A DNA stretch of 64,000 nucleotides from an uncultured Holophagales bacterium (GTDB lineage: Bacteria > Acidobacteriota > Thermoanaerobaculia > Multivoradales > UBA5704): contig CAWJQA010000018.1 in assembly GCA_963844885.1 (NCBI GenBank), positions 208,675 through 272,674 of the forward strand, written 5' to 3'. The notes beneath the pieces are model-generated. The model saw only the letters and a list, made by a program, of their open reading frames with translations. It made no database searches and had not been told where the DNA came from. Within the stretch, counting starts at the first letter, position 1; every line of letters starts with the position of its first letter. This document shows, piece by piece, positions 1 through 64,000 of this stretch. The position numbers and the translations under genes were made by a program.

Positions 1-1
1 C

Positions 2-418
2 TCCTACGTGAGCCTGCAATCGGCCCTGGCCCACTACGGGCTGATCCCGGAGTCCGTGCCGGTGACCACGAGCGTCTCGGCGGACCGGCCATGCCGATGG
101 CAGACGCCGCTCGGAGCCTTCGAGTTTCGCCACATCCAGGGAGAGCTCCTCACAGGCTACCGCTGGACGGAGGTGGCGGAAGGGCAGTCCGCCGATGTAG
201 CGAGCCCCGAGAAAGCCCTGCTCGACCTGATCTATCTGGAGCCCGAAGCGGATTCGTCCCGGTACCTGGAGGGGCTGCGTTTGCAGCACCTGGAGATCCT
301 CGACATGGAAGAGCTGCGCCGTCTGGCCGTGCTCTCGGGCAAACCCAAGCTGAAGCGGGCCGCGGAGCGGATCGCCGATCTCGCGGAGACGGAAGCCGAG
401 GAGTACGAGGCCCTGTGA
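2..418 (+). CDS. AbiEi-family (type IV TA) antitoxin, C-terminal portion; 5' end lies outside the window
   Basis: The frame is open from the window edge (..SYVSLQS..). The translation SLQSALAHYGLIPESVP...EKALLDLIYLEP fits the conserved core I know from AbiEi antitoxins. Its TGA (416-418) overlaps the GTG (415) of the AbiEii-like gene downstream. Confidence 0.6.
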   Translation, partial: SYVSLQSALAHYGLIPESVPVTTSVSADRPCRWQTPLGAFEFRHIQGELLTGYRWTEVAEGQSADVASPEKALLDLIYLEPEADSSRYLEGLRLQHLEILDMEELRRLAVLSGKPKLKRAAERIADLAETEAEEYEAL

Positions 419-1218
419 AGGAGAGACTGAAAGACCTCATCCGCGCCGGCTCGGGCGCAACGGAGGCCCGGAACCGGGTCCGCGAATACCTCCAGGCGGA
501 GATCCTGGGCTCGCTCCAGCGCTCCGGCGCGATGGTCCCCCTCGCCTTCCAGGGAGGGACGGCCTTGCGCTTTCTCTATTCGATCCGCCGGTTCTCCGAG
601 GATCTCGACTTCGCCCTGGAGCGCCCGGACCGGGGATACGACTTCCGGAAGATCCTGAAGGCGGCCCAATCCGACCTGTCCCGGGAAGGGTACGAGACCG
701 AGGCACGGGTCAGCGATCAAAAGGTCGTCCACAGCGCCTTCCTGCGTTTCCCGGGCCTTTTGTCCGACCTCGGCCTGTCGCCGCATGCCAACGAGGTGCT
801 CTCGATCAAGCTGGAGGTGGACACCCGCCCTCCCGCCGGAGCGGTCTTGATGACCACACTTGTCCGCAGGCACCTCACCCTGCGCCTTCAGCATCACGAT
901 CCGGCATCCCTGCTGGCGGGAAAGCTCCACGCCATCCTGCAGCGCCCCTACCCGAAGGGGAGGGACATCTACGATCTGATCTGGTACCTCAGCGATCCGG
1001 GCTGGCCGCCGCCGAACTTGGCCCTGCTCAACAACGCCCTCACGCAGACCGGCTGGAAACAGGAGCCTCTGACGGCGGCCGACTGGCGAGGAGCGGTCAG
1101 GGATCGTCTGGAGGAGCTGGACTGGACGAGGATCGTCGCCGATGTCCGGCCGTTCCTGGAGTCCGCCGGGGACGTAGCGCTCCTGACGCGGGAGAGCCTC
1201 GACCTTCTTTTGCGCTGA
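415..1218 (+). CDS. AbiEii/AbiGii-family nucleotidyltransferase toxin (DUF1814)
   Basis: There is an in-frame GTG at 415 inside track ORF 91..1218. LAFQGGTALRFLYSIRRFSEDLDFAL is the hallmark motif of this family. The first 108 codons of the track ORF are Arg/Pro/Gly-rich shadow sequence overlapping the antitoxin. The GTGA overlap with the upstream gene is typical of TA pairs. Confidence 0.8.
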   Translation: MKERLKDLIRAGSGATEARNRVREYLQAEILGSLQRSGAMVPLAFQGGTALRFLYSIRRFSEDLDFALERPDRGYDFRKILKAAQSDLSREGYETEARVSDQKVVHSAFLRFPGLLSDLGLSPHANEVLSIKLEVDTRPPAGAVLMTTLVRRHLTLRLQHHDPASLLAGKLHAILQRPYPKGRDIYDLIWYLSDPGWPPPNLALLNNALTQTGWKQEPLTAADWRGAVRDRLEELDWTRIVADVRPFLESAGDVALLTRESLDLLLR

Positions 1219-1261
1219 GCGCGCCTGCCTTCGGCGAAGGCTGCCACTGCGGAGCAGATTC

Positions 1262-1555
1262 TCAAGCGAGAGAGGTTTCTTCAAGCAACCCTCTCAACTC
1301 GTCCGCGGAGACGGTCTTGAGCTTCCCCGAGCGCCTCAGCCGGCGATAGCGATCGTCCACGGCTTCCTGCAAAGCGGCGACCTGCTCTGGAGTCGCGCCA
1401 TATTCATGCTGGGCAAAGTCCTTAGACTCCACTTCCACCTTGCGCAGGGCGATGATGTTTGCCCCCAGGATGATGCCGATATCATCACCGCCGGCGGCAG
1501 CCGTCAGCCAGTGACTCAGGTTCTTCCGTGCCTCCGTGATGGTGAGAGTCTTCAT
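1262..1555 (-). CDS. Phd/YefM-like type II antitoxin, apparently orphan (no toxin ORF downstream)
   Basis: An internal ATG of track ORF 1262..2017 gives 97 aa. MKTLTITEARKNLSHWL... is a typical Phd/YefM N-terminus. The rest of the 251-aa track ORF is low-complexity. Only 43 nt separate its stop from the convergent AbiEii stop. Confidence 0.6.
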   Translation of the reverse strand: MKTLTITEARKNLSHWLTAAAGGDDIGIILGANIIALRKVEVESKDFAQHEYGATPEQVAALQEAVDDRYRRLRRSGKLKTVSADELRGLLEETSLA

Positions 1556-1934
1556 AGAGACGTTATACAGTCTCTCCCCGGGAGGATCAAGCCTCGGCAA
1601 GGGTGCAAGAAGCAACCCGGCTTCGTGCGCCCTGAAAGGGCACAGGCATAGAGCCTGGCGCTTCAGCGCCAGGTCAGAACGCCAAAAACCCACCCCGAGT
1701 CCCGAAAGGGACGCAGGCACGGTGAGCCCGTGGCCGAGAGGAAGGCCGCCGAGCATCGGGGAATCGGCCGCATATCTCTCTTCCGCGACAAGAGACACGC
1801 CTTTCCGAAAGCCCGGATCACCCATTTGGGCGGACGGCGGCGGCCTTGGGCTCGGCGGCCGGCTGTCCTTCTCAGCCTTCAAGGGACCACGCAATCGGGG
1901 CTCCCAGATCGCCAAACCCCCGCCGTTCCTCGTT

Positions 1935-2372
1935 TTGAGCCTCTCGATGAGGGCGACGAGCCTCTCGTCGGACTTCACGAGCCTCTCGACGACTTGGACG
2001 AGCCTCTCATCGAACATTTCGAGCCACTCATTGAGGTCGACGAACCGCTCATCGACCTTGACGAGGCTCTCGTCGACTTCGACGAGCCTCCCATCGACCT
2101 CACGAGCCTCTCGTCAAGCTCGTTGAGCCTCTCGTCAAGCTCGTTGAGCCTCTCGTCAAGCTCGTTGAGCCTCTCGGCGAGCTCGACGAGGGCCTCATCG
2201 ACTTCATCGAGCCGCTCATCGAGGTCGACGAGCCTCTCGTCAAGGTCGACGAGGCTCTCCTCAGACTCGTCGAGGGTCTCGTCGGCCTCACGAACCGCTC
2301 GTCGAGCTCGACGAGCCTCTCATTGAGGACGTTGAGAGCCTCGTCAGACTCGTCGAGCCTCTCGTGAGCCAC
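1935..2372 (-). repeat. Degenerate 21-nt (heptad) tandem repeat region encoding an ERL-type coiled coil on the minus strand, broken by two 1-nt frame changes
   Basis: The motif gagcctctc(g/a)tc recurs about every 21 nt. There are three perfect 21-nt copies at 2104-2166. Minus-strand reading gives ..NELDERLNELDERLNELDERL.. Three track ORFs (2100..2372, the middle frame, and the N-terminus of 1262..2017) join if one nt is restored at ~2288 and one at ~2100. Confidence 0.65.
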
Positions 2373-2520
2373 CCTTCAAGGCCTCTCGAGGCGGCCGCGA
2401 AGGGCGACAGTCTGATTCCTTCTCTACGCGCCTGTCAATGGACCTCGGCGCGACTCGATTGCAGGCTGATCGAGGCTGGATGGCTCTGTTTGAGAGCCGA
2501 GATTGCCGTCAAGCTGCTCT

Positions 2521-2604
2521 TGGCGCTCCTTGAAGCGTCCGTCGCTCGACATCCACTTCGACATGGACGGAGTCCTGATCGACTCCAAACTGCTGCGGCC
2601 CTAG
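2521..2604 (+). pseudogene. Possible remnant of a HAD-superfamily hydrolase N-terminus
   Basis: The frame starting at 2521 reads WRSLKRPSLDIHFDMDGVLIDSKLLRP-stop. FDMDGVLIDS is the HAD motif I (DxDGvLxDS). There is no continuation downstream. This is a short match only. Confidence 0.3.
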
Positions 2605-2793
2605 GCCGAGATCGCCGATTTCGTCGAGTCCGGCCTGATCCTGGCCGCGGAGGGCTGGCTCCCGCACCACCGGTCTCCGCATCGATCGACACCTCCTGAA
2701 GAGCGCTTCGCGAGAGAGCTTGACGGCGGTCTATCGTGGTGAATCGCATAGACCGGGTTACACAAAAGGCGGCGGTTCGGGTCTCTATAGAGT

Positions 2794-4902
2794 ATGATTC
2801 CCGCCTCCAACGCCGGAGAGAGTCCTAGGCCGCCTGGGCGCAGCCTCGACCCCTTCGTCTTCCCATCCGAAACTCGTGGCCGGTTTTGGATGCTCGTGGT
2901 CGCAGCTCTGCTCATAGGCGTCAGTCTCACGCTTGTCTTGATGACAGGAATCTTCAGAACGACCTATGTGAACGACATGACAAGCTTTTCTGATCGCACG
3001 GCCGAAGTCATGGGGCACCGCGATCCGCGCGACCTCAGCCCTGATGAGCTCTTGACCGTGAGCAAGCAATTGCCCCGCCTTAATTGGGAAATGCTGCTCA
3101 AACGTATTCCACGGCTGATCATGCTCATCTTATCCGGTCTGTTCATCCCGGCCGTTGCGGCAGTGCTCTACATTCGCCATCCCCGTCGGATCAGGCGGCG
3201 TTATGAGAGCCGGACGCTGACCGCCTGGGAGGCTCCCACCGTCGTATCCTTCCTGCAGAGTTGCACCTCGGCCCTTCGTTTGCCTCCTCTGCGCCTGGAA
3301 GTCGCGGAGGCGAGGTCCAAGCTCGCCATGCCACAGACCTTCGGACGTCCAGGGAAAGAAGTATTGCTCCTGCATGGCGCCCCCGGTTTTCTGGAAGATA
3401 CATGGGGTGATACGGCCAAGACTGTCGTGCTCCACGAAGTTGGCCATATCGTCAATGGAGATGCCCAGGATCGTGAAAAGAGCCGAGCGCTCTGGATCGG
3501 CCTCGTAGCTTTTCTCGGCCTCACGTTCTGCGTGCTGTGGGGCTTTGCCCTGCTGGGAGTTTCTCTCGCGCGAGGCGCAGAGCAGGCAAGCATGACCTTT
3601 GCTGCCGCGAGTCTGGCTATCCTGAGGGCCACCGGCCTCTTCACGCCAATGTTGCTGCTTGTCTGGTTTATCTGGCTCGGGCTGGTCCGCATCCGCGAAT
3701 TCTATGCTGACTACCGGGTGGCGCTTTGGGGGCGTGGCGAATCATTGAGAAAACTGTTGAGAATGCAAGAGTCAAAGAGTCGCTGGTGGGAACGCTCCAA
3801 GTGGTGGGGAATGGTCTGGGAGCAATGGGGGCAACACAAGTGGTGGACATTGTGCGCCGGAGCGCTGGAACGGGCAGCAGAGCGGATCGAACCGATCTGG
3901 AGGAGCCATCCATCCTATCGATTGCGTCGATTGGTTTTGGCAGACCCTACTCAGCTTTTTCGGGTCCCGTCCGACCTGGCCCTCGTGACAGGATTCCTTC
4001 TGTCTCTCCTTATCACCAATTTGATCGCTCCAGCGATAGAGCTGGCGTCTCTACTGAACCTATTGACCGAAACATTCTTCTGGTGGATCGCAGGCCCACT
4101 TCTCGCCGCTCTGTCCTCTCCCTGGAAAGAATTGACTCTGATCCTGGGTAGAGTCATCGTCGTTGTGGGACCATTCCTGGTTTTCTGTTCCCTGCTACTG
4201 GGAATACCCGCGTATCTGGTCGCTCGTGCCATCGGCGTACAGGTGCAGCGAGAAGCCGTGGCCGATTTGGCAGAAGGAAATCGATGGGGATACCTGCGTT
4301 CGCTACGGCCGGCCATCCTTATGGCCTTAGGGGTTGAGGGGGGCTTCCTGCTCACACCGACCGGCGCGGTATTGGGGGGGCTCCATCTCGACGCAGGTAT
4401 GCGGCTGTCCTGGATCGCCGGCATGACTTTCCTTACCTGGCTGTGGCTGGCCTACATGCGGGCGCTGACTCGCTTCACCTTGGGAGTTCATGTCGGGCCC
4501 AGTTTTCCCGGCAAGCTGAGTCGCTTTGTCAATGCCTCGGCAGTAGCGCTGCTCATTGTTCTTTTCTGGCCTGCCGCGTTCACGCGCATGGCTTTTATTT
4601 TGAATTACCGGGAAATGCCTCGATGGGGCATACCGGAGAACGTCACCAACCAAGAATTTATCAATTATATCCATGTGACGGGAATCATGCTTGCGGCTTT
4701 CGCAGTCGCCGCATACGTCTTCTGGACGGGGGGCTGCCTGTTTTTCTGCGCTGCGCGGCTATGGCACATGAAAATCCGTTGCCATTCCTGTGGCGATCCG
4801 TTACCTCGCGGGTTTGCGGTCGGCCGCTCCTGTGCTTCCTGCGGAGAACCGCTCGCTGCCTGGATCTACAATCGACCTGATCCCACTGCGGATCTTTCCT
4901 GA
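2794..4902 (+). CDS. Polytopic M48-family (HtpX/Ste24-like) zinc metalloprotease with C-terminal CxxC..CxxC zinc ribbon (paralogue 1 of 3)
   Basis: 702-aa ORF. It carries HEVGH (HExxH) followed by REFYADYR (the M48 sRxxExxAD-type motif), many hydrophobic segments, and the C-terminus CHSCGDPLPRGFAVGRSCASCGEPLAAW. The N-terminal LDPFVFPSET motif is shared with the genes at 44215 and 46836. Confidence 0.8.
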   Translation: MIPASNAGESPRPPGRSLDPFVFPSETRGRFWMLVVAALLIGVSLTLVLMTGIFRTTYVNDMTSFSDRTAEVMGHRDPRDLSPDELLTVSKQLPRLNWEMLLKRIPRLIMLILSGLFIPAVAAVLYIRHPRRIRRRYESRTLTAWEAPTVVSFLQSCTSALRLPPLRLEVAEARSKLAMPQTFGRPGKEVLLLHGAPGFLEDTWGDTAKTVVLHEVGHIVNGDAQDREKSRALWIGLVAFLGLTFCVLWGFALLGVSLARGAEQASMTFAAASLAILRATGLFTPMLLLVWFIWLGLVRIREFYADYRVALWGRGESLRKLLRMQESKSRWWERSKWWGMVWEQWGQHKWWTLCAGALERAAERIEPIWRSHPSYRLRRLVLADPTQLFRVPSDLALVTGFLLSLLITNLIAPAIELASLLNLLTETFFWWIAGPLLAALSSPWKELTLILGRVIVVVGPFLVFCSLLLGIPAYLVARAIGVQVQREAVADLAEGNRWGYLRSLRPAILMALGVEGGFLLTPTGAVLGGLHLDAGMRLSWIAGMTFLTWLWLAYMRALTRFTLGVHVGPSFPGKLSRFVNASAVALLIVLFWPAAFTRMAFILNYREMPRWGIPENVTNQEFINYIHVTGIMLAAFAVAAYVFWTGGCLFFCAARLWHMKIRCHSCGDPLPRGFAVGRSCASCGEPLAAWIYNRPDPTADLS

Positions 4903-4912
4903 ACAGCGCGCC

Positions 4913-6274
4913 ATGAGCACCACAAAACTGATTGCGTTTCTTCTGGCGCTGACCAGCCTGGCAGGGATGCTGTTTGTCGCTTTCGCATCGGCCGCCATGC
5001 CCATTGTGCTCCGCGACCAGATCTCCGCGCCCCCTCCTCTGGACAAGGCGAGCCCTGGATGCATCGCCTTGTTCGCATTTGTCGCCTGGACCCCCTTGGT
5101 GGCAATACCCGGACTTGTGGGATTCGGTCTCTGGTTTTTTGCTATCCGCAAGCAGGAGGCTGCGGTAGAGCGAGAAGCCGCGACGTTTCCCGAAAAGGAA
5201 ATCGCATTCCAGGCCCGCCTCGACGGCCTCTCCCGACGGTTGCTGGAATGTGGAGGCGATGGCACCGCGCTTGCGCCTGAGATTCCCGTCTGGATACGGG
5301 ATCTCGACGATCTGCAGCAAAGCCGACTGCTCAGCGTGCTTGCCGAAACCAGTCTCAGCACGGCCAACGGGAACGTCGGTTTTCTTTCGAGCCCTGGAAT
5401 CGAGGCGGAAAGAAGTGCGCCGGGTTGTGCTAAGGCCCTCGGCATGGGATTGTTCGTTTTTGCCGGATTCTGTTGGCTCTGGGCCGCGCTCGCGATGTTT
5501 GTGCAGCTCAAAACCTCCCTGGCATCTGTACAAGGTATCGCGCCTAGCCCTGCGACTGCGGTCTACGGAACCTTCGGCTGTTTTGCTCCGGGCTTGGCGG
5601 CGATGATCGGCGGGATCGTGCTCCGTCGGCTGCTCCGGCGAGAAACGGAACGACAAAAACGACGCGAAGCCTTTCGCAATCATGCCCGCGAGATCATGCT
5701 GGAGAGATGTCTTGGTCGCCTGGCACGGCTTTTTTCACATGACAAGGATTCCGCTGCGGCCGAGGAGACTGCAGTCTCCCGGATAGCCCGGGCGGACGTA
5801 GTCTGCACTCTTGCGCAACTGGACGGGCCAGGAAAAGGGCGACTGATCGCCGGGCTTCATGCCGGCGGCTCTCCCTTCCCTTTCTCGCTCGGGCGGGTCG
5901 ACCTGCGGGGCGCCGTCTTCGTGGATGCCGATCTTTCGGGAGCGGATCTCGCCGGCGCAAATCTCTCCGGTTCCCATCTGAGTGGGACCTGCCTGGTCCG
6001 TGCAAACCTTCGCGGCAGTTGTCTCATCGGTGCCGACCTGAGGCGTACCGATGCCACGGAAGCCGTTTTCAGGCAGGCCGACCTCCGGAAGGCTCGGCTG
6101 CATCGGTGCATCCTGCGGCGGGCCGATCTGAGCGGAGCCGACCTGGAAGGAGCGAACCTCTGGCAGGCCGATCTCTCCGGGGCTGATCTCTCCGATGCGC
6201 GTGTGAACGACGCGCAACTACGAGGATCACGAACCGGACTGCTTCCGGATCCCCACGAGGAGGCATTGCCGTGA
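4913..6274 (+). CDS. Membrane protein with C-terminal pentapeptide-repeat domain
   Basis: Internal ATG at 4913 (MSTTKLIAFLLALTSLAG..), 10 nt after the upstream stop. There are several TM-like segments. The C-terminus is ADLSGADLAGANLSGSHLSGTCLVRANLRGSCLIGADLRRTD...ADLSGADLEGANLWQADLSGADLSDARV, which is the classic A(D/N)LxG pentapeptide repeat. Confidence 0.8.
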   Translation: MSTTKLIAFLLALTSLAGMLFVAFASAAMPIVLRDQISAPPPLDKASPGCIALFAFVAWTPLVAIPGLVGFGLWFFAIRKQEAAVEREAATFPEKEIAFQARLDGLSRRLLECGGDGTALAPEIPVWIRDLDDLQQSRLLSVLAETSLSTANGNVGFLSSPGIEAERSAPGCAKALGMGLFVFAGFCWLWAALAMFVQLKTSLASVQGIAPSPATAVYGTFGCFAPGLAAMIGGIVLRRLLRRETERQKRREAFRNHAREIMLERCLGRLARLFSHDKDSAAAEETAVSRIARADVVCTLAQLDGPGKGRLIAGLHAGGSPFPFSLGRVDLRGAVFVDADLSGADLAGANLSGSHLSGTCLVRANLRGSCLIGADLRRTDATEAVFRQADLRKARLHRCILRRADLSGADLEGANLWQADLSGADLSDARVNDAQLRGSRTGLLPDPHEEALP

Positions 6275-6549
6275 AGCCAGCCAGTCGAAATCTCTGGCTT
6301 GAGCTCGCTGCGCTCTGTCTGTTCCTCTTTAGCCTCGTTCTGTTCTTGCTCACAATGTTTTCCGTAGCGACCTTTTTCATGAGCGGTCTTTTGCCCGACG
6401 AGTCGTCGTCGGCGGGAGTCAAGGTGGTGGTCAGCATCGAGGAGGTGCTGGTGGCAGCTCTATCCACCCTTGTTCCCGGCCTGGCCCTGGTCGCGACGGC
6501 CTGGGGACTGCGCTCGCTCCTGGTCGACGAAAAGGAGCCCGACGCATGA
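6271..6549 (+). CDS. Small hypothetical membrane protein (about 3 TM segments)
   Basis: 92-aa ORF with a GTG start overlapping the upstream TGA. Its stop overlaps the next ATG. It has hydrophobic stretches LWLELAALCLFLFSLVLFLL and LVPGLALVATAW. Confidence 0.5.
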   Translation: MKPASRNLWLELAALCLFLFSLVLFLLTMFSVATFFMSGLLPDESSSAGVKVVVSIEEVLVAALSTLVPGLALVATAWGLRSLLVDEKEPDA

Positions 6550-8510
6550 ACGCGGCCGAGTTTCTTGCCGCTCCCTCCCATCTGAGAGCCCTCCGCGATG
6601 CCGTGCTCGCTGTCCAGCGCGAGGTGGCTCCCGAGGAGTGGGAGGTGACGACTGACTACGTAGGGCCGCTAATCGAGTTGGCTGCCCGCGACGAGTTGCC
6701 GACCACCGATACATCTGACGACGCGGGAGGTTTCGGCGCCGCAGACTGGATGCTTCTACCCATCATCTTTATGGTCATGGGCGTCCTGCAGGCTCGCCTG
6801 GAAACCGGAGACACCCGAGACATCACAGAGGCGGAGGTTCGTGGACTGGTGCGCCACAGTGGCTCGCTGCCGGCACGGAAGCTTGTCTCCGAGCTCACGA
6901 GGTCGCTTCAGAAAGCCTTTTCCCAGCACCTGGAAGCCTTCCTCGCGCCCGCTCCGAAGGGAGCCCGGGAAGAGCGCCATACGGACATTTCCTGCCCGCG
7001 CCAGGTCTGGAAAGAGACGCCGAGGTTCAACCTCGTCGTGCGCCTGACCTTGCGGCCGACTCCGTGGAGCGTCGCCCACCGGGCTCTGGACGTCAAAGCC
7101 AGCCAAACGATTCTCGTCTCACTGCAAGCGTCTGCGTTCGACATGCTGACCGCGGCATGCCAGGAAGTATTCCTCCCGCCGGGGCAGGATAGCGCGCCGA
7201 TCGTCTTCGATCTTCGTCCTCGCGAAGCGGGGCCTCAGCGCTTGATTCTGGATTTCTTCCAGGCTTCCCATCCTCTGGGGGCGGTCACCGTGCCCGTGGA
7301 GGTGACCGAGCAGCCTGTCCCGGAATCGCAGATCCAGGTGGCGTCATCTGCCTTCTCCCTCGAATTGGAGATTCCTCCGCCGGATCGGCTCCTGCTGATC
7401 TCCTGGGCCCCAGAGCGGTCGAGTCTGGCCATGAGCCTGATCGCAGGGGGCTCGCTCCAAAACTTCCCTCCTTGGCGGTCGGAGCGCGACCCTGCGCTCA
7501 TGGCCACCCATCTTTTCAATGATTTGAATGCCCTGACCGATGGCTGGGATCCGACGGCTCAGGCCATACGGGGGCAGCAGCGCAGCCTGTCCGCGCAGGC
7601 CATCGACGAAGAGCTGAAGGTAATCGGCCAGAACCTTTGGAGAATTCTGCCCGAGGGATTCCGTAGCCTCTACTCCCGGGAGAAGGAGCGTTGGCGGAAC
7701 AGCAGTCTGCTTATCTACTCCGACGAGCCTCACCTGCCCTGGGAGTTGGTCTGGCCGTACGGAGAGGGGTGGGAAGACGAGGGACCCTGGTGCTCGACGT
7801 TGTGTCTGAGCCGTTGGCTGCGCCAGGATGAGCTGGGGAGTGGCAACGCCGGTCCCCCTGGCCGTCTTCCTCTGACAGCTCTGGCCTGCATCGCCTCCAC
7901 GGACTTGGAGGCCGCTCAGCGGGAGAAGGCTTTCCTGCACGGCTTGCTCGAGCAGCGAGGGGTGCGGGATGTCAGTCCGTCCACTCCTACCCGCGAGGCG
8001 GTGCTGGGTCTGCTGAAATCGGAACCCTGCGACTGGATGCACGTGGCCGCGCATGGCAATTTTCACGCCGATGCCCCTGAGGAGCACTCCGCGCTCTGGT
8101 TGGACGGTCAAGCGATCCTCACCCCCCGGCACATCGTCGGCCCGGCGATCGAAGACCATCTGAGGCAGGCACGCCCGGTGTTTTTCTTCAACGCCTGCCA
8201 CGCCGGCCGTCTCGGTTGGAGTCTCACCCGGATCGGAGGCTGGGCGCAACGCCTGGTCTCCTGCGGCGCGGGCATGTTTCTCGGCCCCCTCTGGGCGGTG
8301 GAGGATGAAAGCGCCTTCCGGGTTGCACAGAGCTTCTACAGGCTCCTGCTCGAAGGGATGACCGTCGCCGAAGCGGCCCGGGAGACCCGCCGGACCGCTC
8401 GCGAGGCCGGGAGCCCGACCTGGCTCGCCTACAGCCTGTATGCCCACCCGAACGCGAAGGTTCTCCTGGTCGCTCCCGAGAACAAGGCTCCTGAGGTTCC
8501 AGGAGCCTAA
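6546..8510 (+). CDS. CHAT-domain (caspase-fold) protease, long form
   Basis: 654 aa. The C-terminal region has DWMHVAAHGNFH (catalytic-His context) and PVFFFNACHAGRLG (catalytic-Cys context) with the spacing typical of CHAT domains. The ATGA overlap couples it to the upstream gene. Confidence 0.8.
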   Translation: MNAAEFLAAPSHLRALRDAVLAVQREVAPEEWEVTTDYVGPLIELAARDELPTTDTSDDAGGFGAADWMLLPIIFMVMGVLQARLETGDTRDITEAEVRGLVRHSGSLPARKLVSELTRSLQKAFSQHLEAFLAPAPKGAREERHTDISCPRQVWKETPRFNLVVRLTLRPTPWSVAHRALDVKASQTILVSLQASAFDMLTAACQEVFLPPGQDSAPIVFDLRPREAGPQRLILDFFQASHPLGAVTVPVEVTEQPVPESQIQVASSAFSLELEIPPPDRLLLISWAPERSSLAMSLIAGGSLQNFPPWRSERDPALMATHLFNDLNALTDGWDPTAQAIRGQQRSLSAQAIDEELKVIGQNLWRILPEGFRSLYSREKERWRNSSLLIYSDEPHLPWELVWPYGEGWEDEGPWCSTLCLSRWLRQDELGSGNAGPPGRLPLTALACIASTDLEAAQREKAFLHGLLEQRGVRDVSPSTPTREAVLGLLKSEPCDWMHVAAHGNFHADAPEEHSALWLDGQAILTPRHIVGPAIEDHLRQARPVFFFNACHAGRLGWSLTRIGGWAQRLVSCGAGMFLGPLWAVEDESAFRVAQSFYRLLLEGMTVAEAARETRRTAREAGSPTWLAYSLYAHPNAKVLLVAPENKAPEVPGA

Positions 8511-8579
8511 CCAACTTCCCGGCTTTGGGGTCTCTATCGGGTGTCGACGCTCGTCCTGGGATGAGAGGAGGACTTTTCG

Positions 8580-10115
8580 ATGCGCCGCATCTCCGAAACC
8601 GCTGTCTTCGTGGCCCTGCTCGCGATTTGGGGCCTGACCCCGTTGCTGATCCTGGGGTTGCTGGTCTTTACTCCGAAGCCGCCCTTGACCTCTCAATTCT
8701 TGTTTTACGCGACGATCGCGTGGTCGGGCGCTTCCGTGGTGCTCTTCGGGATCCTGCTCCACCATGACGACTACTTCGAGAGGCACGGCGTCGAGAGCCT
8801 CATGGGGCTGACCTGCACTCTGGTGGTCGGAATTCCGGCAATGGCCTTCAGCTCCCTTCCTATGGTTGGCTCGCCGGCGGACTTCCTACAAAGCCTGAAT
8901 CCGGAGGGGAACAAGGTTGTCCTTACGGATCTCAAGGCCGATACCAGCAAAACCCTTTACCTGGTGGGAATCGACGTCTCGAAGAGCTTCGTCGAAGGCT
9001 CGTCCGATCCACGGTTGGACGAGGTCTTCACCGCGTTTGATTCGTTCTTCTACCCCATCACCCCGGATTCCTTCGCGGCATCCCAGGGCAACGAGGACGC
9101 GTTGCATGCCTATGTGTTTGCGAAAGACTATCAAGACGTGCTCACCATCAACGATGCCCTCGAACGCCGGCAGCAGATTCCCGAGCGCAGGAATCGCGTC
9201 AATGCCAGCTTTTCCAAGGTCGACCGGAGCACCACCAATCTAGTCGGGTTCTTGAACGATCGCGTCTGCGGCGAAATCGAAACGTTTGGGAAGAAATTCG
9301 ATGACATCAAGGTGATCATCTTCTCGGATTGGATCCAATCCCAGCCTAAAGAGGGGCGTGAGGCCTATCTCCAGGATCAGAAGAGCCGCCTCAAGACGTT
9401 TCAGGATTGTGCCAGGCACGGGAACGTCACATTCCTGGAGCTTCGGGCTCCTTCGCGGAAGAACAGCGAGCCGCAGGCGGACGACGCGGACGCGGATATC
9501 GGCAAGCAGCTCCGCTACAGCCTCGGAGAGGAACGGTGGCAGCACCTAGACCTCCAGGCCTACAACGAGGCGAGTGCCGAGGAGAGGCCGACGCTGCCGG
9601 CCCTTGTCTACTCCAACCACAATCCTTCCGAAAGCATCTATCTTAAGTATCTACCCGACCCCGGGTGGAAGCCCTTCACCTCCCGGATCTACCTTCCGGG
9701 CACCGAGCATTCGGAGAAGCTGTTCATCTCGTTCCGTCCCCTAACTCCAGACGCCTCGCCGGTACGCGTCTATCTCAAGCCCGGCAACAGCGACGAGGTC
9801 GTGATCGACATGAACGAGCAGGACAGGGCCACTCAGATCACGACCGAGAGCGGCCCTCTCCAACTCAGGCTTGCCCAGCGGACCCCCGGCTCTCGGGACG
9901 CGCACATTGAAATGCTCGTCGTGGCTCCTCGGACATCCACGGTGTACCGAATCCCCGTCGTGGTGTTGCCAGTGATGCGGGAGGACGCTCTCAAACTCCT
10001 AAAGCTCGTCATCTTCGCCATGCACCTTCTCCCGGTGGTCCTGGCCGTCAGGATTTTCCGCAGCCGGGCGCAGCGGCTTCGTGAGAAGGCCGCGCCCACC
10101 CCCACTGTTGTATGA
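8580..10115 (+). CDS. Multi-TM protein with vWA-like domain (MIDAS DxSxS = GIDVSKS) and C-terminal TM anchor
   Basis: 511 aa. The N-terminus has 3-4 hydrophobic segments. LYLVGIDVSKSF (DxSxS), TNLVGFL and VIIFSDW are spaced as in a vWA fold. The C-terminal hydrophobic segment is LKLVIFAMHLLPVVLAV. Confidence 0.65.
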   Translation: MRRISETAVFVALLAIWGLTPLLILGLLVFTPKPPLTSQFLFYATIAWSGASVVLFGILLHHDDYFERHGVESLMGLTCTLVVGIPAMAFSSLPMVGSPADFLQSLNPEGNKVVLTDLKADTSKTLYLVGIDVSKSFVEGSSDPRLDEVFTAFDSFFYPITPDSFAASQGNEDALHAYVFAKDYQDVLTINDALERRQQIPERRNRVNASFSKVDRSTTNLVGFLNDRVCGEIETFGKKFDDIKVIIFSDWIQSQPKEGREAYLQDQKSRLKTFQDCARHGNVTFLELRAPSRKNSEPQADDADADIGKQLRYSLGEERWQHLDLQAYNEASAEERPTLPALVYSNHNPSESIYLKYLPDPGWKPFTSRIYLPGTEHSEKLFISFRPLTPDASPVRVYLKPGNSDEVVIDMNEQDRATQITTESGPLQLRLAQRTPGSRDAHIEMLVVAPRTSTVYRIPVVVLPVMREDALKLLKLVIFAMHLLPVVLAVRIFRSRAQRLREKAAPTPTVV

Positions 10116-10136
10116 CTGAGCCCCGCAGGAGGACCC

Positions 10137-12296
10137 ATGCCCCGCCCAAGACCCGCGCGCCGGGACCGGATCGCCGTCGCTCTGCTGGGGATCGCTCTCG
10201 CGGCTCCCCAGCTCGTCTCCGCCCAGGAAACCGCCGTCGCCGACGCGGTGGTCATCGTGGACACCTCCGTCAGCATGCGCGATCCGGGCATGGACCCGGA
10301 GCGCGCCTCTCTCCTCGTCACCAAGCTGCTGTCCGACATCGTCCCCGGCGACCTGGCGGTCGTCCGCCTCCTGGATATCGGCGCCGACAGGGATGTCATC
10401 CCAAGCCGGGAGACGAACGATCAAATCCCGTGCGTGGACAACCCCGGGCAGATGTGTACGCGCGTCGAGCAGGCCATCGACTGGCAGGATGCCGCGCGAC
10501 GCCGCAAGCTGGGAGCCCTCGTACGCCCCTCCCGCGGTGACGCCGATTACAAGCGCCAGCTCGAGAGCCACCTGGAGCAGCGCATCAACAACAGCATGTT
10601 CTATCTCGCCTTGCGCGCCGCCCAGGGCGTATTCGACGAGCATGGCAAGGCCGGAGCTCCGCGGACGGTGGTCTGGCTCTCCGACGGCCGGTCGGACAAC
10701 CCTCCAGTCACCGATCAGGCCATCCGCGAGCTCACCCGGAGCGGAGTGGCGGTGGCGGCCATCGTCTTCGGCCAGGGCGACACGTCGCTCGCCCGCGACG
10801 CCGGCCTCGACGTGGAGCAGGTGTCCAGCCCCGCCGAGATCATGAAGGCGTTCGCCAACGCTTTCCGCCGCATCGTGCAGGCCCCCTACAAGATTGACAA
10901 CCAGGTGTCGGTCCAGCCGGAGTTCGAGATGAAGGCCGCCGTGGACGAGGCGTGGGTGGTGGTCTACGGTGACGACTCTCTCGGCGAGGTCTTTCTGGAA
11001 GGCCCTGCCGGACGGGTCGACGCCAACCATGCCGCTGACCGCTGGCGGGGCGCTGGCGCCTACCGTGTCGCCTATCTCCGAAAACCGGCGCCGGGCCGCT
11101 GGACCGTGCGCGCCTCTGGCGGCGGACCCGGCGTGGCCTATGCCGTGGTCCAGCGCTCCTCCCTCGCCCCCGTGCTCCTGGAGCCGGCCAAGGCCATCTC
11201 CGGCGTCCCCGTGCCCCTCGTCGCGGGCCTCCGTGCCGGCTCGAACGGCGGAATCGTGACCGATCCGGCCGTGCTACGTGGGTTGGAGGTCACCGCGGAG
11301 GTGCAGGGGAAGAATGTGAGGCTCTCGGACGGCGGAACGGCTGGCGACGTCAAGGCCGGCGACGGGCGCTTCACCGGTATGGTCACGTTCCACGGCTCGG
11401 GGAAGGTACCCGTCCGCATTCGCGCCCGAAGCGATCTCCTCGACCGGTCGGCCGACGCGTCCGTGGAGACCTCCGGCAGCTTCCGCTACACCGGCGGCCC
11501 GCCGGAGATCGACCTGGGAACGTTGGCCGCGGGCTTCGAATCGTGCCGGCCCCTGATCCTTCAGGCCGAGCACAAAGGAGAGGTGCCGTTCGAGCTGTTG
11601 GAGCGCAAGAGCCCGCCGTCCGGACACCGCCTGGAGATCCGGACCCCAGGCGGCAAGCTCATCCCGGACGGCGACCCCGTCGCCGTCGCCTCGGGAAACC
11701 GCCTGGAAGTGTGCCTGACCACCTCCGATCGCTCCCCTTCCTCAAAGGCGGAAGGGGAGCCCTGGCTGGAGCTGAGGGTGGCGGAGAGCGAGCGGCCCGA
11801 GCACCGCGTGGAGATCCGGCTGCGCTGGGAGGTGCGGGGGCTTTCGTTCTGGCAACGCTGGGGCTGGCTGATCCTGCTGATCCTCGCGATCCTCGCGGCG
11901 CTCTTCATCATCCTCGGATTCGTGCTACCGCAGCGCTTCTCGGGCACCCTGGCGGTCACCTACGTGCCCGACCGCGCGGAGCTCGACGAGCAGTCGCCGC
12001 AGCCCGTGAAGCAGTGGAGCGGGGTCCGCATCGGCTTCTACCGCAACGCGCGCGCGTTCCTCCATGCGGACTTCCGGCTGTCGGGTAAACCACAGGGCGC
12101 GGTTGCGTGTCTCTATGCGGAGAGAGGCGGTGCGCGGGTGACTCCCGGACGCGGCCTCTCGCTTTACCGGGAGACGTTGGAAGGAGACTGGGAGAGCGTC
12201 TCGGCGGACGGCAGGCGCGCAAGGGCCGGCGACGTGTTCCGCATCGGGGACCGGGGACCTTACTTCCGCATCACGACACATCGGGGGAGAGGATGA
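10137..12296 (+). CDS. Secreted/periplasmic vWA (MIDAS) domain - beta-rich region - single TM - small cytoplasmic tail domain
   Basis: 719 aa. It has a signal-peptide-like N-terminus (..VALLGIALAAPQLVSAQE), then VVIVDTSVSM (DxSxS) and VVWLSDGRSD. The TM segment is WGWLILLILAILAALFIILGFVL. The tail is FYRNARAFLHADFRLSG...GDVFRIGDRGPYFRI. Confidence 0.8.
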   Translation: MPRPRPARRDRIAVALLGIALAAPQLVSAQETAVADAVVIVDTSVSMRDPGMDPERASLLVTKLLSDIVPGDLAVVRLLDIGADRDVIPSRETNDQIPCVDNPGQMCTRVEQAIDWQDAARRRKLGALVRPSRGDADYKRQLESHLEQRINNSMFYLALRAAQGVFDEHGKAGAPRTVVWLSDGRSDNPPVTDQAIRELTRSGVAVAAIVFGQGDTSLARDAGLDVEQVSSPAEIMKAFANAFRRIVQAPYKIDNQVSVQPEFEMKAAVDEAWVVVYGDDSLGEVFLEGPAGRVDANHAADRWRGAGAYRVAYLRKPAPGRWTVRASGGGPGVAYAVVQRSSLAPVLLEPAKAISGVPVPLVAGLRAGSNGGIVTDPAVLRGLEVTAEVQGKNVRLSDGGTAGDVKAGDGRFTGMVTFHGSGKVPVRIRARSDLLDRSADASVETSGSFRYTGGPPEIDLGTLAAGFESCRPLILQAEHKGEVPFELLERKSPPSGHRLEIRTPGGKLIPDGDPVAVASGNRLEVCLTTSDRSPSSKAEGEPWLELRVAESERPEHRVEIRLRWEVRGLSFWQRWGWLILLILAILAALFIILGFVLPQRFSGTLAVTYVPDRAELDEQSPQPVKQWSGVRIGFYRNARAFLHADFRLSGKPQGAVACLYAERGGARVTPGRGLSLYRETLEGDWESVSADGRRARAGDVFRIGDRGPYFRITTHRGRG

Positions 12297-14578
12297 AACG
12301 AATTCTGGCGGCCACCACCGTGCTTCTCAGCCTTGCCGCCGCGCCGGCCGCGGCGGACGAACACGTGCGCGTGGTCCTGGACCTCTCGAAGTCGATGCTC
12401 AAGAACGATCCGGGCAGGATGGCGCTCCTGTCGACGGTCCTGCTCCACGACTTGGCGCGGCCCAACTCCACGCAGGGCGATACGTTCAAGGTCATTCCTT
12501 TCGCGCAGGACTGGCGCTGGAGCGATCCCGCGGCTCCGCCTCCCATGGGCAACCGGCCCCAGATTGTAGCGGTGCATGAGAAGCGTGCCGATTTCGTGAA
12601 GCAGGTTCTGGGGCTGAGCTACGACGCCAACATGACCTATTTCTATCCGGGGCTGCTGGAGGCCGTGGCGGACCTGGAGCGCACCACCGGCAGCACCTCG
12701 GGCGTGCGGGCCATCGTCCTGGTGACGGACGGGGTTCCTGAATCGAAGACCCGCGACCGGGAGCTGGAGCTCATCCAGAAGCAAATTGGGCCGCGTTTGG
12801 GAAAGGCGAATATCCGCCTGTATGTGCTGGCGTTCGGCACGGAGGCGTTCGGAAACCAGGAGTTCTTCCGCAAGATCACCACGGCCGCCTCGGGGCCGCT
12901 GGGCGAGCCGTTCTTCGACCCGCAGGGCCGGGAGCTGCTGAGCAACATGCTGACGATCTTCTCCCGCACCTTCGGCTACTCGAAGGGTGCGCTCCAGCGC
13001 CTGCCCGGTGCCCGGGTGGTGGATCTGGAGGGGTCGATCACACCGGAGACCTCGGTGGCGGTCGTGCTCTCGGATCAGACTCAAGCTGAGCCGTCCCTGC
13101 GGTTGACACCTCCGGCTGGCGGTGCCGTGAGCTCGCCGGACGGCGTGCGGAGCGCCGCCGCGGACGGGGGGAGCTACTCGCTGCAATGGGTCCTGAGTCC
13201 CAATGCGGGGCCTTACAGTCTGGATACCAGCGCGGTACGGGGGAGCGTTGCCGTGCTGCGGCCGGTCCAGCTCACCCTGGAGGTGCTCCCCGTGCCGCCC
13301 CGGAACCAGACGGAGCGGGCCATCGCAGGGATGCCGTTCCCGCTGATTATCCGTGTCAAATGGCCGAACGGCGCCAAGGGCGCTCCCAATCCCGTGGATC
13401 TCTCGTTCCGGACGGTCTCCGGACGGTTCAGGACGGAAGATGGCAAGACAGACTTCCGCTGGAAGAGCAAGGTCGAGGCACCTCCTGCCGGACAGGGAAA
13501 CGTCACTGCGGAAGGCCGGGAGTACAACATCTTGGTCAATTTCGCCGAGCACCCGGAGCACCCGGAGCAGCCCTACGCGGGCTACCTCAAGGTGTACGCC
13601 CGCAATAGCGACCAAGTGCTGGGAAAGGCTGTAGGAAGAGTGGTGGGATCGCTGGAGGGCGACCGGGCGCACCGGGTGGAGGTGCATCCGCGGCTCGCCA
13701 TCACCCCCGTGCTGCTCAGCGACTACGCGAAACGGCCCAACGCCGCCCAACAAGGCCTGGGACGGCGCGAAGAGGGATGCGCTGATGTCCGCTTGGAAGT
13801 CTCGGGTTATCTCCCCCACTCCGGCAAGCCGTCCTACCCACTCCTGGCGCGGATCACCGCCACCGACCCCGCCATCTTCGACCGCGAGTTGCGCCGGGCG
13901 TCGTTCACGCTGGATGGCAAGCAACTGGAAATCGAAGGCAAACCCGCGGATGAGCGGGGGCCTTGGAGCAAAGGCCTCATGCTCACGAAGGAGAAGCTCG
14001 AAGGGAATCACAAGCTCTGCGTCCGCGTCGGCAGGCCGACCGTCGGCAATCCGGCGGCCCAGGTGTCGCTGGCGTTCACGCTCCAGGAGGATCCCTACGA
14101 CGACTTCGGCGTGGTGAAGCCGTTTGTCCTCAAGGTGCCGGTGGCGGAGCCGACGTTCCTGGAGCGGTGGAAGGCCCTGCTGCTGACGGGGCTGGCGCTG
14201 CTGGTACTCGCGGCGCTCCTCTGGTACTCGCGTGCGCGGCCCGGATTCCCTCCGGACATGGCCTACGCCGTGGGCCGGGAAGATGCGGAGGATCTCGTAT
14301 CCCGCCCTTTGGAGGAAGGCTCGCCCATTCCCAATCTCCTCGGCCTCGTCGCTGAGCGGCCGGTGATCGCGGGCACGGAGGACCGCTTGCTGGGCCGCGT
14401 GCGTCCCGTGAACGAAGAGCTTTACCAGATGCGCCCCGCCCGCGGCTTCCGTGTCGAGCCGGTGGGCCGGGAGGAGCCGATCCCGATGCGGCGCGGGCTC
14501 GCCACGTTGGCCGCCCGGAGGCTCTACCGCCTGCGCGGCGAGGACGGCTCGTACCTCTTCCGCCTGGAGTACCAATGA
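12293..14578 (+). CDS. Secreted/periplasmic vWA (MIDAS) domain - beta-rich region - single TM - cytoplasmic tail
   Basis: The internal ATG 12293 overlaps the upstream TGA (ATGA). MKRILAATTVLLSLAAAPAAADE looks like a signal peptide. VRVVLDLSKSM (DxSxS) and AIVLVTDGVPES follow. The TM segment is WKALLLTGLALLVLAALLWY. Confidence 0.8.
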   Translation: MKRILAATTVLLSLAAAPAAADEHVRVVLDLSKSMLKNDPGRMALLSTVLLHDLARPNSTQGDTFKVIPFAQDWRWSDPAAPPPMGNRPQIVAVHEKRADFVKQVLGLSYDANMTYFYPGLLEAVADLERTTGSTSGVRAIVLVTDGVPESKTRDRELELIQKQIGPRLGKANIRLYVLAFGTEAFGNQEFFRKITTAASGPLGEPFFDPQGRELLSNMLTIFSRTFGYSKGALQRLPGARVVDLEGSITPETSVAVVLSDQTQAEPSLRLTPPAGGAVSSPDGVRSAAADGGSYSLQWVLSPNAGPYSLDTSAVRGSVAVLRPVQLTLEVLPVPPRNQTERAIAGMPFPLIIRVKWPNGAKGAPNPVDLSFRTVSGRFRTEDGKTDFRWKSKVEAPPAGQGNVTAEGREYNILVNFAEHPEHPEQPYAGYLKVYARNSDQVLGKAVGRVVGSLEGDRAHRVEVHPRLAITPVLLSDYAKRPNAAQQGLGRREEGCADVRLEVSGYLPHSGKPSYPLLARITATDPAIFDRELRRASFTLDGKQLEIEGKPADERGPWSKGLMLTKEKLEGNHKLCVRVGRPTVGNPAAQVSLAFTLQEDPYDDFGVVKPFVLKVPVAEPTFLERWKALLLTGLALLVLAALLWYSRARPGFPPDMAYAVGREDAEDLVSRPLEEGSPIPNLLGLVAERPVIAGTEDRLLGRVRPVNEELYQMRPARGFRVEPVGREEPIPMRRGLATLAARRLYRLRGEDGSYLFRLEYQ

Positions 14579-16926
14579 CCCGTCCCGCGGCGCGCCTGCT
14601 TCTGCTTGCCGCTCTGGCCTGCCCTGCCGGAGCCTGGGCGGAGGGTCGCCACATCGCGATCGTCCTCGACACGTCGGGCTCCATGGATTCCAACGATCAG
14701 CCCCGGTACACGGTGCAGCTCTCACAGGTGATCTCCGACCTGCTGAACGACGGCGACGAGCTCAACGTGATCCGCATGAAGGACGATTCGTCCTGCTCCG
14801 CCGGCGCCTCGTCGTCCCTCGCCTTCACCCTGGACCCGGGGGACCGGCAGAGCTTCAAGCGGCGCCTGGACCAGGAGATCGCCTACGAGACGGGTACCTA
14901 TTTCGCGGCGCCGATCCGCACCGCGGCGGCCCTGCTCTCCGGTAGCCCGGACTCGCAGCGGATGCTCCTGGTAATCGCCGACTCCGGCGGCCTAGGCTCG
15001 TGCGAGGACGAGCTCACGCGGATCCTCCTGGACCTGAGGCAGAAGGGGGTCACCGTCGCGGCGATCAACCTGGGAGGCACGGCGGGCGCATTCGACAGCA
15101 ACCCGGCCTTCGCCTTCACCACGTCCGCCCTGGACGCCCAGGGCCTGATCGAAGCCGTGGCTCAGGTCTACCAGAAATTCCTCGGCGCGAAGACGGTCCA
15201 GACCGGCCGTGTGCAGGGCCCGATCGAGGTAGATGTCGCGCCATTCGTGGACGAGGCGTTCCTGGTGGTGGCCGCCGACGGTCCCCTGAGCGCCGTCGAG
15301 CCGGCGGGCGGCAACCCCGGCGCTGCGGCCGTCGACCCCGACCACCGCGGCGGCGGAAGCACCCAGGGCCTGGACGGCCGGACCCGCGCCTACCGCATCG
15401 TGCGGCTGGAGCGGCCGGCCCCGGGACGCTGGACGTTCAACGTCCCCGGCCTGTCCGCAACCGCGGGCTGGATGCTGCTTCAGGACTCGTCCGTGGGGCT
15501 GCGCCTGGTGTCGTCCCCAGACATGCCTCGCGGTATCGCTACTCCCATGGAGGTCGAGGTCTTCGACCAGAAGACCGGCAAGCGCATCACGGATCTGTCG
15601 CAACTGCCGGGCCTGAGCGTCACGCTCGACGTGGATGGGAAAAAGGTCACGTTTCAGGACGGCGGACAGGACGGCGACCGCGTACCGGGAGACGGCATCC
15701 TGACGGCCATGACCACCCTCGACCAGGCCGGCGCGCGCAAGCTTCCAGTACGCCTGGAGAGCGACCTCCTGGACCGCACGGTGGAGGTCGAGACCCGGGT
15801 TCTCGACGCGGCCTGGAGCCTCGCCGTGAAGACGCCGCCGAAGGCTACGGTGGACCATCCCGTGCTTCTTGAGGTAGAGCTGAAACCCTTCGGTGATCCG
15901 TCCCGGCTCAAACCGCCCGAGCGCATTGACGCGCTCACCGGCGGCCCGGCGGTAGGCCTGCGCGACGACGGTTCGGAGGGAGACCGCACGGCCGGAGACC
16001 GGATCTACTCGCGCCGCTGGATACCCGCGGAGGTGGGCAGCTTCAAAGTCGAGTACGCACCCATCGGCGGGAGCACCTCTCTGCGCGGCGCCGCTCCGAT
16101 CGAGGTGTTGGGCCGGCTGGACTTCGGACCCCTGCGCCCCATCCGGCTCGGGCAGGCTTGCAGTGGAGCCGAAGTGGGTGACCGCCTGGAGCTCGGCGCG
16201 GCCACCGTCCGCGGTGGCTTCGACGCGACCGTGAGCAGCTCGTTCGAGCTCGACCGGACGGCGCTGGAGATCGACCTCGGCGACGGCTGGGTGCTGCTCG
16301 GGAGCAAGCCCCTGCCGCTACGTCTGACCGAGAGCGGTCCCCGTGCCTGGCCGGTGCGGCTGCGGGTCGGCTCCTGTCCGGAAGGGAACCCGAAGGGTAG
16401 GCGGTTCGACATTGTCCTCGAAGCCGCCGGTCCGGACGGCAAGCCGCTGAAAGCCAACGTTCCGCTGGAAGTGGTCGTGATCGAGGATCCATGGCTGCGC
16501 TGCTGGTGGCCGGTGCTGGCCGCCGGAGCCGGCATCGTGCTGGCCGGCGTCCTGGTGCATGGGTTCTGGTCGCCGTCGCGCTTCTCACCCCGTCTGGGCG
16601 TGACCCTCTCGCCGGAGGAGGACTTGACCGAGGGCTTCTTCCATCCCATCCGCGCCCAGCGAGGCACGGGAAGTGGCTTCTACAGGGACGCGCGGGTGTT
16701 CATCCGCCAGGACTTCCGCCTCTCGGGCAACGCTCGTGAAGCCCTGGCGCGTCTGCGTGCCGATCACAAGCTGGTGCGGATCCAGCCGGTCCACGGCACC
16801 GCGCTCTGGCGCCAGAACGCCGAGGGAGCCTGGGAGCAGGTGCCGCCCGCCGAGACCACCGCCCGCTTCGGCGACCTCTACCGCAACGACACGGGAACGC
16901 TGTTTTTCGAGATTCGGAACGCCTGA
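14575..16926 (+). CDS. Secreted/periplasmic vWA (MIDAS) domain - beta-rich region - single TM - cytoplasmic tail
   Basis: 783 aa with an ATGA overlap to the upstream gene. The signal peptide is ..LLLLAALACPAGAWAEG. IAIVLDTSGSM is a canonical DxSGS MIDAS, followed by MLLVIADSGG. The TM segment is WWPVLAAGAGIVLAGVLV. The tail FYRDARVFIRQDFRLSGNAREALARL...GDLYRNDTGTLFFEI is paralogous to that of the 10137 gene. Confidence 0.85.
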   Translation: MTRPAARLLLLAALACPAGAWAEGRHIAIVLDTSGSMDSNDQPRYTVQLSQVISDLLNDGDELNVIRMKDDSSCSAGASSSLAFTLDPGDRQSFKRRLDQEIAYETGTYFAAPIRTAAALLSGSPDSQRMLLVIADSGGLGSCEDELTRILLDLRQKGVTVAAINLGGTAGAFDSNPAFAFTTSALDAQGLIEAVAQVYQKFLGAKTVQTGRVQGPIEVDVAPFVDEAFLVVAADGPLSAVEPAGGNPGAAAVDPDHRGGGSTQGLDGRTRAYRIVRLERPAPGRWTFNVPGLSATAGWMLLQDSSVGLRLVSSPDMPRGIATPMEVEVFDQKTGKRITDLSQLPGLSVTLDVDGKKVTFQDGGQDGDRVPGDGILTAMTTLDQAGARKLPVRLESDLLDRTVEVETRVLDAAWSLAVKTPPKATVDHPVLLEVELKPFGDPSRLKPPERIDALTGGPAVGLRDDGSEGDRTAGDRIYSRRWIPAEVGSFKVEYAPIGGSTSLRGAAPIEVLGRLDFGPLRPIRLGQACSGAEVGDRLELGAATVRGGFDATVSSSFELDRTALEIDLGDGWVLLGSKPLPLRLTESGPRAWPVRLRVGSCPEGNPKGRRFDIVLEAAGPDGKPLKANVPLEVVVIEDPWLRCWWPVLAAGAGIVLAGVLVHGFWSPSRFSPRLGVTLSPEEDLTEGFFHPIRAQRGTGSGFYRDARVFIRQDFRLSGNAREALARLRADHKLVRIQPVHGTALWRQNAEGAWEQVPPAETTARFGDLYRNDTGTLFFEIRNA

Positions 16927-16953
16927 TGCCGGCCGAAGGCCGAGGAGCTTTGC

Positions 16954-19900
16954 ATGAGTGAGAACGGAGAATACCGCAGCGGTCAGGGCACCATCATTCC
17001 CAGGCTGTTCATCGGCCTCGGGGGCGTGGGCTCGCGGATCGTCGACCGGATCGCCGGACGGACGGCCTACCTGCCCAACTGGGAGAGCCAGCTTCGCCCG
17101 CTCACCAACTTCATCTCGATCGACACCAACGAGCTCGACCAGCACAAGCTCAAGCATGTGCCGGACGGCAACCGGTTGAACATCGCCGCGTTCGACAAAG
17201 CCAAGGCCATCGAATACCTGCGGCGCTCCAAGGATCCGCAGGCTCTGCAGTGGCTGGACCGTGGATATCAACCGCGCCCGGTTTCAAGCCTGGCGCCGGC
17301 CAGATCCGGGTGGAAGCGCGCCTCGGCTTTTTCTATCACTCCCTGGAGATCCGCCAGCGCATCAAGGAGCTGATCCATGAGACGCTGCGCCCCGGCATCA
17401 CGTGGCGGCAGTCGAACCCGCCGAAGTACAACGTGTATCTGTTCTGCACGCTCGCCGGCGGCACCGGCTCCGGCAGCTTCCTCTCGGTGGCCTATCTGAT
17501 CAACGCACTGCTAGGCGAGCAGGGGTGGCAACCCCGGGTCATCGGCAACCTGCTTCTGTCCACGCTGATGCTGGACCAGGTCGGCCCCGAGCTCCACCCC
17601 GACATCCACGCCAACACCTACGCGGCGCTCAAGGAGTTGGAGCACCTCACCAAGCTCGACTACAAGCAGGTGAAGGACGAAGGCCGTGTCTCCGATCAAT
17701 TCGTCTACTGCCGGGACGAGAACAACCGGGCGGTGCAGAACGTCGCAACGCGTCCGTTCTTCCTGTCGTTCGTCTTCGACCGTCCCGCGCACCTCGGCCT
17801 GCCGAATCCCGAGACGGCCATCGCGGACGCGGCGTTTCTCCAGATCTTCACGCCGATCATCGACAACCTGGCCGGCGAGCTCGACAACTACGAGAAGAAC
17901 CTCGAGGGACTGACGCGCTTCCCCGGCGATCTCAAGAACGTAGGCCTTGGCTATACCAAGAACTTCGGAGCGTTCGGCGCCGCCGCTCTGGTGCTGCCCG
18001 GCCACGACTTCCTGGAGTACGCCGTGGCGCGCTTCGCCGCGCAGGCGATCCGCAGCCAGATCACCTTCGGCGCCGATCCGGCCAACCCCGGCGACGATCG
18101 GGCGCGCGCCCTGGCGCGGCTGGCGGTCGACTACTCGGACCCCAAATTCCTCAACATGTCGGACGAAGGGCGGGAGCGGACGATCAACCAGTCGTTCCTC
18201 TCCTCGGTGCAGGAGATGGCCCGCCAGGACGAGCGGCAGGAGCTTCTGGAGGGCTACTGGTACCGGCTGGCGGAGTCGGTCGACCAGGGCCGCAAGACCG
18301 GCGTCGACGACAAAGGCGAGGAGGTCCGCGGCGAATCGCAGATCCGCTGGGTAGAGCGCAAGCTGGAAGAGACCCGCCGCGACCTGCTCAACCGGGTGTC
18401 GATCAAGGAGAGGGCGTTCGTCTTCCACCGCGAAGGAGTGAACCAGTACGTGGAGCTGGTCAGCCGGCTGATCGAGGACATCCGGGGCGCGCGCCAGATC
18501 GTGGACGAAGGGGTGCGCGGCCTGGAGGCCGCCGCCCTCGAAGGCGAGGTCGTCTCCGAGCTGAAGCTCGATCCAATCGCCGAGCGCTACCTGGCGATCC
18601 GGCTGCTCGACCGTTGTGAGCAACAGTGGATCCCCGAGGCCCAGCAGCAGCTCGAAAAGGCCCGCGCCCGTGACATCGGCAACCCCAAGGTCCGCGAGCG
18701 GCTGGAGCGCGAGCTCTTCGAGTCGCTCCAGGAGGCGGCCTCGAAACGCGCGATCTTCAACCGTGATCAGGCGTTCCTGAGCGTCCGCGACGAGGCCCAG
18801 GAATACTTCCGCAGCGTGGCCACCGCGGCCCGCAATACCTTCGACGCGGAGATCCGGCTGCGGCAGCTCCGGTCCCTCCTGGAGTACCTGCAGCGCCGTT
18901 CGCGGCAGTACGCCCGGCTCGCCACCCGCATGGACGCTCTGGTGCAGGATCTGGAGCGCGACGCCGAACGCCTGCGCCGCGGCGAAGCCGCCGTGGTCGC
19001 TCCGCTCGCCCTGCGCGTCGAGGTCTTCGAGACGCTCGACGAGCCCCACCGCCGCATCTGGGACCGCGTCTACCTGGCGCTCTTCGTCGAGGGTGGGCGC
19101 TACATGGCCACCTTCGACCGCCAGGCGCTCGCTGAGACCATCTCCCGCGAGCTCAAACCGGTCGTACGCGGCGACGGTACCGTGACGGAAAAGACCCTGG
19201 ACCAGACGGTCAACGACCTGCGCCGCGCCCTGCGCGAGTTGGGCGCTCAGCGGCTGCGCCCGGCCATCCTCGGCGGCGACGGGCAGCCCGGGCTCGACCT
19301 CGTGCGCGGGTTGGAGCTGGAGGGCCGCTTGATCCTCCAGCCCGGCAAGCCGCCGGGCCAGGAGGTCACCGAGGACGAAATCGACGAGTACCGCCGCAAG
19401 AAGTTCCGCGCCCTCGCCCAGGTGGCCGGTGTGCTGGCCCGGGTCAGCTCCACCGAGACCAAGGCCCTGGACGACGGCGTGAAGACGAACCGCACCCGCC
19501 AGCTCATCGTGGGCATCGGCGCCGGCGGCGGCACCGCCTCCCAGCGTTTCGTCGACGAGCTCAACGCCGTACTGGCGACGAGCGGCCGGCAGGTCAAGGA
19601 GGACGAGTGGCACGATCCGCGGATCGCCATCGTCCACGACGTGGAGATGCCGATCCCGCTCTACTACATAGAGCCGGTGACCTCCGAGATCGAGGACGCC
19701 TACCTCGCCCTCGCCGCGGACGAGCGCCGCGCCTACAACCTCCACACGGACTACAACTGGGAACGGTCGCTGCCCAATCTGAACCCCCGCCGTTCGGAAA
19801 TCACCGTGGGCTGGTCGCTGCGCATGCTCGCCGAGGGCCTCCTCACCCACGTCGTCGGCCGGCAGGACGGCTTCTGGGTCTGGCAGATCGACGGCAGCGG

Positions 19901-20246
19901 CGAGGTCGAGCGGCTCGGACGAAACCTGTCGAGCACCCTCTACCGCCTGGGCGAGATCCACCGCATCGAGGATCTCCAGAAGAGGTTGGAGGCGCGGCTC
20001 CGCGAGGCGAAGTCGCTGGTGGACTTCGCGCGGGAGGAGCAGCGGCGCAAGGAGATCCGCGAGCTCGCTGACTCGCTCCTCGCCGCCATGGGCCGGCGCG
20101 AACTGCACGGAGAGATGGCCCGCGAGGACAGTCTGGACCGCCCGATCCTGCGCGCCCTGCTGCAGGAGCTCGACCGTCCGGGCGACGACAGGACTTCGAT
20201 GGCCTCCCCCGATGAACGGCTCTACGAAGGGTTGCGGCTCCCGTGA
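16954..20246 (+). CDS. Giant tubulin/FtsZ-superfamily GTPase (Tubulin_2-like N-domain plus ~700-aa helical/coiled-coil extension); one frame break near 17272 as sequenced
   Basis: Track ORF 16954..17373 gives RLFIGLGGVGSRIVDRI (a GxGxxG nucleotide loop). Track ORF 17250..20246 gives GAGQIRVEARLGF and FCTLAGGTGSGSFLSV, the tubulin signature GGTGSG at 17457-17474. The two frames join at ..WLDRGYQP/APGFKPGAGQ.. if one nt is restored in caacc-gcg (17269-17276). Confidence 0.8.
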
Positions 20247-22738
20247 CGCCCGACACCTCGGTCTCGCCTCAGCGCGCCACGATCCTCGTCGGCTACGGCG
20301 AGCTCGGCCGCGACGTGCTTCGCCGCCTCCTGGCCAGCACCGCACTGCGGGGTGTGCTGGTCTGGGAGGAGCCTCACGGCGGCGCGGACGCCGCCGAGCG
20401 CTCGCTCCAGGATCTGGCCCTCCTCTGGGTGCGCGACCGTGTCGGCGCCGCAGGGCCGGAGCCGGAGGACGACACGCACGGGGAAAGCTCGTTCGAGATG
20501 ATGCGCGACCTTTACCGGCAGATCCAGCAGGTGCCCGAAGCCGGCAGCCCGGAAACCGACTTCGCCGAGGCCCTGTCCGCGGCGGCGGAGAAGCTGCTGT
20601 CGGCTTCGGTGCGGGCGTCGCGCCGCGGCGTCCTGCCGCTCGGCCTGGACGTGGTCGTGATCGCCCGACCCACCGGCCCCGAGGTGATCGGCAGCCTCGA
20701 CCGCATGCTCGTCCGCGGCATGGAGCGGCTGGCGAACAACGCCAATCTGGAGCGCGCGGTGCAGGGATCCGAAGCCCTGAGCTTCCTCAAGATCCTGGAC
20801 TTCGAGAACTACTGGGACCGCGGCGACCGCGGGCGCAGGGTCCGCGAAGCGGTCCACAACTCGGTGGAGCAGTGGTGGAAGCGGCGGATCGACGGCAAGC
20901 CCGCCTTCAGCCGCTTCTATCTCGTGGACGGGCGCACCGCGGACGGCATCCGCGACACCTCGAATCGCATGGACGAAATCAGCCTCTTTCTCGAGCTTCT
21001 GCTCTTCGAGGGCCAGCGTAGCGGCACGCTCCAAAAGCTCTATCAGTCGCAAGGCGCCATCGAGTCGCCGCTGGGGACGTTCGGCATCCGCCTCATGGAG
21101 CGCAGCGCCGGCCTGTTGAGCCGCCTGGCTGCCGCGCGCTTCGGCGTCGGCTGGCTCGCCTACCTGGCGCAGGACGGCGCCGGCACCGGCGGCCGGCCGG
21201 CGGAGCACCTGCGCACACGGCTCGCACCCTATCAGCCAGCCGAGCTGGACCGGCTGCTCGGCCGCGACGAGCTGCGCGCCCTGGTGGATGCCGAGCTGGC
21301 AGCCCTGGAGGCGGAGCTCGTGGCCATCCCGTTCGACCTTCCGGACTGGCCGGAGCGCGTCCGCGCCAGTCACGGTAAAGCCTTGCGCCGTCTGGAAGCC
21401 CGCCTCTCCGAGCGCGTTCGGATCCGCATGGCCGAAATCGGCCGCGAGCGCCTGGCCGGGCTCGCGGAAGATCTCCACGCCGGCATCGAAGATGACCTTC
21501 ACGATTCGCGCGACCCAGTGCCCTTGGGCACCGTCCTCGCCGAGGTCGAGCGCACGCTCGACGATCTCGCGGGCAGAGAGGACGACTCGCCGCAGGCCCC
21601 TTCCGCGGACGCCCTGTTCGCCCGGGTCGCCTCCGTCCACTCCAGCTATCTCCGGTTCTCCTACGACCGCGTGAGCCCCGAGCATCTGCGCCGGTGGTGG
21701 CCGGTCCTCGGCATCGCCCTGTCCGCCGTGCTGACCCCGCTGGTCAGCGAGCTCCTGGCGGACGTTCAGAAACCCGACCCCTTGAAGCTCCTCCAGACCC
21801 GGGCGTGGGATCTTCTGCAATGGATCGCGAAGCCGCCGGTCGTCGGGATTCTCCTGTTCCTTGCCGCCTGGGGGCTCGGCGCCTGGCTTCTGCAACGGTC
21901 GGTCGCGGCGCGCATCGACCGCGCGCGGCGCTTCTTCAGCGACCCGCAGCGCGGTCGGTTCGTGGAGCGGCTGCGCCAGGGCCTGGAGCCGGGCGGCGCG
22001 CTACGCAGCCCTGTCGACCAAGCCGTCGACCGCATGGTGCGGGACATGTCCATCAGCGTCCGCGGAGAGGTTCGGCGCGAGCTGGCGCGGGCGGCGTCCG
22101 TGCTGCGGGAGCGCCGCCGTGAGCTTCTCTGGCTGCGCGAGCAGCTCCGCGAGCTCCTCCGGCTCCATGGCCTGTCGGCCGAGGAGCGCCAAAGCGACCT
22201 CGAACGCGTCCTGCGCAACAATACCGGCGTCACCGGCATCCGTTACTCTCTGGAGCGCGCCGAGGACTTTGAGCGCATGCTACGGAGCAACCCTCCCAAC
22301 TCCGCGCGCTTCCGGTCGACCCAGGGCGCTCAGTCGCCCTTCAATGGCTGGGACCGCCGCTACAGCCGCGCGTTCCTCCACCCGATCACCTTCCTCGACA
22401 GACTGAGCCGCATCTACAAGGACCCGTTCCAGCAGGAGCTGGCGGTGCCCGGCACCGGCCCCGAGCAGCAGCGGCGAGCCGACGAGCTCCTGGAGTTCCT
22501 GCGCCGCCAGGGCTCTTTCGACCTGGCCTTCCAGTGGAAGGCAGAGGCGGGCGTCTCTCCCGACCGCCGCTTCTGCCTCCTGCCCACCATATGGCGCCAG
22601 CTTCCTGGTGTCTTGCCGACGCTCTCCGGCCTGCGAGTAAGCGAGGAGTCAATCCTCCCGGGGAGTGACGTAGCGCGCGCCTACCTGCTGCGGGTACAGA
22701 CCGGCGTCGAGCCGGAATGCCTTCTCAAGAAACGGTGA
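20243..22738 (+). CDS. Large hypothetical protein, possibly a degenerate tubulin-like partner, with two central TM segments
   Basis: 831 aa. The GTG start overlaps the upstream TGA. ATILVGYGELGRDVLRRL parallels FIGLGGVGSRIVDRI of the upstream protein. VVVIARPTGPEVIGSL (20663-20683) sits where GGTGSG would be. Hydrophobic segments are WWPVLGIALSAVLTPLV and VVGILLFLAAWGLGAWLL. The functional call is by-eye and weak. Confidence 0.55.
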   Translation: MTPDTSVSPQRATILVGYGELGRDVLRRLLASTALRGVLVWEEPHGGADAAERSLQDLALLWVRDRVGAAGPEPEDDTHGESSFEMMRDLYRQIQQVPEAGSPETDFAEALSAAAEKLLSASVRASRRGVLPLGLDVVVIARPTGPEVIGSLDRMLVRGMERLANNANLERAVQGSEALSFLKILDFENYWDRGDRGRRVREAVHNSVEQWWKRRIDGKPAFSRFYLVDGRTADGIRDTSNRMDEISLFLELLLFEGQRSGTLQKLYQSQGAIESPLGTFGIRLMERSAGLLSRLAAARFGVGWLAYLAQDGAGTGGRPAEHLRTRLAPYQPAELDRLLGRDELRALVDAELAALEAELVAIPFDLPDWPERVRASHGKALRRLEARLSERVRIRMAEIGRERLAGLAEDLHAGIEDDLHDSRDPVPLGTVLAEVERTLDDLAGREDDSPQAPSADALFARVASVHSSYLRFSYDRVSPEHLRRWWPVLGIALSAVLTPLVSELLADVQKPDPLKLLQTRAWDLLQWIAKPPVVGILLFLAAWGLGAWLLQRSVAARIDRARRFFSDPQRGRFVERLRQGLEPGGALRSPVDQAVDRMVRDMSISVRGEVRRELARAASVLRERRRELLWLREQLRELLRLHGLSAEERQSDLERVLRNNTGVTGIRYSLERAEDFERMLRSNPPNSARFRSTQGAQSPFNGWDRRYSRAFLHPITFLDRLSRIYKDPFQQELAVPGTGPEQQRRADELLEFLRRQGSFDLAFQWKAEAGVSPDRRFCLLPTIWRQLPGVLPTLSGLRVSEESILPGSDVARAYLLRVQTGVEPECLLKKR

Positions 22739-22740
22739 CC

Positions 22741-25641
22741 ATGGACATGCTCGACCAGATCCTGCTCCCCTTCGGCTTTCTCGCGGCTGCCGCAGCCGTG
22801 GCATACGGCGCGGACCGCGCCGCGCTCGCCCGCCGCAGGGACGGCGACCGGGGCGATTTCTGGGCTCGGATCGTCCAGTGGCTCTGCCTGGGCCTCGGAG
22901 TCCCCCTGCTCCTCTCGGGCTTCCTGCAGACGCTCTTTCCGCGGTACTGGCGCCTCGGCCGGCACCTCCAGCTCGATCTGACAGGCGCCTTCGGCTGGAC
23001 GCTGGAAACTTGCTACCGTCTGGCGCTCTTCCTGCCCTTCGCGGCTTGGCTCGCATTGCTGGCCTTGGGCCTCGCGCGCAAGCCGGGGGACCGCGACGAG
23101 GCGCGTTGGCTCGCGGGAGGGATCGGCTTCGGCGGCTCGCGGCTCTGGGTCCTCCTGTGCGCGGCCCCCTTCGCCATCCTCCTGGTGCTGACGCCCGACC
23201 GTCTCGGAGGCGGCGACGGCGCCTACCCCGGCGCCTCCTGGGCGACGGCGGCGGTGCTCCTGCTCTCTCTGGCCGGCGTCGCCCTGAGCGCAGGACGGCC
23301 GGAAGCGGCGCCGTTGGCCCGTCCCGCCGGCTCGTCCCAAGCCACGGCCCCCCCGTCTCTCCAGCCCTGGCCGCAGGCGCTCGCTACGCACGGCGTGAGC
23401 GTCCGCGGAGTAACTTCGTGGTCCGCCAGCGGCCCCGCCCGCGCGCCCCGGCCGGTCGCCGGCAGCGACCTGGCCGAGCGGCTCCGCCACCTGGGAGCGG
23501 GCGAGGTGGCGCCGGAGTTGGTCGAAGCTGTGGGCGCTCTCCTGGAGAACGGGCCAAACGAGGGCGAGCACGGCCCGGCCCGGATCGTCTTCGCCCCCGA
23601 CCACTGCGGCCAGATCGAAACCGTGGCTGTGGCCGCCGCCATGCTGGAGCAGCGGTTCCACGCCACGACCCTCGTGGTCACCGCCCGCGACGCCGAGGCC
23701 CTGGCGGACCAGTTCCGCCTCTGGCTGCCGGCACCCGGCGCCGTCGGCGTCTTCGCCGGCACGGGCGAGCCTCCCTGGGGCGCGGTGGTGTGGATCGTCG
23801 AAGCCCAGATCCTCTCTGACCGGCTGCTCCCGATCCTCAAGGACCCCCTCCAGGCGCGGCGATTCGGCTTCATCGTCTGGTGGCACCTGGAGGCCTTCAG
23901 CGGCGTCTTCGCGGCCAATCTGTGGGCGATCTCGCGGCGGCTCCACCGCCTCCTCCAGGCGCTGGGGCGGCGCGACGTCCGCACGCTGGCCCTGGTCCGT
24001 AGCGCCCCGCACGGCGCGGCCCAGCTCGCCTCGTTCGTGCGGCGCCTCCTTCCGCACTCCTTTCCGGGCGGCGCGGAGGTCCACGTCAGCCAGCGATTCC
24101 CACGCCAGGTCTACCTTCACGCGCTGGAGTCCCACCAGGGCTACTTCGCCCGGGGGGAGGGACGGGATGTCCAGGAGCGCCACCGGCACCTCCCGCTGAT
24201 TGCCGCCCGGGTCTCCGCCGATGAGGGCTGGCCGACGGTCCTGGAGGTCCCGGCCGACGTGGCCAGGCCCGACATCGAAGCCGTTCTTCAGCTCGCGTCC
24301 GGAGGGTCGGTCCTCCGCGACCGCCTGGAGACCGACCCGAGCCGCGCCGGAGCGCGTCTCCTCGGTGTCGAGGCCGGCGATATCCTGTCGCTGCCGGAGA
24401 TCGTCAGCCAGGGTGGACGCTGCGCTCCCGCGGGCCTGCCGCATCACGTGGGGCTCTCGCTGCCGCCGAACCCGTACGCGGCCCACCTCGTCGACCGAAT
24501 GGCGGAAGCCGACGCCGCCTTCCCGACCTCCCGCCGCCTGGTCGCCGCCGAGGCGCTCTCCACTGTGGTCCGCCGGCACCTCCTCCTGGCCCTCAACGAG
24601 CTGCCCGACACCCGCAGCGGGCTGCTCAAGGACTTCCTCTGGAACGACGAGGTCATCAGAAGCACGCTGGACGAGATCGCCCGCGACGGCAAGCTCGTCC
24701 GCCGCGAGGTGCGCTTCCTCACCGAGGGCGGACGCCTGCGGATCGATCACGAGTACAGCAGCCAGCGCCCGCCCAACGACGAGCAGCGCCCGCTCGACAC
24801 GGTAGGTTCCTGGCTGGTTGACGTCCGCGAGCTGGCCGGCGGCTACGACGGCGGCGGCGTGCGTCTGCGCGTCGATCCCGAGCGGCTGACCATCCAGGCC
24901 TACCCGAACCGCGTGTTCCTCCAGGACGGCCGGCGCTACCGCGTGCGCGACTGGAGCTCGATCGAGTCCGTGCTCCGCAGCCGCTCGATCGCCTGCGACC
25001 GCGAGGACGTCCACAGTCTCACCTGGCGCATCCGCAACCCTCTCGTCTTCGGCATCGAGCCGTCGCGGGCGCCGAGCGGCGTGGGCCGTACCGGCAAGCT
25101 CCTCACCTGCTTCCCGGCCCGCCTCACCTACGAGGAGGAGGTGGTGGGAGCCCTGCGGTTGGCGCCGGACCTGGGCACCGGCCTGCCGCCGCGCACCGAG
25201 ACACTGCGCCTCGCGCGGCCGATCACCCAGAGCTTTTCCACCCGTGCCCTGATTCTGCGCTTCCCGGATGAAGAGGAGCACGTCGCTCTCGCGTCGCTCG
25301 CCCAAGCTCTGCGCCACGTCCTCCCCGTCCACCTCGGCGTCGACGAGGACGCGCTCGAGGTCGTGCCGCTAACCGGTGAGATCATCAGCGACCTGCCCAC
25401 CTACGGTCTCGCCGTGGTCGACCTCTACCCCGGTGGCATCGGTCTCGTGGACGAGATCGGCGACGACAGCCCCTTCCTGCTCCAACTCCTCGAATGGACC
25501 GACGGCTGGCTCAAGGCTTGTCCTTGCCAGAGCGACGCCGGCTGCGACCGCTGCCTGCGCTCGCCGGCCGCGCTGGCGGCCAACATCGATCAACCCCCAC
25601 TGCGGAAGGCGGCCCTCGGCCTCCTCCGTCAAGTCCTTTGA
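22741..25641 (+). CDS. Five-TM N-terminal domain fused to a helicase-like core with degenerate Walker A, and a C-terminal DUF1998 (MrfA/YprA-type Zn-binding) domain
   Basis: ATG 22741 lies 2 nt after the upstream stop (alternatives: GTG 22735, ATG 22717). Five hydrophobic segments lie in the first ~190 aa. ARIVFAPDHCGQIETVAV lacks GK[ST], and GFIVWWHLEAFSG sits at the DExH position. The C-terminus VVDLYPGGIGLVDE...CPCQSDAGCDRCL...NIDQPPLRKAA (Cys cluster 25519-25554) matches the DUF1998 pattern. Confidence 0.7.
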   Translation: MDMLDQILLPFGFLAAAAAVAYGADRAALARRRDGDRGDFWARIVQWLCLGLGVPLLLSGFLQTLFPRYWRLGRHLQLDLTGAFGWTLETCYRLALFLPFAAWLALLALGLARKPGDRDEARWLAGGIGFGGSRLWVLLCAAPFAILLVLTPDRLGGGDGAYPGASWATAAVLLLSLAGVALSAGRPEAAPLARPAGSSQATAPPSLQPWPQALATHGVSVRGVTSWSASGPARAPRPVAGSDLAERLRHLGAGEVAPELVEAVGALLENGPNEGEHGPARIVFAPDHCGQIETVAVAAAMLEQRFHATTLVVTARDAEALADQFRLWLPAPGAVGVFAGTGEPPWGAVVWIVEAQILSDRLLPILKDPLQARRFGFIVWWHLEAFSGVFAANLWAISRRLHRLLQALGRRDVRTLALVRSAPHGAAQLASFVRRLLPHSFPGGAEVHVSQRFPRQVYLHALESHQGYFARGEGRDVQERHRHLPLIAARVSADEGWPTVLEVPADVARPDIEAVLQLASGGSVLRDRLETDPSRAGARLLGVEAGDILSLPEIVSQGGRCAPAGLPHHVGLSLPPNPYAAHLVDRMAEADAAFPTSRRLVAAEALSTVVRRHLLLALNELPDTRSGLLKDFLWNDEVIRSTLDEIARDGKLVRREVRFLTEGGRLRIDHEYSSQRPPNDEQRPLDTVGSWLVDVRELAGGYDGGGVRLRVDPERLTIQAYPNRVFLQDGRRYRVRDWSSIESVLRSRSIACDREDVHSLTWRIRNPLVFGIEPSRAPSGVGRTGKLLTCFPARLTYEEEVVGALRLAPDLGTGLPPRTETLRLARPITQSFSTRALILRFPDEEEHVALASLAQALRHVLPVHLGVDEDALEVVPLTGEIISDLPTYGLAVVDLYPGGIGLVDEIGDDSPFLLQLLEWTDGWLKACPCQSDAGCDRCLRSPAALAANIDQPPLRKAALGLLRQVL

Positions 25642-25653
25642 GGACCGGACATC

Positions 25654-26889
25654 ATGTTCAGACCCAAGATCCACGGCGAGCTCGAAACCATCCACGAGCG
25701 CCTGCGCGGCTGGGAGACCTCGGTCCCGGCGCGCGCCCGTCGCTTCCACGCTCTGCGCGGAAGCCTGGAGGAGCAGGCCCGCAAGCTCCTGGGTCAGTTC
25801 GTGGTCTGGAGCGGGAACGAGACCCTCCAGCGGCTCAAGGACCGGACCGACCGGCTCAGCATGGTTGCCGAGCCGCTGGCGACCCTGATTCGGGACGCCG
25901 AACGCCTCGAACAGGAGATCAAGCTCCTCGCCCAGCGTGCCCGGGACGCCGGCAGTCCCGAGGTCGCTCGTGGCCTCGAGCAGCGCTGCCGCGACTGGTC
26001 CATCCTCATCGGCAGCCTGGGTACGGACTGCGACCGGGAGCCGGAGCTGCAGCGCGACCAGCTCCGCCTGCGCGGCACCGAGGAGGTGGTCCGCCTCCAC
26101 GACCAGGCGGTTTCCTGGCTCCAGGAGGCCCGGCGGGTGCTCTCCGACCTGGGCTCGGACCTCAAGGCCGCGCCCCTGGCCGCGGCCCTCCCGGACTTCG
26201 ACCTGCGTCTCCTGCGCGACGGCGCTACTCTGGAATGGGTTCAGGAGCTCAAAATGCTGGTCCAGCCGCTCAAGGATCTGGCCCGCCGCATCCAGGACCC
26301 TCCCCAGGAGCTCAAGACCGTGTCGCTGCTCCTCACCGACCTCCGCGGCTGGTCGCGGCAACTCAAGGAGAAGGAGGACCGCGTCGAGCAGCTCAAGCAG
26401 CGGCACCACTTCTACGCGGCGGACTGGAGCCCGGCCGGCCTCGACGACCTCGCCCGCGATGCCGAAACACTCCGCGACGAGCTAGTGGCCCAAGCCCGCG
26501 ATTTGCGCCGGCGAAAGCTCGAAGAGCTCAAGGACCGGGTCGAGGAGCTCATCCAGGCCTGCGGCCCACAGCCCGAGCTGGACGAGCGCATGTCCGAGGT
26601 CGAGACGCTGTCGTTCGACCGCTATCAACTTTTCCGCGAGTGGGCGGCCCGCTTCAAGCGTGTGGAAGACTACTTTCAGGCCATCGCCAACACCCATGAA
26701 GGTGCGCTCGAACGGCGCCTGTCCGAGCTCGTGGACGGGCTCCGCCAGGGCCTGGGAGCGCTCCGTTCCCAACCCCTTTCCGATCAGGTCCGCGGCGAGG
26801 CCGACGCTTTGAGCACGACCTGCGCGAGCTCGCCCAGATTTCCGGAGCCGAGCCGATGCTGCGCGCTCTCGGCCGGAGCGGCGAGATGA
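25654..26889 (+). CDS. Coiled-coil protein (hypothetical)
   Basis: 411 aa, rich in E/R/L/Q with long heptad-like stretches. The last ~25 aa (STTCASSPRFPEPSRCCALSAGAAR) look out of frame. The next gene's frame is already open from 26700, so the two ORFs may be one ~770-aa protein. Confidence 0.6.
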   Translation: MFRPKIHGELETIHERLRGWETSVPARARRFHALRGSLEEQARKLLGQFVVWSGNETLQRLKDRTDRLSMVAEPLATLIRDAERLEQEIKLLAQRARDAGSPEVARGLEQRCRDWSILIGSLGTDCDREPELQRDQLRLRGTEEVVRLHDQAVSWLQEARRVLSDLGSDLKAAPLAAALPDFDLRLLRDGATLEWVQELKMLVQPLKDLARRIQDPPQELKTVSLLLTDLRGWSRQLKEKEDRVEQLKQRHHFYAADWSPAGLDDLARDAETLRDELVAQARDLRRRKLEELKDRVEELIQACGPQPELDERMSEVETLSFDRYQLFREWAARFKRVEDYFQAIANTHEGALERRLSELVDGLRQGLGALRSQPLSDQVRGEADALSTTCASSPRFPEPSRCCALSAGAAR

Positions 26890-27962
26890 AGAGGACGCTC
26901 GACCGGCTCACGCGCCAGGCTCGGGAGGACTCCGAGGAGCTCTCGCGGCAGCAGGAAGCGCTGCGGGAAGCCTACCGGGATCTCCGTCTTCGGGCGAGTG
27001 AGGCCGGCCACACCCTTCCGGACCTCGCGGAGCGCATCGAGGATCTGTCGCGCGGCAAGGACGAGCCTTCGCTGGAGAGGGCGCGGCAACTCGCCGCCGA
27101 CCTTGCGGCCGAGCTGGACCGGCAGCGGCAGGAGGTGCTCCGGTGGTGCCGTTCGCTGCTCGACCGGCGGATGGCCGAAATCCGCGCCACCGCCGAGGCG
27201 CTGCGCCGCACCGGCACGCCCTTCACTCTTCCGGAAATCCCACTCCTGCAAGAAGACGCCAGCCCCGGCGACGCGATCCTGGCTCTGAAGCGCGCCGAAG
27301 AGGTCGGGGCCCTCCTTCTCGCGGCCGTGGAGACGGCGCTTCACTCCTGCGAAGAGCGGCGGCTCCAGGCCCAGGCCGCTCTCCAGCAGCTCCGTCCGGA
27401 GTCGCTCGGACCCGACGAGCGGGAGACCGTAGCTCAGCTTCTCCAGGAGCTGGACAAGGGATCCTGGGCCGACTCCGAAAACCTTGTCGAGCGCTTCGAG
27501 CTCCTGTCCCAGGTGGTCGAGATGTGTGACCTCCTCTTTCAGCGGCTGAACGAGGAAGAGCGCTCCGCCCGTTCCCGGCGCGAAGCCCTCCGCCGCCGGC
27601 TCCAACGCCACACCGAGAACCAGATGCGGCGTTTCTCTCCCGACCTCACCGACCGCGTCGCGGACCTGGTTTACGGCATCCCCGACGAGCCGGCCTCCTG
27701 GCGGGCTGTCCAGGAGCAGCTCGGCGTGGCGGAGCTCCTGCTCGCCCGCATCGAAACGCACGCGGCGCGCCTCGCGGCCGAAGAGCTCGACCGCGCCGCC
27801 GAAACCCTCCGCGGCCGGCGCGGCCGGTCCGCCACGCCCGAAGTCCGAACCCTTCTGGCCGATCTGGAGCGCTACTCCGACGAGGAGCTGCCGCCGGTGA
27901 TCCTGCGGACGCGCATTGTGAACGCGGCCCGGAAAGCCGCCCAAGGAGACCCCCGCCCATGA
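26886..27962 (+). CDS. Coiled-coil protein (hypothetical); possibly continuous with the preceding ORF
   Basis: ATG 26886 overlaps the upstream TGA (ATGA). 358 aa of E/R/L/A-rich helical sequence. Its stop overlaps the next ATG. Confidence 0.6.
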   Translation: MKRTLDRLTRQAREDSEELSRQQEALREAYRDLRLRASEAGHTLPDLAERIEDLSRGKDEPSLERARQLAADLAAELDRQRQEVLRWCRSLLDRRMAEIRATAEALRRTGTPFTLPEIPLLQEDASPGDAILALKRAEEVGALLLAAVETALHSCEERRLQAQAALQQLRPESLGPDERETVAQLLQELDKGSWADSENLVERFELLSQVVEMCDLLFQRLNEEERSARSRREALRRRLQRHTENQMRRFSPDLTDRVADLVYGIPDEPASWRAVQEQLGVAELLLARIETHAARLAAEELDRAAETLRGRRGRSATPEVRTLLADLERYSDEELPPVILRTRIVNAARKAAQGDPRP

Positions 27963-29641
27963 CACCCGGCAGCCCGCTCCCGGCCTGGCCCGCACTCGAC
28001 GCGGGCGACCATCCTTTTCCTCAACGTCTCGGCTACGAGCGCGCGGTCTGGGGCAAAGTCCACGCCTCTCCCGGAGACTATCGATGGATCGCGGCCTCGC
28101 CGTCCTTCGCCCCCGCCCTCCAGCAGATCGAGCGCGAATTGCAGCTCGGCAGCGAGGACGTGCCAGAGCGGGCCACCCACTGGCGCAACACCGGCGAGCA
28201 CTGCCTCGCCATGGTCTGCTACCCCAGCCGCGCCGCCGACGCCGCCGGCCGTTCCAACTTCCTGGAAAAGCAGATCCTTGCCTGGAGGCGCCCCGCCGAG
28301 GTTCCGGCGGTGCTCGGAGCCCTCCTCCTCTTGCCGCGGATCGCGCAGGCGGATGACGACATCTGGTGGGACAAGCCCGCGCAGAGCCGCTGGTCGGAGG
28401 ACGACACCCTTTCCATCCCTCCGGAGGACCATCCGCCCGTCCCCGTTTCACCGGATACGCTCGCCGAAGCCGTCGCCCGGGGGACGGCCGAGCTGCGTGC
28501 AGCCCTCCACGAAGACTCCCTCACCGATCTTTACGCCCACATCCTGGCCGGTCATCGCGCCGTGCCCCTGGCCGGCCTCGCCGCGCCGCTCGGCCCTGAA
28601 GCCGTGGCCGCCCTCCTGCTGCCGCTCCCGCGCGCCCTCGCCGACGGCTACTCCGTCGCCGGCTGGCTCCCTTCGCGGCGGTTGCCCGACCTGGCCGAGC
28701 TGCAGCGGTGCTGGGGCGTCGTGCTCGGAGGCGCCACTCTGCCGCCGCCACCGCCCGTGTCGCCGTCTCCCGAACAGCGCCGCCAGGCGCAGACGCTGGC
28801 CCAGGCCATCCTGGCCAACGACCCGGCCATCCTCACCGGCGCGCCGACCCCTGCCGCCGCCCCGGTGGCTGTTTCCGGAGGCCCTTCCCCGATCCGCCTC
28901 GCCATGTGGGGCCCCTCTTCCGCCGGCAAGACGGCGCTCCTCGCCAAGCTCTACCTGGAAGACGACGAAGAGATCGACTGGGAGGTCTTCCCGACCGCGA
29001 CCTCGCTCCAATTCATCCAGGACATGCGCGCCCACATGCGGACGAGCAACGCCTTCCCGCCGGCCACTACCGGCTCCGTCGAACAGATCGAATATCAGTT
29101 CCGCCACCGCTTGGCCGGAACCGAGGCCTCCCTCCGCCTGGAAGACCGGGCCGGCAGCGAGTCCGAGAAACTCACCGACGCGATCCGCGTGCAGCTAGGC
29201 GAGGCGCACGGGCTCGTCCTCGTCTTCGATCCCCTGGCCGAAGGGTCGTCTCTGGAAAGCCAGGTCTGGCGTACCCTCGAGCACGTCCACGTGGCGAGCG
29301 GCCGGCGCGTCCACAAAGACAGCCGCCCCATCGCCGTCTGTGTCTCCAAGGCGGACGTCCTCATCGAGACGATCGACGACCTGAGGAGCGCGCGGGAAGA
29401 CCCCGACGGCTTCGTCCGCCGGCGTGATCGTATGGGCCTGGTCAAGGCTCTGGACCGGTTCTGCAGCAACTACCGGCTATTTCCCGTCTCCGCCGCCGGC
29501 ATCCGGGTGCGCCACGGTGTGATCGAGCCCGTGGTCTTCTACGATGAAGGCCTGAGCCCCCGCCTCTGTCCCGGAGGCCGTCCTCTCAACGTCAAGGCGC
29601 CTTTCGCCTGGCTTCTGGAACAAGTGACGAGTCGATCGTGA
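27959..29641 (+). CDS. Ras-like (TRAFAC-class) P-loop GTPase with a ~310-aa unknown N-terminal domain
   Basis: 560 aa. G1 is AMWGPSSAGKTALL (28910-28933), G3 is LEDRAGSE, G4 is CVSKADV and G5 is FPVSAAG. The N-domain (ERAVWGKVHASPGDYRWIAAS...) is repeated in the next locus. Confidence 0.75.
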   Translation: MTPGSPLPAWPALDAGDHPFPQRLGYERAVWGKVHASPGDYRWIAASPSFAPALQQIERELQLGSEDVPERATHWRNTGEHCLAMVCYPSRAADAAGRSNFLEKQILAWRRPAEVPAVLGALLLLPRIAQADDDIWWDKPAQSRWSEDDTLSIPPEDHPPVPVSPDTLAEAVARGTAELRAALHEDSLTDLYAHILAGHRAVPLAGLAAPLGPEAVAALLLPLPRALADGYSVAGWLPSRRLPDLAELQRCWGVVLGGATLPPPPPVSPSPEQRRQAQTLAQAILANDPAILTGAPTPAAAPVAVSGGPSPIRLAMWGPSSAGKTALLAKLYLEDDEEIDWEVFPTATSLQFIQDMRAHMRTSNAFPPATTGSVEQIEYQFRHRLAGTEASLRLEDRAGSESEKLTDAIRVQLGEAHGLVLVFDPLAEGSSLESQVWRTLEHVHVASGRRVHKDSRPIAVCVSKADVLIETIDDLRSAREDPDGFVRRRDRMGLVKALDRFCSNYRLFPVSAAGIRVRHGVIEPVVFYDEGLSPRLCPGGRPLNVKAPFAWLLEQVTSRS

Positions 29642-31111
29642 AAAATCTTTCGCAATGGCCTTCCCTCGCCGCCGGCACAGGAGCCGGCTGGCCCGACAAG
29701 CTTCATTACTCCCGCGCCGTCTGGGGAAAAGTCCACGGCGCCCGCTCGGACTATCGCTGGATCGCCCTCAGCGCCGGTTTAGTCCCCGAGCGGGACCTTC
29801 ACGAGCAGCTCAATGTGGGCGTCGAGGATGAACCGGAGTCGACATTGCTCTGGCGGAACCTCAGCGGACGCTGCCATGCCGTGAGCTGTTACTCCGAGCC
29901 GGGCCACGGATGTCTCGGGTCGAGGAAATTTCCTGGAAAAGCAGGTGCTTTCCTGGGACCGAAGTGACCTCCCGGCAGCCCTGGGAGCCCTGCTTCTCCT
30001 TCCGCACGCCGCCGGCCTCACCGACAGCCATCTGGTGGAGCCGCTACGAAGGCCAGCCCTGGACGGAGGAGGGCTTCTCCTTGCCGATCGAGGCTTCGGA
30101 CCATGAGCCGCTCCCCGTCAATCAAGAGACCTCGCCTCGACCATGAAAATGGGACTTGCCGAGATCCGGAGCAACTTCGGGATCGAGCCTCTCCAGACCC
30201 TTTATTCCGCTCTTCTTGCCGGCAGCAAACCAGCCTTTCTGACTGGCGCGCCCAGCCTCTGTCGGCCGCAGCGCTGGCGGCGCTCCTCCTTCCTCTCCCG
30301 CGCGAGCATGCCGACAGCCTTTCTCTGGCGGCCTGGGTCCCGTCACGCCGCGTCTCGGAGAAACAGGCAAAGCTCTGGGATGTCATCGTCCTTCCTCCCG
30401 GACGGGCTGATCTGGGGGTGAAGCCGGCCGTGGTGGATCGTCATTGCCGGGACGAGGGACGGCGTCTGGCTGAGTACTCCTTGGCCTGGGCTCTGAGCCT
30501 CTGGCGGGTCTGCCGCCGCAGTCCTTCGGGCCGGTGGAGGAACTCCCTTCGCCACCGAGAAAGCCGGAGCCGACCGCGGTGCCTTCCGGGCGGCCAGTCC
30601 CGGGACACACGATCGAGCTGAGGCCCCAGCTGCCCGGGGCGGTCGAAGCTTTGAAAAATCTCCACGCTTTCGCCATGCGCGACGGATCGCCGCTGGCTCG
30701 ATGCCGATGCGCTGGCGGGTTGAAGCCCGGCCAGATCCAGCTCCGGGATTCTCCGATCCCGGCTGGCTCCAAACTCTCCGATAAGCAGCGCCCCACCTGG
30801 GTGGACAAACACAGTGGGCCGTCAAGCTCGACCTGCTGCGCTGCGCCGCCCTGGTCCTCCACCCCCATCCTAACGCCGCCATGCCGAAGACCGTAAGATT
30901 CCGCCGCTCCATTTCGCCTATCGCTGTCCCGACCAATCTCGACCTTTTGGGCAACCTCGGACCGACGAAGCTCCAAGAGGCTCTGGAACAGAGTCTGAAC
31001 CTAGGGCGCAATCCGCGGACAAAAAGAATGAGGGAGCTTGCTCGTGCGCTGGAGAAACCGAGACGAAACGGCGGGATCTGGATATCAGGAGATGGTCGAG
31101 CGACACCTTGA
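29638..31111 (+). pseudogene. Decayed paralogue of the preceding gene (N-domain recognisable, P-loop lost), needing at least 4 frame changes
   Basis: GTG 29638 overlaps the upstream TGA. SRAVWGKVHGARSDYRWIALS..LLWRNLSGRCHAVSCY parallels ERAVWGKVHASPGDYRWIAAS..THWRNTGEHCLAMVCY. Homology continues in other frames: GNFLEKQVLSW..ALGALLLLP at ~29920-30000, and AALAALLLPLPREHADSLSLAAWVPSRR at ~30265-30350. At the expected P-loop position (~30612) the sequence reads IELRPQLPGAVEAL. The last open frame ends at 31111. Confidence 0.55.
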
Positions 31112-31114
31112 AAT

Positions 31115-32216
31115 CTACTTCGGCGTGAGCTCGACCACGTACCCCGGAGCGGCACCGCGGGCTATCACGCCCTCGCGCGCCTTCAAAACGGCGGCTGCCG
31201 CGTCCGGAACAAAAGAGGACGACTCGAAAGCGAGCGAAGGAAGGGAAGCAAGGCGGGCGTACTGGTTGCGAACGCCCTGGAGCAGATCGCGCCGGAACTC
31301 GATCGCGGCGAGGCCGAGGTCCATCGGCGGATCGTGATAGATCGTCACCAGCTCGATGCCCGCGCGATGCAAGGCCATGACCTCCATATCTACATCTAGG
31401 GCCCTGGCGCTCACGTCGGCACCCTTGGGCAGCGGATGTTGGATGGATTGGCCGGGAGAGTCGCCCCAGATCACAACCACCTTGCGCGCATCGCCATTCC
31501 AACGCAGCCGCTGGCAAGCGTGCAGCGCGTCCGCCAACGCATCCACGAAATCCCCGCCTGGCGTGGGAGGGATCGCCGTCAGCGCTGATCGCAGTCGAGC
31601 CGCGTCCAGCGGCCGGAACCCTCGCTCGTCCTCCCTGGGATGCAGCTCGTAGATGGGCGCAAGATCCGGAGCCACAGCCCCATCGGGCATGCGGTCTCCA
31701 AAAGCGAGGACAGCGAAACGGGCATCGGAAGCACCTTCGGCGCAGGTTTCGGCGAACCGGACCAGCCGATCGATCTGCTCTTTCCAGGCGTCGCCGTCCT
31801 TGAGCAGCAGGTCTGCCGCAAGCCCTTTCTCATGCTTGAACCGGCGGGTCGTGGCGTCCACGACCAGAGACCAGGTCGAGGCTCTCCGTGTGCGAAACGG
31901 TCCCCAGCAGCGGCAACAAATCGTGACGGCCTTCCACCGGTAGAGTGAGCACGCTCCGCCCGGGGCTGGTGACCTGGAGGCCACCGCTCTCCCCGGTCTC
32001 CACCTCAATCGACACCGACTCTCCGCTTTCTGCCTGAACCTCAGCACGAAGCACGACCTCGCCGCCTTGAGTAAACACCAGGTGCAACCCAGAGGCACCG
32101 GGCAGGCACGCCAGACGAAGCGAGCACGTCGAGCCGGCGCCGTTCAGTGGGAGCGGGACTTCCTCTGGAGAGCCCTTCGGCAGAGAGACGACGCGTAGGG
32201 TGAAGGTGGTCATCAA
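31115..32216 (-). CDS. Beta-sandwich N-domain plus vWA-like domain with degenerate MIDAS; one frame break near 31862
   Basis: Track ORFs 31830..32216 (MMTTFTLRVVSLPKG...TESLDLV) and 31115..32098 (..SLVVDATTRRFK...VVVIWGDSPG...) join as ..LDLVSLVVDATT.. if one nt is restored in tct-tgg. A beta-1 strand followed by DxTxR, and later an hhhhGD motif, fit a vWA fold. Its ATG overlaps the stop of the upstream gene. Confidence 0.55.
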
Positions 32217-34402
32217 TGGTTACCCTCGAGCTGCGTGCCCAGGCCGGATGTCATTGGCTCAGTCGTATTCAATGGATCTGCCGCCTTGTCACCACCACCC
32301 TTAGCGACGGGGGGCTTTCCTTCAGAAGGCTTAGTCAACCTTAGCCCGCGAACGAACGCGGGCAGCTTCTCTAGTGCTGGCAGAGCTTTCTCGGGAGGAA
32401 ACTCAGTGCATGTCTTTCCCAAGCCAAAATCAAAAGCGGGCACCTCTTGTTTGGATTTTGTTGTCGTGGGCACTTCTGGTAAAGGAGGATCCCAGATCAA
32501 ACAAGAGACCGATGCAAGCATCCTTCCGCTGTCGTTATCTCTGAGTTGTCTTGCATCTATAGTCTTAAGTGCCGTCTTAACGGCAGTGCGGCTGTCATAG
32601 ATATTCCAAACATTAGGATTAACCGCCCCTGGACTCAGGCGTATGACTTCCAGCTTCATAACCCCGAATAGGAGAGGGCCAGCCCAGTCTGGCTTTGCCC
32701 TTCCCCTCCTTCCCCTAAGGACCGACGTTAGCTCATACTGTCTGTCCTGCAAACCTGCAAAGCGCGCGAAGTGAAGGTTGTAGAAAATTTTAACATTGGG
32801 CTCTTGGCGCTTTTCTGCCTCCGCCAGGATTGCATCCACGATTGTTACAAACTTCGTTTCATTCTCAGTGATCTCCGGCGTTTCTGCTGCCGGAGTGCCA
32901 GTCGCTTCCGCTGGCGGAGTCTCTGGCGGAGTCTCTGCCGGAGTCTCTAACTCGGGCTTTTTTCGCATCTCCTGCATGTAGTCAATCAAGCTATTCGACA
33001 GCGGAATGATGCTCAAGCCCACAAGCAATCCCAAACCTGCAGCAAAGAGCGGCCCACGGAGGAAACTCTTCCAAGACCATCTATCAGTAAAGCCCCACAA
33101 GCCTTTCTTGCCGCCCGCCGTTCTACGCGTGACTTCAAGCGGGAGTTTGCCGGAAGCTTTCTCCAACTCGGAGACCCGCTCCTCCAGACTCGGCCTGACC
33201 AGGGCGTACAGGACCACCGACTCGAAGTCTTCAGGAAACCAGGAGAGGTTTTCCGTGAAGGCCCGGAGCTGCTCTTCTGCGCGCCCGTCCACCGGGCAGA
33301 CGAGATGGCAGCCGGCCGGGATCGTTTGCCGGCTTTCCTCGATCGCGACGAGCCTTGGAGGGCGAACCGGCTCCACCACCAGGAAGCTCGACGCGGACAG
33401 CTCGCCACCCTCTCCCTTGACCGAAGAGACGCGCACGGTCCGGTTACCTTTCCTGGATTCGCTGAGAGCCACAATGAGACCGCCCTTGGCCCGCAACGCC
33501 TTCTGCAAATCCAGGACGGCTGAGTTGAGCTGATCGATTCCCTTGAGAGGCACGTCCGTGACGAGGTGATCCGGAAGGCGCTCGTTGGCATGCACGAAGA
33601 GGCGGTAAGCTTCTTTCGGCGTGGAGAGTGTGACAGTGAAATCGTAGGTTTCAGCAGGGCTCTGATCGCGCCGGTAGAAGAAGCTGACAGGCTTGCTCAT
33701 GGTCACGCCACTCCAATCTCTTGCGGTAAGGTTTTCATTCTTTAATGCTTGGGAGAAAACTCCTCTCTCCCTGTCAAATTGTTCCATGCCACGGATGTGG
33801 CGGCACAGAGCCGCGAACGCCAGATCCTGACGGTCGTCGACGCTTTGGGTGCCTGTCCATCGCTTCCACTCACGAAGGCCTCGCACCAAGGCTCGCCACC
33901 AATCCAGGTTGGTGCGCTTTGTAGCGTATCCTTCGAGCTGAACAACCTCGACGGCCGCTCTGCCGAGGGCTCCCGGTGGATGAAGGCTGGCCGCCAGCTC
34001 GAAGACGGGGAGGGCACCGTTGAAATCCGCTCCCATGTCCAGAAGCCCGGGTCGCGTTCTCGACACCACCGCAAACGTCTTCCAACCCCGCTCCCGCAGA
34101 GCGCTTCTAACCTCCCTGGGCTCCGCCCGGATCCGAGCCGCCAACTGAGACACAGGATGCGGCGCGCGCCTTGCCGGTAGCGTCTGGATCCACATACGCA
34201 CGTTTTCGGCGAGATCGCTCCAGCAGGCATCCTCGCTCCGCCCTCCGATCGAAGCTTGGACGAAAGTATCCCGGGTTGTCTGCGCGCCCGCCTCCACATA
34301 AATCCTCTCGAAGAGACCTGCCGCGTTTCTGTAACCCGCGTCCAACAGCTCTTGAACGAGGCGGGCCGAGACCCGCGGAGGCTGAGACGGCTTGCAGGCC
34401 AC
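32213..34402 (-). CDS. Large hypothetical protein with a central TM segment and a Pro/Glu/Thr-rich linker
   Basis: Intact 729-aa ORF. The TM-like segment is LFAAGLGLLVGLSIIPL. The linker is PELETPAETPPETPPAEATGTPAAETPE. The C-terminal third is encoded by visibly AT-richer DNA. I recognise no family. Confidence 0.65.
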   Translation of the reverse strand: MACKPSQPPRVSARLVQELLDAGYRNAAGLFERIYVEAGAQTTRDTFVQASIGGRSEDACWSDLAENVRMWIQTLPARRAPHPVSQLAARIRAEPREVRSALRERGWKTFAVVSRTRPGLLDMGADFNGALPVFELAASLHPPGALGRAAVEVVQLEGYATKRTNLDWWRALVRGLREWKRWTGTQSVDDRQDLAFAALCRHIRGMEQFDRERGVFSQALKNENLTARDWSGVTMSKPVSFFYRRDQSPAETYDFTVTLSTPKEAYRLFVHANERLPDHLVTDVPLKGIDQLNSAVLDLQKALRAKGGLIVALSESRKGNRTVRVSSVKGEGGELSASSFLVVEPVRPPRLVAIEESRQTIPAGCHLVCPVDGRAEEQLRAFTENLSWFPEDFESVVLYALVRPSLEERVSELEKASGKLPLEVTRRTAGGKKGLWGFTDRWSWKSFLRGPLFAAGLGLLVGLSIIPLSNSLIDYMQEMRKKPELETPAETPPETPPAEATGTPAAETPEITENETKFVTIVDAILAEAEKRQEPNVKIFYNLHFARFAGLQDRQYELTSVLRGRRGRAKPDWAGPLLFGVMKLEVIRLSPGAVNPNVWNIYDSRTAVKTALKTIDARQLRDNDSGRMLASVSCLIWDPPLPEVPTTTKSKQEVPAFDFGLGKTCTEFPPEKALPALEKLPAFVRGLRLTKPSEGKPPVAKGGGDKAADPLNTTEPMTSGLGTQLEGNH

Positions 34403-34413
34403 TTTCGAATCGA

Positions 34414-36908
34414 TCAGGAAGCGGCATCTCTTCCGATCTCAGCCAGAGAGCCGCGTCGCCGCATCCAATCCGCGACGCTGGTCACGAAGTCGGGATTGGT
34501 CCAAAAATCGAACTGTCAGCTCCCCTCAAAGCGCTCAGAGCGTAGGAGCCGAGAGCCTCTTCGACCGACCTGCGCCTGGCCGCCAAAGCCTGCGGCTGGC
34601 GTTGCCCGGCGTTCTCGTAAAGGAGCGCGGACTGCGCAAGATCGAGAGCCGGAAGCGACCAGGGATCGCGCGACATGGCGAGGAGAGGTCGAAGGCTTGT
34701 CGAATGTACCGGCGAATTCCGAGTACTTCAGGACGAGAACGTGGGCTTCGCGTCCCTGGAAGAACGGCTCGTTCCGGATCGTCTCCACCAGCACCGCGAG
34801 TGCTCCCAGGTCGGCCGCCTTCCGAGCCAGGTCTCCGATCTGATCTTCTTCAAAGGGTGGATCCAGGGCCACGAGCGGCGCTCCAGGAATTTCGCTTCTA
34901 TCGCTTATTTGGGGGGAGATCGCAGACCACCTTTTTCCACGCCTCCAGGTGAGCCTCCCGGCCTTTCGTCCAGGCGTCACCGGTGATCCATGCCATGGCT
35001 CGGCCTGAAGCTGAGCATGATCCAGCTTAGGCTCCTGCCTCCATGCGTACCACCAGCCGCTTTCGATCAGGGCGCGAGTCGTTTCCTCCAACCTCTCCAG
35101 CATCAGCCTGTCGAGGATGCGGAAAAACCGCGGGAAATCATCCTCCTGTATCGTTCGGGGAAGCTCGGTGAGCAGGCGCTTCGCGAAGCCGTTCTCCGAG
35201 CCGGGTGATTGGGTGCCCCGAAGACCTCGGTCAGGAGGAGATAGAGTCCCGGGTCTGCCGTAGGCCGGAGATCCTTGCCGGCTGCGAAGAGGAGAGGTGC
35301 CAGATCGCGTGGCAGGTCCGGGTGACGATCCGGACCGGCTCGAGCACCTGGCGCGGCAGATCTCGCCAGGTTTTCGGAAACAAAAAGTCCGGAATCGCCA
35401 GGAAGCGGCGAGCCATCTCGATAGAGCCCGCCTCCTCGGTCCTTGCGAAGAGCTCGCCAGCCCAGTCAGAGGCGACTCCTCCTTTGCGGACCTCGTCCGC
35501 GAGGAAAGTGAAAACCCTCTTATCCGCCGCCAGGTCCGCGAGCCGGCGTGCCGGGAGCTTGCACATCCGCGCCGCCGCTGCCGCATTGCTCACGAGCTTT
35601 CGGTCCAACAGATCCATCAGCTTCCGGACCTTGCCGAGATCGGCGCCGTCCCACCACTCGTCCAGCCGTTCGTCGATGCTCCATCCCTTCTTCTGGGCCA
35701 GGATCTCTTCCACGGTCCCCTGAAAACCCTGTGCTCCTGGAGGCATGGAGCTTGTATCGAGAAGCACCAGCGCCTGCAAAGCGTCGGATGGAAAGGCGGA
35801 CCATTCCTCGGGAGTGATCAGTCGATCCCAGATCTCTCCCGGGCCGAGCCACTGAGCAACCTTCGGCAGGTAGCTCAACAGGAGTTGTTTCCGGTCTTCC
35901 AGGCTCCCAGCCAGAACCACCGCAAGGTTGTAGGTCGGCTCGATCGCCCGCACGCTCTCCGGATCGGGGAGGCTGCGAGACGGCAAAGGCGCCTCGAACC
36001 GCTTACTGAACCGCTCACTGAACAGGCCGAGGCCCTCGGGGATCTTGACCGCTCTTTTCAGCCACCGCCTCGGCATAGGCGAGCGCGGACCGCTCCACGG
36101 CCGGTCCTGCCAGACGCCCACCGTTCCGATCAAGCAGGATGGCCTCGCGGCGGACTCCGAGAGCCTGGCTCGCCACCTCCTCCGGCACCACCACCAAGGT
36201 GGCCTTGAGATGACCAAGGAAAAGCTCGGGTGTCCGGGTGTAGAGGCGGACGCTGCAGTCGCGTTTGAGCCCGGCAGGCAACGCCCCCACGGGCAAACGA
36301 AACCAGGGCATGAAGAGGTGATCCGGCGGCAAACTCCATCACCGGTGCCGCGATGATCAGCGGGCGCCTCTGAACACAGGCCTGAAACAGATGAGCCAGA
36401 AAAGAAACAGCCGCCGGGGAATTCCCTTCGACATCCTTCGGCCGGGTCATCCATGGGGCAGACTCGACGCGGCCGAGCTTCCGGTGTACGCATGCCCGGA
36501 TCCTTGTCCCGCCAGGGTTTCTCAAACGCTTCGCTCTGTCCTCGAAGAGCCTGGATCAAAACCCGGCGACATCGGCGAGTCGAGGTCCCAGGCAAAGCCC
36601 TGGGAGAAGTAGGCGACCCGGAGGTCGTAGACTCCCGCCGGGCACCAGCCGTTACCACGAATTGCCGGCCGGACGCGCTGAAGCAGGACCAGGCTTCCAG
36701 GCCATCCTTCAACCTCTCGTGATCGACCCGGTTCCGAGTCCAAGGTCATCCACGGCCGGATGACCTCGAGCAGCTTCGCGTCTTTCAGGTTTTTGCTCGC
36801 GTCCAGGTACTGCTCGCCATGCGCCACGGACTGACCGGGACCTTCCCCGATCCCTTTCGTGGACTGGCCCCGGTAGACCCAGTCAAGCCTTGGACGATTG
36901 TCATCCAT
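34414..36908 (-). pseudogene. One or two heavily frameshifted genes of unknown function (at least 6 frame changes)
   Basis: Protein-like segments are scattered over all three minus frames. These include MDDNRPRLDWVYRGQSTKGIGEGPGQSVAHGEQYLDASKNLKDAKLLEVIRPWMTLD (36908 down), RPLIIAAPVMEF, and LPPDHLFMPWFRLPVGALPAGLKRDCSVRLYTRTPELFLGHLKATLVVVPEEV. Further segments are AVKIPEGLGLFSERF...VLEPVRIVTRT, FAKRLLTELPRTIQEDDFPRFFRILDRLMLERLEETTRALIESGWWYAW, and DPPFEEDQIGDLARKAADLGALAVLVETIRNEPFFQGREAHVLVLKYSEFAG. The last one, DFVTSVADWMRRRGSLAEIGRDAAS, ends at the stop at 34414. Confidence 0.45.
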
Positions 36909-36917
36909 GCCGCAAGC

Positions 36918-38084
36918 TCACATCAACGCGTTGTCACGTTCGCACAGCGCCACAAGCAAGGGCAGCTCCACATGAACCGGCACCGGGGCCTTCATTCCGG
37001 GCTGCCGCTTCTCAGGAGTCATCTGATCGAGCTTCGATCCCTCGATTGCACTGACTGGAACCAGCCAGGGACGGCCTCCGAAGTCGAGCCGCTGAGGAAT
37101 TGCGGCGACCCGGGGATCCTCGCTCGACAGCAACTCCTCATGAAGGGCCTCGGACACCTGCCGGGCATTGGCCAGATAGCGGGCCACTCCTGAGCCTTTT
37201 CTTAGCTGTCTGAGGTAAGTCATCGGAGAATCCGTGTCCGGAGAAATCCAGTTGTCGTAGATCTTGGAGAGGACGCTGCGACGATCGTCCGCCTGTGTCA
37301 AAGCGAGGATGGTCTTGACCGGCTGGCGCTGCTTCGCCTCTTCCCGTACGTCCGTGTAGTTTTCCACCACCTGCTCCAGGCCGTTCAGGAGTACCTCCCG
37401 GTCCTGCCAATCCTTTGGAGTCATGTTGCTGGACGGAAACGCCGCCCACAACGGAAGGCAGAACACCATCACGCTGGCATGGAGATATCCCTCTTTCCAG
37501 ACTTTTCGGTTCTCCTCGTTGAGCGGCGCCTCGAAAAACTCCCCCGCTCCGTCAAAAAACTCAACGTCCATGACGGCCCGATCCCGTCCAAGGAGACCCG
37601 TTCGGTACCGGAGCCGCAGGCGGTACCAATATTGCGCCGAGCGGTTCGTCGGAGGGAGCCGCTCCCAAAGCCTGTATTTTTCAGCGAATTTGCCGATCTG
37701 AAGAGTCCGGGCCTGCTCTCCGCGCTGCAGCGCCCAGAAGAGACGAATTCCATCCAGATAGTAGTTGAGGGCCCCTGCATGAGCTCCCGCCAGAGTCCGG
37801 TAAACCATCGATTGGAACAGATAGCTCTTCCCGACGGACTTGCCGCCGACAATGCCGAGCTTTTCGGTGCCCGGCAGGTCGAAAGGCTCACTGTCCGGAT
37901 CGAAGTCATCGCCGGAATAGGGAAGAGGCTCCGCCGGTTCCTCCGGGGTGACTATGGCCTCCTCTGCTCGAACCGGAAATGGGACGAGACGGTTCTCCAG
38001 CCCCACTCCACCAGGAACGCTTTCGTCTGGAACGTCTCCGCCCCACCGATCGTTCACGCCTGCGTCTTGATCGCTCATCACCAT
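36918..38084 (-). CDS. Ras-like (TRAFAC-class) P-loop GTPase, second copy in the window
   Basis: 388 aa. G1 is LGIVGGKSVGKSYLF, G3 is EFFDGAGEF, G4 is ALTQADD and G5 is VPVSAIEG. It has the same motif order as the 27959 protein but is highly diverged. Confidence 0.75.
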   Translation of the reverse strand: MVMSDQDAGVNDRWGGDVPDESVPGGVGLENRLVPFPVRAEEAIVTPEEPAEPLPYSGDDFDPDSEPFDLPGTEKLGIVGGKSVGKSYLFQSMVYRTLAGAHAGALNYYLDGIRLFWALQRGEQARTLQIGKFAEKYRLWERLPPTNRSAQYWYRLRLRYRTGLLGRDRAVMDVEFFDGAGEFFEAPLNEENRKVWKEGYLHASVMVFCLPLWAAFPSSNMTPKDWQDREVLLNGLEQVVENYTDVREEAKQRQPVKTILALTQADDRRSVLSKIYDNWISPDTDSPMTYLRQLRKGSGVARYLANARQVSEALHEELLSSEDPRVAAIPQRLDFGGRPWLVPVSAIEGSKLDQMTPEKRQPGMKAPVPVHVELPLLVALCERDNALM

Positions 38085-38087
38085 CTC

Positions 38088-39744
38088 CTATCTACGCACC
38101 ACGCGGACCACAACAGCCCACTGATCCTGGAACAACTGCTCCAGTTCCGGGGGCTTGACCGAGATATCCTTCCCGACCTGGAACCCGTTTACTGCCGAGC
38201 CGCTCATTGGGAACGAGACTGGCGCCGACGAGACAGCCCGCGCCGCGTTTTCCAGATCAATCATCACCTTAGCTCGGTAATGTTCGCTGTCCATCTCGCC
38301 AGAAATCGGAAAGAGAAAGTAAATCTCCTCCGGAGCCTGGTAGGGTTCAAGGCTGCAATTGCCGCAAAAGGACTTATACACCAGGCGCATCTCGACCCGG
38401 AGCTCCGCTCCCAGCCCGCGCTTCCGGGGGAGATAGGAGTAACAATCGAGCCGGAAATACTGGAAGAAGCCCCTGGAATACCGTCCCGTCTCCCGGCAGC
38501 CCTGAAGGCGGTGCCTCTCCTCGACATCCCGCAACGTGAGCCGCATCAAGTTGGGCAGATCCGCCGGACGGAGCGCGTCCTCGCCGCCTCCGGTCATTGA
38601 GGTCTGGAGGAGGTCGACGAGAGGGATTTCCGAGCGTGCCAGAAGCGCTTCATGAGACGGGACTCGATATACCGCCCACCCGTCGGTCCACGTGCCTTCC
38701 TGGTCGTGCAGGTGTTGCCTCAACATTTCCTTCGCGGCGCTGCAATGTTGCTTGAGGTCTACCCAGGCGTGGCTCGCGGGTGGCGCGCCTTCGAGCTCGA
38801 CCTCGTCGAAGATTCGGCCGATCTCTTGATGATAGAGGCCCACCACCTCGCTGGCTGGTGGGAATGCGAGCCCGATCTCCCACCGGTCCGAATCGGTATT
38901 CCAGAAGATCGCGGGCTCCTGGAAGGTGGAGACGAGAGGCACCTTGTCCGGATCGAGACCAGCCACTGCCGCGTCCGCCAGTCCGGAAGCCGCCGCGGCG
39001 AGATCGCCGTCCTTGCCGAGGATGGCCGCCTCCTGCCAGAGCTGTGCATTCCCGAGCAGGACGTTCGGCCGGACCGGATCGAGTCGGTTCACGGCCTTCG
39101 AAGCAGCCTCCGGATCGGCTTCCAGGTGAGCCCAGTCGTGCCGGCTCACCTCCTGGACCTCGGTTGTCCAGAGGCGCAGTTGATCGATCGCCTGATCTAT
39201 GCCGACCCTCTTCTGGTTGACGATTCCCGGCCCGTCCAGGCAACGCCGGGAACAACCACGAGGAGGACCAGCAGAAGCGACAGTGGAGCACTGTGCTGCA
39301 CCCAGGCGCTGTCCGGCCGGAGCTTGACGAGGCGGGGCAGTAGAGTCACCGCCGCCGCCAGCCCCGCGACCGCCAGAGCATCCAGAAGGGAGTTCTCCCG
39401 GATCCGGGTCGACAGCACACAGAGAGCTGTATTGACGACCGCCAGAAACAGGCACCACCAGCGAGGCCAGGGCCGTCCGGCCGCCGGCGGCACGCGAAGA
39501 CGACGTACCAGGCCAGCAGGGCAGCGACCAGCGATACAGTCAAACCCGCGCGGCCAGGCAGTACGAACAGCGCCCGCATCTCCCGGTCGTGCATCAGGAA
39601 GGCCAGGACCAGCACGAACACGGCCGCTGAAGCAACGGACAGCGCCACCGCCGGGAGCGCCAGGGTCCATAGTTTCCGGACACCCTTCGCCTCCAGCGGG
39701 TCCGGGATCTCCGTCTCCAACTCGCGATGACCTACGTCGGGCAC
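38088..39744 (-). CDS. Multi-TM N-terminus plus ~400-aa soluble domain, unknown function; two frame breaks (~39480 and ~39230)
   Basis: Three track ORFs in three frames are involved. ORF 39346..39744 has TM segments. ORF 39197..39670 has more TM segments (WWCLFLAVVNTALCVL, LSLLLVLLVVVPGVAW). ORF 38088..39458 encodes the soluble part from ..GIVNQKRVGIDQAIDQL... Together they read as one protein if single nucleotides are restored. It ends 3 nt before the GTPase gene. Confidence 0.55.
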
Positions 39745-39840
39745 GTCTCCTCCCTTCCTCGGGATGGAACCTCGGTGCTCCTATATAGTCACCAGCCGCG
39801 GCAGAAGGTTTAGTCTGGATCGAGGTTCCGTCACCGCCGC

Positions 39841-40065
39841 GGAAAGGAACGTTCTCGCGGTGAACAGGAACGTCTCCGCATGAAAACGAAGCGTAACTCG
39901 CGAGGAAAAGAACGCGGCAAAATGAAAATGGAGCGTAATGTAGTGAAATCGAAGCGTATCATCCGAGGAAGGGAACGACGAAAAAGAAGAACAGAGCGTA
40001 AGTTTTGGGGAAGAGAACGTCCGTGCATGAAAATAAGGCGTAAATCTTGAGGCCGCGAACGCCTC
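39841..40065. repeat. Eleven tandem ~21-nt degenerate repeats (GAA-N4-5-GA(A/G)CGT-like unit) in an AT-richer intergenic region
   Basis: Cores gaacg/gaagcg/gagcg/aggcg start at 39847, 39868, 39888, 39910, 39931, 39951, 39973, 39994, 40015, 40036 and 40057, with spacing of 20-22 nt. The array lies between the start of the 39744 gene and the stop of the 40144 gene, both on the minus strand. It also contains a 56-codon K/R-rich + strand ORF (39880-40050). Confidence 0.75.
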
Positions 40066-40143
40066 CGCATCGCTCGGAGACGTTGCCGGCCAAGACGGGG
40101 AGGATGCCAAAGGGAAGATTGGCGTTGCGTGGCGGGGTGAAAC

Positions 40144-40881
40144 CTAGCCGCAGAAGTCCACATCAGGAGCGTAGTTGGGAAGACCGATGAAGAGGATCTC
40201 TACATCCACACTTCGAAACTGCCCACCCTTATCTCCATGCTCACGCCCCTTCAAGTCGACCTTGACCGGCATCTTCTTCATGAGATCCTGCGCCAGCGCG
40301 GCAGCCCTGGCGCAGGCAAGAAGCTCGTTGTCCAGCGTTTTCTCTCCGGCCTCCAGAGTCCGGTTTCTACCGCCCACGAAGCACGGCAGGGGCAAGCCTT
40401 CATAGTCAAGCCCGCCGCTAACCGGTATGGAATCCGCAGTTCCTGTGGACGACAAAGCGATCTTGAGTCGGTTTGTCGGGACGCCGCGAAATAATCCGTA
40501 GACATCCGCAAAGCATGACGCCAGCATAGCCGCGTCCGGTGAATCGGCAAGTTTGAACTTTCCCGGGGCATAAAAGTCCCGCTTCGCGATGATCCGAACG
40601 GTCGTTGTGTCACCGTTTTGCACTTGATCGCATGTAACGCCGGGCACGAGGTTCTTCACGGTGTTCTGGATCACGATACGGCTCTTCTCTGTCCCTTGCC
40701 GCACGGCGCTCGCTACCTGTGCTTCGTCCGGCACGGCTGGCACGGGCGTCGGCGCCGGCTGGCCTACCGGCGCAGAAGCTCTCCATAGGATGGCGGCAAT
40801 CAGGCCGAGATAACCGACAACCGTCGCCACGACAGCGAAAGCCCTTCGAGTGACATCACCCTCGCTTCCTTCGGCACCCAT
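40144..40881 (-). CDS. Membrane-anchored protein with divergent OmpA/MotB-like C-terminal domain
   Basis: 245 aa. The N-terminal TM segment is AFAVVATVVGYLGLIAAILW. FYAPGKFKL..RLKIALSSTGTADSIPV..DNELLACARAAALAQDLMKK..FRSVDVEILF follows the OmpA_C pattern (FxxGsxxL / GhTD / NxxLSxxRA / RRVEi) but is degenerate. Confidence 0.5.
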   Translation of the reverse strand: MGAEGSEGDVTRRAFAVVATVVGYLGLIAAILWRASAPVGQPAPTPVPAVPDEAQVASAVRQGTEKSRIVIQNTVKNLVPGVTCDQVQNGDTTTVRIIAKRDFYAPGKFKLADSPDAAMLASCFADVYGLFRGVPTNRLKIALSSTGTADSIPVSGGLDYEGLPLPCFVGGRNRTLEAGEKTLDNELLACARAAALAQDLMKKMPVKVDLKGREHGDKGGQFRSVDVEILFIGLPNYAPDVDFCG

Positions 40882-41035
40882 AGCTTGCTCCCTGCCTACT
40901 TTACCTGCAGCAGAAAAGAGCCGCTGCCCGAAGAGGCTTGATCCCTGTATTCGACAGCCCCATTGACGATCACCTCACAGATCCGGGTCGCGCTCGGAGT
41001 ATCCACCGACCACCAGAGTGAATGGCTTCCAGAAG

Positions 41036-41497
41036 TCAAACCCGGTAACCGAGCGCGACCGTGGACTGCCGGGAGCTGATTCCCGTCGACCCCCAGTCGG
41101 ACCGTGTCCCGGGATTCGCAGGATCCTGGCAGGAAAGCTCAACGCTATCGGCGCTACTGGCGTCTACGATCCCTGGCTGAATCGACTCGACTGAGATGCG
41201 GGCCGAAGAAACCGGCAGCTTCGGAACGTCTCCGGGCTTGTTCAGGAGAGCCGTAATCTTCCCTGACGAATCTTCGAGCAATCCGGTTTCGATCAGGAAG
41301 CGCAGGTTCGTTGCACTGTCCTTCACGTTACCAGTCTCGATTGCCTTCAGGATCAGGCTCGATTGGGCCTTGTCTTTTTCGAGCTGACCATTGAAGTAGC
41401 CCTGGATGGCAGTCGAAAGCACTCCGCCTACGAGACTCAGCACCGCAACCCATATTGGAATAAGAATCGCCGACTTTCCACCAGTATCCAGGGACAC
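41036..41497 (-). CDS. Hypothetical membrane-anchored protein; the C-terminus may continue to ~40905 in other frames
   Basis: 153 aa, with N-terminal TM segment ILIPIWVAVLSLVGGVL. Downstream of its stop, other frames read FDFWKPFTLVVGGYSERDPDL and VIVNGAVEYRDQASSGSGSFLLQVK, which look protein-like and may reflect frame breaks. Confidence 0.5.
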   Translation of the reverse strand: MSLDTGGKSAILIPIWVAVLSLVGGVLSTAIQGYFNGQLEKDKAQSSLILKAIETGNVKDSATNLRFLIETGLLEDSSGKITALLNKPGDVPKLPVSSARISVESIQPGIVDASSADSVELSCQDPANPGTRSDWGSTGISSRQSTVALGYRV

Positions 41498-41677
41498 AGC
41501 CTCTCCTTCCGCTCAACCTTCCTCAGGGAGGGGGCTGAGCCCGGACAAACTTTTGTTCTGTTGGCTGAATGCTATGGCTCTTCCCGGCGGCTGTCAAGGA
41601 GGGCTGACCGGCAGCGGTGGGCTAACGCGGAGCCGGCAGGGCCATGGGCACCTCCCGGTCGTCTCCAATAGACAGTT

Positions 41678-42175
41678 CTAGGCCTCGGCCCCCCTTCCCT
41701 CGCTCACAACTCCCGCCCTCCACATGGAAAGGAGGCCCACGAGTCCGCCTCCGATCTCGCCGACGATGAGCCCCCCAATCCCGGCGGCCAGACAGCCCAA
41801 GACCATGATGGAGAGGATGACGGTCCAGACAGTCCCGCCTACTCCCTGGGTAAGCGAAAACATGAGGGCCAGCATCAGGCAGAGGATGACGCTCTTGACG
41901 AATTGGCTCGCCAGGCTTGCCAGCAGGCCTACCATCGCGCCGCCAACTGCGCAGGCGGAAAGACTCGCGCCCGAACGGCGTCGCAAGGTCAGGGCATACA
42001 TACCGGCCCCCGTGAGAAGTACCGCCTGGGACAATCCGATCATGGCGAAGGCCATCCTAACCTGCCGATCGAATGGCTGGCCGAATAATGCAAGCGGGAA
42101 CACGAGCTCGATGAAAAATTGAAGGATCGCGACAACAAAGGCCGGGAGGATCGCTCGGCGAAAGATGTTTTTCAT
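41678..42175 (-). CDS. Small polytopic membrane protein (module B), paralogue of 44288..44782
   Basis: An internal ATG of track ORF 41678..44248 gives 165 aa (MKNIFRRAILPAFVVAILQF...). The ATG overlaps the TGA of the upstream protease frame (ATGA at 42172-42175). RRRSGASLSACAVGGAMVGLLASL parallels RRRSDAGLSACFLDGAMIGLLSNL in module A. Confidence 0.65.
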   Translation of the reverse strand: MKNIFRRAILPAFVVAILQFFIELVFPLALFGQPFDRQVRMAFAMIGLSQAVLLTGAGMYALTLRRRSGASLSACAVGGAMVGLLASLASQFVKSVILCLMLALMFSLTQGVGGTVWTVILSIMVLGCLAAGIGGLIVGEIGGGLVGLLSMWRAGVVSEGRGAEA

Positions 42176-44215
42176 GACAGCGCCTCGATGAACAGCCATG
42201 GCGCCAAGCTGTTTCCACAGGCCGGGCAACGGTCGGCCACCGAGGCCTTCCCCGCATCTTTTCCGCAATGCGGGCACCGCGGTCTTCTTCCGTCCTCCCG
42301 GCGGACCTCCCGGACGGCCAAGGCGAAGAGCATCAAGGCCAAAAGGAAGAGGAATCCCAGTAGCCCGACCGACCCCATGGCTAAGGCTCCCATCACCTTG
42401 ATCATTTTCATCGACGGCCAGATCCAGAACTGGCCACCCAGTAGAATCAGGACCAGCGGCCACAGGAGGATCGTCGAAGCCCACTTCAAGATCCGAAGCT
42501 GTCGCGCTGGCTTTTGAGCCGCGAGGTGGGTACCCAGCAACCGCCTGGCGAAGAGTCGAATCGTCGACAGCCACGCCCAGAAAGGCAGGGTTGCGAACAG
42601 CACCCACAGGATCAGTCCCAGGAACCCCCAGGATTGCCCGGGCAGCGCCGGCGTCATCGGCAACAGGATCAGTCCGGCCTCGAATCCCAGGGCGGTGAGG
42701 AAGGCTGGCTTCAGCAGGGACCTGTACGGATGAGGATTGCGAAGGTCTTGCGCTACCTGAAGCACGCTCTCTCTGCGCCTGCACGCCGAGGGTTCCAGCC
42801 AGAAAGTACGACACGGCGGACAAGAGGCTGAAAGCGGAGACAAAAATCAGAGCTCCCCAAACGAAGCCACCCAAGGGGTAGTATAGCCGCATGGCGGCGG
42901 CCATGCCGTGGGACTGGATGAATCCTTCGATGATCGAGTTGGTCATCAGGACACCCAGAGCATCGGTGATGAGCACGATCACGCTCGTCATGGTAAGGGT
43001 GCCGCCGATAAGGTAGCCAAACAGGATTCCCGCCAGGAAAGGGACATCTCCGCTGATGCCGAGCACCTGGTTCGAATGATCGAGGACGTCTCGCCGCTCC
43101 GCGAAGGTGGGGTGTTTTCGCCAGAGACGGGCAAGGCGCTGCAAAAGCGCGCCCGGTTTGACAGGCCGGCTCTCGTTCTTCTCTTCGAGCGCGGATCGTA
43201 AAGGCTCTCCCGCGTTCCAGAGCAGGGCGGTCCGCAGATCAGCATCATGCTCGCGCCCGCGCAGGATGCCGCGACGGATCAATTCGACGACAAGCAGTGT
43301 CGCGAGCACGTGCAGGGAGACGACGACTGGAAGCCAGCCCGGAACCGGCGAAGCGCCTCCAGAGAACCAGAAAATCCAAAGAGCACCGATCAGGATGGCA
43401 AGGACCGGCACAAGCACAATCCACGACGCCTCTGCCCAATAAGACCGTGTAGTATCACGGTTCGCCAGGTGGGAAAGCTCGTGAAGAACCATGGCTCGCG
43501 AAGAATAGGGTTTCCCGTGTTCCCGGATCTCTTTGCGCAGGATGGCGGGAACCGCCCGGGTCAGGACGATGACTGGACGCTTTGATGATCCATACGCCTG
43601 TCCGTCGCCAACCGCACCCCGGGAGAGCAGAAACTTCGGCCATGGCAAAGAGCGTTCACCAAGCTTGCGTTGCAGCTCCTGGGCTTCCTCGACCAGGGCG
43701 TGCATGATTTTTTGAAACTCCGGCCGTTCTTCAGCCGTCGATCCGGCGAGGCGCGTGAACCAGAGAAGGTGTGCGCGAATGAAATAGAACGCAAGAATGC
43801 AGAGAAGCGAAAGAAGCAGGAAGAGAAGTGGGAACAAGAGATACGGCACCATGACTGCCAGCCGGTAGCGAGCTGACCGCGACAATTGCGCGAGCGCCGC
43901 TTCTGTCCGGGCCAACTCCCCGGGCTTCTCCAGATCCATGTACTCTTGGCCGAGGCCTTGCAACCACGCTGTAAGGTCTTCCGGCGAGGGAAGAATCGAA
44001 GGCTGATCGTCTTCCACATCCAGGATGTCGCGATCCAGCTTCGGCAGCGCATCGATGGCCGGCCACCTCAGGTTTTCGGCAAGAACCTTGGCGAAGAAAA
44101 ACCCGATCCCCCAGCACAGGCTCAGAATCGCCCATATCAGGAGGATGGACCGTAGTTGGGTCTCGCTGGGAAAAGCGAACGGGTTGAGGAGCCTTCCGGG
44201 TTTCTCTTCGGCCAT
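42172..44215 (-). CDS. M48-family metalloprotease with C-terminal zinc ribbon (paralogue 2, module B); frame break in a (CT)4/(AG)4 run at 42767-42774
   Basis: It starts MAEEKPGRLLNPFAFPSETQL with a GGAGGGAGAG Shine-Dalgarno upstream of ATG 44215, and carries HELSHLANRD and GREHDADLR. After ..GTLGVQAQRE the homology to module A (QRESVLQ...HPYR..PAFLTALGFEAG...RCPHCGKDAGKASVADRCPACGNSLAPW) continues in track ORF 42172..42843. Confidence 0.75.
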
Positions 44216-44287
44216 GTCTCTCCCTCCGGCGGTTGAGGATGTAGACACCTCCCTGCGGCCGTTGTGTAGGCCTTTCGGCTCAGGCTT

Positions 44288-44782
44288 CTACAGGACCGCC
44301 GCTTCCGAGCCTTCCGACTTCCGCTTGTTTCCCGATCCAGCCCTCGAAACGAGCCCGACGAGCCCTCCTCCCATTCCACCGAGAACAAGTCCCGTGAAGG
44401 CGTAGATCAGCACAATCACCGAGGAGAGGACGAGAAAAGAAATCCACCAGCCCGGGTCCGCTCCGCTGGAACGCGGCACGAGGGATTCCATCAGCGGAAC
44501 GCTCGCTCCGATGAATGGGATCTGCACGACGAGGTTCGAGAGCAGGCCGATCATGGCGCCGTCCAGGAAACAAGCGGAGAGACCGGCGTCCGACCTGCGC
44601 CGCAAGAGAACGGCGTGTACGGCGCCTCCGGCAAAGCTCGTCATCATGAACAGCGCCAGGAGAAGACAATCTTTCGAGAACCAGCCTGTGCGCGGAATTA
44701 CAACCGGCATCGAAAGGACCGCGAGCTGGCTCACTGCGACCACGAGAGTCGGCACCAACGTTCTCCGCATTAGCATTTTCAT
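44288..44782 (-). CDS. Small polytopic membrane protein (module A)
   Basis: An internal ATG of track ORF 44288..44857 gives 164 aa (MKMLMRRTLVPTLVVAVSQL...). It has an ATGA overlap with the upstream protease stop (44779-44782). Confidence 0.65.
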   Translation of the reverse strand: MKMLMRRTLVPTLVVAVSQLAVLSMPVVIPRTGWFSKDCLLLALFMMTSFAGGAVHAVLLRRRSDAGLSACFLDGAMIGLLSNLVVQIPFIGASVPLMESLVPRSSGADPGWWISFLVLSSVIVLIYAFTGLVLGGMGGGLVGLVSRAGSGNKRKSEGSEAAVL

Positions 44783-46836
44783 ACCGGGGCACCCTCCCCA
44801 CTTGCCTGTGCATCGATGAGCAGCCACGGGGCCAGGCTCTTGCCGCAGGTCTGACAACTCTCTGCGATCGTGATGGCACCGGGATCGCTCTTACAGACCG
44901 GACATCGCGGCCTCCGCGCTCCCTCCCGGCCGGCCTGCCAGATGCCCAGCGCGAAAAGCATCGAGGCCAGGAGAATCACGTACAGCACAAGCCCGATGAC
45001 TCCGAACGCCACGGCTGTGACGCCTGTTGCGGACCCTGGCCAGATCCACAACTGCCCACCCATGAGAGCCAGGAGCAACGGCCAGAGCAAGATCGTCGAG
45101 GCGATTTTCATCCCCTTGATGCGTCTGCCCGGCTTGCGCATTGCGACATGCCTGCCCAGGATTCTTCTGGCAAAGAATCGGATGGTCGCCAGCCATAGCC
45201 AGAAGATCAGCGTCGCGTAGCCCAGCCATGGGAGAATGCCCGGGATGGCCCAGGGTGTTCCAGGCAGCGCAAGGCTGAACGGCACCAGGAGCAGGCCGGC
45301 CTCGAAGCCGAGCGCGGTGAGGAAGGCGGGCATGCGAAGGGCCCGGTAGGGATGGGGATGGAGACGGCCCTCCATCATCTGCAGCACGCTCTCCCGTTGG
45401 GTCTGCACACCCAGCGTCCCGGCCAGAAGATAGGCTGGCATCAAGGGGAGGCCATAGACGGCGGCGATTGAAATGCATCCCCAGCCGGGCAGGCCGACCC
45501 TATAGTAGAACTGCATCGCGTAGACAAGGCCTTTCTCCGCGGCGTATTTCCGCGCCAGACCGGTGATCGCCAGAAGGGCCGAAGCGTCGACGGCGCTCAC
45601 GAGAACGCCCGTGAACAAAATGGCCACGATGAACAGGCTTCCGAACAAGAGGCCCGCAAGAACAGGAGCATCTTTCCCGATGCCAAAGACCAAGCCCGGG
45701 TTGTCAAGAACCTCTCGCCGCTCTTCGAAGGTGGGGTGTTTTTGCCAAAGGCGGATAAAGGGATGCAAGGGGCCGATCGGTTCGGCGGAGCCGTTCCCGT
45801 CGCCACGGTGAAGAGCGGCGCGGAGGAGATCGACTGCATTCCAAAGGAGGCCGGCCCGCAGATCGGCAAAGTGCTCGCGGCTTCGCAGCAGGCCTCTCCG
45901 GATCAGCTCGATGGCGAGCAGCGTTCCCAGAACCTGGAGGGAAACCACGATGGGGTGATACCTCGGTTCGTCGATACCCTCCGAGGACCAGGTCAGCCAA
46001 AGCGCGGCGATCAAGGTAACCAGGAGCGGGAGGAGGGCGACCCAGGATACCTCCGCCAAATAAGAGCGGTTGAGGTCACGGTTCGCAAGGTGCGCGAGCT
46101 CATGGAACATGAAAGCCCGGATGGAAGACGGCTTTCCGTGCTGCCGGATTTCCTTCCGCAGAAGCAGCGGGATTGCCCTGGATAGGACGAGGAGAGGTTT
46201 CCTGGAGGTTCCGTAGACCTGCCCTTCGCCTCTCGCCCCCCTGGAGATCAGGAATTTCGGGCGTGACAACGGCTTTTCTCCAAGATCGAGCTGCCGGCCT
46301 TGGACCTCCTCGACGAGACCGTACAAGGCGTCCTGATACTCAGTGCTTTCCCGGTGTTTCGATCCGGCGAGGCGGACAAACCAGAGGCGGCGGGCGCGGA
46401 CGAAGTACAACGCGAGGATGAACAGAAGCACCAGCAACAAGAAGGCAAACGGCAGGAAGAGATAGGACAGCGTGACGATCGCCTGGTCGTGTGCCCCTTT
46501 GGAAAGCCGTACCAGAGCCGCTTCTGTCCGGTCACGCTCCACTGGATCTGACAAAGACGAAAGCCGCTGCGCCAGCGCCTTCTCCCGCTTCTCGAGAGCG
46601 TCTGGCCCGGACATGAGCGAGCCGCCCTGAGCCTGAATCCCCCAGACGTCCCGCTCCAAATTAGGCAGGTCTCCGAGGGTCGGCAACCCGGCGCTGCTCG
46701 CCACGACGGAGATGAAGAAAAACCCCAGCTCCCAGCAAAGGCTCACGATCGCCCAGATCAGCAGGATGGACCGCAACTCGGTCTCGCTGGGGAAGGCGAA
46801 CGGGTTGAGGAGCCTTCGGTGTCTCTCTTCGGCCAT
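44779..46836 (-). CDS. M48-family metalloprotease with C-terminal zinc ribbon (paralogue 3, module A), intact
   Basis: It starts MAEERHRRLLNPFAFPSETEL at ATG 46836 and carries HELAHLANRD and SREHFADLR. It is polytopic. The C-terminus is RCPVCKSDPGAITIAESCQTCGKSLAPW. Confidence 0.8.
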   Translation of the reverse strand: MAEERHRRLLNPFAFPSETELRSILLIWAIVSLCWELGFFFISVVASSAGLPTLGDLPNLERDVWGIQAQGGSLMSGPDALEKREKALAQRLSSLSDPVERDRTEAALVRLSKGAHDQAIVTLSYLFLPFAFLLLVLLFILALYFVRARRLWFVRLAGSKHRESTEYQDALYGLVEEVQGRQLDLGEKPLSRPKFLISRGARGEGQVYGTSRKPLLVLSRAIPLLLRKEIRQHGKPSSIRAFMFHELAHLANRDLNRSYLAEVSWVALLPLLVTLIAALWLTWSSEGIDEPRYHPIVVSLQVLGTLLAIELIRRGLLRSREHFADLRAGLLWNAVDLLRAALHRGDGNGSAEPIGPLHPFIRLWQKHPTFEERREVLDNPGLVFGIGKDAPVLAGLLFGSLFIVAILFTGVLVSAVDASALLAITGLARKYAAEKGLVYAMQFYYRVGLPGWGCISIAAVYGLPLMPAYLLAGTLGVQTQRESVLQMMEGRLHPHPYRALRMPAFLTALGFEAGLLLVPFSLALPGTPWAIPGILPWLGYATLIFWLWLATIRFFARRILGRHVAMRKPGRRIKGMKIASTILLWPLLLALMGGQLWIWPGSATGVTAVAFGVIGLVLYVILLASMLFALGIWQAGREGARRPRCPVCKSDPGAITIAESCQTCGKSLAPWLLIDAQASGEGAPV

Positions 46837-46957
46837 GGGTGTCCCTTCGGCGGCTGGGGAGGTAGACACGTCCCGGCGGCCGTTGTGTAGGAGCGCCCGG
46901 CTCCGGCTCAACAAAGAAGCGGGAGAGAGTGTCTAACGGGCGGAAGGAGGACAAGGA

Positions 46958-47998
46958 ATGATTCTCGAGAGTCGGAAGGGCCAGGAGCTGGCCAAGTATC
47001 TGGCGCGGCCGATCGTCGCGCAGGTGGCGCCGGATGAGATCGAGGACTTCGAGGATCTCGCGGAGGACTTCTTTGAAGACCCCCGGCTGGAAGGCGACCA
47101 CACTCTCGGCAGCGGGCTCGAGCTGCTGCCGGATCTCGTGGTTATTTTGATGTTCGTGTCGGCGACGCTGGAGCATCTCCTGGCCAGGAACGGCTCGGCG
47201 TCTCCGAAGACTCTGCTGGAACGCCTGTCCAAGGCCCTCGTTCACGGACAGGAGGTCGATCGCAGTCCCTGGTTTTCACCCCAGGAGCTGCCGCCCGCTT
47301 TCGAGATCGCGAGCCAGAAGGCCCGGAATCTCACACCTCACATGCGCACACGGATCGAAGATCTCCTGCGCAAGCTCCTGCCGGTCGAGATCCAGTTTCT
47401 GTTCCTCGGCGCGAGCCCGGACACGCGCGAACGAATCAGGGTCGACCGCGAGCTCAGCCAGATCTCCGCTGTCCTCCGCGAAGCGCCTCTCGGGAAGCGG
47501 ATCGTCCTGCACCCAGCCCTCGCCGTCACACCGGACGAGCTTCAACGGACTCTCGTCGCCCACCATCCTCAGATGGTCCACTTCAGTGGACATGGAACCG
47601 AGACGAACGCCATCGTTGTCGAGGAGGCTTCCGGCCAGCCGCGGACCATCCCGGGTGACGGCCTTCTCGAGTTGCTCCAGATCTTCAAGGATGGGCTCCG
47701 TCTTGTGGTTCTCAACGCCTGCCACTCGGAGGCCCAGGCCCGAGACATCGCCGCCTATGTCGATGCGGCTGTCGGAATGGCCGGCTCCATCAGCGACGAC
47801 GCGGCCATGAGCTTCTCGCGGGCGTTTTACCGGGCGGTGGCCCATGGCGAGCACCTTCAACGGGCGTTCGAGCTCGGTTGTTCCCAGATCGGGTTGGACA
47901 AGTTTCCCGAGGAAGCCGGCATCCCCCGCCTTTTCGTCTTGCGTGAAGATCCTCGCGACATCGTCCTGGTCGATGTCGCCGAGGAGCCCGCAGCCTGA
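46958..47998 (+). CDS. CHAT/caspase-fold protease, short form, divergent from M48 module A
   Basis: 346 aa. QMVHFSGHGTE (His) and LRLVVLNACHSEAQA (Cys) form the caspase-like dyad. The ~100-aa N-terminal region weakly resembles the N-terminus of the 6546 CHAT protein. Confidence 0.8.
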   Translation: MILESRKGQELAKYLARPIVAQVAPDEIEDFEDLAEDFFEDPRLEGDHTLGSGLELLPDLVVILMFVSATLEHLLARNGSASPKTLLERLSKALVHGQEVDRSPWFSPQELPPAFEIASQKARNLTPHMRTRIEDLLRKLLPVEIQFLFLGASPDTRERIRVDRELSQISAVLREAPLGKRIVLHPALAVTPDELQRTLVAHHPQMVHFSGHGTETNAIVVEEASGQPRTIPGDGLLELLQIFKDGLRLVVLNACHSEAQARDIAAYVDAAVGMAGSISDDAAMSFSRAFYRAVAHGEHLQRAFELGCSQIGLDKFPEEAGIPRLFVLREDPRDIVLVDVAEEPAA

Positions 47999-48114
47999 GC
48001 TGAGCGCGGTAAATTGCCCTCCCCCTCCCGACCGCGATAGCATCGCGGGCCGGCTCGTTGCGCCGGCCTTGCGATCCGCATCCTGACGCGCCGGCGAGCC
48101 AAGTGACGCCCGAG

Positions 48115-48543
48115 ATGCCCGAGGAGGAAGCCGTGGACTTTTCCCTGACCGACGAGCAGCGTGCCATCCAGGCGACCGCGCGGGAGTTCGCTCGCCGCGA
48201 GGTCGATCCCATCGTGGACGAGTTCGACGAGAGCCAGAAGTTCCCCCGCCAGGTCATGGCCAAGGCGGGTGAGCTCGGTTTCCTCGGCATCCTCTTCCCC
48301 GAGGAGTATGGCGGCGCCGGGCTCGGCTATATCGAATACGTGCTGGTCGTCACCGAGCTGTCCAAGGTCGACCCGTCGGTCGGCATCAGCGTGGCGGCCC
48401 ATAACTCGTTGTGCAGCAATCACATCTACAAGTTCGGCTCCGAGGAGCAGCGGCGCCGCTGGCTGGTTCCCCTGGCCAAGGGGGAGAAGATCGGCGTTTG
48501 GAGCCTCACGGAACCCGGCTCGCTCACCACGATCGCCGAGTAG
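48115..48543 (+). pseudogene. Truncated duplicate of the acyl-CoA dehydrogenase 5' end (first ~135 codons)
   Basis: [75 protein letters not shown]... is near-identical to the start of the 50320 gene. Homology ends at ~48517 and is followed by an unrelated tail and a stop. Confidence 0.75.
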
Positions 48544-48599
48544 CTCCTGGACCAGAATGTCCCCGGCCAGCCGACCAGGTCGCTGACCTCGCGAGCTAG

Positions 48600-48713
48600 C
48601 TACGTCAAGAGTTGGACCAAAGCCGCGTCGGTCTTCGAGAAGTCATTGCCTTGAAGAGGAGCGGCGGCCTCTCCCAGGAGGATGGCCAGGAGGGCCGAGG
48701 TGTCGAGAACCAT
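48600..48713 (-). pseudogene. VapC/FitB-like PIN toxin remnant with in-frame internal deletion (37 codons)
   Basis: My own translation is MVLDTSALLAILLGEAAAPLQGNDFSKTDAALVQLLT. It joins the PIN N-terminus (MvLDTSAliA) directly to the family's C-terminal pLlfkGdDFskTD motif, leaving out the ~95 aa in between. The ATG shares one nt with the vapB stop. Confidence 0.5.
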
Positions 48714-48967
48714 CAGCCGAACGCGCCTCTCTCGTTGTACCCCAGGATCTTGTTGGCGTCCCGGGTATCGAGGTCGGGCAAAGAGTTGCAGCGCCGGCTG
48801 ATCGCCATGAGGGATTCGACAAGGTCGGGAGCGGACTGCCGGCCTTTCAGCCGCTCCAGGCGCTCTTCGAGAGCGTGGATGATCGCGTCCGTGAGGCTCT
48901 CACCCGCCTCGGCGGCCACCTGACGAGCCAGTTTCTCCGCCTTGTCATTCTTCAGGCTGATGCCCAT
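48713..48967 (-). CDS. vapB: VapB/FitA-like type II antitoxin
   Basis: 84 aa. MGISLKNDKAEKLARQVAAEAGESLTDAIIHALEERLERLK is the pattern of the antitoxin family that pairs with FitB/VapC PIN toxins. It lies immediately upstream of the PIN remnant. Confidence 0.65.
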   Translation of the reverse strand: MGISLKNDKAEKLARQVAAEAGESLTDAIIHALEERLERLKGRQSAPDLVESLMAISRRCNSLPDLDTRDANKILGYNERGAFG

Positions 48968-48999
48968 GGAGGGCCCTCCTGCCGACCAAACCCCTCTCC

Positions 49000-49563
49000 C
49001 TAGTAGAAGATCTCGGAGAGAGGTATCTCTAGCCCTGGGAGGAGAGGGCTCGCCAGGAGACCCCCCGCTTCTTCTGTGATCTCCGCGGCTTTCAGAAGGC
49101 GCTCCCCGGACCGGCGGTAGACGCGGGCCACCTCGCGCTCCGGATCGACGATCCAGTACTCCTGGACACCGAGGAGCTCGTAGCGTTCCAGCTTGATGCC
49201 CTCGTCTCTCCTGCGTGTCGAAGGGGAGAGAACCTCGATGACGAGGTCCGGTGGCCCTTGGACGTTCTTCTCCGTTAGAATCCGCGCTCTCGCTTGGGAG
49301 ACGAACAGGAGATCCGGCTGGACGATGTCATTCTCGCTCAGCAAGACGTCGGCAGGAGCCACGTAGAGACGGCCGAGACGGCGGCGGCGAACGAAAGGCG
49401 CGATCCAGGAGGTCAACTCGACAACGACGCTTTGATGCCGCAGGTACGGGGCCGCCGTCACAAAGTACTCCCCATCGAGGATCTCGTGGCGGTTCCCGTC
49501 GTCCGGGAAGAGCAGATAGTCCTCGTAGGTGAGCTTGCGATGGGCTGGGTCTCGAACGGCCAT
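49000..49563 (-). CDS. Uma2-family (DUF820) putative endonuclease
   Basis: An internal ATG gives 187 aa. YEDYLLFPDDGNRHEILDGEYFVTAAP...QPDLLFV...PPDLVIEVLSPST..D...K...Y...GVQEYWIVDP is the characteristic Uma2 pattern. Confidence 0.8.
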   Translation of the reverse strand: MAVRDPAHRKLTYEDYLLFPDDGNRHEILDGEYFVTAAPYLRHQSVVVELTSWIAPFVRRRRLGRLYVAPADVLLSENDIVQPDLLFVSQARARILTEKNVQGPPDLVIEVLSPSTRRRDEGIKLERYELLGVQEYWIVDPEREVARVYRRSGERLLKAAEITEEAGGLLASPLLPGLEIPLSEIFY

Positions 49564-49785
49564 GGCGATTCCTCTACCAACGTCCTGGAACAGTCTAGCA
49601 TCGGTGCTCTCCTCGACCGGGTCGGCCAAAGCATTTTTATCTCCACGCATCGGTGATTTTCTCCGCCAATATGCAGACATTCACGGTGGTCCATATAGCG
49701 CCTTCGGGTATCCTAGCATGGTATCCACGAGTTTTCGACCAGGACCCCGATAAGAAGAGGCATGCCTCCATGATACGATCCCTGC

Positions 49786-50250
49786 ATGGTTATGACGACG
49801 GGGCCCGTCGGGCAAGTCATCCGGGATTGGCGCGAGCGCCGAAATATGACCCAGAGGGAGTTGGCGGAGAAGTCCGGGCTTCACATCACGTCTCTCGGGG
49901 CTTATGAGCGAGGAGAGCGAACCCCTAAATTGGATTCCCTGGCCAGGCTCTGCTTCGCGCTGGACATCGAGCCCTCGGCTTTCTGCCTGGACGTGGCTCG
50001 GGCTGAGGCAGGCCGTTTGGCTCCGTTGGTGGACCAATTGAAGAAGAAGGCCGGACTGGAAATGCCCGAGAGGCCTCAGCAGGCTGGGCGAGTCGAAGAG
50101 CTTCGATGGGCTTCGGACCTCGTCTTCGATGGCATGAAGGATCTCTTCTTCTACATGATCCAGGATCTCTACGGAAAGAGGGAAGTAGAATACGAGGGGA
50201 TGCCCGCAAAGAAAAAAGAGACCTTCGACACGCCGAGGAGCTTCCGCTGA
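49786..50250 (+). CDS. XRE-family helix-turn-helix transcriptional regulator
   Basis: 154 aa. GQVIRDWRERRNMTQRELAEKSGLHITSLGAYERGERTPKLDSLARLCFALDIEP is a canonical Cro/C1-type HTH. Confidence 0.75.
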   Translation: MVMTTGPVGQVIRDWRERRNMTQRELAEKSGLHITSLGAYERGERTPKLDSLARLCFALDIEPSAFCLDVARAEAGRLAPLVDQLKKKAGLEMPERPQQAGRVEELRWASDLVFDGMKDLFFYMIQDLYGKREVEYEGMPAKKKETFDTPRSFR

Positions 50251-50319
50251 GGCCCAACCCCTCGTTGCCATCCCCCTCCCTCCCGCGATAGCATCACCGG
50301 CCGGCTCTTGACGCCCGAG

Positions 50320-51485
50320 ATGCCCGAGGAGGAAGCCGTGGACTTTTCCCTGACTGACGAGCAGCGTGCCATCCAGGAGACCGCGCGGGAGTTCGCCCGC
50401 CGCGAGGTCGATCCGATCGTCGAGGAGTATGACGAGAGCCAGAAGTTCCCCCGCCAGGTCATGGCCAAGGCGGGTGAGCTCGGCTTCCTCGGTATCCTCT
50501 TCCCCGAGGAGTATGGTGGCGCAGGGCTCGGCTATATCGAATACGTGCTGGTCGTCACCGAGCTGTCTAAGGTCGACCCGTCGGTCGGCATCAGCGTGGC
50601 GGCCCATAACTCGTTGTGCAGCAATCACATCTACAGGTTCGGCTCCGAGGAGCAGCGGCGCCGCTGGCTGGTCCCCCTGGCCAAGGGGGAGAAATCGGCG
50701 CCTGGAGCCTCACGGAGCCCGGCGCCGGCTCGGATGCCGCCGGCACCCGCACGCGCGCCGAGAAGGTCGAGGGCGGCTGGGTGCTCAACGGCTCGAAGAC
50801 GTTCACCACCCACGGCAGCGTCGGCGACATCTGCGTGGTGTTCGCCGTGACCGACTCCCAGGGGCCGCGACATCACAACATCTCGGCCTTCGTGCTGGAG
50901 AAGGGGATGGAGGGCTTCCGCCCCGGCAAGAAGGAGAACAAGCTCGGCATCCGGGCCTCGGATACGACCGAGGTGGTGATGGAGAGCTGCTTCGTCTCGG
51001 ACGACCGGATTCTCGGCGAGCCGGGCGAAGGGTTCGTGCAGGCGCTCAAGATTCTCGACGGCGGCCGCATCTCGATCGCCGCGCTCGGGCTCGGCACGGC
51101 CATCGGCGCCTATGAGACGGCACTGAGCTACGCCAAGCAGCGCGAGCAGTTCGGCCAGCCCATCGCCGGATTCCAGGCGATCCAGTTCGCTCTCGCCGAG
51201 ATGGCCACCCGCATCGCGGCGGCCGAGATCCTCACCTATGCCGCGGCCGAGGCGATGGACCGCGGCCGTCCAGTGTCGCGACTGGCGTCGGAAGCCAAGC
51301 TCTACACCGGCGAGGCGGCGGTGTTCTGCTCGGAGCGCGGGGTCCAGATTCACGGCGGCTATGGGTTCATCAAGGACTATCGGGCCGAGAAGTACTACCG
51401 CGACGCCAAGATCTGCACCATCGGCGAGGGGACGAGCGAGATCCAGCGGCTGGTGATCGCGCGGCAGTTGTATAAGGGAAGGTAA
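50320..51485 (+). CDS. Acyl-CoA dehydrogenase; one frame break near 50693 as sequenced
   Basis: Track ORFs 50308..50850 and 50616..51485 join at ..[23 protein letters not shown].. The duplicate copy at 48480 reads gagaagatc where this copy reads gagaaatc, a 1-nt deletion. The C-terminus is ..YRDAKICTIGEGTSEIQRLVIARQL. Confidence 0.85.
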
Positions 51486-51487
51486 GC

Positions 51488-52453
51488 GTGAGGGCCAAAC
51501 TGGACGACCTCGTGCCGCGGCTGCTGGAGCGGCAGCCGCGGGCGGTGGCGCGCGCCATCTCGGTGGTGGAAGATGGCGGCGAGGGCCAGCGCGAGCTGGT
51601 GCGCCGCGTCTATCCGCATACGGGCCGGGCGCGCGTGGTCGGCATCACCGGTCCTCCGGGCGCCGGCAAGAGCACGCTGGTCGACCGCATCGCTCGCCAC
51701 TGCCGGGCTCGCGGCGAGACGGTCGGCATTCTGGCCGTCGATCCGACCAGTCCCTACACCGGCGGCGCCTTGCTTGGCGACCGCATCCGCATGCAATCGC
51801 TCTACACCGACCCGGGCGTGTTCATCCGCTCGATGGCCACCCGCGGCGCCATGGGCGGGCTCGCCCGGGCTTCGCGCGACGCGGTGGACCTGCTCGATGC
51901 CGCGGGGTTCGACTGGGTCCTCCTGGAGACGGTGGGCGTCGGCCAGGACGAGGTGGACGTGGTGCGCACGGTGGATACGGTGGTGGTGGTCACCGTCCCC
52001 GGACTCGGCGACGACATCCAGGCCATCAAGGCCGGAATCCTGGAGATCGCGGACGTGTTCGTGGTCAACAAGGCGGACCGCGAAGGGGTCGACCGCGCGG
52101 CCCGCGACCTGGAGATGATGCTTTCTCTCGGCGAGCATGGCGCCTGGCTGCCGCCGATCCTGAAGACCGTGGCCGCCCGCGACGAGGGGGTGGACCAGGT
52201 GCTGGCCGCGGTCGAGCGCCACCGCGAGCATCTCCTGGAGTCCGGCGAGCTCGACCGCCGCCGCCGCGCCCATCTCCGCCTGCGGGTGGAGACGATCCTC
52301 AAGGAGCGCATCGTGGCCGCGGCCGACCGGGTGCTCGGGGTGGAGCGCGAGGTCGAGCGCGGCTTCGGGCAGCGGATGGACCCCTACCGCGTGGCGGACC
52401 GGCTGTTCTCGGGCGTGCTGCACTCGGAAGAGATCGCGGAAGGCGTGAAATGA
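51488..52453 (+). CDS. meaB: Methylmalonyl-CoA mutase-associated GTPase MeaB/ArgK
   Basis: 321 aa. It carries VGITGPPGAGKSTLV, GILAVDPTSPYTGGALLGDRIRM and VVNKADREG. Confidence 0.85.
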   Translation: MRAKLDDLVPRLLERQPRAVARAISVVEDGGEGQRELVRRVYPHTGRARVVGITGPPGAGKSTLVDRIARHCRARGETVGILAVDPTSPYTGGALLGDRIRMQSLYTDPGVFIRSMATRGAMGGLARASRDAVDLLDAAGFDWVLLETVGVGQDEVDVVRTVDTVVVVTVPGLGDDIQAIKAGILEIADVFVVNKADREGVDRAARDLEMMLSLGEHGAWLPPILKTVAARDEGVDQVLAAVERHREHLLESGELDRRRRAHLRLRVETILKERIVAAADRVLGVEREVERGFGQRMDPYRVADRLFSGVLHSEEIAEGVK

Positions 52454-52857
52454 TCGGACGCATCGACCACATCGGCATCGCGGTTCGCTCGATCGAGGAA
52501 GGACGGAAGTTCTACGAGGCGCTGGGGCTGACGGTGGAGAGTATCGAGGAGGTTACGGACGAAGGGGTGCGCGTGGCGATGATGCGCTGCGGCGAGTCGC
52601 GGATCGAGCTGCTCGAGCCTCTGTCCGCCGACTCCGTCGTGGCGAAGTTCCTCGAAAAACGCGGCCCGGGCGTCCACCATCTCTGCTTCGCGAGCGACGG
52701 CTTGCCGGCCGACGACGCCGCGCTGCGGGAGGCGGGGATCGAGCCGATGCGTCCGGAGCCCACCCGCGGGGCCGGAGGCTGTTGGGTCCAGTTCGTTCAT
52801 CCGAAGAGCACGGGCGGAGTGCTGGTCGAGCTGTCTCAAGGGGCCGGGGAGGACTGA
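52450..52857 (+). CDS. mce: Methylmalonyl-CoA epimerase (VOC/glyoxalase fold)
   Basis: 135 aa. IDHIGIAVRSIEE..IELLEPL...FLEKRGPGVHHLCF..V. It has an ATGA overlap with meaB. Confidence 0.85.
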   Translation: MIGRIDHIGIAVRSIEEGRKFYEALGLTVESIEEVTDEGVRVAMMRCGESRIELLEPLSADSVVAKFLEKRGPGVHHLCFASDGLPADDAALREAGIEPMRPEPTRGAGGCWVQFVHPKSTGGVLVELSQGAGED

Positions 52858-53199
52858 ATGCTCCGGCCCGGCTCCATCGTCATCGTCCACCTCATCAATC
52901 CGACGGAGAAGCTCTTCGGCATCCTGCAAGACCTTGCCGTGGCGGGCGTGACCTTCCGCGGTATCAGCCTGTCCAGCTTCGACGACTGGATGGCCCAGGC
53001 CGCCCGGCCCGGCGATCAGACGCTGGGGTTGTCGACCGTATTCGTCCCCCTGTTCCGGGTGGAGCGGATCTTTCTCGACGAGGCGGTGGGGGAGGTCGAG
53101 AGCTACCGCCAGCGCTTCTCGAAGCGGGTCGGCCTGGCGGTGGAGCGCTACCTGGGACTGGAGGAGGGGGAGGAGGAGGCGGGCGAGGTGCCTTCCTAG
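52858..53199 (+). CDS. Hypothetical protein
   Basis: 113-aa ORF starting directly after the mce stop. I recognise no family. Confidence 0.5.
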   Translation: MLRPGSIVIVHLINPTEKLFGILQDLAVAGVTFRGISLSSFDDWMAQAARPGDQTLGLSTVFVPLFRVERIFLDEAVGEVESYRQRFSKRVGLAVERYLGLEEGEEEAGEVPS

Positions 53200-53203
53200 G
53201 TTC

Positions 53204-54130
53204 TCAGGGGATTCCGTACCTCTTTCTTTTCTCCCACAGGGCTTTGCGGCTGATGCCGAGCAGATCGGCGGCGTGGCCTTGGTGCCCTCGGGTGTAGGCG
53301 AGGGCCTTGCGGATCGCGTCGATCTCCATCTCCAGGAGAGGCCGCGGCCGGCCTTCGCCCGAGCCTTCCGGGGGCGGCGGATCGATGGGACCGGTTCCGG
53401 CGGCGTCAGCTAGAATCATCCCCCGCTCCAGGACGTTGCGGAGCTGCCGGAGGTTGCCCGGCCAGGGATGCTCCAGCATCCAGGACTGGGCCGATGGCGC
53501 GAGCCGCGGGTCCGGCCGGCCGAAGCGGAAGCCGAGATCCGACAGCAGGTGGTCCAGGATGGCCGGCAGGTCGCGCCGTCTTTCCCGCAGCGGCGGCAGG
53601 AGGAAGGCCAGCACCTCCAGCCGGTAGAAGAGGTCGGGACGGAAGGTCTGGCGCTCGACCCGGACCGGGAGGTCGTCCGGCGCGATGGCCACGAAGCGCA
53701 CGTCGGCGCTCCGCTCCGCGGCGCCGAGCGGCGAGTAGCGGCGCTCGGCGATGAGCCGCAGGAGCTTGGGCTGGATCGGCAGCGGCAGCTCCTCGACGTG
53801 GTCGAGGACGAGCGTCCCCCCTTCGGACCGCCCCATGCGGCCTTCGCTCGCCTGCTCGGCGCCGGTGAAGGCGCCGGCCCGGTAGCCGAAGAGCTCGCTC
53901 TCGAAGAGGGTGCCGGGGATCGCTCCCACGTCCACCTCCAGGAGCGGGCCGGCGGCGCGCCGGCTCGCCTCGTGGAGGGCGCGCGCCAGGGTGGAGCGGC
54001 CGGTCCCCGGCTCGCCGAGGATCAGCACCGGCGCGTCGGTGGCCGCGGCGCGCTCCGCCCCCTTCAGGCTTTCCGCCAGGACGGGGAAATCCCGGGTGAG
54101 CCTGGAGAGGGAGAGCGCGGTATTAGCCAC
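53204..54130 (-). CDS. Sigma-54-dependent transcriptional activator consisting only of an AAA+ domain and a C-terminal Fis-type HTH (PspF-like architecture)
   Basis: 308 aa. It carries VLILGEPGTGRSTLA (Walker A), ESELFGYRAGAFTGA (the GAFTGA loop), GGTLVLDHVEEL (Walker B) and a C-terminal HTH (..AADLLGISRKALWEKRKRYGI). Only ~20 aa precede the AAA+ core. Confidence 0.85.
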   Translation of the reverse strand: MANTALSLSRLTRDFPVLAESLKGAERAAATDAPVLILGEPGTGRSTLARALHEASRRAAGPLLEVDVGAIPGTLFESELFGYRAGAFTGAEQASEGRMGRSEGGTLVLDHVEELPLPIQPKLLRLIAERRYSPLGAAERSADVRFVAIAPDDLPVRVERQTFRPDLFYRLEVLAFLLPPLRERRRDLPAILDHLLSDLGFRFGRPDPRLAPSAQSWMLEHPWPGNLRQLRNVLERGMILADAAGTGPIDPPPPEGSGEGRPRPLLEMEIDAIRKALAYTRGHQGHAADLLGISRKALWEKRKRYGIP

Positions 54131-54156
54131 GGGGTCAGGGCCACGGGGTCAGGTGG

Positions 54157-54540
54157 TCACGCGCGGAATTCGTTCGTGACGTCGGGAGCGTCGCCCCAGA
54201 GGCGCTCGAGGGAGTAGAACCGCCTCGGCTCCTCCTGGAAGACGTGGACCACGAAGTCGCCGTAGTCGAGGAGGACCCATTGGCCGCGGTTGTAGCCCTC
54301 GACGTGGAGCGGGCGCACGCGCTCTTCCCGCATGCGCTCCTGCACGGCGTCGGCGATGGCCTGGACCTGGCGCTCGCTGGTGCCGCTGCAGATCAGGAAG
54401 TAGTCGGTGAAGTCGCTGACCTTCTCCAGGTGCAGCACCCGCAGATCGACCGCCTTGCGGTCCTCCGCGGCGGCGACGGCTTCACGCACTCGGGCTTGGG
54501 AATCGAGGAGAGGGGTGGGATTCGTGGCTTCCATTCTCAT
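54157..54540 (-). CDS. rsfS: Ribosomal silencing factor RsfS
   Basis: Internal ATG overlapping the nadD stop. The sequence reads DRKAVDLRVLHLEKVSDFTDYFLICSGTSERQVQAIADAV..GYNRGQWVLLDYGDFVVHVF..R.FY.LE.LW. Confidence 0.85.
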   Translation of the reverse strand: MRMEATNPTPLLDSQARVREAVAAAEDRKAVDLRVLHLEKVSDFTDYFLICSGTSERQVQAIADAVQERMREERVRPLHVEGYNRGQWVLLDYGDFVVHVFQEEPRRFYSLERLWGDAPDVTNEFRA

Positions 54541-55139
54541 GTGTACAGGCCGTACTTTTGCACGTATCGTACCACCGAGTGGGGCACCGTTTCCGCCGGT
54601 GGGGCCTCCCCCAGGGCGAACAGCTCCCGCAATCGGGTCGAGGAGACGTCGACAGGCGGCTGGCGCAGGAAATCGACCCGGCCGCCGCGCGCCAGGGCGG
54701 CTAGCTCCGGGGACAGCGGCGGCTCCTCCAGAGTCCACCCCGGCCGCGTGAGCACGGCGAGGCGGGCCAGGTCCGGGATCTCCTGCCAGCGCACCCAGTG
54801 GTCCAGCTCGGCGTAGGAGTCGCCGCCGACGATCAGGTAGAGCTCCGCGCCCGGCTGCGTCCGCCGGAAGTGCTCCAGGGTCTCCACGGTGTAGGCCGGG
54901 CGCTCCAGGGTCAGCTCGAAGGTGGAGGCGTAGAGCCCCTCTTCGTCCAGGAGCGCCATCTCCACCATGGCGTAGCGGGCGTGGGCCGGCGCCAGGGCCC
55001 GTCCCGGCTTGTGCGGCGGCAGCGCGGTGGGCAGGTAGATGACGCGGTCGAGCCGCAGCTCCCGGCGCGCGGCCTGGACGGGATCGACGTGCCCGCGGTG
55101 GATCGGATCGAAGCTGCCTCCGAAGAGACCGATCCTCAT
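54537..55139 (-). CDS. nadD: Nicotinate-nucleotide adenylyltransferase
   Basis: MRIGLFGGSFDPIHRGH...YLPTALPPHK...GGDSYAELDHW. The ATG overlaps the obg stop (ATGA). Confidence 0.85.
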   Translation of the reverse strand: MRIGLFGGSFDPIHRGHVDPVQAARRELRLDRVIYLPTALPPHKPGRALAPAHARYAMVEMALLDEEGLYASTFELTLERPAYTVETLEHFRRTQPGAELYLIVGGDSYAELDHWVRWQEIPDLARLAVLTRPGWTLEEPPLSPELAALARGGRVDFLRQPPVDVSSTRLRELFALGEAPPAETVPHSVVRYVQKYGLYT

Positions 55140-56176
55140 GGGTTCACGGTCTCCTCCACACATGCCTCTTCCCGCGATGCCCGCAGGCCGCGGGCGAGCT
55201 CCGCGATCAGCGCCGGGATGCCTTCATGAGTGGCCGAGCTGATCTCCAGGTAGGGCAGGCCGCGCGCTTCGGCCTCGCGGCGCAGCGCCTCCCGGCGCTC
55301 GGGGAGGGCGGCGTCCAGCTTGCTGCCGGCGATCAGCCGGGGCCGTTGGAGCAGCTCCTCGTTGAACGCCCCCAGCTCCGCCTCGACCGTCGCCAGGTCG
55401 GCGGCGGCATTTCCGGGTCCCTCGGGGCTGGAGAGGTCGACCAGGTGGAGGAGCACGCGGCAGCGCTCGACGTGGCGCAGGAACTGGAAGCCGAGGCCGG
55501 CGCCCTGGGCCGCACCGGCGATCAGGCCGGGCAGGTCGGCGATGACGAACGGCTCGGCCAGCGGCCCCTCGGCCACGACGCCGAGCTGCGGCACCAGGGT
55601 CGTGAACGGGTAGTCGGCGATCTTCGGCTTCGCCGCGGAGATGACGCTGATCAGGGTCGACTTGCCGGCGTTGGGCAGGCCGATGACGCCCACGTCGGCC
55701 AGGAGCTTGAGCTCCAGCCGCAGGCGGCGCTCCCCGCCTTCGCCTCCGGGCTCGGCGCGGCGCGGCGCCTGGTCCGTGGCGGTGGCGAAGCGGGCGTTGC
55801 CGCGTCCGCCGCGCCCGCCCCCGGCGACCTGGAGGCGCTCGCCGTCCTCGACGATCTCGCCGAGCATCTCTTCGGTATCGTCGTCGTAGGCCACGGTGCC
55901 GAGGGGGACCGGGATCACCAGGTCCTCCGAGGTCTTGCCGCTCTTGTTCGAGCCCTCGCCGTGACGGCCGCGGCCGGCCGCGTACAGCGACTGGAACCGG
56001 AGGTGATAGAGCGTGTTGCGGTTGTTCTCGCCGGCCAGGTAGACGGCGCCGCCGTCGCCGCCGTCGCCGCCGGACGGGCCGCCCCGCGGCACGTACTTCT
56101 CGCGCCGGAACGCGACACATCCGTTCCCGCCCCGCCCTCCGCGGACGTGGATCCTGGCTTCGTCGATGAAGATCAA
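55136..56176 (-). CDS. obg: GTPase Obg/CgtA
   Basis: 346 aa. FIDEARIHVRGGRGGNGCVAFRREKYVPRGGPSGGDGGDGG is the Obg fold, followed by ADVGVIGLPNAGKSTLIS. It has a TTG start. Confidence 0.9.
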   Translation of the reverse strand: MIFIDEARIHVRGGRGGNGCVAFRREKYVPRGGPSGGDGGDGGAVYLAGENNRNTLYHLRFQSLYAAGRGRHGEGSNKSGKTSEDLVIPVPLGTVAYDDDTEEMLGEIVEDGERLQVAGGGRGGRGNARFATATDQAPRRAEPGGEGGERRLRLELKLLADVGVIGLPNAGKSTLISVISAAKPKIADYPFTTLVPQLGVVAEGPLAEPFVIADLPGLIAGAAQGAGLGFQFLRHVERCRVLLHLVDLSSPEGPGNAAADLATVEAELGAFNEELLQRPRLIAGSKLDAALPERREALRREAEARGLPYLEISSATHEGIPALIAELARGLRASREEACVEETVNP

Positions 56177-56228
56177 GGTTGCTTTCGGTGAGGGAGCCGG
56201 GGGACCCGGCTCCCTTGGGAGATCGAGA

Positions 56229-56507
56229 TCAGGAAACCGCTTCGGAAGACTCGGCAGGGAGCAGGATGTGGATGAACTTCCCGCGCCGGCCCTTGTCCTG
56301 GAACTTCACCACGCCGTCGCGCTTGGCGAACAGGGTGTCGTCCTTGCCGCGGCCGACGTTCAGGCCGGGGAAGAAGACGGTCCCGCGCTGGCGCACGAGG
56401 ATCGTGCCGCCCGTGACGCGCTCGCCGCCGTAGGCCTTGACGCCGAGGTGCTGGGCGTTCGAGTCGCGGCCGTTGCGGCTGGAGCCCTGTCCTTTCTTGT
56501 GTGCCAT
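56229..56507 (-). CDS. rpmA: 50S ribosomal protein L27
   Basis: [43 protein letters not shown]. Confidence 0.95.
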
Positions 56508-56537
56508 GACTTGAGTACCTCTCAGAAGCGAGCCGCC

Positions 56538-56864
56538 TCAGGGCAGCTCGATGCCTTCGATACGGATCCGCAGGAGATCCTGGCGGTGCCCCGTCGTGCG
56601 GCGGTAGGTCGTCCGCTTCTTCTTCTTGAAGACCCGGATCTTGGGACCCCGGACCTCGCCGACGACCGACGCCTTGACCAGCGCGCCGGCGAGCGCCGGG
56701 CTGCCGAGCTGCGCGCCGCTGTCGCCGTTGACCATCAGAACGCGGTCGAACCGGAGCGAGCCGTCGCCCTCTGTGGTTCCCGCCACGCGCTCCACGTCGA
56801 TCACGTCGCCCGGAGCGACGCGGTATTGCTTGCCACCCGTTTCGATCACTGCGTACATAGACAT
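56538..56864 (-). CDS. rplU: 50S ribosomal protein L21
   Basis: MYAVIETGGKQYRVAPGDVIDVE... The true start may be the second Met at 56858. Confidence 0.9.
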   Translation of the reverse strand: MSMYAVIETGGKQYRVAPGDVIDVERVAGTTEGDGSLRFDRVLMVNGDSGAQLGSPALAGALVKASVVGEVRGPKIRVFKKKKRTTYRRTTGHRQDLLRIRIEGIELP

Positions 56865-57094
56865 TGCTCCCAGAATCGACTCCCAAAGGCGTCTGCTCAG
56901 ACGCGTGGACGGCGAAACCTACCACAGGGCCGCGCTTCGGTCAACCACCCGGGCCGTGCTGTATCCTCACGCCATGCTGCTGCGCCTCTTCTACGCCCCG
57001 GCCGCGCGCCAGACCGTCCCCACCGTCCCAATCGCGGCCAAAACGGCCTAGAATCCCTCCGCGAAGCTCTTGGACTCAGAGGAAGGAGGCGTCC

Positions 57095-57256
57095 ATGGCC
57101 AGCCCGGAGTACGTCATCTGTCTCGACTGCGAAAGCCCCTGCTACGAGTTCGAATGGGAGGACGGCGAGATCAGCGAGGCCCTCTGCACGACGTGCGGCA
57201 ACGACCACGCCGACCAGTTCGTCCTGCCCGAAGACTTCGACGAGATGACCTCCTAG
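57095..57256 (+). CDS. Small acidic zinc-ribbon-like protein (53 aa)
   Basis: Internal ATG preceded by ggaaggagg. MASPEYVICLDCESPCYEFEWEDGEISEALCTTCGNDH contains CxxC...CxxC. The upstream part of track ORF 56864..57256 is shadow sequence. Confidence 0.45.
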   Translation: MASPEYVICLDCESPCYEFEWEDGEISEALCTTCGNDHADQFVLPEDFDEMTS

Positions 57257-57319
57257 CGCTCCCGGTTTGCACCCCGCTTTGCAGCCAAGACTTTTTCCTC
57301 TAAGATCCACGCCCTGCCC

Positions 57320-58639
57320 ATGGCGAAACGACGTCTTCCGCTGCACACGCGCATCCTGCTCGGCGGCCTCTTCGGGGCCGTCGCCGGGATCGTCGCGCAC
57401 CTGCTGCTCGCCACGCCGGAGGGGATCTCGCCCGGCCTCGGGCGGTTCATCCACTTCGTCACCGGGCCGATCGGGCAGATCTTCCTGCGCCTCCTCTTCA
57501 TGCTGGTGGTGCCGCTGATCTTCTCCGCGCTCGTCCTGGGGGTGGTGGAGATGGGCGACCCCCGCCGGCTGGGGCGCATCGGGGTCAAGACTCTCGCCTA
57601 CACCGTCGTGGTCTCGGCGATCGCGGTCCTCATCGGCGTCACCCTGGTCAACGTGCTGCAGCCGGGCGCGGGCATCTCTCCCGAGATGAAGGCGCGGCTG
57701 ACGGCCGGCGCCGCGGCGCGGGCCTCGTCCGTGTCGTCCGCGTCGTCTGGCTCCTCGGCCGCCGCGCCCAAGACCGGCATCGACCTGCTCGTCCAGATCG
57801 TCCCCGGCAACCCCATCAAGGCCGCCGCCGAAGGCGACATGCTCGGGGTGATGTTCTTCTCGCTGATGATCGGGATCGCGCTCTCGATCGTCCGCACCGA
57901 AGCCACGGCGCGGCTCCAGGAGGCGGTCCAGGGCCTCTACGACGTCACCATGTGGCTGATCGGGTGGGTCATCTCGCTCGCTCCGGTCGGGGTGGCGGCG
58001 CTGCTGTTCAACCTCACCGCGGAGCTCGGCTACGAGATCCTGCGGCAGCTTGCGTTCTTCGTCGGCGTGGTGGTTCTGGCGCTCGCCATCCACCAGTTCG
58101 TGGTCTACTCCCTGGCCGTCCGCCTGTTCGGCGGCATGAGCCCCCTGTTCTTCTTCCGCGGTATCGAGGAGGCGATGATCACCGCCTTCTCGACCGCGTC
58201 GAGCAACGCCACCCTCCCGACCGCCCTCAAGGTGGCGGAGGAGAACCTGCGCCTTCCGGCGTCGGTCAGCCGCTTCGTCCTGACGGTCGGTTCGACGATG
58301 AACCAGAACGGGACGGCGCTGTTCGAGGGGGTGACGGTGCTGTTTCTCGCTCAGTTCTATGGCGTACACCTGTCCCTCGGGGAGCAGATCACGGTGGTGC
58401 TGATCTGCATCCTGGGGGGGATCGGCACGGCGGGCGTGCCCGCGGGCTCGATCCCGGTGGTGGCGCTGATCCTCGGCCTGGTGGGGGTGCCGGTGGAAGG
58501 GATCGGCCTCATCCTGGGGGTCGACCGGTTCCTGGACATGTGCCGGACCACCCTCAACGTGACAGGGGACCTGGCCGCGGCAGTCGTGGTATCCCGCGGG
58601 GAGGGGCCGGACCTGCCGGCGCCCGCTCCCGCGATCTGA
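57320..58639 (+). CDS. Dicarboxylate/amino acid:cation symporter (DAACS family)
   Basis: 439 aa. It carries FSTASSNATLP, VGSTMNQNGTALFEG, AGVPAGS and DRFLDMCRTTLNVTGD. Confidence 0.85.
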   Translation: MAKRRLPLHTRILLGGLFGAVAGIVAHLLLATPEGISPGLGRFIHFVTGPIGQIFLRLLFMLVVPLIFSALVLGVVEMGDPRRLGRIGVKTLAYTVVVSAIAVLIGVTLVNVLQPGAGISPEMKARLTAGAAARASSVSSASSGSSAAAPKTGIDLLVQIVPGNPIKAAAEGDMLGVMFFSLMIGIALSIVRTEATARLQEAVQGLYDVTMWLIGWVISLAPVGVAALLFNLTAELGYEILRQLAFFVGVVVLALAIHQFVVYSLAVRLFGGMSPLFFFRGIEEAMITAFSTASSNATLPTALKVAEENLRLPASVSRFVLTVGSTMNQNGTALFEGVTVLFLAQFYGVHLSLGEQITVVLICILGGIGTAGVPAGSIPVVALILGLVGVPVEGIGLILGVDRFLDMCRTTLNVTGDLAAAVVVSRGEGPDLPAPAPAI

Positions 58640-58712
58640 GAAATGGAAAGAGGCTCACCTCCGGGAACCAAATCGGAGGTGCTCCCATCTAATGTGGCGG
58701 AGAGGTGAACCA

Positions 58713-59555
58713 ATGAAAAGACCGCTTCCCATCCTTCTCGCCCTTCTTATGCTGGTCCCGGTCCTTGGCGGATGCCAGAAGGTCCGGGCCCGCGCCGAGA
58801 TGAAGAAGGGCAACGAGATGTACCACGACGAGGCTTACCGCGAGGCCCTCGCCCAGTACCAGAAAGGCCTCGAGCTCGACCCGAGCGCGACCTTCGCCTG
58901 GCGCTCGGTCGGCCTGAGCGCCCTCGCCCTCTTCCGGCCCGGCGAGAACAGCAAGGCCAACCGGGAGATGGGCGACCTGGCGATCAAGGCGTTCGAGAAC
59001 TATCTCGTGGACTACCCCGACGACCAGAAGGTCCGGGACTACCTGATCTCCACTTACGTCAACACCAAGAAGTACGACCAGGCGCTCGCCTACCTCGAGA
59101 AGCAGGCCAAGGCGAACCCCCAGGACGCCACGCTCAAGGCCTCTCAGGTGCGCCTCCTGATCGAGTCCGACCGCCTGCCCAGGGCCACCGAGGTGGCGCG
59201 CAGCATGCCCGACGGGCAGCCCAAGGCCGAGGCCCTGTACTCGGTCGGCGTCTCCACCTGGGACAAGTCCTACCACGGCACGGACCTCCCCATCGAGGAG
59301 CGCCAGAAGTTCGTGGACCTGGGCCTGGGCGCCATGGGCGACGCGCTCAAAATCAATCCCGAGTACTTCGAGGCTCTGGTGTACAACAACCTCCTTCTCC
59401 GCGAGAAGGCGAAGATGGAGCTGGACGGTACCAAGAAGCTCGAGTACATCGCCAAGGCCGACGAGTTCGTGGCCAAGGCGAAGGAAGTGCGCAAGAAGCA
59501 AGTCGAGGAAGAGAAGAAGAAGCAGGCCGAGCAGGCCAAGACGACCCAAAGCTAG
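58713..59555 (+). CDS. TPR-like lipoprotein
   Basis: MKRPLPILLALLMLVPVLGGC is a lipobox-type signal. Helical repeat sequence follows (YREALAQYQKGLELDP..). It lies upstream of tonB-exbBD. Confidence 0.6.
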   Translation: MKRPLPILLALLMLVPVLGGCQKVRARAEMKKGNEMYHDEAYREALAQYQKGLELDPSATFAWRSVGLSALALFRPGENSKANREMGDLAIKAFENYLVDYPDDQKVRDYLISTYVNTKKYDQALAYLEKQAKANPQDATLKASQVRLLIESDRLPRATEVARSMPDGQPKAEALYSVGVSTWDKSYHGTDLPIEERQKFVDLGLGAMGDALKINPEYFEALVYNNLLLREKAKMELDGTKKLEYIAKADEFVAKAKEVRKKQVEEEKKKQAEQAKTTQS

Positions 59556-59570
59556 AACAGGTGGGGAACC

Positions 59571-60344
59571 ATGTTCGAAGACTCTTTGCTAGAGCTGGAC
59601 CAGAAGAGAAAGAAGAAGAGCGGCCTCGTCCGTCTCATCGTCTTGCCGCTCGCCATCCTGATTCACCTGGCGGCGGGAGGCGCGTTCCTCTTCGCCAACT
59701 ATTGGCAGGTGGATCCGGTCCCGGAGCCGCCGATCAACGTCGTGTTCTTCAGCGCGGCGGCCCCGCCGCCTCCGCCGCCTCCTCCGCCGCCGCCACCGGC
59801 GGCTCCCAAGGCGACGCCCAAGGCGGAGGTGCCGAAGGAGGTGCCGATCGTCCGGCCGACCGAGCCGGTACAGCCGGTCGAGGTGCCTGAGAACCTGCCG
59901 AAGCCCGGACAGGTCGAAGAGGTCGCCGGCGGCGTCGAGGGTGGCGTCGAGGGTGGTGTCGAGGGCGGCGTGGCCGGCGGTGTGGTCGGCGGCGTCGTCG
60001 GCGGCACCGTCGGCGGTACGCCCGGCGGCGTGCCCGGCGGCGTGGTCACCGACGAGCCGCTGCGGGTGGGCGGCGCGGTCACCCGGCCCGAGAAGACCTC
60101 CGGCTCCCCGCCGGTCTACACCGAGCTGGCGCGCAAGGCCCGGGTGACGGGCGTGGTGATCGTGGAAGCGATCATCGACGAGCGCGGCAACGTCGTGAAC
60201 GCCCGGGTGCTCAAGGGGCTGCCGATGGGTCTCGACAAGTCCGCTCTGGACGCCGTGGAGCGCTGGAAATTCAAGCCGGCCACCCTGCAGGGCAAGCCGG
60301 TCAAGGTCTATTACACGCTAACCGTCAATTTCACCATGCAGTAG
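59571..60344 (+). CDS. tonB: Energy transducer TonB
   Basis: It has an N-terminal TM segment, a poly-Pro run (PPPPPPPPPPPPP), a GGV(E/V) repeat linker, and the C-terminal TonB domain (PVYTELARKARVTGVVIVEAIIDERGNV..ALDAVERWKFKPA). Confidence 0.85.
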   Translation: MFEDSLLELDQKRKKKSGLVRLIVLPLAILIHLAAGGAFLFANYWQVDPVPEPPINVVFFSAAAPPPPPPPPPPPPAAPKATPKAEVPKEVPIVRPTEPVQPVEVPENLPKPGQVEEVAGGVEGGVEGGVEGGVAGGVVGGVVGGTVGGTPGGVPGGVVTDEPLRVGGAVTRPEKTSGSPPVYTELARKARVTGVVIVEAIIDERGNVVNARVLKGLPMGLDKSALDAVERWKFKPATLQGKPVKVYYTLTVNFTMQ

Positions 60345-60378
60345 GCGCCGCGGCGCTCGCACAAAGGAGAGAACGAGT

Positions 60379-61059
60379 ATGGATTTCAGTCCTCTAGCCC
60401 TCTGGGAGACCATGACCCCCATTGCCCGGGGCGTCGTGGTCGCGCTGCTCATCCTGTCGGTCTGGTCGCTGTACATCTCGGTCGAGCGGGTCCTGGTCTT
60501 CCGCAAGGCCCAGAAACAGTCGCTCGCGTTCGCCAAGCTCGCCACCGAGCACCTGAAGCACGACCGGCCCCAGGCGGTGATCGACGCCGCCAGCAAGTAT
60601 CCCGGCAGCCACCTGGCCCGCGTCGTCAGCGCCGGCCTGCAGGCATTCCAGTTCGAGGTTCAGACGAGCCCGCTTTCCGAGCTCGAAGTGGTCGAGGCCG
60701 CCAGCCGCGCCGTCGAGCGCTCCACGCTGCTCACCGTTTCCGACTTCAAGCGCGGCATCGGCCACCTCGCGACGATCGCCACGACGGCCCCCTTCATCGG
60801 CCTGTTCGGCACCGTGATCGGCATCATCAACGCCTTCCGCGGCATGGCCATGAGCGGCTCGGGTGGTATCGGCGCGGTCTCGGCCGGTATCGCCGAAGCG
60901 CTCGTCACCACGGCTCTCGGCCTGTTCGTGGCCATCCCGGCCGCCTGGATGTTCAACTACTTCACCAACAAGCTCGAGCGGCTTCAGGTCGAGATGTCGA
61001 ACTCGTCCTCCGAGCTGATCGACTTCTTCATGAAAAAGCAGAAGAAAAATGCTGCTTAA
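60379..61059 (+). CDS. exbB: MotA/TolQ/ExbB proton channel protein
   Basis: 226 aa. ATTAPFIGLFGTVIGIINAF..IAEALVTTALGLFVAIPA. Confidence 0.85.
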   Translation: MDFSPLALWETMTPIARGVVVALLILSVWSLYISVERVLVFRKAQKQSLAFAKLATEHLKHDRPQAVIDAASKYPGSHLARVVSAGLQAFQFEVQTSPLSELEVVEAASRAVERSTLLTVSDFKRGIGHLATIATTAPFIGLFGTVIGIINAFRGMAMSGSGGIGAVSAGIAEALVTTALGLFVAIPAAWMFNYFTNKLERLQVEMSNSSSELIDFFMKKQKKNAA

Positions 61060-61078
61060 ACTCGGCAGGAAACACACG

Positions 61079-61489
61079 ATGGAAGCTCCGGAGGTCCGGA
61101 GCGACATCAACGTCACACCCCTGGTGGACGTCTGCCTCGTGCTCCTGATCATCTTCATGGTGGTGACGCCTCTCCTTCAGAAGGGCGTCAACGTCACCCT
61201 GCCGTCCACGGGCGACCCCGAGAAGATGCCGGAGAACGAGAAGCAACTGGAGGTCTCGATCAAGGCGGACGGCAATGTCTTCCTGGGACAGAACTGGGTC
61301 TCCGACGATACCCTCCCGGGTGCTCTGAAAGAGGTCTACGACACCAACCCTGAGCGGCAGGTGGTGGTGAAGGGCGACAAGCGCCTCAAGTACAAGGAGG
61401 TCCGCAAGGTGATGCGGCTGATCAACGAGGCCGGCTTCACCCGCGTCGGCCTCATCACCGAGAAGAGGGACACTGGCGGCGCGGCCTAG
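61079..61489 (+). CDS. exbD: Biopolymer transport protein ExbD/TolR (copy 1)
   Basis: DINVTPLVDVCLVLLIIFMV... An alternative ATG lies at 61049. Confidence 0.8.
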   Translation: MEAPEVRSDINVTPLVDVCLVLLIIFMVVTPLLQKGVNVTLPSTGDPEKMPENEKQLEVSIKADGNVFLGQNWVSDDTLPGALKEVYDTNPERQVVVKGDKRLKYKEVRKVMRLINEAGFTRVGLITEKRDTGGAA

Positions 61490-61514
61490 CGTCCACCGCT
61501 GGAGGTAACGCAAA

Positions 61515-61976
<462 letters not shown>

Positions 61977-62172
61977 GGGTTGATCCCGTTCCCCCTCTCC
62001 CCAACCCTCTCCCCCGTTCCGGGGGAGAGGGAGCACGGGAGGCCGGAGGACGGGAGCAGGACTGAAGGGGCGTAGGGGCGTGGCCTGGCCAGGCTGCGTC
62101 CCTTTGTTTTTCTGGCCCCCTCTCCCCCGGCACGGGGGAGAGGGCTGGGGAGAGGGGGAACGGGATCAACCC
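61977..62172. repeat. Pair of inverted 55-nt repeat units (53/55 identical), each with an internal 11-bp-stem hairpin, separated by 86 nt; REP/MITE-like element between convergent genes
   Basis: The left unit at 61977-62031 is gggttgatcccgttccccctctccccaaccctctcccccgttccgggggagaggg. The right unit at 62118-62172 is its reverse complement with 2 mismatches. The internal hairpin is ccctctccccc-N5-gggggagaggg. Confidence 0.75.
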
Positions 62173-62178
62173 AGAGCT

Positions 62179-62634
62179 TCAACCCAACAGGGCGCGGAGG
62201 CGGCCCAAGACCCGGTTGACCAGGTTGCTCCGCGAGAGGAAGGGGATCATCGGCCCCTGGCGGATCCCCAGGTCGCGGTAGAGGGCCAGCAGATCCAGGC
62301 TCTGCGGATCGACCTTGAGGCCCTTGCGGACGGCCCGCACCGCTCCCCGCCGGTCCCGCGCCAGCAGGCAGGTGCGCGCCAGGTTCAGGAAGTTCTCCGA
62401 CTCGTAGAACTCCACCTTGATCGAGTGGTGGCAGAGCTGCAGCCCTTCCTTGACCTTCCCCTGGCAGCGGGCGATCCCATAGCCGAGATAGGAGTAGAAA
62501 AGGCCCGGCATGGCACGCTCGCCCGACTCCGCCAGCCGGCCCAGGTGGTAGAGGCCGCTGTCCCAGTCACCGGCCCGGCAGAGATAGAGGGCACGGCCCA
62601 GGGCATCCGAGATCTCGCGTCGAACGGCCTTCAT
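62179..62634 (-). CDS. Hypothetical protein, TPR-like helical repeats
   Basis: 151-aa ORF with helical repeat-like sequence (GLYHLGRLAESG..FYSYLGYGIARCQGKVKEGLQLC..NLARTCLLARDRRGAVRAVRKGLKVDP). Confidence 0.5.
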   Translation of the reverse strand: MKAVRREISDALGRALYLCRAGDWDSGLYHLGRLAESGERAMPGLFYSYLGYGIARCQGKVKEGLQLCHHSIKVEFYESENFLNLARTCLLARDRRGAVRAVRKGLKVDPQSLDLLALYRDLGIRQGPMIPFLSRSNLVNRVLGRLRALLG

Positions 62635-62738
62635 GGTTGGATGACTCCAAAATATTCCCCAATCTACATAAGAAGATGCCGGATGGCAAGGGCCTCTCTC
62701 CGTGCTAAACTCGGTGGCTGGTTTGAAGAAGGGGCTGT

Positions 62739-64000
62739 ATGAGTGATCCTCAGACTTCCCGCAACGGGCGGGACATGCTGCGCGAGGGTTTCCGGCGCAA
62801 CGCCATCGACGCCGCCCAATTCGTGGGGCTGGCCCACCTCTATGCCGAGAAGGGTGAGAGCGCGCGCGCCGTCGAGTGCCTGGAGGTCTCGAAGGCCAAG
62901 GGGCTGGCGAACCCGTCCTCCCACAAGCTGCATGGCCGGCTGCTGTTCCGGCGCAAGGACTTCGACGGCGCCGTCGAGGAGCTCGACCAGGCGCTCCGCT
63001 TCAATCCGTTCGACCGCGAGACCGCGGAGAGCCTCGGCCGGGCCGAGTATGAGCGCAAGCGGTACGAGCCCGCGCTGCGCTCCACGGTCCACGCCTTCCT
63101 GCTGCTCAACGAGGGCGACGAGGAGGGGGTGCGCCGCCTGCGCCGCCGCATCCAGACGCTGAAGCAGATCCTCGGCTGGGGCAACCGCGAGCTGTCGCAG
63201 GTCTTCAAGGAGCGCCAGGAGCAGATTCACACCGCCTTCGACCGGCTGGAGTGGCACCGCGAGCTCTTCATGGAGGAGGCGGGCCTGCAGAGCGTGGTCT
63301 TCCCGAACGGGCCGGCCATGGCTCGACTGGAGCGCGGCGGACGGCTCGAGCTGGCAACCCGGCTGCGCCGGATGAAGCCCTGGGTCCACTTCACCGACGA
63401 GCAGATCTTCCGCCTCACCCAGGCCGTGGAGGAGGAGATCCACGACGCCGGCAGCCTTGTCTTCACGCACCGCGGCTCCGGCCGCGACCTTTACATCCTG
63501 GAGCAGGGCGAGATCACGGTGCAGCGCACGACCACCTACGGCACCTACGCGCTGGGCACGATCGAGCCGGGAAACCTGTTCGGCGAGGGGAGCTTCGTCG
63601 GCGGCTACGAGCGCACGTCGGACGTGATGGTCACCCAGCCGAGCCAGCTCCTGCGCTTCAACGCCGAAGCGCTCCTCGACATGGTCGAGGCCAACCCGGA
63701 GCTGGGGGTGCAGCTCTACTGGAGCCTCTGGCACAGCCTGGCCCGCAAGCTGCGCAGCACGAACGAGCAGCTCAGAACCTTCTTCCCCACCGAGGCCGTG
63801 CCCGAGAGCTTCATACCGCTGCGCAAGCCGGCCGCGGGCACGGGGACGGCGGTCCAGGTGAAGAAGGACGACAAGGTCCGCCTCTTCCGCGAGCAGGGGA
63901 TCTCGCGCCGGGAGCTGATCACGCTGGCGGCCTTCTCGAAGGAGAAGCGCTTCGCGGCCGGCGCCGCGCTCTTCCAGGAGGGGGACGAGGGCTCGGAGAT
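62739..64000 (+). CDS. TPR plus tandem cyclic-nucleotide-binding-domain protein, 3' end outside the window
   Basis: This ORF is not in the track because it has no stop in the window. My own translation from ATG 62739 is MSDPQTSRNGRDMLREGF...HLYAEKGESARAVECLE... It then reads ..LVFTHRGSGRDLYILEQGEITVQ...GNLFGEGSFVGGYERTSDVMV.. (a cNMP-binding FGE..R[ST] motif). A second domain begins ..AGAALFQEGDEGSE at the window end. The overlapping track ORFs 62743..63162 and 62664..63734 are shadow frames. Confidence 0.75.
   Translation, partial: MSDPQTSRNGRDMLREGFRRNAIDAAQFVGLAHLYAEKGESARAVECLEVSKAKGLANPSSHKLHGRLLFRRKDFDGAVEELDQALRFNPFDRETAESLGRAEYERKRYEPALRSTVHAFLLLNEGDEEGVRRLRRRIQTLKQILGWGNRELSQVFKERQEQIHTAFDRLEWHRELFMEEAGLQSVVFPNGPAMARLERGGRLELATRLRRMKPWVHFTDEQIFRLTQAVEEEIHDAGSLVFTHRGSGRDLYILEQGEITVQRTTTYGTYALGTIEPGNLFGEGSFVGGYERTSDVMVTQPSQLLRFNAEALLDMVEANPELGVQLYWSLWHSLARKLRSTNEQLRTFFPTEAVPESFIPLRKPAAGTGTAVQVKKDDKVRLFREQGISRRELITLAAFSKEKRFAAGAALFQEGDEGSE

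Follow-up and report, generated by a model that had tools for sequence, protein, structure and literature searches.

A membrane-anchored, apparently inactivated MrfA/YprA-type helicase homologue in FtsZl1-vWA-GTPase operons

Background

Helicases of the MrfA/YprA family are soluble ATP-dependent 3'-5' DNA helicases with intact motifs I (GxGK[ST]), II (DExH), III, V and VI and with a nuclease partner (MrfB, DrmC or a fused nuclease). MrfA loses its function in vivo through either of the substitutions K82A and DE185-186AA, and nearly all of its DNA binding through R491A (PMC7797055). Relatives with the same MZB/DUF1998 domain belong to several defence systems, namely DISARM (DrmA/DrmB), Druantia (DruE), Dpd and ARMADA, and these are likewise soluble, predicted to be active and accompanied by nucleases; TM, tubulin, FtsZ and vWA contexts are absent from the text of the 2025 survey of the YprA family (10.1101/2025.09.15.676423).

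Two further groups of systems bear on the locus described here. Makarova & Koonin (2010) described FtsZl1-vWA operons, among them the arrangement [B13][vWA][FtsZl1][B5][B12], in which 'B12' was left uncharacterised (PMC2875224). In DO-GTPase systems (Kaur et al. 2020, PMC7159879), the defining partner of the GTPase is GAP1 (GAP1-N1 or GAP1-N2), usually encoded downstream of the DO-GTPase or fused to it. That study reported variants with a tubulin theme from Firmicutes and Actinobacteria only and describes no helicase-like component.

In this paper we analyse a gene (the target) in a 64,000-nucleotide stretch of DNA from an uncultured Holophagales bacterium (the window). An earlier note, made from the sequence alone, had read its product as a membrane-embedded, helicase-like protein that lacks a P-loop and ends in a DUF1998 zinc cluster, and had proposed a non-catalytic scaffold or sensor. 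We compare its fold, its motif residues and its gene neighbourhood with those of the known systems.

Methods

Coordinates are those of the window, and all features given lie on the + strand unless stated otherwise. Full-length MrfA-type sequences for comparison came from tblastn on plasmid records, and the PDB chains are numbered with an offset of 2 relative to the published MrfA residue numbers. Family-wide counts refer to 116 full-length representatives obtained by clustering at 50%. Hydrophobic segments were located by KD hydropathy.

Results

The target gene (22741..25641, +) encodes 966 aa, in which five TM helices precede an apparently inactivated MrfA/YprA-type module. The frame reads open from 22717 or 22741 to 25641; the database copy, P0001, begins at M9, that is at 22741, and its 966 aa are 100% identical. 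Homologues, the Pfam match and a dN/dS of 0.21 against the closest relative, L036, all agree on the + strand, which was therefore taken as coding, and a long ORF on the opposite strand (22681-25332) was rejected as a high-GC artefact. A reading of the target as a pseudogene was also rejected, on conservation and dN/dS; with its whole architecture kept in the 116 representatives and conservation roughly equal across all domains, the gene is judged not to be a relic.

The central region proved to be a dual-RecA SF2 core, as the earlier note had supposed when it called the core helicase-like. In Foldseek searches with an AF2 model (pLDDT 87.1, pTM 0.77), the top four matches were all MrfA (6ZNP, 6ZNQ and 6ZNS; E 1.9e-22, for 6ZNP, to 1e-16, over ~800 columns), and hhalign against five MrfA-type helicases gave 99.2% probability and E 1.8e-19 over 675 columns (query 229-972, template 30-774). 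The order of modules is complete and colinear with MrfA/YprA, NTR-RecA1-RecA2-WH-OB-CON-MZB/DUF1998. Within it we place a RecA1-like domain (~aa 280-445, 23578..24075; boundaries approximate and model-derived, from hhalign and Foldseek against MrfA), a RecA2-like domain (~aa 446-605, 24076..24555; hhalign and residue map) and the WH, OB and CON auxiliary domains in MrfA order (~aa 606-842, 24556..25266; AF2 secondary structure, hhalign and residue map). The RecA1-like domain is among the most conserved, with 44 of its 166 columns at 90% or above. When phmmer was run against the PDB, the target segment FGFIVWWHLEAFSGVF aligned to YprA LKYIVIDELHTYRGVF.

The C-terminus carries an MZB/DUF1998 domain (25297..25557, the extent of the Pfam match; supported also by phmmer and the residue map), which matches the full length of PF09369 with 31.9 bits (cut-off 24.2, E 2.3e-7). 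Its Cys4 zinc cluster, CPCQSDAGCDRC, lies at 25519..25554, where the earlier note had put it, and the four Cys align to those of MrfA. All four are present in 84 of the 116 representatives, the others having lost some or all of them. The hinge between MZB and RecA1 is retained, Y896 and I900 being the equivalents of MrfA Y690 and I694. The fold and profile matches to MrfA/YprA are together far beyond chance; the two outcomes that the earlier note had named as counting against it, a central region without a RecA-like fold and a Cys cluster off the DUF1998 profile, were both looked for, and neither occurred.

The N-terminal membrane domain (aa 3-182, 22747..23286) is predicted to hold five TM helices. 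Five hydrophobic 19-mers within aa 3-185 coincide with long helices of the AF2 model (3-31, 38-65, 88-112, 131-150 and 164-182), and W41, P99, R134, W136 and W167 are invariant. Family-wide, the loops TM1-2 and TM3-4 contain ~3 K+R residues and the remaining two 1.2 and 0.5, a bias that points to an N-out/C-in protein whose helicase-like part is cytoplasmic. Hydropathy, modelled helices and positive-inside count thus agree with the five membrane segments claimed earlier and supply the topology prediction that the earlier note had proposed. The linker from the membrane domain to the cytoplasmic module is poorly conserved.

The residues on which catalysis depends in MrfA are replaced by residues that are conserved in their own right. 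Motif I reads APDHCGQIE (23593..23619; motif position and residue map) and sits where the Walker-A P-loop is expected: the Gly is kept (MrfA G81 to G, 47/47), the Walker-A Lys (K82) is Gln in 43/47 in A1 and in 110/116 representatives and is never Lys (0/116), and a variable residue occupies the Ser/Thr position. Motif II, WWHLE (23878..23892; phmmer and residue map), likewise stands at the DExH position. The Walker-B Asp (D185) has become an invariant Trp; E186 and H188 are His and Glu in the target, and across the family the catalytic Glu is replaced by His, Asp, Asn or Gln and the His by Glu. The segment that follows motif II, ANLWAISRRLHR, is the most conserved block of the family. Motif III, SAT in active enzymes, has become L-A-F/L (LAL in the target), and there is no longer a motif V. 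Of the two motif VI Arg residues, Gln replaces the first and the second is kept (R560, 113/116). By established helicase enzymology such a protein should be unable to act as an ATP-driven translocase, and the earlier description as 'non-catalytic' is a strong one given the in vivo inactivity of MrfA K82A and DE185-186AA (PMC7797055). The degenerate residues G290, Q291, E293, W380, W381 and R560 are nearly invariant, which fits a pocket under selection, where binding of a ligand or nucleotide would be possible with no hydrolysis.

Contacts to DNA are replaced as well. Motif Ia PTK has become A/G/D, R333 is G/D, and the equivalent of the MrfA rope anchor R491 is Leu in 108/116. The motif IV residue R298 remains basic (K/R), so some contact with nucleic acid may still be possible.

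The target lies in a run of genes that overlap or abut. In every locus with enough flank the order is the same: secreted vWA, FtsZl1/Tubulin_2, a protein of ~830 aa, the target homologue, a coiled-coil protein and DO-GTPase2. The Tubulin_2 gene stands two genes upstream of the target homologue and the ~830-aa gene directly upstream, in all loci with flank. The operon is conserved and probably co-translated, and recurrence beside Tubulin_2 and vWA genes, which the earlier note had suggested looking for, was seen in all loci examined. Carriers of the target clade belong to Acidobacteriota and Gammaproteobacteria, and one of them, Lamprocystis purpurea DSM 4197, is cultured.

Upstream of the tubulin gene, the window holds a vWA-like secreted protein with signal peptide, DxSxS MIDAS, choice-of-anchor-X domain, C-terminal TM and cytoplasmic tail (10137..12296), whose orthologue is the first gene of L036; a ~755-aa protein of no known domain with a signal-peptide-like N-terminus and a C-terminal TM (12293..14578, the start being approximate and taken from the L036 alignment); and a secreted vWA protein with choice-of-anchor-X domains and a C-terminal TM (14575..16926; VWA_2, 33.9 bits). 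Signal peptides, DxSxS motifs and C-terminal TM helices are common to both vWA proteins. FtsZl1/Tubulin_2 (16954..20246; Pfam E 2.2e-32) is interrupted by the loss of one base near 17278, as seen from Pfam matches on both halves, tblastn frames and the L036 indel map.

Between it and the target, an 831-aa protein (20243..22738) combines an N-domain of cryptic tubulin/FtsZ fold with a long bundle of helices and a pair of hydrophobic helices. This tubulin fold was found by structure only, at marginal E-values, and hhalign against the Tubulin_2 family of the operon returned a 26-residue T1-loop-like stretch alone (3.7% probability), from an alignment that included some spurious high-GC ORFs. The fold suggests that the machine may use two tubulin-like proteins. 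Immediately downstream of the target come a coiled-coil-type protein of ~770-820 aa (25654..27962), split by a 1-base deletion near 26807, a DO-GTPase2 with an intact P-loop, GPSSAGKT (27959..29641; PF19993, 29.3 bits, cut-off 27), and a last gene, with several frameshifts, that is paralogous to the first ~300 aa of DO-GTPase2 and has no P-loop (29638..30483).

Eight deeper relatives (P0164, P0170, P0182, P0185, P0192, P0195, P0205 and P0206) still have GK[ST] together with an acidic motif II, and they share the 4-5 N-terminal hydrophobic segments. At the P0164 and P0170 loci the gene occupies the same slot, two after Tubulin_2; P0185 is on a short contig where the upstream ~860-aa gene alone is visible. 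The co-occurrence of GK[ST] and the TM anchor in these proteins indicates that anchoring preceded inactivation. Two other relatives, P0203 and P0187, bear a C-terminal zincin and Zn-finger, and in the outgroup L005 a clear GAP1-N2 gene (E 7.9e-21) directly follows the helicase-like gene.

GAP1 was found in no operon protein of the target clade by Pfam, even at E<=1, in a search that took in the downstream genes and the N-terminal half of DO-GTPase2, and BLASTP against the L005 GAP1 gave nothing significant; a visual resemblance of 'YRWIAASPSF' to GAP1-N was dropped. AbiEii and CHAT genes lie upstream. PADLOC-DB 2.0 identified no known defence system among the operon proteins, its only matches being weak and local (the MZB region of DruE, E 1.9e-4; LmuB, E 3e-3), and no nuclease or other nucleic-acid effector was found among the operon neighbours. 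A mobile origin was looked for by tblastn in plasmid and phage collections, which gave no match. The region near the target contains no tRNA and no Rfam family, and promoter- and terminator-like sites are not in excess.

Discussion

The earlier reading was borne out on each point open to test. The membrane anchor, the lost ATP residues and the constant tubulin neighbour together make it seem that a helicase body has been reused for structure or sensing. Within an FtsZl1-vWA-GTPase system, the target is probably a membrane-tethered subunit that acts as adaptor or sensor independently of ATP, a scaffold role that we read from gene order. The products of the operon would span the envelope: two or three secreted vWA-type proteins that cross the membrane once and have cytoplasmic tails, FtsZl1, a protein with a membrane hairpin and a cryptic tubulin fold, the pseudo-helicase, a coiled-coil protein, and DO-GTPase2 with its P-loop-less paralogue. 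The dead helicase body may serve in it as an adaptor or conformational platform that couples the membrane and periplasmic parts to a cytoplasmic tubulin/GTPase assembly. Its ligand would more probably be a protein partner than DNA in the canonical groove, and with the MZB-RecA1 hinge kept, the auxiliary domains may retain a canopy-like opening and closing movement around it. The whole machine would either remodel membranes (Makarova & Koonin 2010) or act as a GTPase-thresholded conflict system (Kaur et al. 2020), with a slight preference for conflict given the defence-like genes in its flanks.

Three partner genes in the window, those for Tubulin_2, the coiled-coil protein and the last protein, are frameshifted, so the system may be non-functional in the source organism. 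On this account the target would be the intact remnant of a dying operon and would do nothing there, the frame-breaking indels (~17278, ~26807 and several in the last gene) being uncompensated when set against the intact close relative L036. We regard this as unlikely. All genes are intact in relatives, and dN/dS is 0.12-0.24 for every gene, frameshifted ones included, which means that the lesions are either very recent or errors of assembly; such errors typically appear as single-base indels in GC-rich runs.

It is also unlikely, in our view, that the target is a nucleic-acid sensor, a dead helicase that would bind ssDNA or RNA with no translocation, for example phage DNA entering at the membrane, and so trigger GTPase/tubulin assembly. 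The entire WH-OB-CON-MZB canopy with its hinge and the basic motif IV speak for such a role, as do the nearby AbiEii and CHAT genes and the membrane-associated surveillance proposed for DO-GTPase systems (PMC7159879). However, few of the canonical backbone contacts survive (motif Ia, R333, motif V and R491 are changed or lost), the Zn site is dispensable in ~28% of the family, and the operon encodes no nuclease or other nucleic-acid effector.

A broader scenario, which we hold to be quite unlikely, begins with a YprA/MrfA branch that became membrane-anchored in FtsZl1-vWA machines while still an active ATPase and then lost catalysis stepwise (GK[ST] to GR[ST] to GQxE/WW). In the derived clade, the dead helicase would serve an immune device that spans the envelope as its cytoplasmic sensor or decoy. 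The device would sense invader DNA, or a phage protein that targets defence helicases of the YprA type, and in response two tubulin-fold proteins would polymerise at the membrane under control of the GTPase. If true, this would be a cytoskeleton-based defence mechanism without a characterised bacterial precedent.

The decoy alone, an inactive YprA-like body that would mimic defence helicases, capture the phage proteins that target them and set off the tubulin/GTPase machinery, is very improbable. The helicase type of which the family is a copy without catalysis is indeed found in several defence systems, and inactive enzyme copies in DO-GTPase systems have been argued to be decoys or dominant-negative binders (PMC7159879), but the case is one of analogy, the most conserved surfaces are family-specific and not common to DrmA/DruE, and the DruE match in PADLOC is the weak local MZB hit (E 1.9e-4). 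Least probable of all is that the target is still an enzyme, a switch that would bind nucleotide, and perhaps turn it over slowly, in a non-canonical site made up of GQxE, WW and the retained motif VI Arg: its replaced residues are near-invariant and not drifting, but the Walker-A Lys is never found in the clade, the Mg-coordinating Asp is Trp, motifs III and V are gone, and the matching MrfA mutants are inactive.

A fold can now be given to one of the several large membrane proteins of the FtsZl1-vWA and DO-GTPase/tubulin systems, which have been without demonstrated function since 2010 and 2020 respectively and which gain a concrete, testable component. The protein two after the tubulin is a membrane-anchored MrfA/YprA-type body, apparently dead in the target clade and with Walker A apparently intact in deeper ones, so that the family offers a natural series for study of the passage from helicase to non-catalytic module. 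It adds a branch to the YprA family that the text of the 2025 survey leaves unmentioned (10.1101/2025.09.15.676423), and cultured L. purpurea puts experiments within reach.

Among known proteins, MrfA is the best structural and profile match. Target and MrfA share the NTR-RecA1-RecA2-WH-OB-CON-MZB order, the Cys4 Zn cluster, the hinge residues and a family-specific helix after motif II (SHVANVIRRLKR in MrfA). Unlike MrfA, the target has a five-TM N-terminal anchor, motifs I, II, III and V are destroyed, the DNA-clamping R333 and R491 are replaced, and in place of an MrfB-like exonuclease partner there is a tubulin/vWA/GTPase operon; absence of the 3'-5' helicase activity of the family would follow from the lost motifs and the MrfA mutants. 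The soluble, nuclease-accompanied defence helicases (DrmA/DrmB, DruE, Dpd, ARMADA) have the MZB/DUF1998 domain in common with it and differ in being soluble, predicted to be active and paired with nucleases. To judge from part of the published account, pseudohelicases such as Utp25 (PMC9539457) resemble the target in having an SF2 fold that has lost its catalytic motifs and a structural role; Utp25, unlike the target, is a eukaryotic, soluble ribosome-assembly protein of a different SF2 subfamily, with no membrane anchor in that part of the account.

With the FtsZl1-vWA operons (PMC2875224) the locus shares FtsZl1/Tubulin_2, vWA proteins with an intact MIDAS and a divergent P-loop GTPase. B12 and the target occupy the same slot two after FtsZl1 and are both large and membrane-associated, a likeness of position and architecture alone; the zincin-bearing P0203 and P0187 fit the published description of B12, whereas the target clade is without the peptidase and ends in MZB. 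The DO-GTPase systems differ in their GAP1, which is not detectable in the target's own clade, in having no described helicase-like component, and in the carriers of the tubulin theme, which here are Acidobacteriota and Gammaproteobacteria. The GAP1-N2-type systems among them (PMC7159879) nevertheless share with the target operon a DO-GTPase2, a tubulin homologue that is extended far at its C-terminus, a pair of TM-bearing vWA proteins, membrane association and the theme of catalytically inactive enzyme domains.

Results

Reading frame and fold

The helicase-like protein is encoded by a single intact gene of 966 aa at window positions 22741-25641 (+). Because the region has a G+C content of 70-72%, long ORFs occur in several frames; the + strand frame, which contains the Pfam domain, is matched by 66 close homologous clusters of ~960 aa each and has a dN/dS of 0.21 versus the nearest relative, is the true coding frame, and the gene is under purifying selection. 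An alternative start at 22717 would add 8 residues that are absent from homologues.

MZB (DUF1998), the sole Pfam domain in the protein, lies above the curated threshold, and the four zinc cysteines form a complete set in 84 of 116 full-length representatives, the rest showing partial or total loss, which bears out the zinc cluster proposed in the earlier note. Using phmmer against PDB sequences, B. subtilis YprA/MrfA was matched through MZB, together with a weak pairing of IVWWHLEAFSGVF with IVIDELHTYRGVF. MrfA chains were the top structural matches of the predicted structure (E 1.9e-22 to 1e-16, ~800 aligned columns), followed at ~1e-7 by other SF2 helicases, Hel308, Pol theta and Brr2. When the family profile was aligned with five full-length MrfA-type helicases extracted from Bacillota, Actinomycetota and Halobacteria, the match had 99.2% probability (E 1.8e-19, 675 columns) and was colinear from the N-terminal region through the last MZB helix, so that the central region does have the RecA-like helicase fold suspected there. 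After RecA2 the model has three helices and a hairpin, a small barrel, a long three-stranded sheet and a helical zinc domain; the domain order of MrfA in this part is WH-OB-CON-MZB (PMC7797055), which the predicted secondary structure fits. As a whole, the cytoplasmic region (about aa 205-966) amounts to a full helicase body of the MrfA/YprA type. Conserved blocks of the protein are ANLWAISRRLHR, VDPERLTIQAYP and LPVHLGVDEDAL.

Helicase motifs

In motif I the Gly is kept (47/47), Lys82 (MrfA numbering) is Gln in 110 of 116 representatives, Glu in 5 and Gly in 1 but never Lys, and the Ser/Thr is variable. Motif Ia PTK has become A/G/D, and in motif II D185 is an invariant Trp, E186 is His/Asp/Asn/Gln and H188 is Glu; GQxE plus VVWW is the signature of these 116 representatives, and the degenerate P-loop and DExH box read from this one protein extend to its family. 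Motif III SAT is L-A-F/L, R298 of motif IV is still Lys/Arg, R333 of motif IVa is Gly/Asp, motif V is unrecognisable, and of the two Arg in motif VI (GRAGR) the first is Gln and the second is kept (113/116). R491, which anchors the DNA-encircling 'rope' in MrfA, is Leu in 108 of 116, and Y690 and I694 of the MZB-RecA1 hinge are kept.

In MrfA, K82A and DE185-186AA abolish in vivo function and R491A nearly abolishes DNA binding (PMC7797055). Because catalytic and DNA-contact residues are replaced and these MrfA mutants are inactive, we infer that the protein is unable to act as an ATP-driven helicase and that it probably lacks the canonical grip on ssDNA. The replacement residues are themselves nearly invariant and conservation is about equal across all domains, the top block being ANLWAISRRLHR after motif II; the module is re-purposed and under selection, not decaying.

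Membrane domain

Five hydrophobic 19-mers lie within residues 3-185 and coincide with five long helices of the AlphaFold2 model (pLDDT 87.1, pTM 0.77), in agreement with the membrane embedding claimed earlier. Among 47 family members, Lys+Arg average ~3 each in loops TM1-2 and TM3-4 and 1.2 and 0.5 in the remaining two, which by the positive-inside rule predicts an outside N-terminus and a cytoplasmic location for all parts after TM5. Trp, Pro and Arg positions are invariant in this domain, which is therefore more than a greasy anchor, and a poorly conserved 25-residue linker follows it.

Of 1.84 billion representative proteins searched by profile, only 326 matched at E<=1e-3; soluble DUF1998 helicases of the ordinary kind thus fall below significance, and the family stands well apart. 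Some deeper relatives keep GK[ST] at motif I (P0164, P0170, P0182, P0185, P0192, P0195, P0205 and P0206) and the others show GR[ST] there; motif II of these relatives, EDxE/H, is acidic without being canonical, and P0164 directly matches Pfam DEAD and PDB YprA (E 5e-9). Since the deeper relatives, GK[ST]-bearing ones included, share these N-terminal hydrophobic segments (4-5, similarly spaced), membrane anchoring appears to be older than loss of the Walker-A lysine. Distant membrane-anchored relatives (P0180, P0189, P0191, P0203, P0187, P0197) have C-terminal transglutaminase-like or zincin peptidase domains, either instead of MZB or behind it.

Operon and distribution

All genes from 10137 to ~30500 are on the + strand and overlap or abut, and promoter- or terminator-like sites are not in excess. 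A secreted vWA-like protein (10137-12296; signal peptide, MIDAS, C-terminal TM) is followed by a single-pass protein of similar build that lacks any known domain (~12293-14578), a vWA protein of the same layout as the first (14575-16926), FtsZl1/Tubulin_2 (16954-20246), an 831-aa protein (20243-22738), the helicase-like protein, a coiled-coil protein (25654-27962), DO-GTPase2 with an intact P-loop (27959-29641) and a P-loop-less paralogue of its N-terminal half (29638-~30483). The three single-pass proteins have cytoplasmic tails, and FtsZl1 has a C-terminal extension.

The 831-aa protein has no Pfam match. Its AF2 model (pLDDT 85) has an N-terminal tubulin/FtsZ fold of ~320 residues, for which the Foldseek matches (E 1e-3 to 4e-2) were tubulins, FtsZ, CetZ and BtubB, and then a long helical bundle with two hydrophobic helices that resembles alpha-pore-forming toxins (SmhB, AhlB, MakA) and dynamin-like stalks. 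We regard the protein as a possible second tubulin-like subunit, cryptic and membrane-inserted. The last gene (29638-30483; 19391-20875 in L036, the closest relative of the window, and 17078-18499 in the homologous locus L001) covers only the N-terminal ~300 residues of DO-GTPase2. Its product is a possible substitute for the absent GAP1, to which no similarity could be demonstrated.

When one genome was scanned for each GTDB species, 24 loci with a homologue emerged, in Acidobacteriota (Thermoanaerobaculia, Terriglobia, Bryobacterales) and in Gammaproteobacteria that include Competibacteraceae, Methylococcaceae, Chromatiaceae, Thiosymbion and the cultured Lamprocystis purpurea DSM 4197. The earlier note had asked about recurrence beside Tubulin_2: wherever a locus has enough flank, the order tubulin, ~830 aa, helicase-like protein is kept, the coiled-coil and GTPase genes come next in most such loci, and metagenomic contigs have the same order. 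Deeper branches (GK[ST], GRR, transglutaminase-fused, zincin-fused) keep this position, with the gene second after Tubulin_2, among them P0191 (locus L037) and P0203 (L040), on whose contigs no DO-GTPase gene was seen within the short sequenced stretch downstream; in L005, another deeper-branch locus, a clear GAP1-N2 gene adjoins the helicase-like gene. Membership in the operon is obligatory. The L. purpurea locus (NZ_KB902491), from a purple sulfur bacterium, has tubulin, ~830-aa, helicase-like, coiled-coil and GTPase genes in this order, with a partial vWA gene where the retrieved sequence breaks off, and this strain is a possible experimental host.

Upstream of the operon are genes for an AbiEii toxin (91-1218), a pentapeptide-repeat protein (4790-6274) and a CHAT (caspase-like) domain protein (6546-8510), a defence-island-like neighbourhood. 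An Acido-Lenti-1 sRNA (Rfam RF01687) at 1628-1673 (-), with 38.8 bits against a gathering score of 37, fits an Acidobacteriota origin. G+C is 66-72% in the operon (10000-30000) and 58-64% in the flanks (2-10 kb, 32-50 kb), and the difference may point to horizontal acquisition.

Frameshifts in the window

Compared with L036, which has 84.6% DNA identity to the window and all genes intact, Tubulin_2 is split into two frames by one missing base near 17278, uncompensated, and is either a recent pseudogene or an assembly error. The coiled-coil gene has an uncompensated 1-base deletion near 26807 and the last gene several frame-breaking indels (region 29890-30300), both genes being intact in relatives. 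As dN/dS is 0.12-0.24 across all operon genes, even the broken ones, the lesions are recent or assembly errors. That the helicase-like protein is a silent remnant in this genome is one reading of these broken neighbours, which we consider unlikely though deserving of attention; its own gene is free of frameshifts.

Discussion

The protein has a helicase fold and a membrane topology and has lost catalytic and DNA-contact residues. We infer an ATP-independent, membrane-tethered adaptor or conformational platform, which would couple periplasm-facing vWA and membrane hairpin proteins to FtsZl1, the coiled-coil protein and the GTPase components in the cytoplasm. A nucleic-acid sensor seems to us rather doubtful. 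A decoy is very improbable, and a residual nucleotide switch in a family that never has Lys82 is the least credible of all. For the operon as a whole we lean towards a conflict system, given a distribution that is patchy across phyla and the AbiEii and CHAT genes that precede it; known defence models in PADLOC gave no match for its proteins.

Kaur et al. 2020 assigned tubulin and vWA modules to GAP1-N2-type DO-GTPase conflict systems and emphasised membrane association and inactive enzyme domains as binders or decoys (PMC7159879); their text mentions neither a helicase-like partner for these systems nor the term 'acidobacteria'. The text of a 2025 YprA survey is silent on transmembrane, tubulin, FtsZ and vWA (10.1101/2025.09.15.676423), and we found no paper on this membrane-anchored YprA branch in the searchable literature, which is not proof of absence. 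FtsZl1-vWA-GTPase operons were defined by Makarova & Koonin 2010, who proposed membrane remodelling and whose supplementary tables contain the order [B13][vWA][FtsZl1][B5][B12] (PMC2875224). The published description of B12, an uncharacterised family, matches the zincin-bearing relatives, and a possible equivalence of our protein to B12 is suggested by position and architecture. The observation of the earlier note is upheld, as is its reading: the protein represents a new branch of an established helicase family, anchored in the membrane and predicted to be catalytically dead, and its operon is of a type already described but functionally unsolved.

Follow-up and report, generated by a model that had tools for sequence, protein, structure and literature searches.

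DO-GTPase/GAP1 systems were described by Kaur, Burroughs, Iyer & Aravind (2020, eLife, PMC7159879). A bacterial GTPase of the DO-GTPase2 type, with a Walker-B glutamate, is followed directly downstream by a conserved multi-domain partner that is partly fused to the GTPase. The name derives from the two paralogous GTPases found in 38% of the systems, a trait that is not obligatory. Systems of the GAP1-N2 type contain a protein with FNIII repeats and have tubulin-like and vWA genes in the operon. Operons that combine FtsZl1 (Pfam Tubulin_2) with vWA genes and a 'diverged P-loop GTPase' were described by Makarova & Koonin (2010, Biol Direct 5:33, PMC2875224), and membrane remodelling has been proposed for them. 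The N-terminal module and the partner gene treated below are undescribed there.

The window analysed here, a 64 000-nucleotide stretch of DNA from an uncultured Holophagales bacterium, carries an operon of this general kind. Its last two genes are gene 1 (27959..29641) and gene 2 (29638..31111), both on the + strand, as are their parts and the upstream operon genes given below. It is likely that the two together make up a GTPase switch of the type known from DO-GTPase/GAP1 systems, and that the apparent decay of gene 2 is an artefact.

The operon and its GTPase fusion

To our knowledge, the tubulin-like/vWA operon is experimentally untouched. Upstream of gene 1 (10137..27962), Pfam matches and synteny identify genes for a vWA-like protein, a vWA protein, Tubulin_2/FtsZl1, a membrane partner, an MZB/dead-helicase protein and the coiled-coil proteins G/H. 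Pfam matches in the operon include Tubulin_2 (E 2.2e-32), VWA_2 (E 5e-8) and DO-GTPase2. The operon is syntenic gene by gene with that of genome G038 and with at least 20 loci. Genes 1 and 2 stand at the end of this conserved tubulin-like (FtsZl1)/vWA operon. None of 10 genomes of the same genus carries it. A single DO-GTPase is encoded in the operon, gene 2 being without a GTPase domain. A second use of the family had been suggested for the protein at 36918; hhalign against the gene 1 family detects no kinship.

Gene 1 is an intact open reading frame of 560 aa, in which a GAP1-like (longin plus DENN-like, as predicted) N-module is fused to a Ras-like GTPase of the DO-GTPase2 type. The GTPase domain (28880..29641; residues ~308–560) was delimited by its match to PF19993 and by Foldseek and VIA fold matches. 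The G1, G3, G4 and G5 motifs named in the preliminary description are all present: G1 GPSSAGKT (28910–28933; residues 318–325), Walker B/G3 LEDRAG (29138–29155; residues 394–399), G4 SKAD (29345–29356; residues 463–466) and G5 VSA (29486–29494; residues 510–512). Among 116 homologues these residues vary little or not at all, and the Walker-B glutamate E395 is conserved in at least 90% of these sequences. Profile alignment bears the motifs out. The DO-GTPase2 model PF19993 matches residues 315–473 with 29.3 bits (E 8.5e-7), above its gathering cut-off of 27 bits, and precomputed annotation assigns it to most gene 1 homologues. At least 120 clusters of full-length homologues share 39–83% identity with gene 1. 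In the AF2 model (mean pLDDT 90), the GTPase domain resembles Ras, Rab, Arl and Miro GTPases with VIA Z scores of 14–15.5 (best 15.5); Foldseek agrees, with Arl13B among its matches. Gene 1 is thus an ordinary member of the described bacterial 'DO-GTPase' family.

The partner gene and its frame breaks

Gene 2 was identified by an orthologue profile and frameshift-aware alignment as the orthologue of a partner protein of about 490–520 aa, its assembled form being broken by one-base indels. Its start codon overlaps the gene 1 stop codon in a GTGA (29638..29641), and in relatives, too, only a few bases separate the gene 2 start from the point where gene 1 ends. The overlap suggests translational coupling of the two genes. 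The observation that this locus repeats the N-domain across frame changes holds firmly: the N-domain of gene 1 finds it by tblastn (E 1e-30), and the profile of intact orthologues matches it in alternating frames (E 1.8e-33, 7e-26 and 9e-22). When frames are corrected against the closest intact orthologue, P0197, the alignment with that protein extends over the full length, with 306 of 476 residues identical. The N-module paralogue (29638 to ~30500) is followed by a variable linker and a helical C-domain (~30560–31111) with RRWLD and QWxVKxDLLRxAAL motifs. Intact orthologues were found behind the GTPase at 28 related genome loci and in about 90 metagenome clusters. At 19 of the genome loci, an intact gene 2 of 490–520 aa comes directly after gene 1; at nine others, as well as in G038, the gene ahead of gene 2 encodes a GTPase that lacks the N-module.

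The preliminary description regarded the second locus as a decayed GTPase paralogue that had lost its P-loop, and so as half of a tandem active/inactive pair. The N-domains of genes 1 and 2 are indeed paralogous, and GTPase pairs do recur in DO-GTPase systems (PMC7159879). The remainder of the protein nevertheless makes this origin highly improbable. A Walker A motif or P-loop is found in none of 18 aligned or 102 collected members of the gene 2 family, and the GTPase domain of gene 1 (residues 310–560) used as a query matches nothing within the gene 2 locus. The model of a gene 2 orthologue (pLDDT 89.9) begins with a longin-like part, continues as alpha/beta in the middle and has only helices beyond residue 316. 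The string LPGAVEAL, said to stand at the P-loop position, does occur (~30630–30653), but in the linker/C-domain of a family without a GTPase domain. Because its orthologues consist of an N-domain and a helical C-domain and never have a P-loop, gene 2 is, as judged from their sequences, a conserved non-GTPase partner from which no P-loop was 'lost'. The theme of active/inactive pairs is inapplicable, since gene 2 is not a P-loop-less GTPase paralogue and is most likely not decayed.

The breaks themselves are more numerous than the 'at least four' first counted. Eight are robust (29893..30811), in that P0181 and P0197, used as independent guide proteins, both yield them; the total may be as high as 12. 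In the frameshift-aware alignment, an extra base is placed near 29893, 30026–30029 and 30678–30681, and a missing base (or two extra) near 30126, 30248, 30472–30476, 30709–30716 and 30810; further possible breaks lie at 30896, 30919 and 31037–31046. These counts come from alignment; a codon HMM called gene 2 'non-coding' without tracking its frames, the segments being too short. All 8–12 lesions in 1.47 kb are one-base indels, and the frame-corrected path along P0197 contains no nonsense codon.

Assembly error is the best reading of this breakage, and a probable one on the sequence evidence, because only one-base indels and no stop are found, divergence is normal, rpoB and rpoC are equally broken and similar patches occur contig-wide. 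Gene 2 of the window shares 62, 58, 42 and 43% identity with intact orthologues, equal to the 62–64% and 40–45% between intact gene 2 pairs at the same gene 1 distance. In the same assembly, rpoB and rpoC lie in at least 15 frame pieces, although they are single open reading frames in G005 and G012 (same genus and family); DNA alignment of the rpoBC region reveals 30 one-base insertions and two deletions in 8.5 kb. Another patch lies 4 kb upstream of the window; within 1.9 kb it contains 15 insertions and three deletions. The codon HMM marks about 30 indel patches on contig C18, covering at least 5% of it, and 24 on C7. Breaks also occur in the neighbours of gene 2, namely G/H and the convergent gene at ~31870. 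Since kilobase-sized patches of single-base indels affect even rpoB and rpoC, clustered frame breaks in this assembly are not readable as gene decay, and the real gene 2 is probably intact.

A genuine but very recent pseudogene, in which a rapid series of single-base indels inactivated gene 2 in this strain and spared the GTPase fusion, is unlikely, though several observations favour it. The lesions are concentrated locally, gene 1 and 17 kb of the upstream operon being clean. Their insertion : deletion ratio, about 3 : 5 for robust events and 6 : 6 for all, is more deletion-rich than that of three verified error patches (85 : 22; Fisher P 0.02–0.03). The terminal branch of the gene 2 N-module is longer than those of its kin (0.64 versus 0.17–0.46), and natural variants in which the GTPase is accompanied by a single N-module copy indicate that copy number varies among operons. 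Against this, pseudogene signs beyond those in the assembly's essential genes (stops, larger indels, excess amino acid divergence) are absent from gene 2. Nearly all family-invariant residues are kept, the essential rpoB and rpoC have lesions of the same kind and density, the patch extends into the convergent neighbour, and gene 2 is intact in 28 of 28 related loci. Biological recoding, by programmed frameshifting or phase variation, would account for the full-length homologous reading across the breaks. It is extremely improbable: at least eight shifts would be needed, in unrelated, non-homopolymer contexts without slippery heptamers, whereas no relative needs any, and the same pattern is seen in rpoB and rpoC. 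Programmed frameshifting was rejected for want of slippery sites and because shifts occur in both directions.

Family and predicted fold of the N-module

The N-module of gene 1 (27959..28843; residues 1 to ~295) was delimited by the secondary structure of the model and by invariant columns. Conserved motifs are WPAL, VWGKVH, DYRWIA, SRAxDAxGRxxFLEKQ and LLLPLPR. The family is compact, comprising about 267 clusters, and its tree has two mirrored clades of gene 1 and gene 2 copies, with those of the window in matching positions. Mistranslation around the frame breaks contributes to the length of the gene 2 branch in this tree. The N-domain had been called novel. It does lie outside Pfam coverage, with no match for the gene 1 module even at E 10, and both Pfam and NCBIfam scans of the module and of gene 2 were empty. 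It is not unique, however, and is probably a divergent GAP1 (N2 + M) module of the Kaur–Aravind DO-GTPase/GAP1 systems.

Several lines of evidence point to this assignment. The ten best named Atlas clusters near the module, compared by language-model features, all carry GAP1-N2/GAP1-M (score 0.94–0.95). Alignment of the N-module family with a Pfam-recognizable GAP1 family by hhalign gives a weak, low-probability match of 188 collinear columns (P 0.012). The gene arrangement agrees with PMC7159879 as well: at 28 loci gene 2 lies directly behind the GTPase, and at 19 the GTPase carries a fused N-module. The gene 2 orthologue model has three globular domains. On the other side, the Pfam GAP1-N1, GAP1-N2 and GAP1-M models match neither the gene 1 N-module (E up to 10) nor 18 gene 2 proteins (E up to 1), whereas a true GAP1 elsewhere in this genome is matched at E 1e-4. 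The HMMER profile of the module delimits its family sharply, without a tail of matches that reaches GAP1. Separately, a scan of 151 genomes from the phylum for GAP1-N2 (PF20013) at E 1e-5 found none.

The predicted architecture of the module is a longin domain with an alpha/beta domain of DENN/TagF-like type behind it. In the model of gene 1, a longin-like part of the order beta-beta-alpha-beta-beta-beta-alpha precedes an alpha/beta part, and the longin order recurs in the model of the gene 2 orthologue. When the complete model of gene 1 is used as a fold query, matches to the GTPase domain swamp the rest. With the module of the gene 2 orthologue, TagF and DENND1A/B were ranked top by both aligners over 218–243 residues, at 8–9% identity and with a Foldseek probability of 0.95–0.99; Z scores of 6.8–7.8, being below 8, are moderate and may reflect a common arrangement. 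Alignments over the whole module comprise 237 residues for TagF (Z 7.8), 243 for DENND1A (Z 7.7), 218 for DENND1B (Z 6.8) and 234 for DENND10 (Z 5.9). About 25 longin proteins rank next, with longin matches at Z 4–6.8 including a Lokiarchaeota Roadblock-Longin protein, GATOR1, FLCN/FNIP, VAMP7 and TRAPP. A limited look at the literature found no earlier prediction of this fold for the module. The prediction offers a concrete, testable idea of DO-GTPase regulation and hints at a possible structural identity for GAP1 proteins.

A putative switch and its known counterparts

The following mechanism is proposed. (i) Gene 1 would supply a regulatory module of ~295 aa fused to an intact Ras-like DO-GTPase. 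(ii) Gene 2, presumably never a GTPase, would supply a second copy of this module, derived from an ancient duplication, and a helical C-terminal domain. (iii) The two paralogous longin-type modules would pair up, as in FLCN–FNIP, C9orf72–SMCR8 and MglB dimers. (iv) The pair would serve as an exchange-factor or GAP platform setting the nucleotide state of the fused GTPase. (v) The GTPase would in turn control whether the tubulin-like/vWA membrane complex assembles or fires. (vi) The C-domain of gene 2 may link to other components. In the assembly, a kilobase-sized patch of uncorrected single-base indels would happen to fall on gene 2. Both the module heterodimer and its GEF/GAP activity are steps that we purely infer. 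With the claim of decay dissolved, what remains would be a clean DO-GTPase switch with a duplicated partner module in a tubulin-like/vWA operon. More tentatively, the N-module could be a true bacterial longin-DENN-type regulator, the GAP1 family being homologous to TagF/DENN and the fused and partner copies acting together, as a heterodimeric GEF/GAP platform, on a Ras-like GTPase in control of the tubulin-like/vWA membrane machine. We regard this as possible but rather doubtful. If true, it would constitute a bacterial counterpart of FLCN–FNIP or C9orf72–SMCR8 and bear on the origin of DENN-type regulators.

The locus shares with the DO-GTPase/GAP1 systems (PMC7159879) a DO-GTPase2 with the Walker-B glutamate, a conserved multi-domain partner directly downstream and in part fused to the GTPase and, with the GAP1-N2 type, tubulin-like and vWA genes in the operon. 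It differs in that its GTPase has no zinc ribbons, a paralogous GTPase pair is absent and the N-module occurs twice, fused N-terminally to the GTPase and in the partner. No FNIII-repeat protein turned up in a scan of operon proteins (E up to 0.01), a search that divergent repeats could escape. The tubulin theme was described from Firmicutes and Actinobacteria, whereas the hosts here are Acidobacteriota (Thermoanaerobaculia) and Gammaproteobacteria. As in the FtsZl1/vWA/GTPase operons (PMC2875224), a diverged P-loop GTPase is encoded together with Tubulin_2 and several vWA proteins, and most other operon genes are uncharacterized.

The relation to DENND1A/B, a Rab35 GEF, and to TagF is one of structural likeness only, based on the predicted fold. 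We know of no action of TagF, a bacterial T6SS regulator, on a GTPase. Like longin-DENN modules, the N-module goes with a Ras-like GTPase, to which it is linked both genetically and physically; its own GEF/GAP role is putative. Its occurrence as a paralogous pair recalls the eukaryotic heterodimers of the FLCN–FNIP and C9orf72–SMCR8 GAP complexes. In MglA/MglB, likewise, a bacterial small GTPase of the Ras-like type is regulated by a dimeric longin/roadblock-type GAP platform encoded adjacent to it. MglB is a single small Roadblock domain, whereas the module described here is ~290 aa long, has a predicted additional DENN-like domain and is fused to the GTPase.

A GTPase gene and its N-domain

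The 560-aa product of gene 1 (window 27959-29641, plus strand) consists of an N-domain followed by a Ras-like GTPase. Pfam DO-GTPase2 matches residues 315-473 (E 8.5e-7, above the gathering score), and the G1, Walker B/G3, G4 and G5 residues named in the preliminary description are invariant or nearly so among 116 homologues. In an AlphaFold2 model (pLDDT 90), residues ~308-560 superpose on Ras, Rab, Arl and Miro GTPases (Foldseek E 1e-6; VIA Z 14-15.5). The N-terminal ~295 residues have no match in Pfam or NCBIfam scans. A copy of this N-domain had been reported in the locus that follows; it is confirmed by tblastn (E 1e-30), and a whole-genome search recovers it as three frame pieces. The sequence facts first noticed are therefore right.

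The fold was examined using a model of P0197, an intact orthologue of the downstream gene 2 (pLDDT 89.9), with two structural aligners. The top Foldseek matches are the T6SS regulator TagF, folliculin and the Rab-GEF domains of DENND1A/1B (E 2e-3 to 1e-2, probability 0.95-0.99). An independent VIA-align search over all PDB representatives puts TagF at the top (Z 7.8 over 237 residues), ahead of DENND1A (Z 7.7 over 243 residues); next come a Lokiarchaeal Roadblock-Longin protein, DENND10, GATOR1, FLCN/FNIP, SEA, TRAPP, VAMP7, Sec22 and Ykt6. The predicted secondary structure, beta-beta-alpha-beta-beta-beta-alpha and then an alpha/beta domain, agrees with a longin part followed by DENN. The N-domain is thus modelled with a longin fold, and a DENN core is likely; the assignment of the latter goes no further because the Z scores are moderate.

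The conserved partner, gene 2

Gene 2 (29638-31111, plus strand) belongs to a conserved family. A scan of species genomes yields 30 related loci in Thermoanaerobaculia, other Acidobacteriota and Gammaproteobacteria (Chromatiaceae, Competibacteraceae and Methylococcaceae). In 19 of these, an N-domain-GTPase gene 1 comes directly before an intact gene of ~490-520 aa whose product begins with the N-domain paralogue. Nine others, and G038, a genome of the same order whose operon matches that of the window gene for gene, have a GTPase without the N-domain before the same gene 2. Protein searches add ~90 intact gene 2 clusters, including P0197 and P0181, which share contigs with the closest gene 1 relatives (83% and 81% identity). 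In the family alignment, a linker of variable sequence joins the N-domain to a C-domain that bears RRWLD and QWxVKxDLLRxAAL motifs; none of the aligned orthologues has a Walker A motif. The P0197 model is all-helical past residue 316.

The window gene fits the profile of these proteins along its full length, in alternating frames, and ends at the stop at 31111, as first proposed. Judged by its sequence, it is therefore an orthologue of the conserved non-GTPase partner. The string LPGAVEAL, previously placed at the P-loop position, sits in the linker/C-domain and does not mark a lost P-loop. In the N-domain tree, the gene 1 copies and the gene 2 copies fall on opposite sides whose internal topologies mirror each other, and the two copies from the window cluster with loci L011 and L014. 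On this phylogeny the duplication is old, and the window does not hold a recent tandem copy. A separate case is a Candidatus Methylumidiphilus locus (L019, 6001-6834 and 7677-8519), in which the N-module of gene 1 and that of gene 2 are mutually closest (support 100/100; branches 0.05 and 0.10), suggesting that the paralogues recently underwent gene conversion.

Frame breaks and probable assembly error

With P0197 and P0181 as guides, frameshift-aware alignment reads gene 2 over its full length, with 306/476 positions identical to P0197 and no nonsense codon along the corrected path. Eight frame events are common to both guides, up to 12 in all. Each is one extra or missing base, and the contexts are neither homopolymers nor slippery. 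Between intact pairs, a gene 1 identity of 80% goes with a gene 2 identity of 62-64%, and 67-69% with 40-45%. The window shows 83/81% with 62/58% and 70-71% with 42-43%. As these values match, gene 2 has no excess divergence relative to intact pairs at like gene 1 identity.

Elsewhere in the assembly, rpoB and rpoC (contig C7, 17400-26000) lie in 15 or more frame pieces; in a same-genus genome they are single ORFs of 1435 and 1392 aa. Aligned as DNA over 8.5 kb, the region has 30 insertions and 2 deletions, all of one base. A second patch lies 4 kb upstream of the window (C18:202900-204800); against another same-genus genome, its 1.9 kb contain 15 insertions and 3 deletions. A codon-position HMM, which follows the reading frame as it drifts stepwise by +1 through rpoBC, marks about 30 patches on the 820-kb window contig, C18, covering at least 44 kb (5%), and 24 on C7. 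The patches are kilobase-sized, and their single-base indels are mostly insertions and lie outside homopolymers. The errors are patchy, since dnaE is clean. In the window, two coiled-coil ORFs (25654-26889 and 26856-27962, plus strand) correspond to a single ORF of ~770 aa in 12/13 relatives, so a further break near 26.7-26.9 kb is probably another assembly indel. The gene convergent with gene 2 (31115-32216, minus strand) is one ORF of ~366 aa in relatives (L014, L016); in the window its N-terminal 116 residues stand in another frame, with a break at ~31870, and the indel patch thus crosses the gene boundary.

The breaks in gene 2 are most likely assembly errors. A true, recent pseudogene would account for their being richer in deletions than the verified error patches (P about 0.02-0.03) and for a somewhat long terminal branch, but it would have to have gathered one-base events with zero stops and no excessive divergence, in an assembly whose rpoB and rpoC carry the same kind of lesion; we consider it improbable. 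The picture of a decayed paralogue that lost its P-loop gives way: the decay is most likely an artefact, and the P-loop loss is a misassignment.

The island and its relation to known systems

In most related loci (L009-L018, L027-L029) the minus-strand array (31115-36712) keeps its synteny with the plus-strand operon; by gene order, the two convergent operons travel jointly as a single island. An ORF of 729 aa at 32213-34402 (minus strand) matches two different frames, of ~230 and ~450 aa, in at least eight relatives; either it is a window-specific fusion, possibly made by an indel, or there are two genes in the relatives. The 388-aa protein at 36918-38084 (minus strand) is likely a P-loop GTPase because of its GGKSVGKS, DGAG and TQAD motifs. 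Neither Pfam nor a profile comparison with the GTPase family of gene 1 gives a match, so the idea that this family is used twice is not supported. Outside the window, a ~55-60-nt element (C18:~202603-202670; L040:1104-1170) is found again, at 92-98% identity, at dozens of sites across four same-genus genomes and resembles a dispersed repeat of the REP or MITE type. A second GTPase-associated system on the contig (C18:375341-377572; L051:7342-9573) encodes a protein of 743 aa that matches the Pfam models GAP1-N2 (E 1.3e-4) and GAP1-M (E 3e-4) weakly, and beyond it P-loop-like and TPR proteins.

By analogy with longin-type platforms, the paralogous modules of gene 1 and gene 2 probably pair and control nucleotide state in the fused GTPase, which may act as a switch for a tubulin-like/vWA membrane assembly. 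The most obvious candidate surface is the conserved SRAxDAxGRxxFLEKQ loop, modelled between the final two strands of the longin part.

The N-domain HMMER profile delimits a family of 267 clusters that has a sharp boundary and no tail into GAP1, and Pfam GAP1 models do not match it. In a language-model search, the ten best named clusters beside the N-domain (0.94-0.95) all carry GAP1-N2/GAP1-M annotation, and a Pfam-recognisable GAP1 elsewhere on C18, aligned with its own homologues, gives a collinear 188-column hhalign match (P 0.012). A link from GAP1 to longin, DENN or TagF was not found in PMC7159879, PMC2875224 or the other literature searched. Kaur et al. (PMC7159879) describe DO-GTPase systems, with tubulin and vWA themes, in which GAP1 is 'encoded downstream and in some cases fused', and Makarova and Koonin (PMC2875224) describe FtsZl1/vWA/GTPase operons. 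The gene 1/gene 2 pair fits both descriptions as a divergent member: a known kind of system, to which the N-domain adds a useful structural lead.

Follow-up and report, generated by a model that had tools for sequence, protein, structure and literature searches.

A helically phased array of 21-bp repeats, probably a non-coding cis element, upstream of a membrane-protein/P-loop GTPase operon in an uncultured Holophagales bacterium

The operon and the genes flanking the array

The window considered in this work is the whole 64-kb stretch of DNA that was analysed, and the repeat array described below sits in it between two co-directional genes of the minus strand. The features that surround the array are the following; here and throughout, L-numbers designate related loci, and X1 and X2 are metagenome contigs that match the window.

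40144–40881, minus strand: upstream gene, encoding a protein of 245 aa with a transmembrane (TM) anchor; its stop codon is 13 nt from the end of the last repeat unit (unit 14)
39807–39834, minus strand: putative sigma-70-type promoter, with the -35 hexamer GTGACG (39834–39829), a 16-nt spacer and the -10 hexamer TAAACC (39812–39807)
38088–39744, minus strand: first gene of the operon, encoding a multi-pass membrane (TM) protein of ~550 aa, homologous to L032:5334–6992 and L001:7960–9714
36918–38084, minus strand: P-loop NTPase gene, with the Walker A motif GGKSVGKS

The 245-aa upstream protein has no Pfam match, and we read its C-terminal motif as OmpA-like. The TM gene starts with the GTG at 39744, which is preceded by the Shine-Dalgarno (SD) sequence GGGAGGAG. 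In the window this gene is split over three frames, with switches near 39470 and 39220; given that the first switch coincides with a difference in the length of a G-run relative to L031, a 98.8%-identical ENA contig, these frameshifts are probable assembly errors. The operon encodes, in this order, the TM protein (~550 aa), the P-loop protein and three proteins of ~1100, ~476 and ~365 aa, and the same order is kept in many metagenome-assembled genomes and metagenomes of Acidobacteriota/Thermoanaerobaculia. The family of the P-loop protein has more than 240 members, mostly from metagenome-assembled genomes of these groups. Searches against Pfam, NCBIfam and PADLOC returned no family above threshold for the proteins that flank the array or for those of the operon; the L032 ortholog of the P-loop NTPase shows a weak, sub-threshold match to DO-GTPase2 (E = 0.003). 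The window is rich in parts of conflict systems, i.e., DO-GTPase2, CHAT, vWA, Tubulin_2, MZB and three M48-like TM paralogs. NTPase-centred, NTP-dependent "conflict systems" are a class predicted by Kaur et al. 2020 (PMC7159879), and the TM-protein/P-loop GTPase operon belongs to this class.

The minus-strand promoter of the operon would lie next to the array. It is placed there because relatives keep the sequence CTAAAC ahead of their TM gene (it is common to L004, L039, L032, L033 and L035–L038), and L004 and L039 carry the promoter-like block TTGACC-N17-TAAACT. The putative -35 hexamer matches the -35 consensus at four of six positions, and a scan for consensus promoters called none at the array, the putative operon promoter included. 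With this assignment, the array extends from the putative -35 hexamer to approx. position -330 relative to the putative promoter.

Register, extent and unit families of the array

The repeat units, all given in the orientation of the plus strand, are distributed as follows.

39816–39836, plus strand: partial unit 0, with CGT in phase at 39829
Starts at 39837, 39858, 39900, 39963, 40005, 40047 and 40068, plus strand: type A units 1, 2, 4, 7, 9, 11 and 12, with the consensus nnGAGGAAnnGAACGTCnCCG
Starts at 39879, 39921, 39942, 39984 and 40026, plus strand: type B units 3, 5, 6, 8 and 10, with the consensus mATGAAAAynrAGCGTAAnty
40089–40130, plus strand: degenerate unit 13, in which the CG is lost, and unit 14

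When the sequence is set in rows of 21 nt, 12 direct repeat units of exactly 21 nt each are seen at 39837–40088. The dinucleotide CG occupies columns 14–15 in 12 of the 12 units, with its C at 39850 + 21k for k = 0 to 11 (39850, 39871 ... 40081), and it is followed by T at column 16 in nine of them. The phase extends beyond these units, since CG is present in 14 of the 15 phases from 39829 to 40123, the sole phase without it being that of 40102; the CG of unit 14 (AAGGGAAGATTGGCGTTGCGT) is in phase at 40123, and at the other end partial unit 0 contains CGTCAC, which corresponds to the putative -35 hexamer in reverse complement. The first-pass annotation had described eleven repeats recurring every 20–22 nt at this place. 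A periodic array is indeed found there, but it consists of 12 units with a period of exactly 21 nt; the periodicity is thus real, and sharper than it was first described.

The periodicity was compared with a null of 2000 dinucleotide-preserving shuffles of the array, a control named beforehand as one against which it could fail. The autocorrelation of the array at lags 21, 42 and 63 is 0.41, 0.49 and 0.48, respectively, whereas in the shuffled sequences it is 0.27±0.03 at lag 21 and reaches a maximum of 0.41 at any lag (n = 2000). Likewise, 12 in-phase CG were counted, as against a mean of 3.9 and a maximum of 7 in the shuffles. The program TRF reported a 63-nt period alone, at 39881–40001, with 78% matches. 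The region had also been described as AT-richer than its surroundings, and this holds: the GC content is 0.53 over 39837–40130 versus 0.655 for the 64-kb window, with the lowest value near the array at ~0.51. The plus strand of the array is 65% purine and carries ~10 SD-like GGA motifs.

Two interleaved families of units were distinguished, A (GAGGAAnnGAACGTC) and B (ATGAAAAnnnAGCGTAA), which follow one another along the plus strand in the order A A B A B B A B A B A A. Units of the same family are identical at 10–17 of 21 positions (unit 12 is an outlier, with 6–11 of 21) and units of different families at 2–10 of 21, and the mean pairwise identity of the units is only ~44%. In the remainder of the 64-kb window no type B site was found, and type A sites occur at chance level only.

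Coding potential and turnover of the slot

An open reading frame runs through most of the array.

39880–40050, plus strand: micro-ORF of 56 codons, judged not to be a gene

Two readings of the array had been offered in the first-pass annotation, a series of protein-binding sites on one face of the DNA and a gene for a hyper-basic peptide with a heptad pattern. The peptide does have the stated composition, its 56 residues including 27 K/R, and its frame stays open after the stop at 39811; of the five B units, four contain an in-frame ATG or GTG, and where columns 13 and 16 vary, the change affects a third codon position. Nevertheless, the reading as a gene fails on several grounds. The GC3 of the micro-ORF is 0.40, versus 0.64–0.94 for 15 reference genes of the window, and its codon log-likelihood is -0.21 per codon, versus +0.08 to +0.60 for the same 15 genes, all of which are positive; by codon usage, no frame of the array gives a coding-like signal. 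There is no SD sequence at a normal distance before the micro-ORF, and the conservation per column, measured as information content, does not show a three-base periodicity, third codon positions being no weaker than the others. In the X2 variant of the array, a C>T substitution at 39901 turns CGA into TGA at codon 8, an A>G substitution at 39889 changes Lys into Glu, and a pair of -1/+1 indels at 39915/39919 causes a local frameshift. The frame is therefore interrupted in X2, and in L032 the locus is wholly replaced. The exact peptides of three ORFs of the array, that of 56 residues included, are absent from a collection of 15 billion protein sequences.

The seemingly synonymous variation of the core, and the continuation of the heptad past the stop codon, had been proposed as a possible coding signature, but a purine-rich DNA repeat of 21 nt gives both. 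The richness in K, R, E and G is the automatic result of reading purine-rich DNA in an open frame, and the heptad continues beyond the stop codon because the period belongs to the DNA; the repeat in fact extends before the start codon as well. We consider it highly improbable that the micro-ORF is translated into the 56-residue peptide. The array is not a gene, and its annotation as one would be unwarranted whether or not it is functional; should it be functionless, it would show that purine-rich periodic DNA is able to mimic a "heptad micro-ORF".

The array fills entirely a segment that was defined by alignment and blastn.

39832–40138, no strand assigned: hypervariable intergenic slot

The region upstream of the TM gene was compared in ~25 related loci, and a periodic array was found in two of the ~25 regions. 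A search of sequencing runs provided two short informative metagenome contigs, X1 and X2, and zero RNA runs. Conservation at orthologous loci, by which the first-pass annotation had proposed to judge the array, was not found, which speaks against a conserved function: the array is absent from L032 and L033, whose P-loop proteins are 85% and 75% identical to that of the window. L032 has at this place ~245 nt of DNA that is neither related nor periodic, set between common flanks: on one side the terminal part of the OmpA-like gene with its stop codon, on the other the ~85 nt from GGACCTCGGTCCAGACTAAACC to the GTG. In L033 the preceding gene and the TM gene are separated by a gap of 41 nt. X1, a soil-metagenome contig, is 99% identical to the window over 39683–39823 and continues with a third sequence from 39823/39824; this divergence is seen in one low-depth contig and is weak evidence. 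X2, a wetland-metagenome contig of 172 nt, covers 39794–39960 at ~93% identity and is the only instance of the window-type array outside the window. Its -1 and +1 indels are four bases apart and preserve the 21-nt phase, and its substitutions either affect columns that vary among the units or replace one purine by another. Because the array is lacking in L032 and L033 and present in so few of the upstream regions, it is dispensable for the operon.

No copy of the window array was found elsewhere in the 64-kb window or in the related loci then collected. Matches with a 21-nt period in L009, L025, L029 and L023, and one of 24 nt in L003, are coding or simple repeats unrelated to it. In viral contigs, a scan with a three-unit pattern gave nine matches, which is chance level; of these only L048 is periodic, and its repeat is coding and probably belongs to a phage structural protein. 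A MITE-like element was also considered and rejected, since the end-to-end inverted alignment of the array is not above that of shuffles (p = 0.32) and the window and the loci then collected lack a further copy.

The second periodic array belongs to L004 (identical to L005), whose P-loop protein is 61% identical to that of the window. It is located upstream of the orthologous TM gene, at L004:3360–3700, and comprises ~16 units with the core ATCGCGGCG(T/G), spaced by exactly 21 nt with one slip of -1; it ends ~165 nt upstream of the clear TTGACC-N17-TAAACT promoter of this locus. The unit motifs of the two arrays are not related: the correlation of their profiles is 0.35, under the 95th percentile of the null (0.42). 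The purine/G-rich strand is the operon sense strand in L004 and the antisense strand in the window, and the sole open frame over the L004 array has a non-coding-like GC3 of 0.45. Across ~400 kb of related loci there are no further 21-nt arrays of this kind. The features that both arrays have in common are therefore the 21-nt period and the upstream position, and since they differ in sequence, strand and coding frame, a function at the level of DNA is favoured.

Possible origins and functions of the array

Two features at the start of the TM gene bear on the origin of the array.

39751–39762, minus strand: SD region of the TM gene (CCGAGGAAGGGA, then GGAGAC-GTG), an inverted copy of unit 7 (39963–39974) at 12 of 12 positions
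39763–39832, no strand assigned: inverted repeat GATGGAACCTCG / CGAGGTTCCGTC, complementary at 11 of 12 positions, which brackets the putative -10 and the leader

An exact inverted match of at least 12 nt arose in 1 of 1000 shuffles. The region of the start codon also resembles unit 12 at 11 of 13 positions, and if 4 nt (GGAG) are removed from the SD-plus-start region, a canonical type A unit results. The SD region is present in L032 and L033, which have no array; judged from these relatives it is the ancestral sequence, and the array may thus have been seeded by its inverted copy. Of the inverted repeat GATGGAACCTCG / CGAGGTTCCGTC, L032 retains only a part and L033 nothing.

These observations fit an explanation in which the array has no function: a small piece of DNA, perhaps copied in inverted orientation from the translation-initiation region of the same operon, would have been amplified in tandem in blocks of 21, 42 or 63 nt within a recombination-prone slot and would now be decaying, so that the periodicity is only historical. 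The higher-order repeat of 63 nt agrees with such a history, as does the fact that the array occupies exactly the slot that is variable among relatives, with unrelated DNA in L032, divergence in X1 and no spacer in L033. The array of L004 also lies in a lineage-specific insertion of ~1.5 kb relative to L039 (a 76%-identical relative), and for the window array the searches yielded neither further copies nor a binding protein or a conserved partner. However, A and B units differ from each other as random sequences do and yet share CG(T) at the same column in 12 of 12 units; no indel accumulated in 252 nt at a divergence of ~56% between units, the compensating indels of X2 keep the phase, and an unrelated array with the same period stands at the homologous operon of L004. 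By a rough estimate, neutral evolution with the block duplication revealed by the 63-nt super-period would make the invariant CG and the lack of indels no more than modestly improbable. On balance, we regard a functionless by-product as a serious rival explanation, though a less likely one than a cis element. If it were correct, the locus would be a clean case of young tandem amplification in a recombination-prone slot upstream of a promoter.

The complementarity between the array and the SD region raises the alternative of an action at the level of RNA, in one of two ways. In the first, the pyrimidine-rich repeats (CGUUCCCUUCCUCGG and similar) of an operon-sense read-through transcript would pair with the SD of the TM gene and block its translation. 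In the second, the SD-like GGA motifs of a plus-strand RNA would titrate a factor that binds to initiation regions, making this RNA a decoy of the CsrB type. The perfect pairing of unit 7 with the SD over 12 nt is seen in both the minimum-energy and the centroid structures of the minus-strand RNA (z = -2.1), the asymmetry of purines and pyrimidines between strands is strong, and read-through transcription is plausible, given that the cluster is co-directional and, in L033, tightly packed, with its gap of 41 nt. On the other hand, the plus-strand RNA is no more stable than shuffles (z = -0.5); no Rfam match was obtained on the array, either at the gathering threshold or at E values up to 10; and neither a terminator nor a consensus promoter delimits a small RNA, the one terminator-like match of the consensus scan being weak, inside the array and on the minus strand. 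Furthermore, the mRNA would not include the array if transcription starts mainly from the inferred promoter. In L004 the array is neither complementary nor similar to the initiation region of that locus, and relative to the operon it lies on the opposite strand; an RNA model therefore leaves the common 21-nt period unexplained. For these reasons, we hold an action through RNA to be distinctly unlikely. The array resembles CsrB/RsmZ sponges in the numerous GGA/AGGA motifs of one strand and in a downstream SD with the same motif, but it has no Rfam match, no presentation of the motifs in hairpin loops, no promoter and no terminator, and the strict 21-nt period is a property of the array that RNAs of this type lack. 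A structured RNA or Csr/Rsm sponge was accordingly rejected on the Rfam result, the plus-strand z value and the missing consensus promoter.

Arrays of repeats upstream of defence-type operons are also known from type III toxin-antitoxin systems (ToxI, CptI, antiQ), whose tandem repeats, like this array, are directly upstream of the operon and vary in sequence between homologous systems. Units of the ToxI type differ from those described here in that they measure 34–45 nt, are near-identical, lie on the toxin strand, and are accompanied by a terminator and a ToxN/AbiQ endoribonuclease. This identity was rejected, as the units of the array are 21 nt long and ~44% identical, and no defence or ToxN/AbiQ family is present in the operon (PADLOC, Pfam). 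CRISPR repeats are 23–50 nt long and are separated by unique spacers of similar length; the 21-nt units of the array are contiguous and do not alternate with spacers, and a CRISPR array was likewise discarded.

The layout of the array also resembles that of plasmid iterons (P1 incC/incA, R6K, RK2), direct repeats of ~19–22 bp, i.e., two turns, that face one side of the helix, in which a conserved core alternates with variable spacers and an inverted copy lies over the start of the adjacent gene. Tandem direct repeats of 17–22 bp in helical phase, as expected of an iteron origin, are present here, and the GC3 of the window at ~30 to 50 kb is below that of the flanking regions, as in an acquired island. 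On this view the array would belong to an integrated plasmid or mobile element, as its iterons or its centromere-like site (oriV, parS/parC-type). Nevertheless, no Rep, ParA, ParB or ParR-like gene is found in or beside the cluster. An iteron replication origin was rejected since no Rep-like family was detected (Pfam, NCBIfam, PADLOC) and no AT-rich unwinding element lies beside the repeats; the region has no DnaA box, and the only DnaA-like 9-mer of the 64-kb window (at most one mismatch) is at 56267, away from the array. Neither a blastn search with the array in plasmids and phages nor a tblastn search with the P-loop protein in plasmids returned a match, and a search for relatives in viral contigs was also negative. 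In addition, the array differs from known iterons in having 12–14 units of two interleaved families that are far more degenerate, and it occupies a chromosomal slot that lacks it in close relatives, where the flanking genes are syntenic. An iteron or centromere-like site is thus scarcely credible.

Our best explanation, to which we assign a probability of roughly 40%, is that the array is a helically phased, non-coding cis element that acts at the level of DNA with a putative binding protein; more broadly, the array is real and non-coding, and it is probably a lineage-specific element of regulatory or architectural nature. Twenty-one base pairs correspond to two turns of B-DNA, and with this phase all the A(A/G)CGT cores of the ~14 units, with their purine-rich flanks, would be exposed on one face of the helix. 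The array would serve as an upstream operator or architectural region of the TM-protein/P-loop GTPase operon, either by the oligomerisation along this face of one protein, or of two that match unit types A and B, or by an intrinsic bend or wrap of the in-phase repeats that modulates the access of RNA polymerase. An auxiliary site for looping could be provided by the inverted copy, similar to type A, that spans the SD and the start codon. The data establish the phase, the core, the existence of two unit families, where the array lies, that it does not code, and its restriction to a lineage; we infer the promoter, the binding of a protein and the direction of whatever effect there is on expression. 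The proposal of the first-pass annotation that the repeats are binding sites on one face of the DNA stands in part: it agrees with the exact phase, the conserved core, the adjacent putative -35 and the array of L004, but not with the lack of further sites in the 64 kb, the absence from the closest orthologous loci, and the result that no DNA-binding protein is recognisable in or beside the operon (Pfam, NCBIfam and PADLOC scans). If functional, the array would be a cis-regulatory device of an uncharacterised and widespread operon, and the pair of arrays would represent a convergent evolution of helical phasing with unrelated motifs.

A more specific form of this explanation takes the unrelated but identically phased 21-bp arrays as a recurrent, fast-evolving accessory of the conflict operon, a docking track for a co-evolving factor in a slot that is swapped between strains. 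The factor, encoded by the operon or a nucleoid protein of the host, would polymerise on one face of the DNA and define the threshold for expressing a system that is potentially harmful to its own cell, and swaps of the slot would re-tune this threshold; the track of the window, built from inverted copies of the initiation region, could double as an anti-SD trap. We consider this proposal very doubtful. What we rate as unusual in the present array is the interleaving of two unit families, the derivation from the initiation region of the operon, and the convergent array of the same period.

Among known regulatory regions, a cis element of the kind preferred here resembles the phased operators of ArgR (ARG boxes with a 21-bp spacing), LytTR (9-bp repeats with 12-bp spacers) and PhoP/PhoB, with which it has in common a centre-to-centre distance of 21–22 bp and direct repeats directly upstream of a -35 element, putative in the case of the array, or overlapping it. 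These operators have two to six sites and a known regulator, and no gene for such a regulator is near the array. What we take to be the consensus sequences of the ArgR, LytTR and PhoP/PhoB operators match neither type A nor type B; likewise, none of the presumed consensus sequences of LexA (GAAC-N7-GAAC), ArgR, LytTR, PhoP, CpxR, CodY and sigma-54 fits the units, and all of these were rejected.

The possibility of an intrinsic bend can be compared with a wedge model, in which curvature was expressed as the end-to-end distance divided by the contour length (lower values meaning more curved DNA), with assumed wedge parameters. Both the window array (0.78 versus 0.95±0.04) and the L004 array (0.83 versus 0.95±0.03) are predicted to be the most curved intergenic DNA of their loci, a result that does not constitute independent evidence, because any 21-nt repeat is predicted to be curved. 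The array is similar to curved upstream DNA with phased A-tracts, which can modulate a promoter or bring in nucleoid proteins, in that it is AT-richer, has helically phased A-runs and a strong predicted curvature, and lies upstream of a putative promoter. However, classical curved DNA has A-tracts with a period of 10–11 bp and curvature alone does not require a conserved CG core, whereas the array has such a core and a period of 21 bp, with two A-runs 5–6 bp apart in each unit.

Repeats around the TM-gene leader and in a related locus

The leader of the TM gene, which encodes the multi-pass membrane protein at the head of the operon, is enclosed together with its putative -10 element (TAAACC, 39812-39807, minus strand) by an inverted repeat.

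39763-39774 / 39821-39832, 12-nt inverted repeat, GGAACCTCG core, 11 of 12 positions complementary

This repeat has a GGAAC half-site in common with the type-A units of the array. It is no more than partially conserved in L032, whose P-loop protein is 85% identical to that of the window, and it is absent from L033 (75%). A second array was found in L004 (P-loop protein 61% identical), where approximately 16 units with the core ATCGCGGCG(T/G) follow one another at an exact spacing of 21 nt (L004:3360-3700; identical in L005), also upstream of the orthologous TM/P-loop operon. This array is contained in an insertion of approx. 1.5 kb relative to L039, a 76%-identical relative of L004, and is flanked by inverted copies of the core (L004:3263-3290, 3773-3782 and 3874-3882).

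Broken reading frames

The coding sequence of the TM gene (38088-39744, minus strand) is spread over three frames, and a large gene that follows it, 34516-36712 (minus strand), is apparently split too. Comparison of the window with L031, an ENA contig 98.8% identical to it, revealed 16 gap positions, most of them in or beside short base runs, which points to an indel-prone (long-read) assembly rather than to pseudogenes.

Other genes of the window

Three large multi-pass TM ORFs were observed.

2794-4902 (+), HExxH motif, read in its translation as HEVGH
41678-44248 (-), weak match to HtpX/Peptidase_M48
44779-46914 (-), weak match to HtpX/Peptidase_M48

L032 and L033 carry homologues of at least the last two as conserved genes on the upstream side of the operon. 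A CHAT protease gene (46958-47998) is located beside these ORFs. A long run of co-directional genes, 6546-29641 (+), carries hallmarks of the DO-GTPase/vWA conflict systems.

6546-8510 (+), CHAT
14575-16926 (+), vWA
17250-20246 (+), Tubulin_2
22717-25641 (+), MZB domain
27959-29641 (+), DO-GTPase2

An acyl-CoA dehydrogenase gene (48058-51485) is in two pieces, separated by approximately 2 kb with genes on the opposite strand; this intervening segment looks like an insertion into the dehydrogenase gene.

48058-48543, N-terminal domain
48713-48967 (opposite strand), Rv0623-like antitoxin-type transcription factor
49000-49680 (opposite strand), Uma2 endonuclease
within the 2 kb (opposite strand), 315-aa ORF
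50616-51485, middle and C-terminal domains

Left end of the window

An Acido-Lenti-1 RNA (RF01687) at 1628-1673 (minus strand) scored 38.8 bits, above the gathering threshold, which fits an Acidobacteriota origin; the match falls within 1262-2017 (minus strand), an ORF from a mechanical listing. The strongest 21/42-nt periodic DNA of the window, 1800-2400 (minus strand), is a coding heptad repeat, xxDERLVx (e.g., MFDERLVQVVERLVKSDERLVALIERL), which a frameshift appears to have divided over the two ORFs 2100-2372 and 1262-2017.
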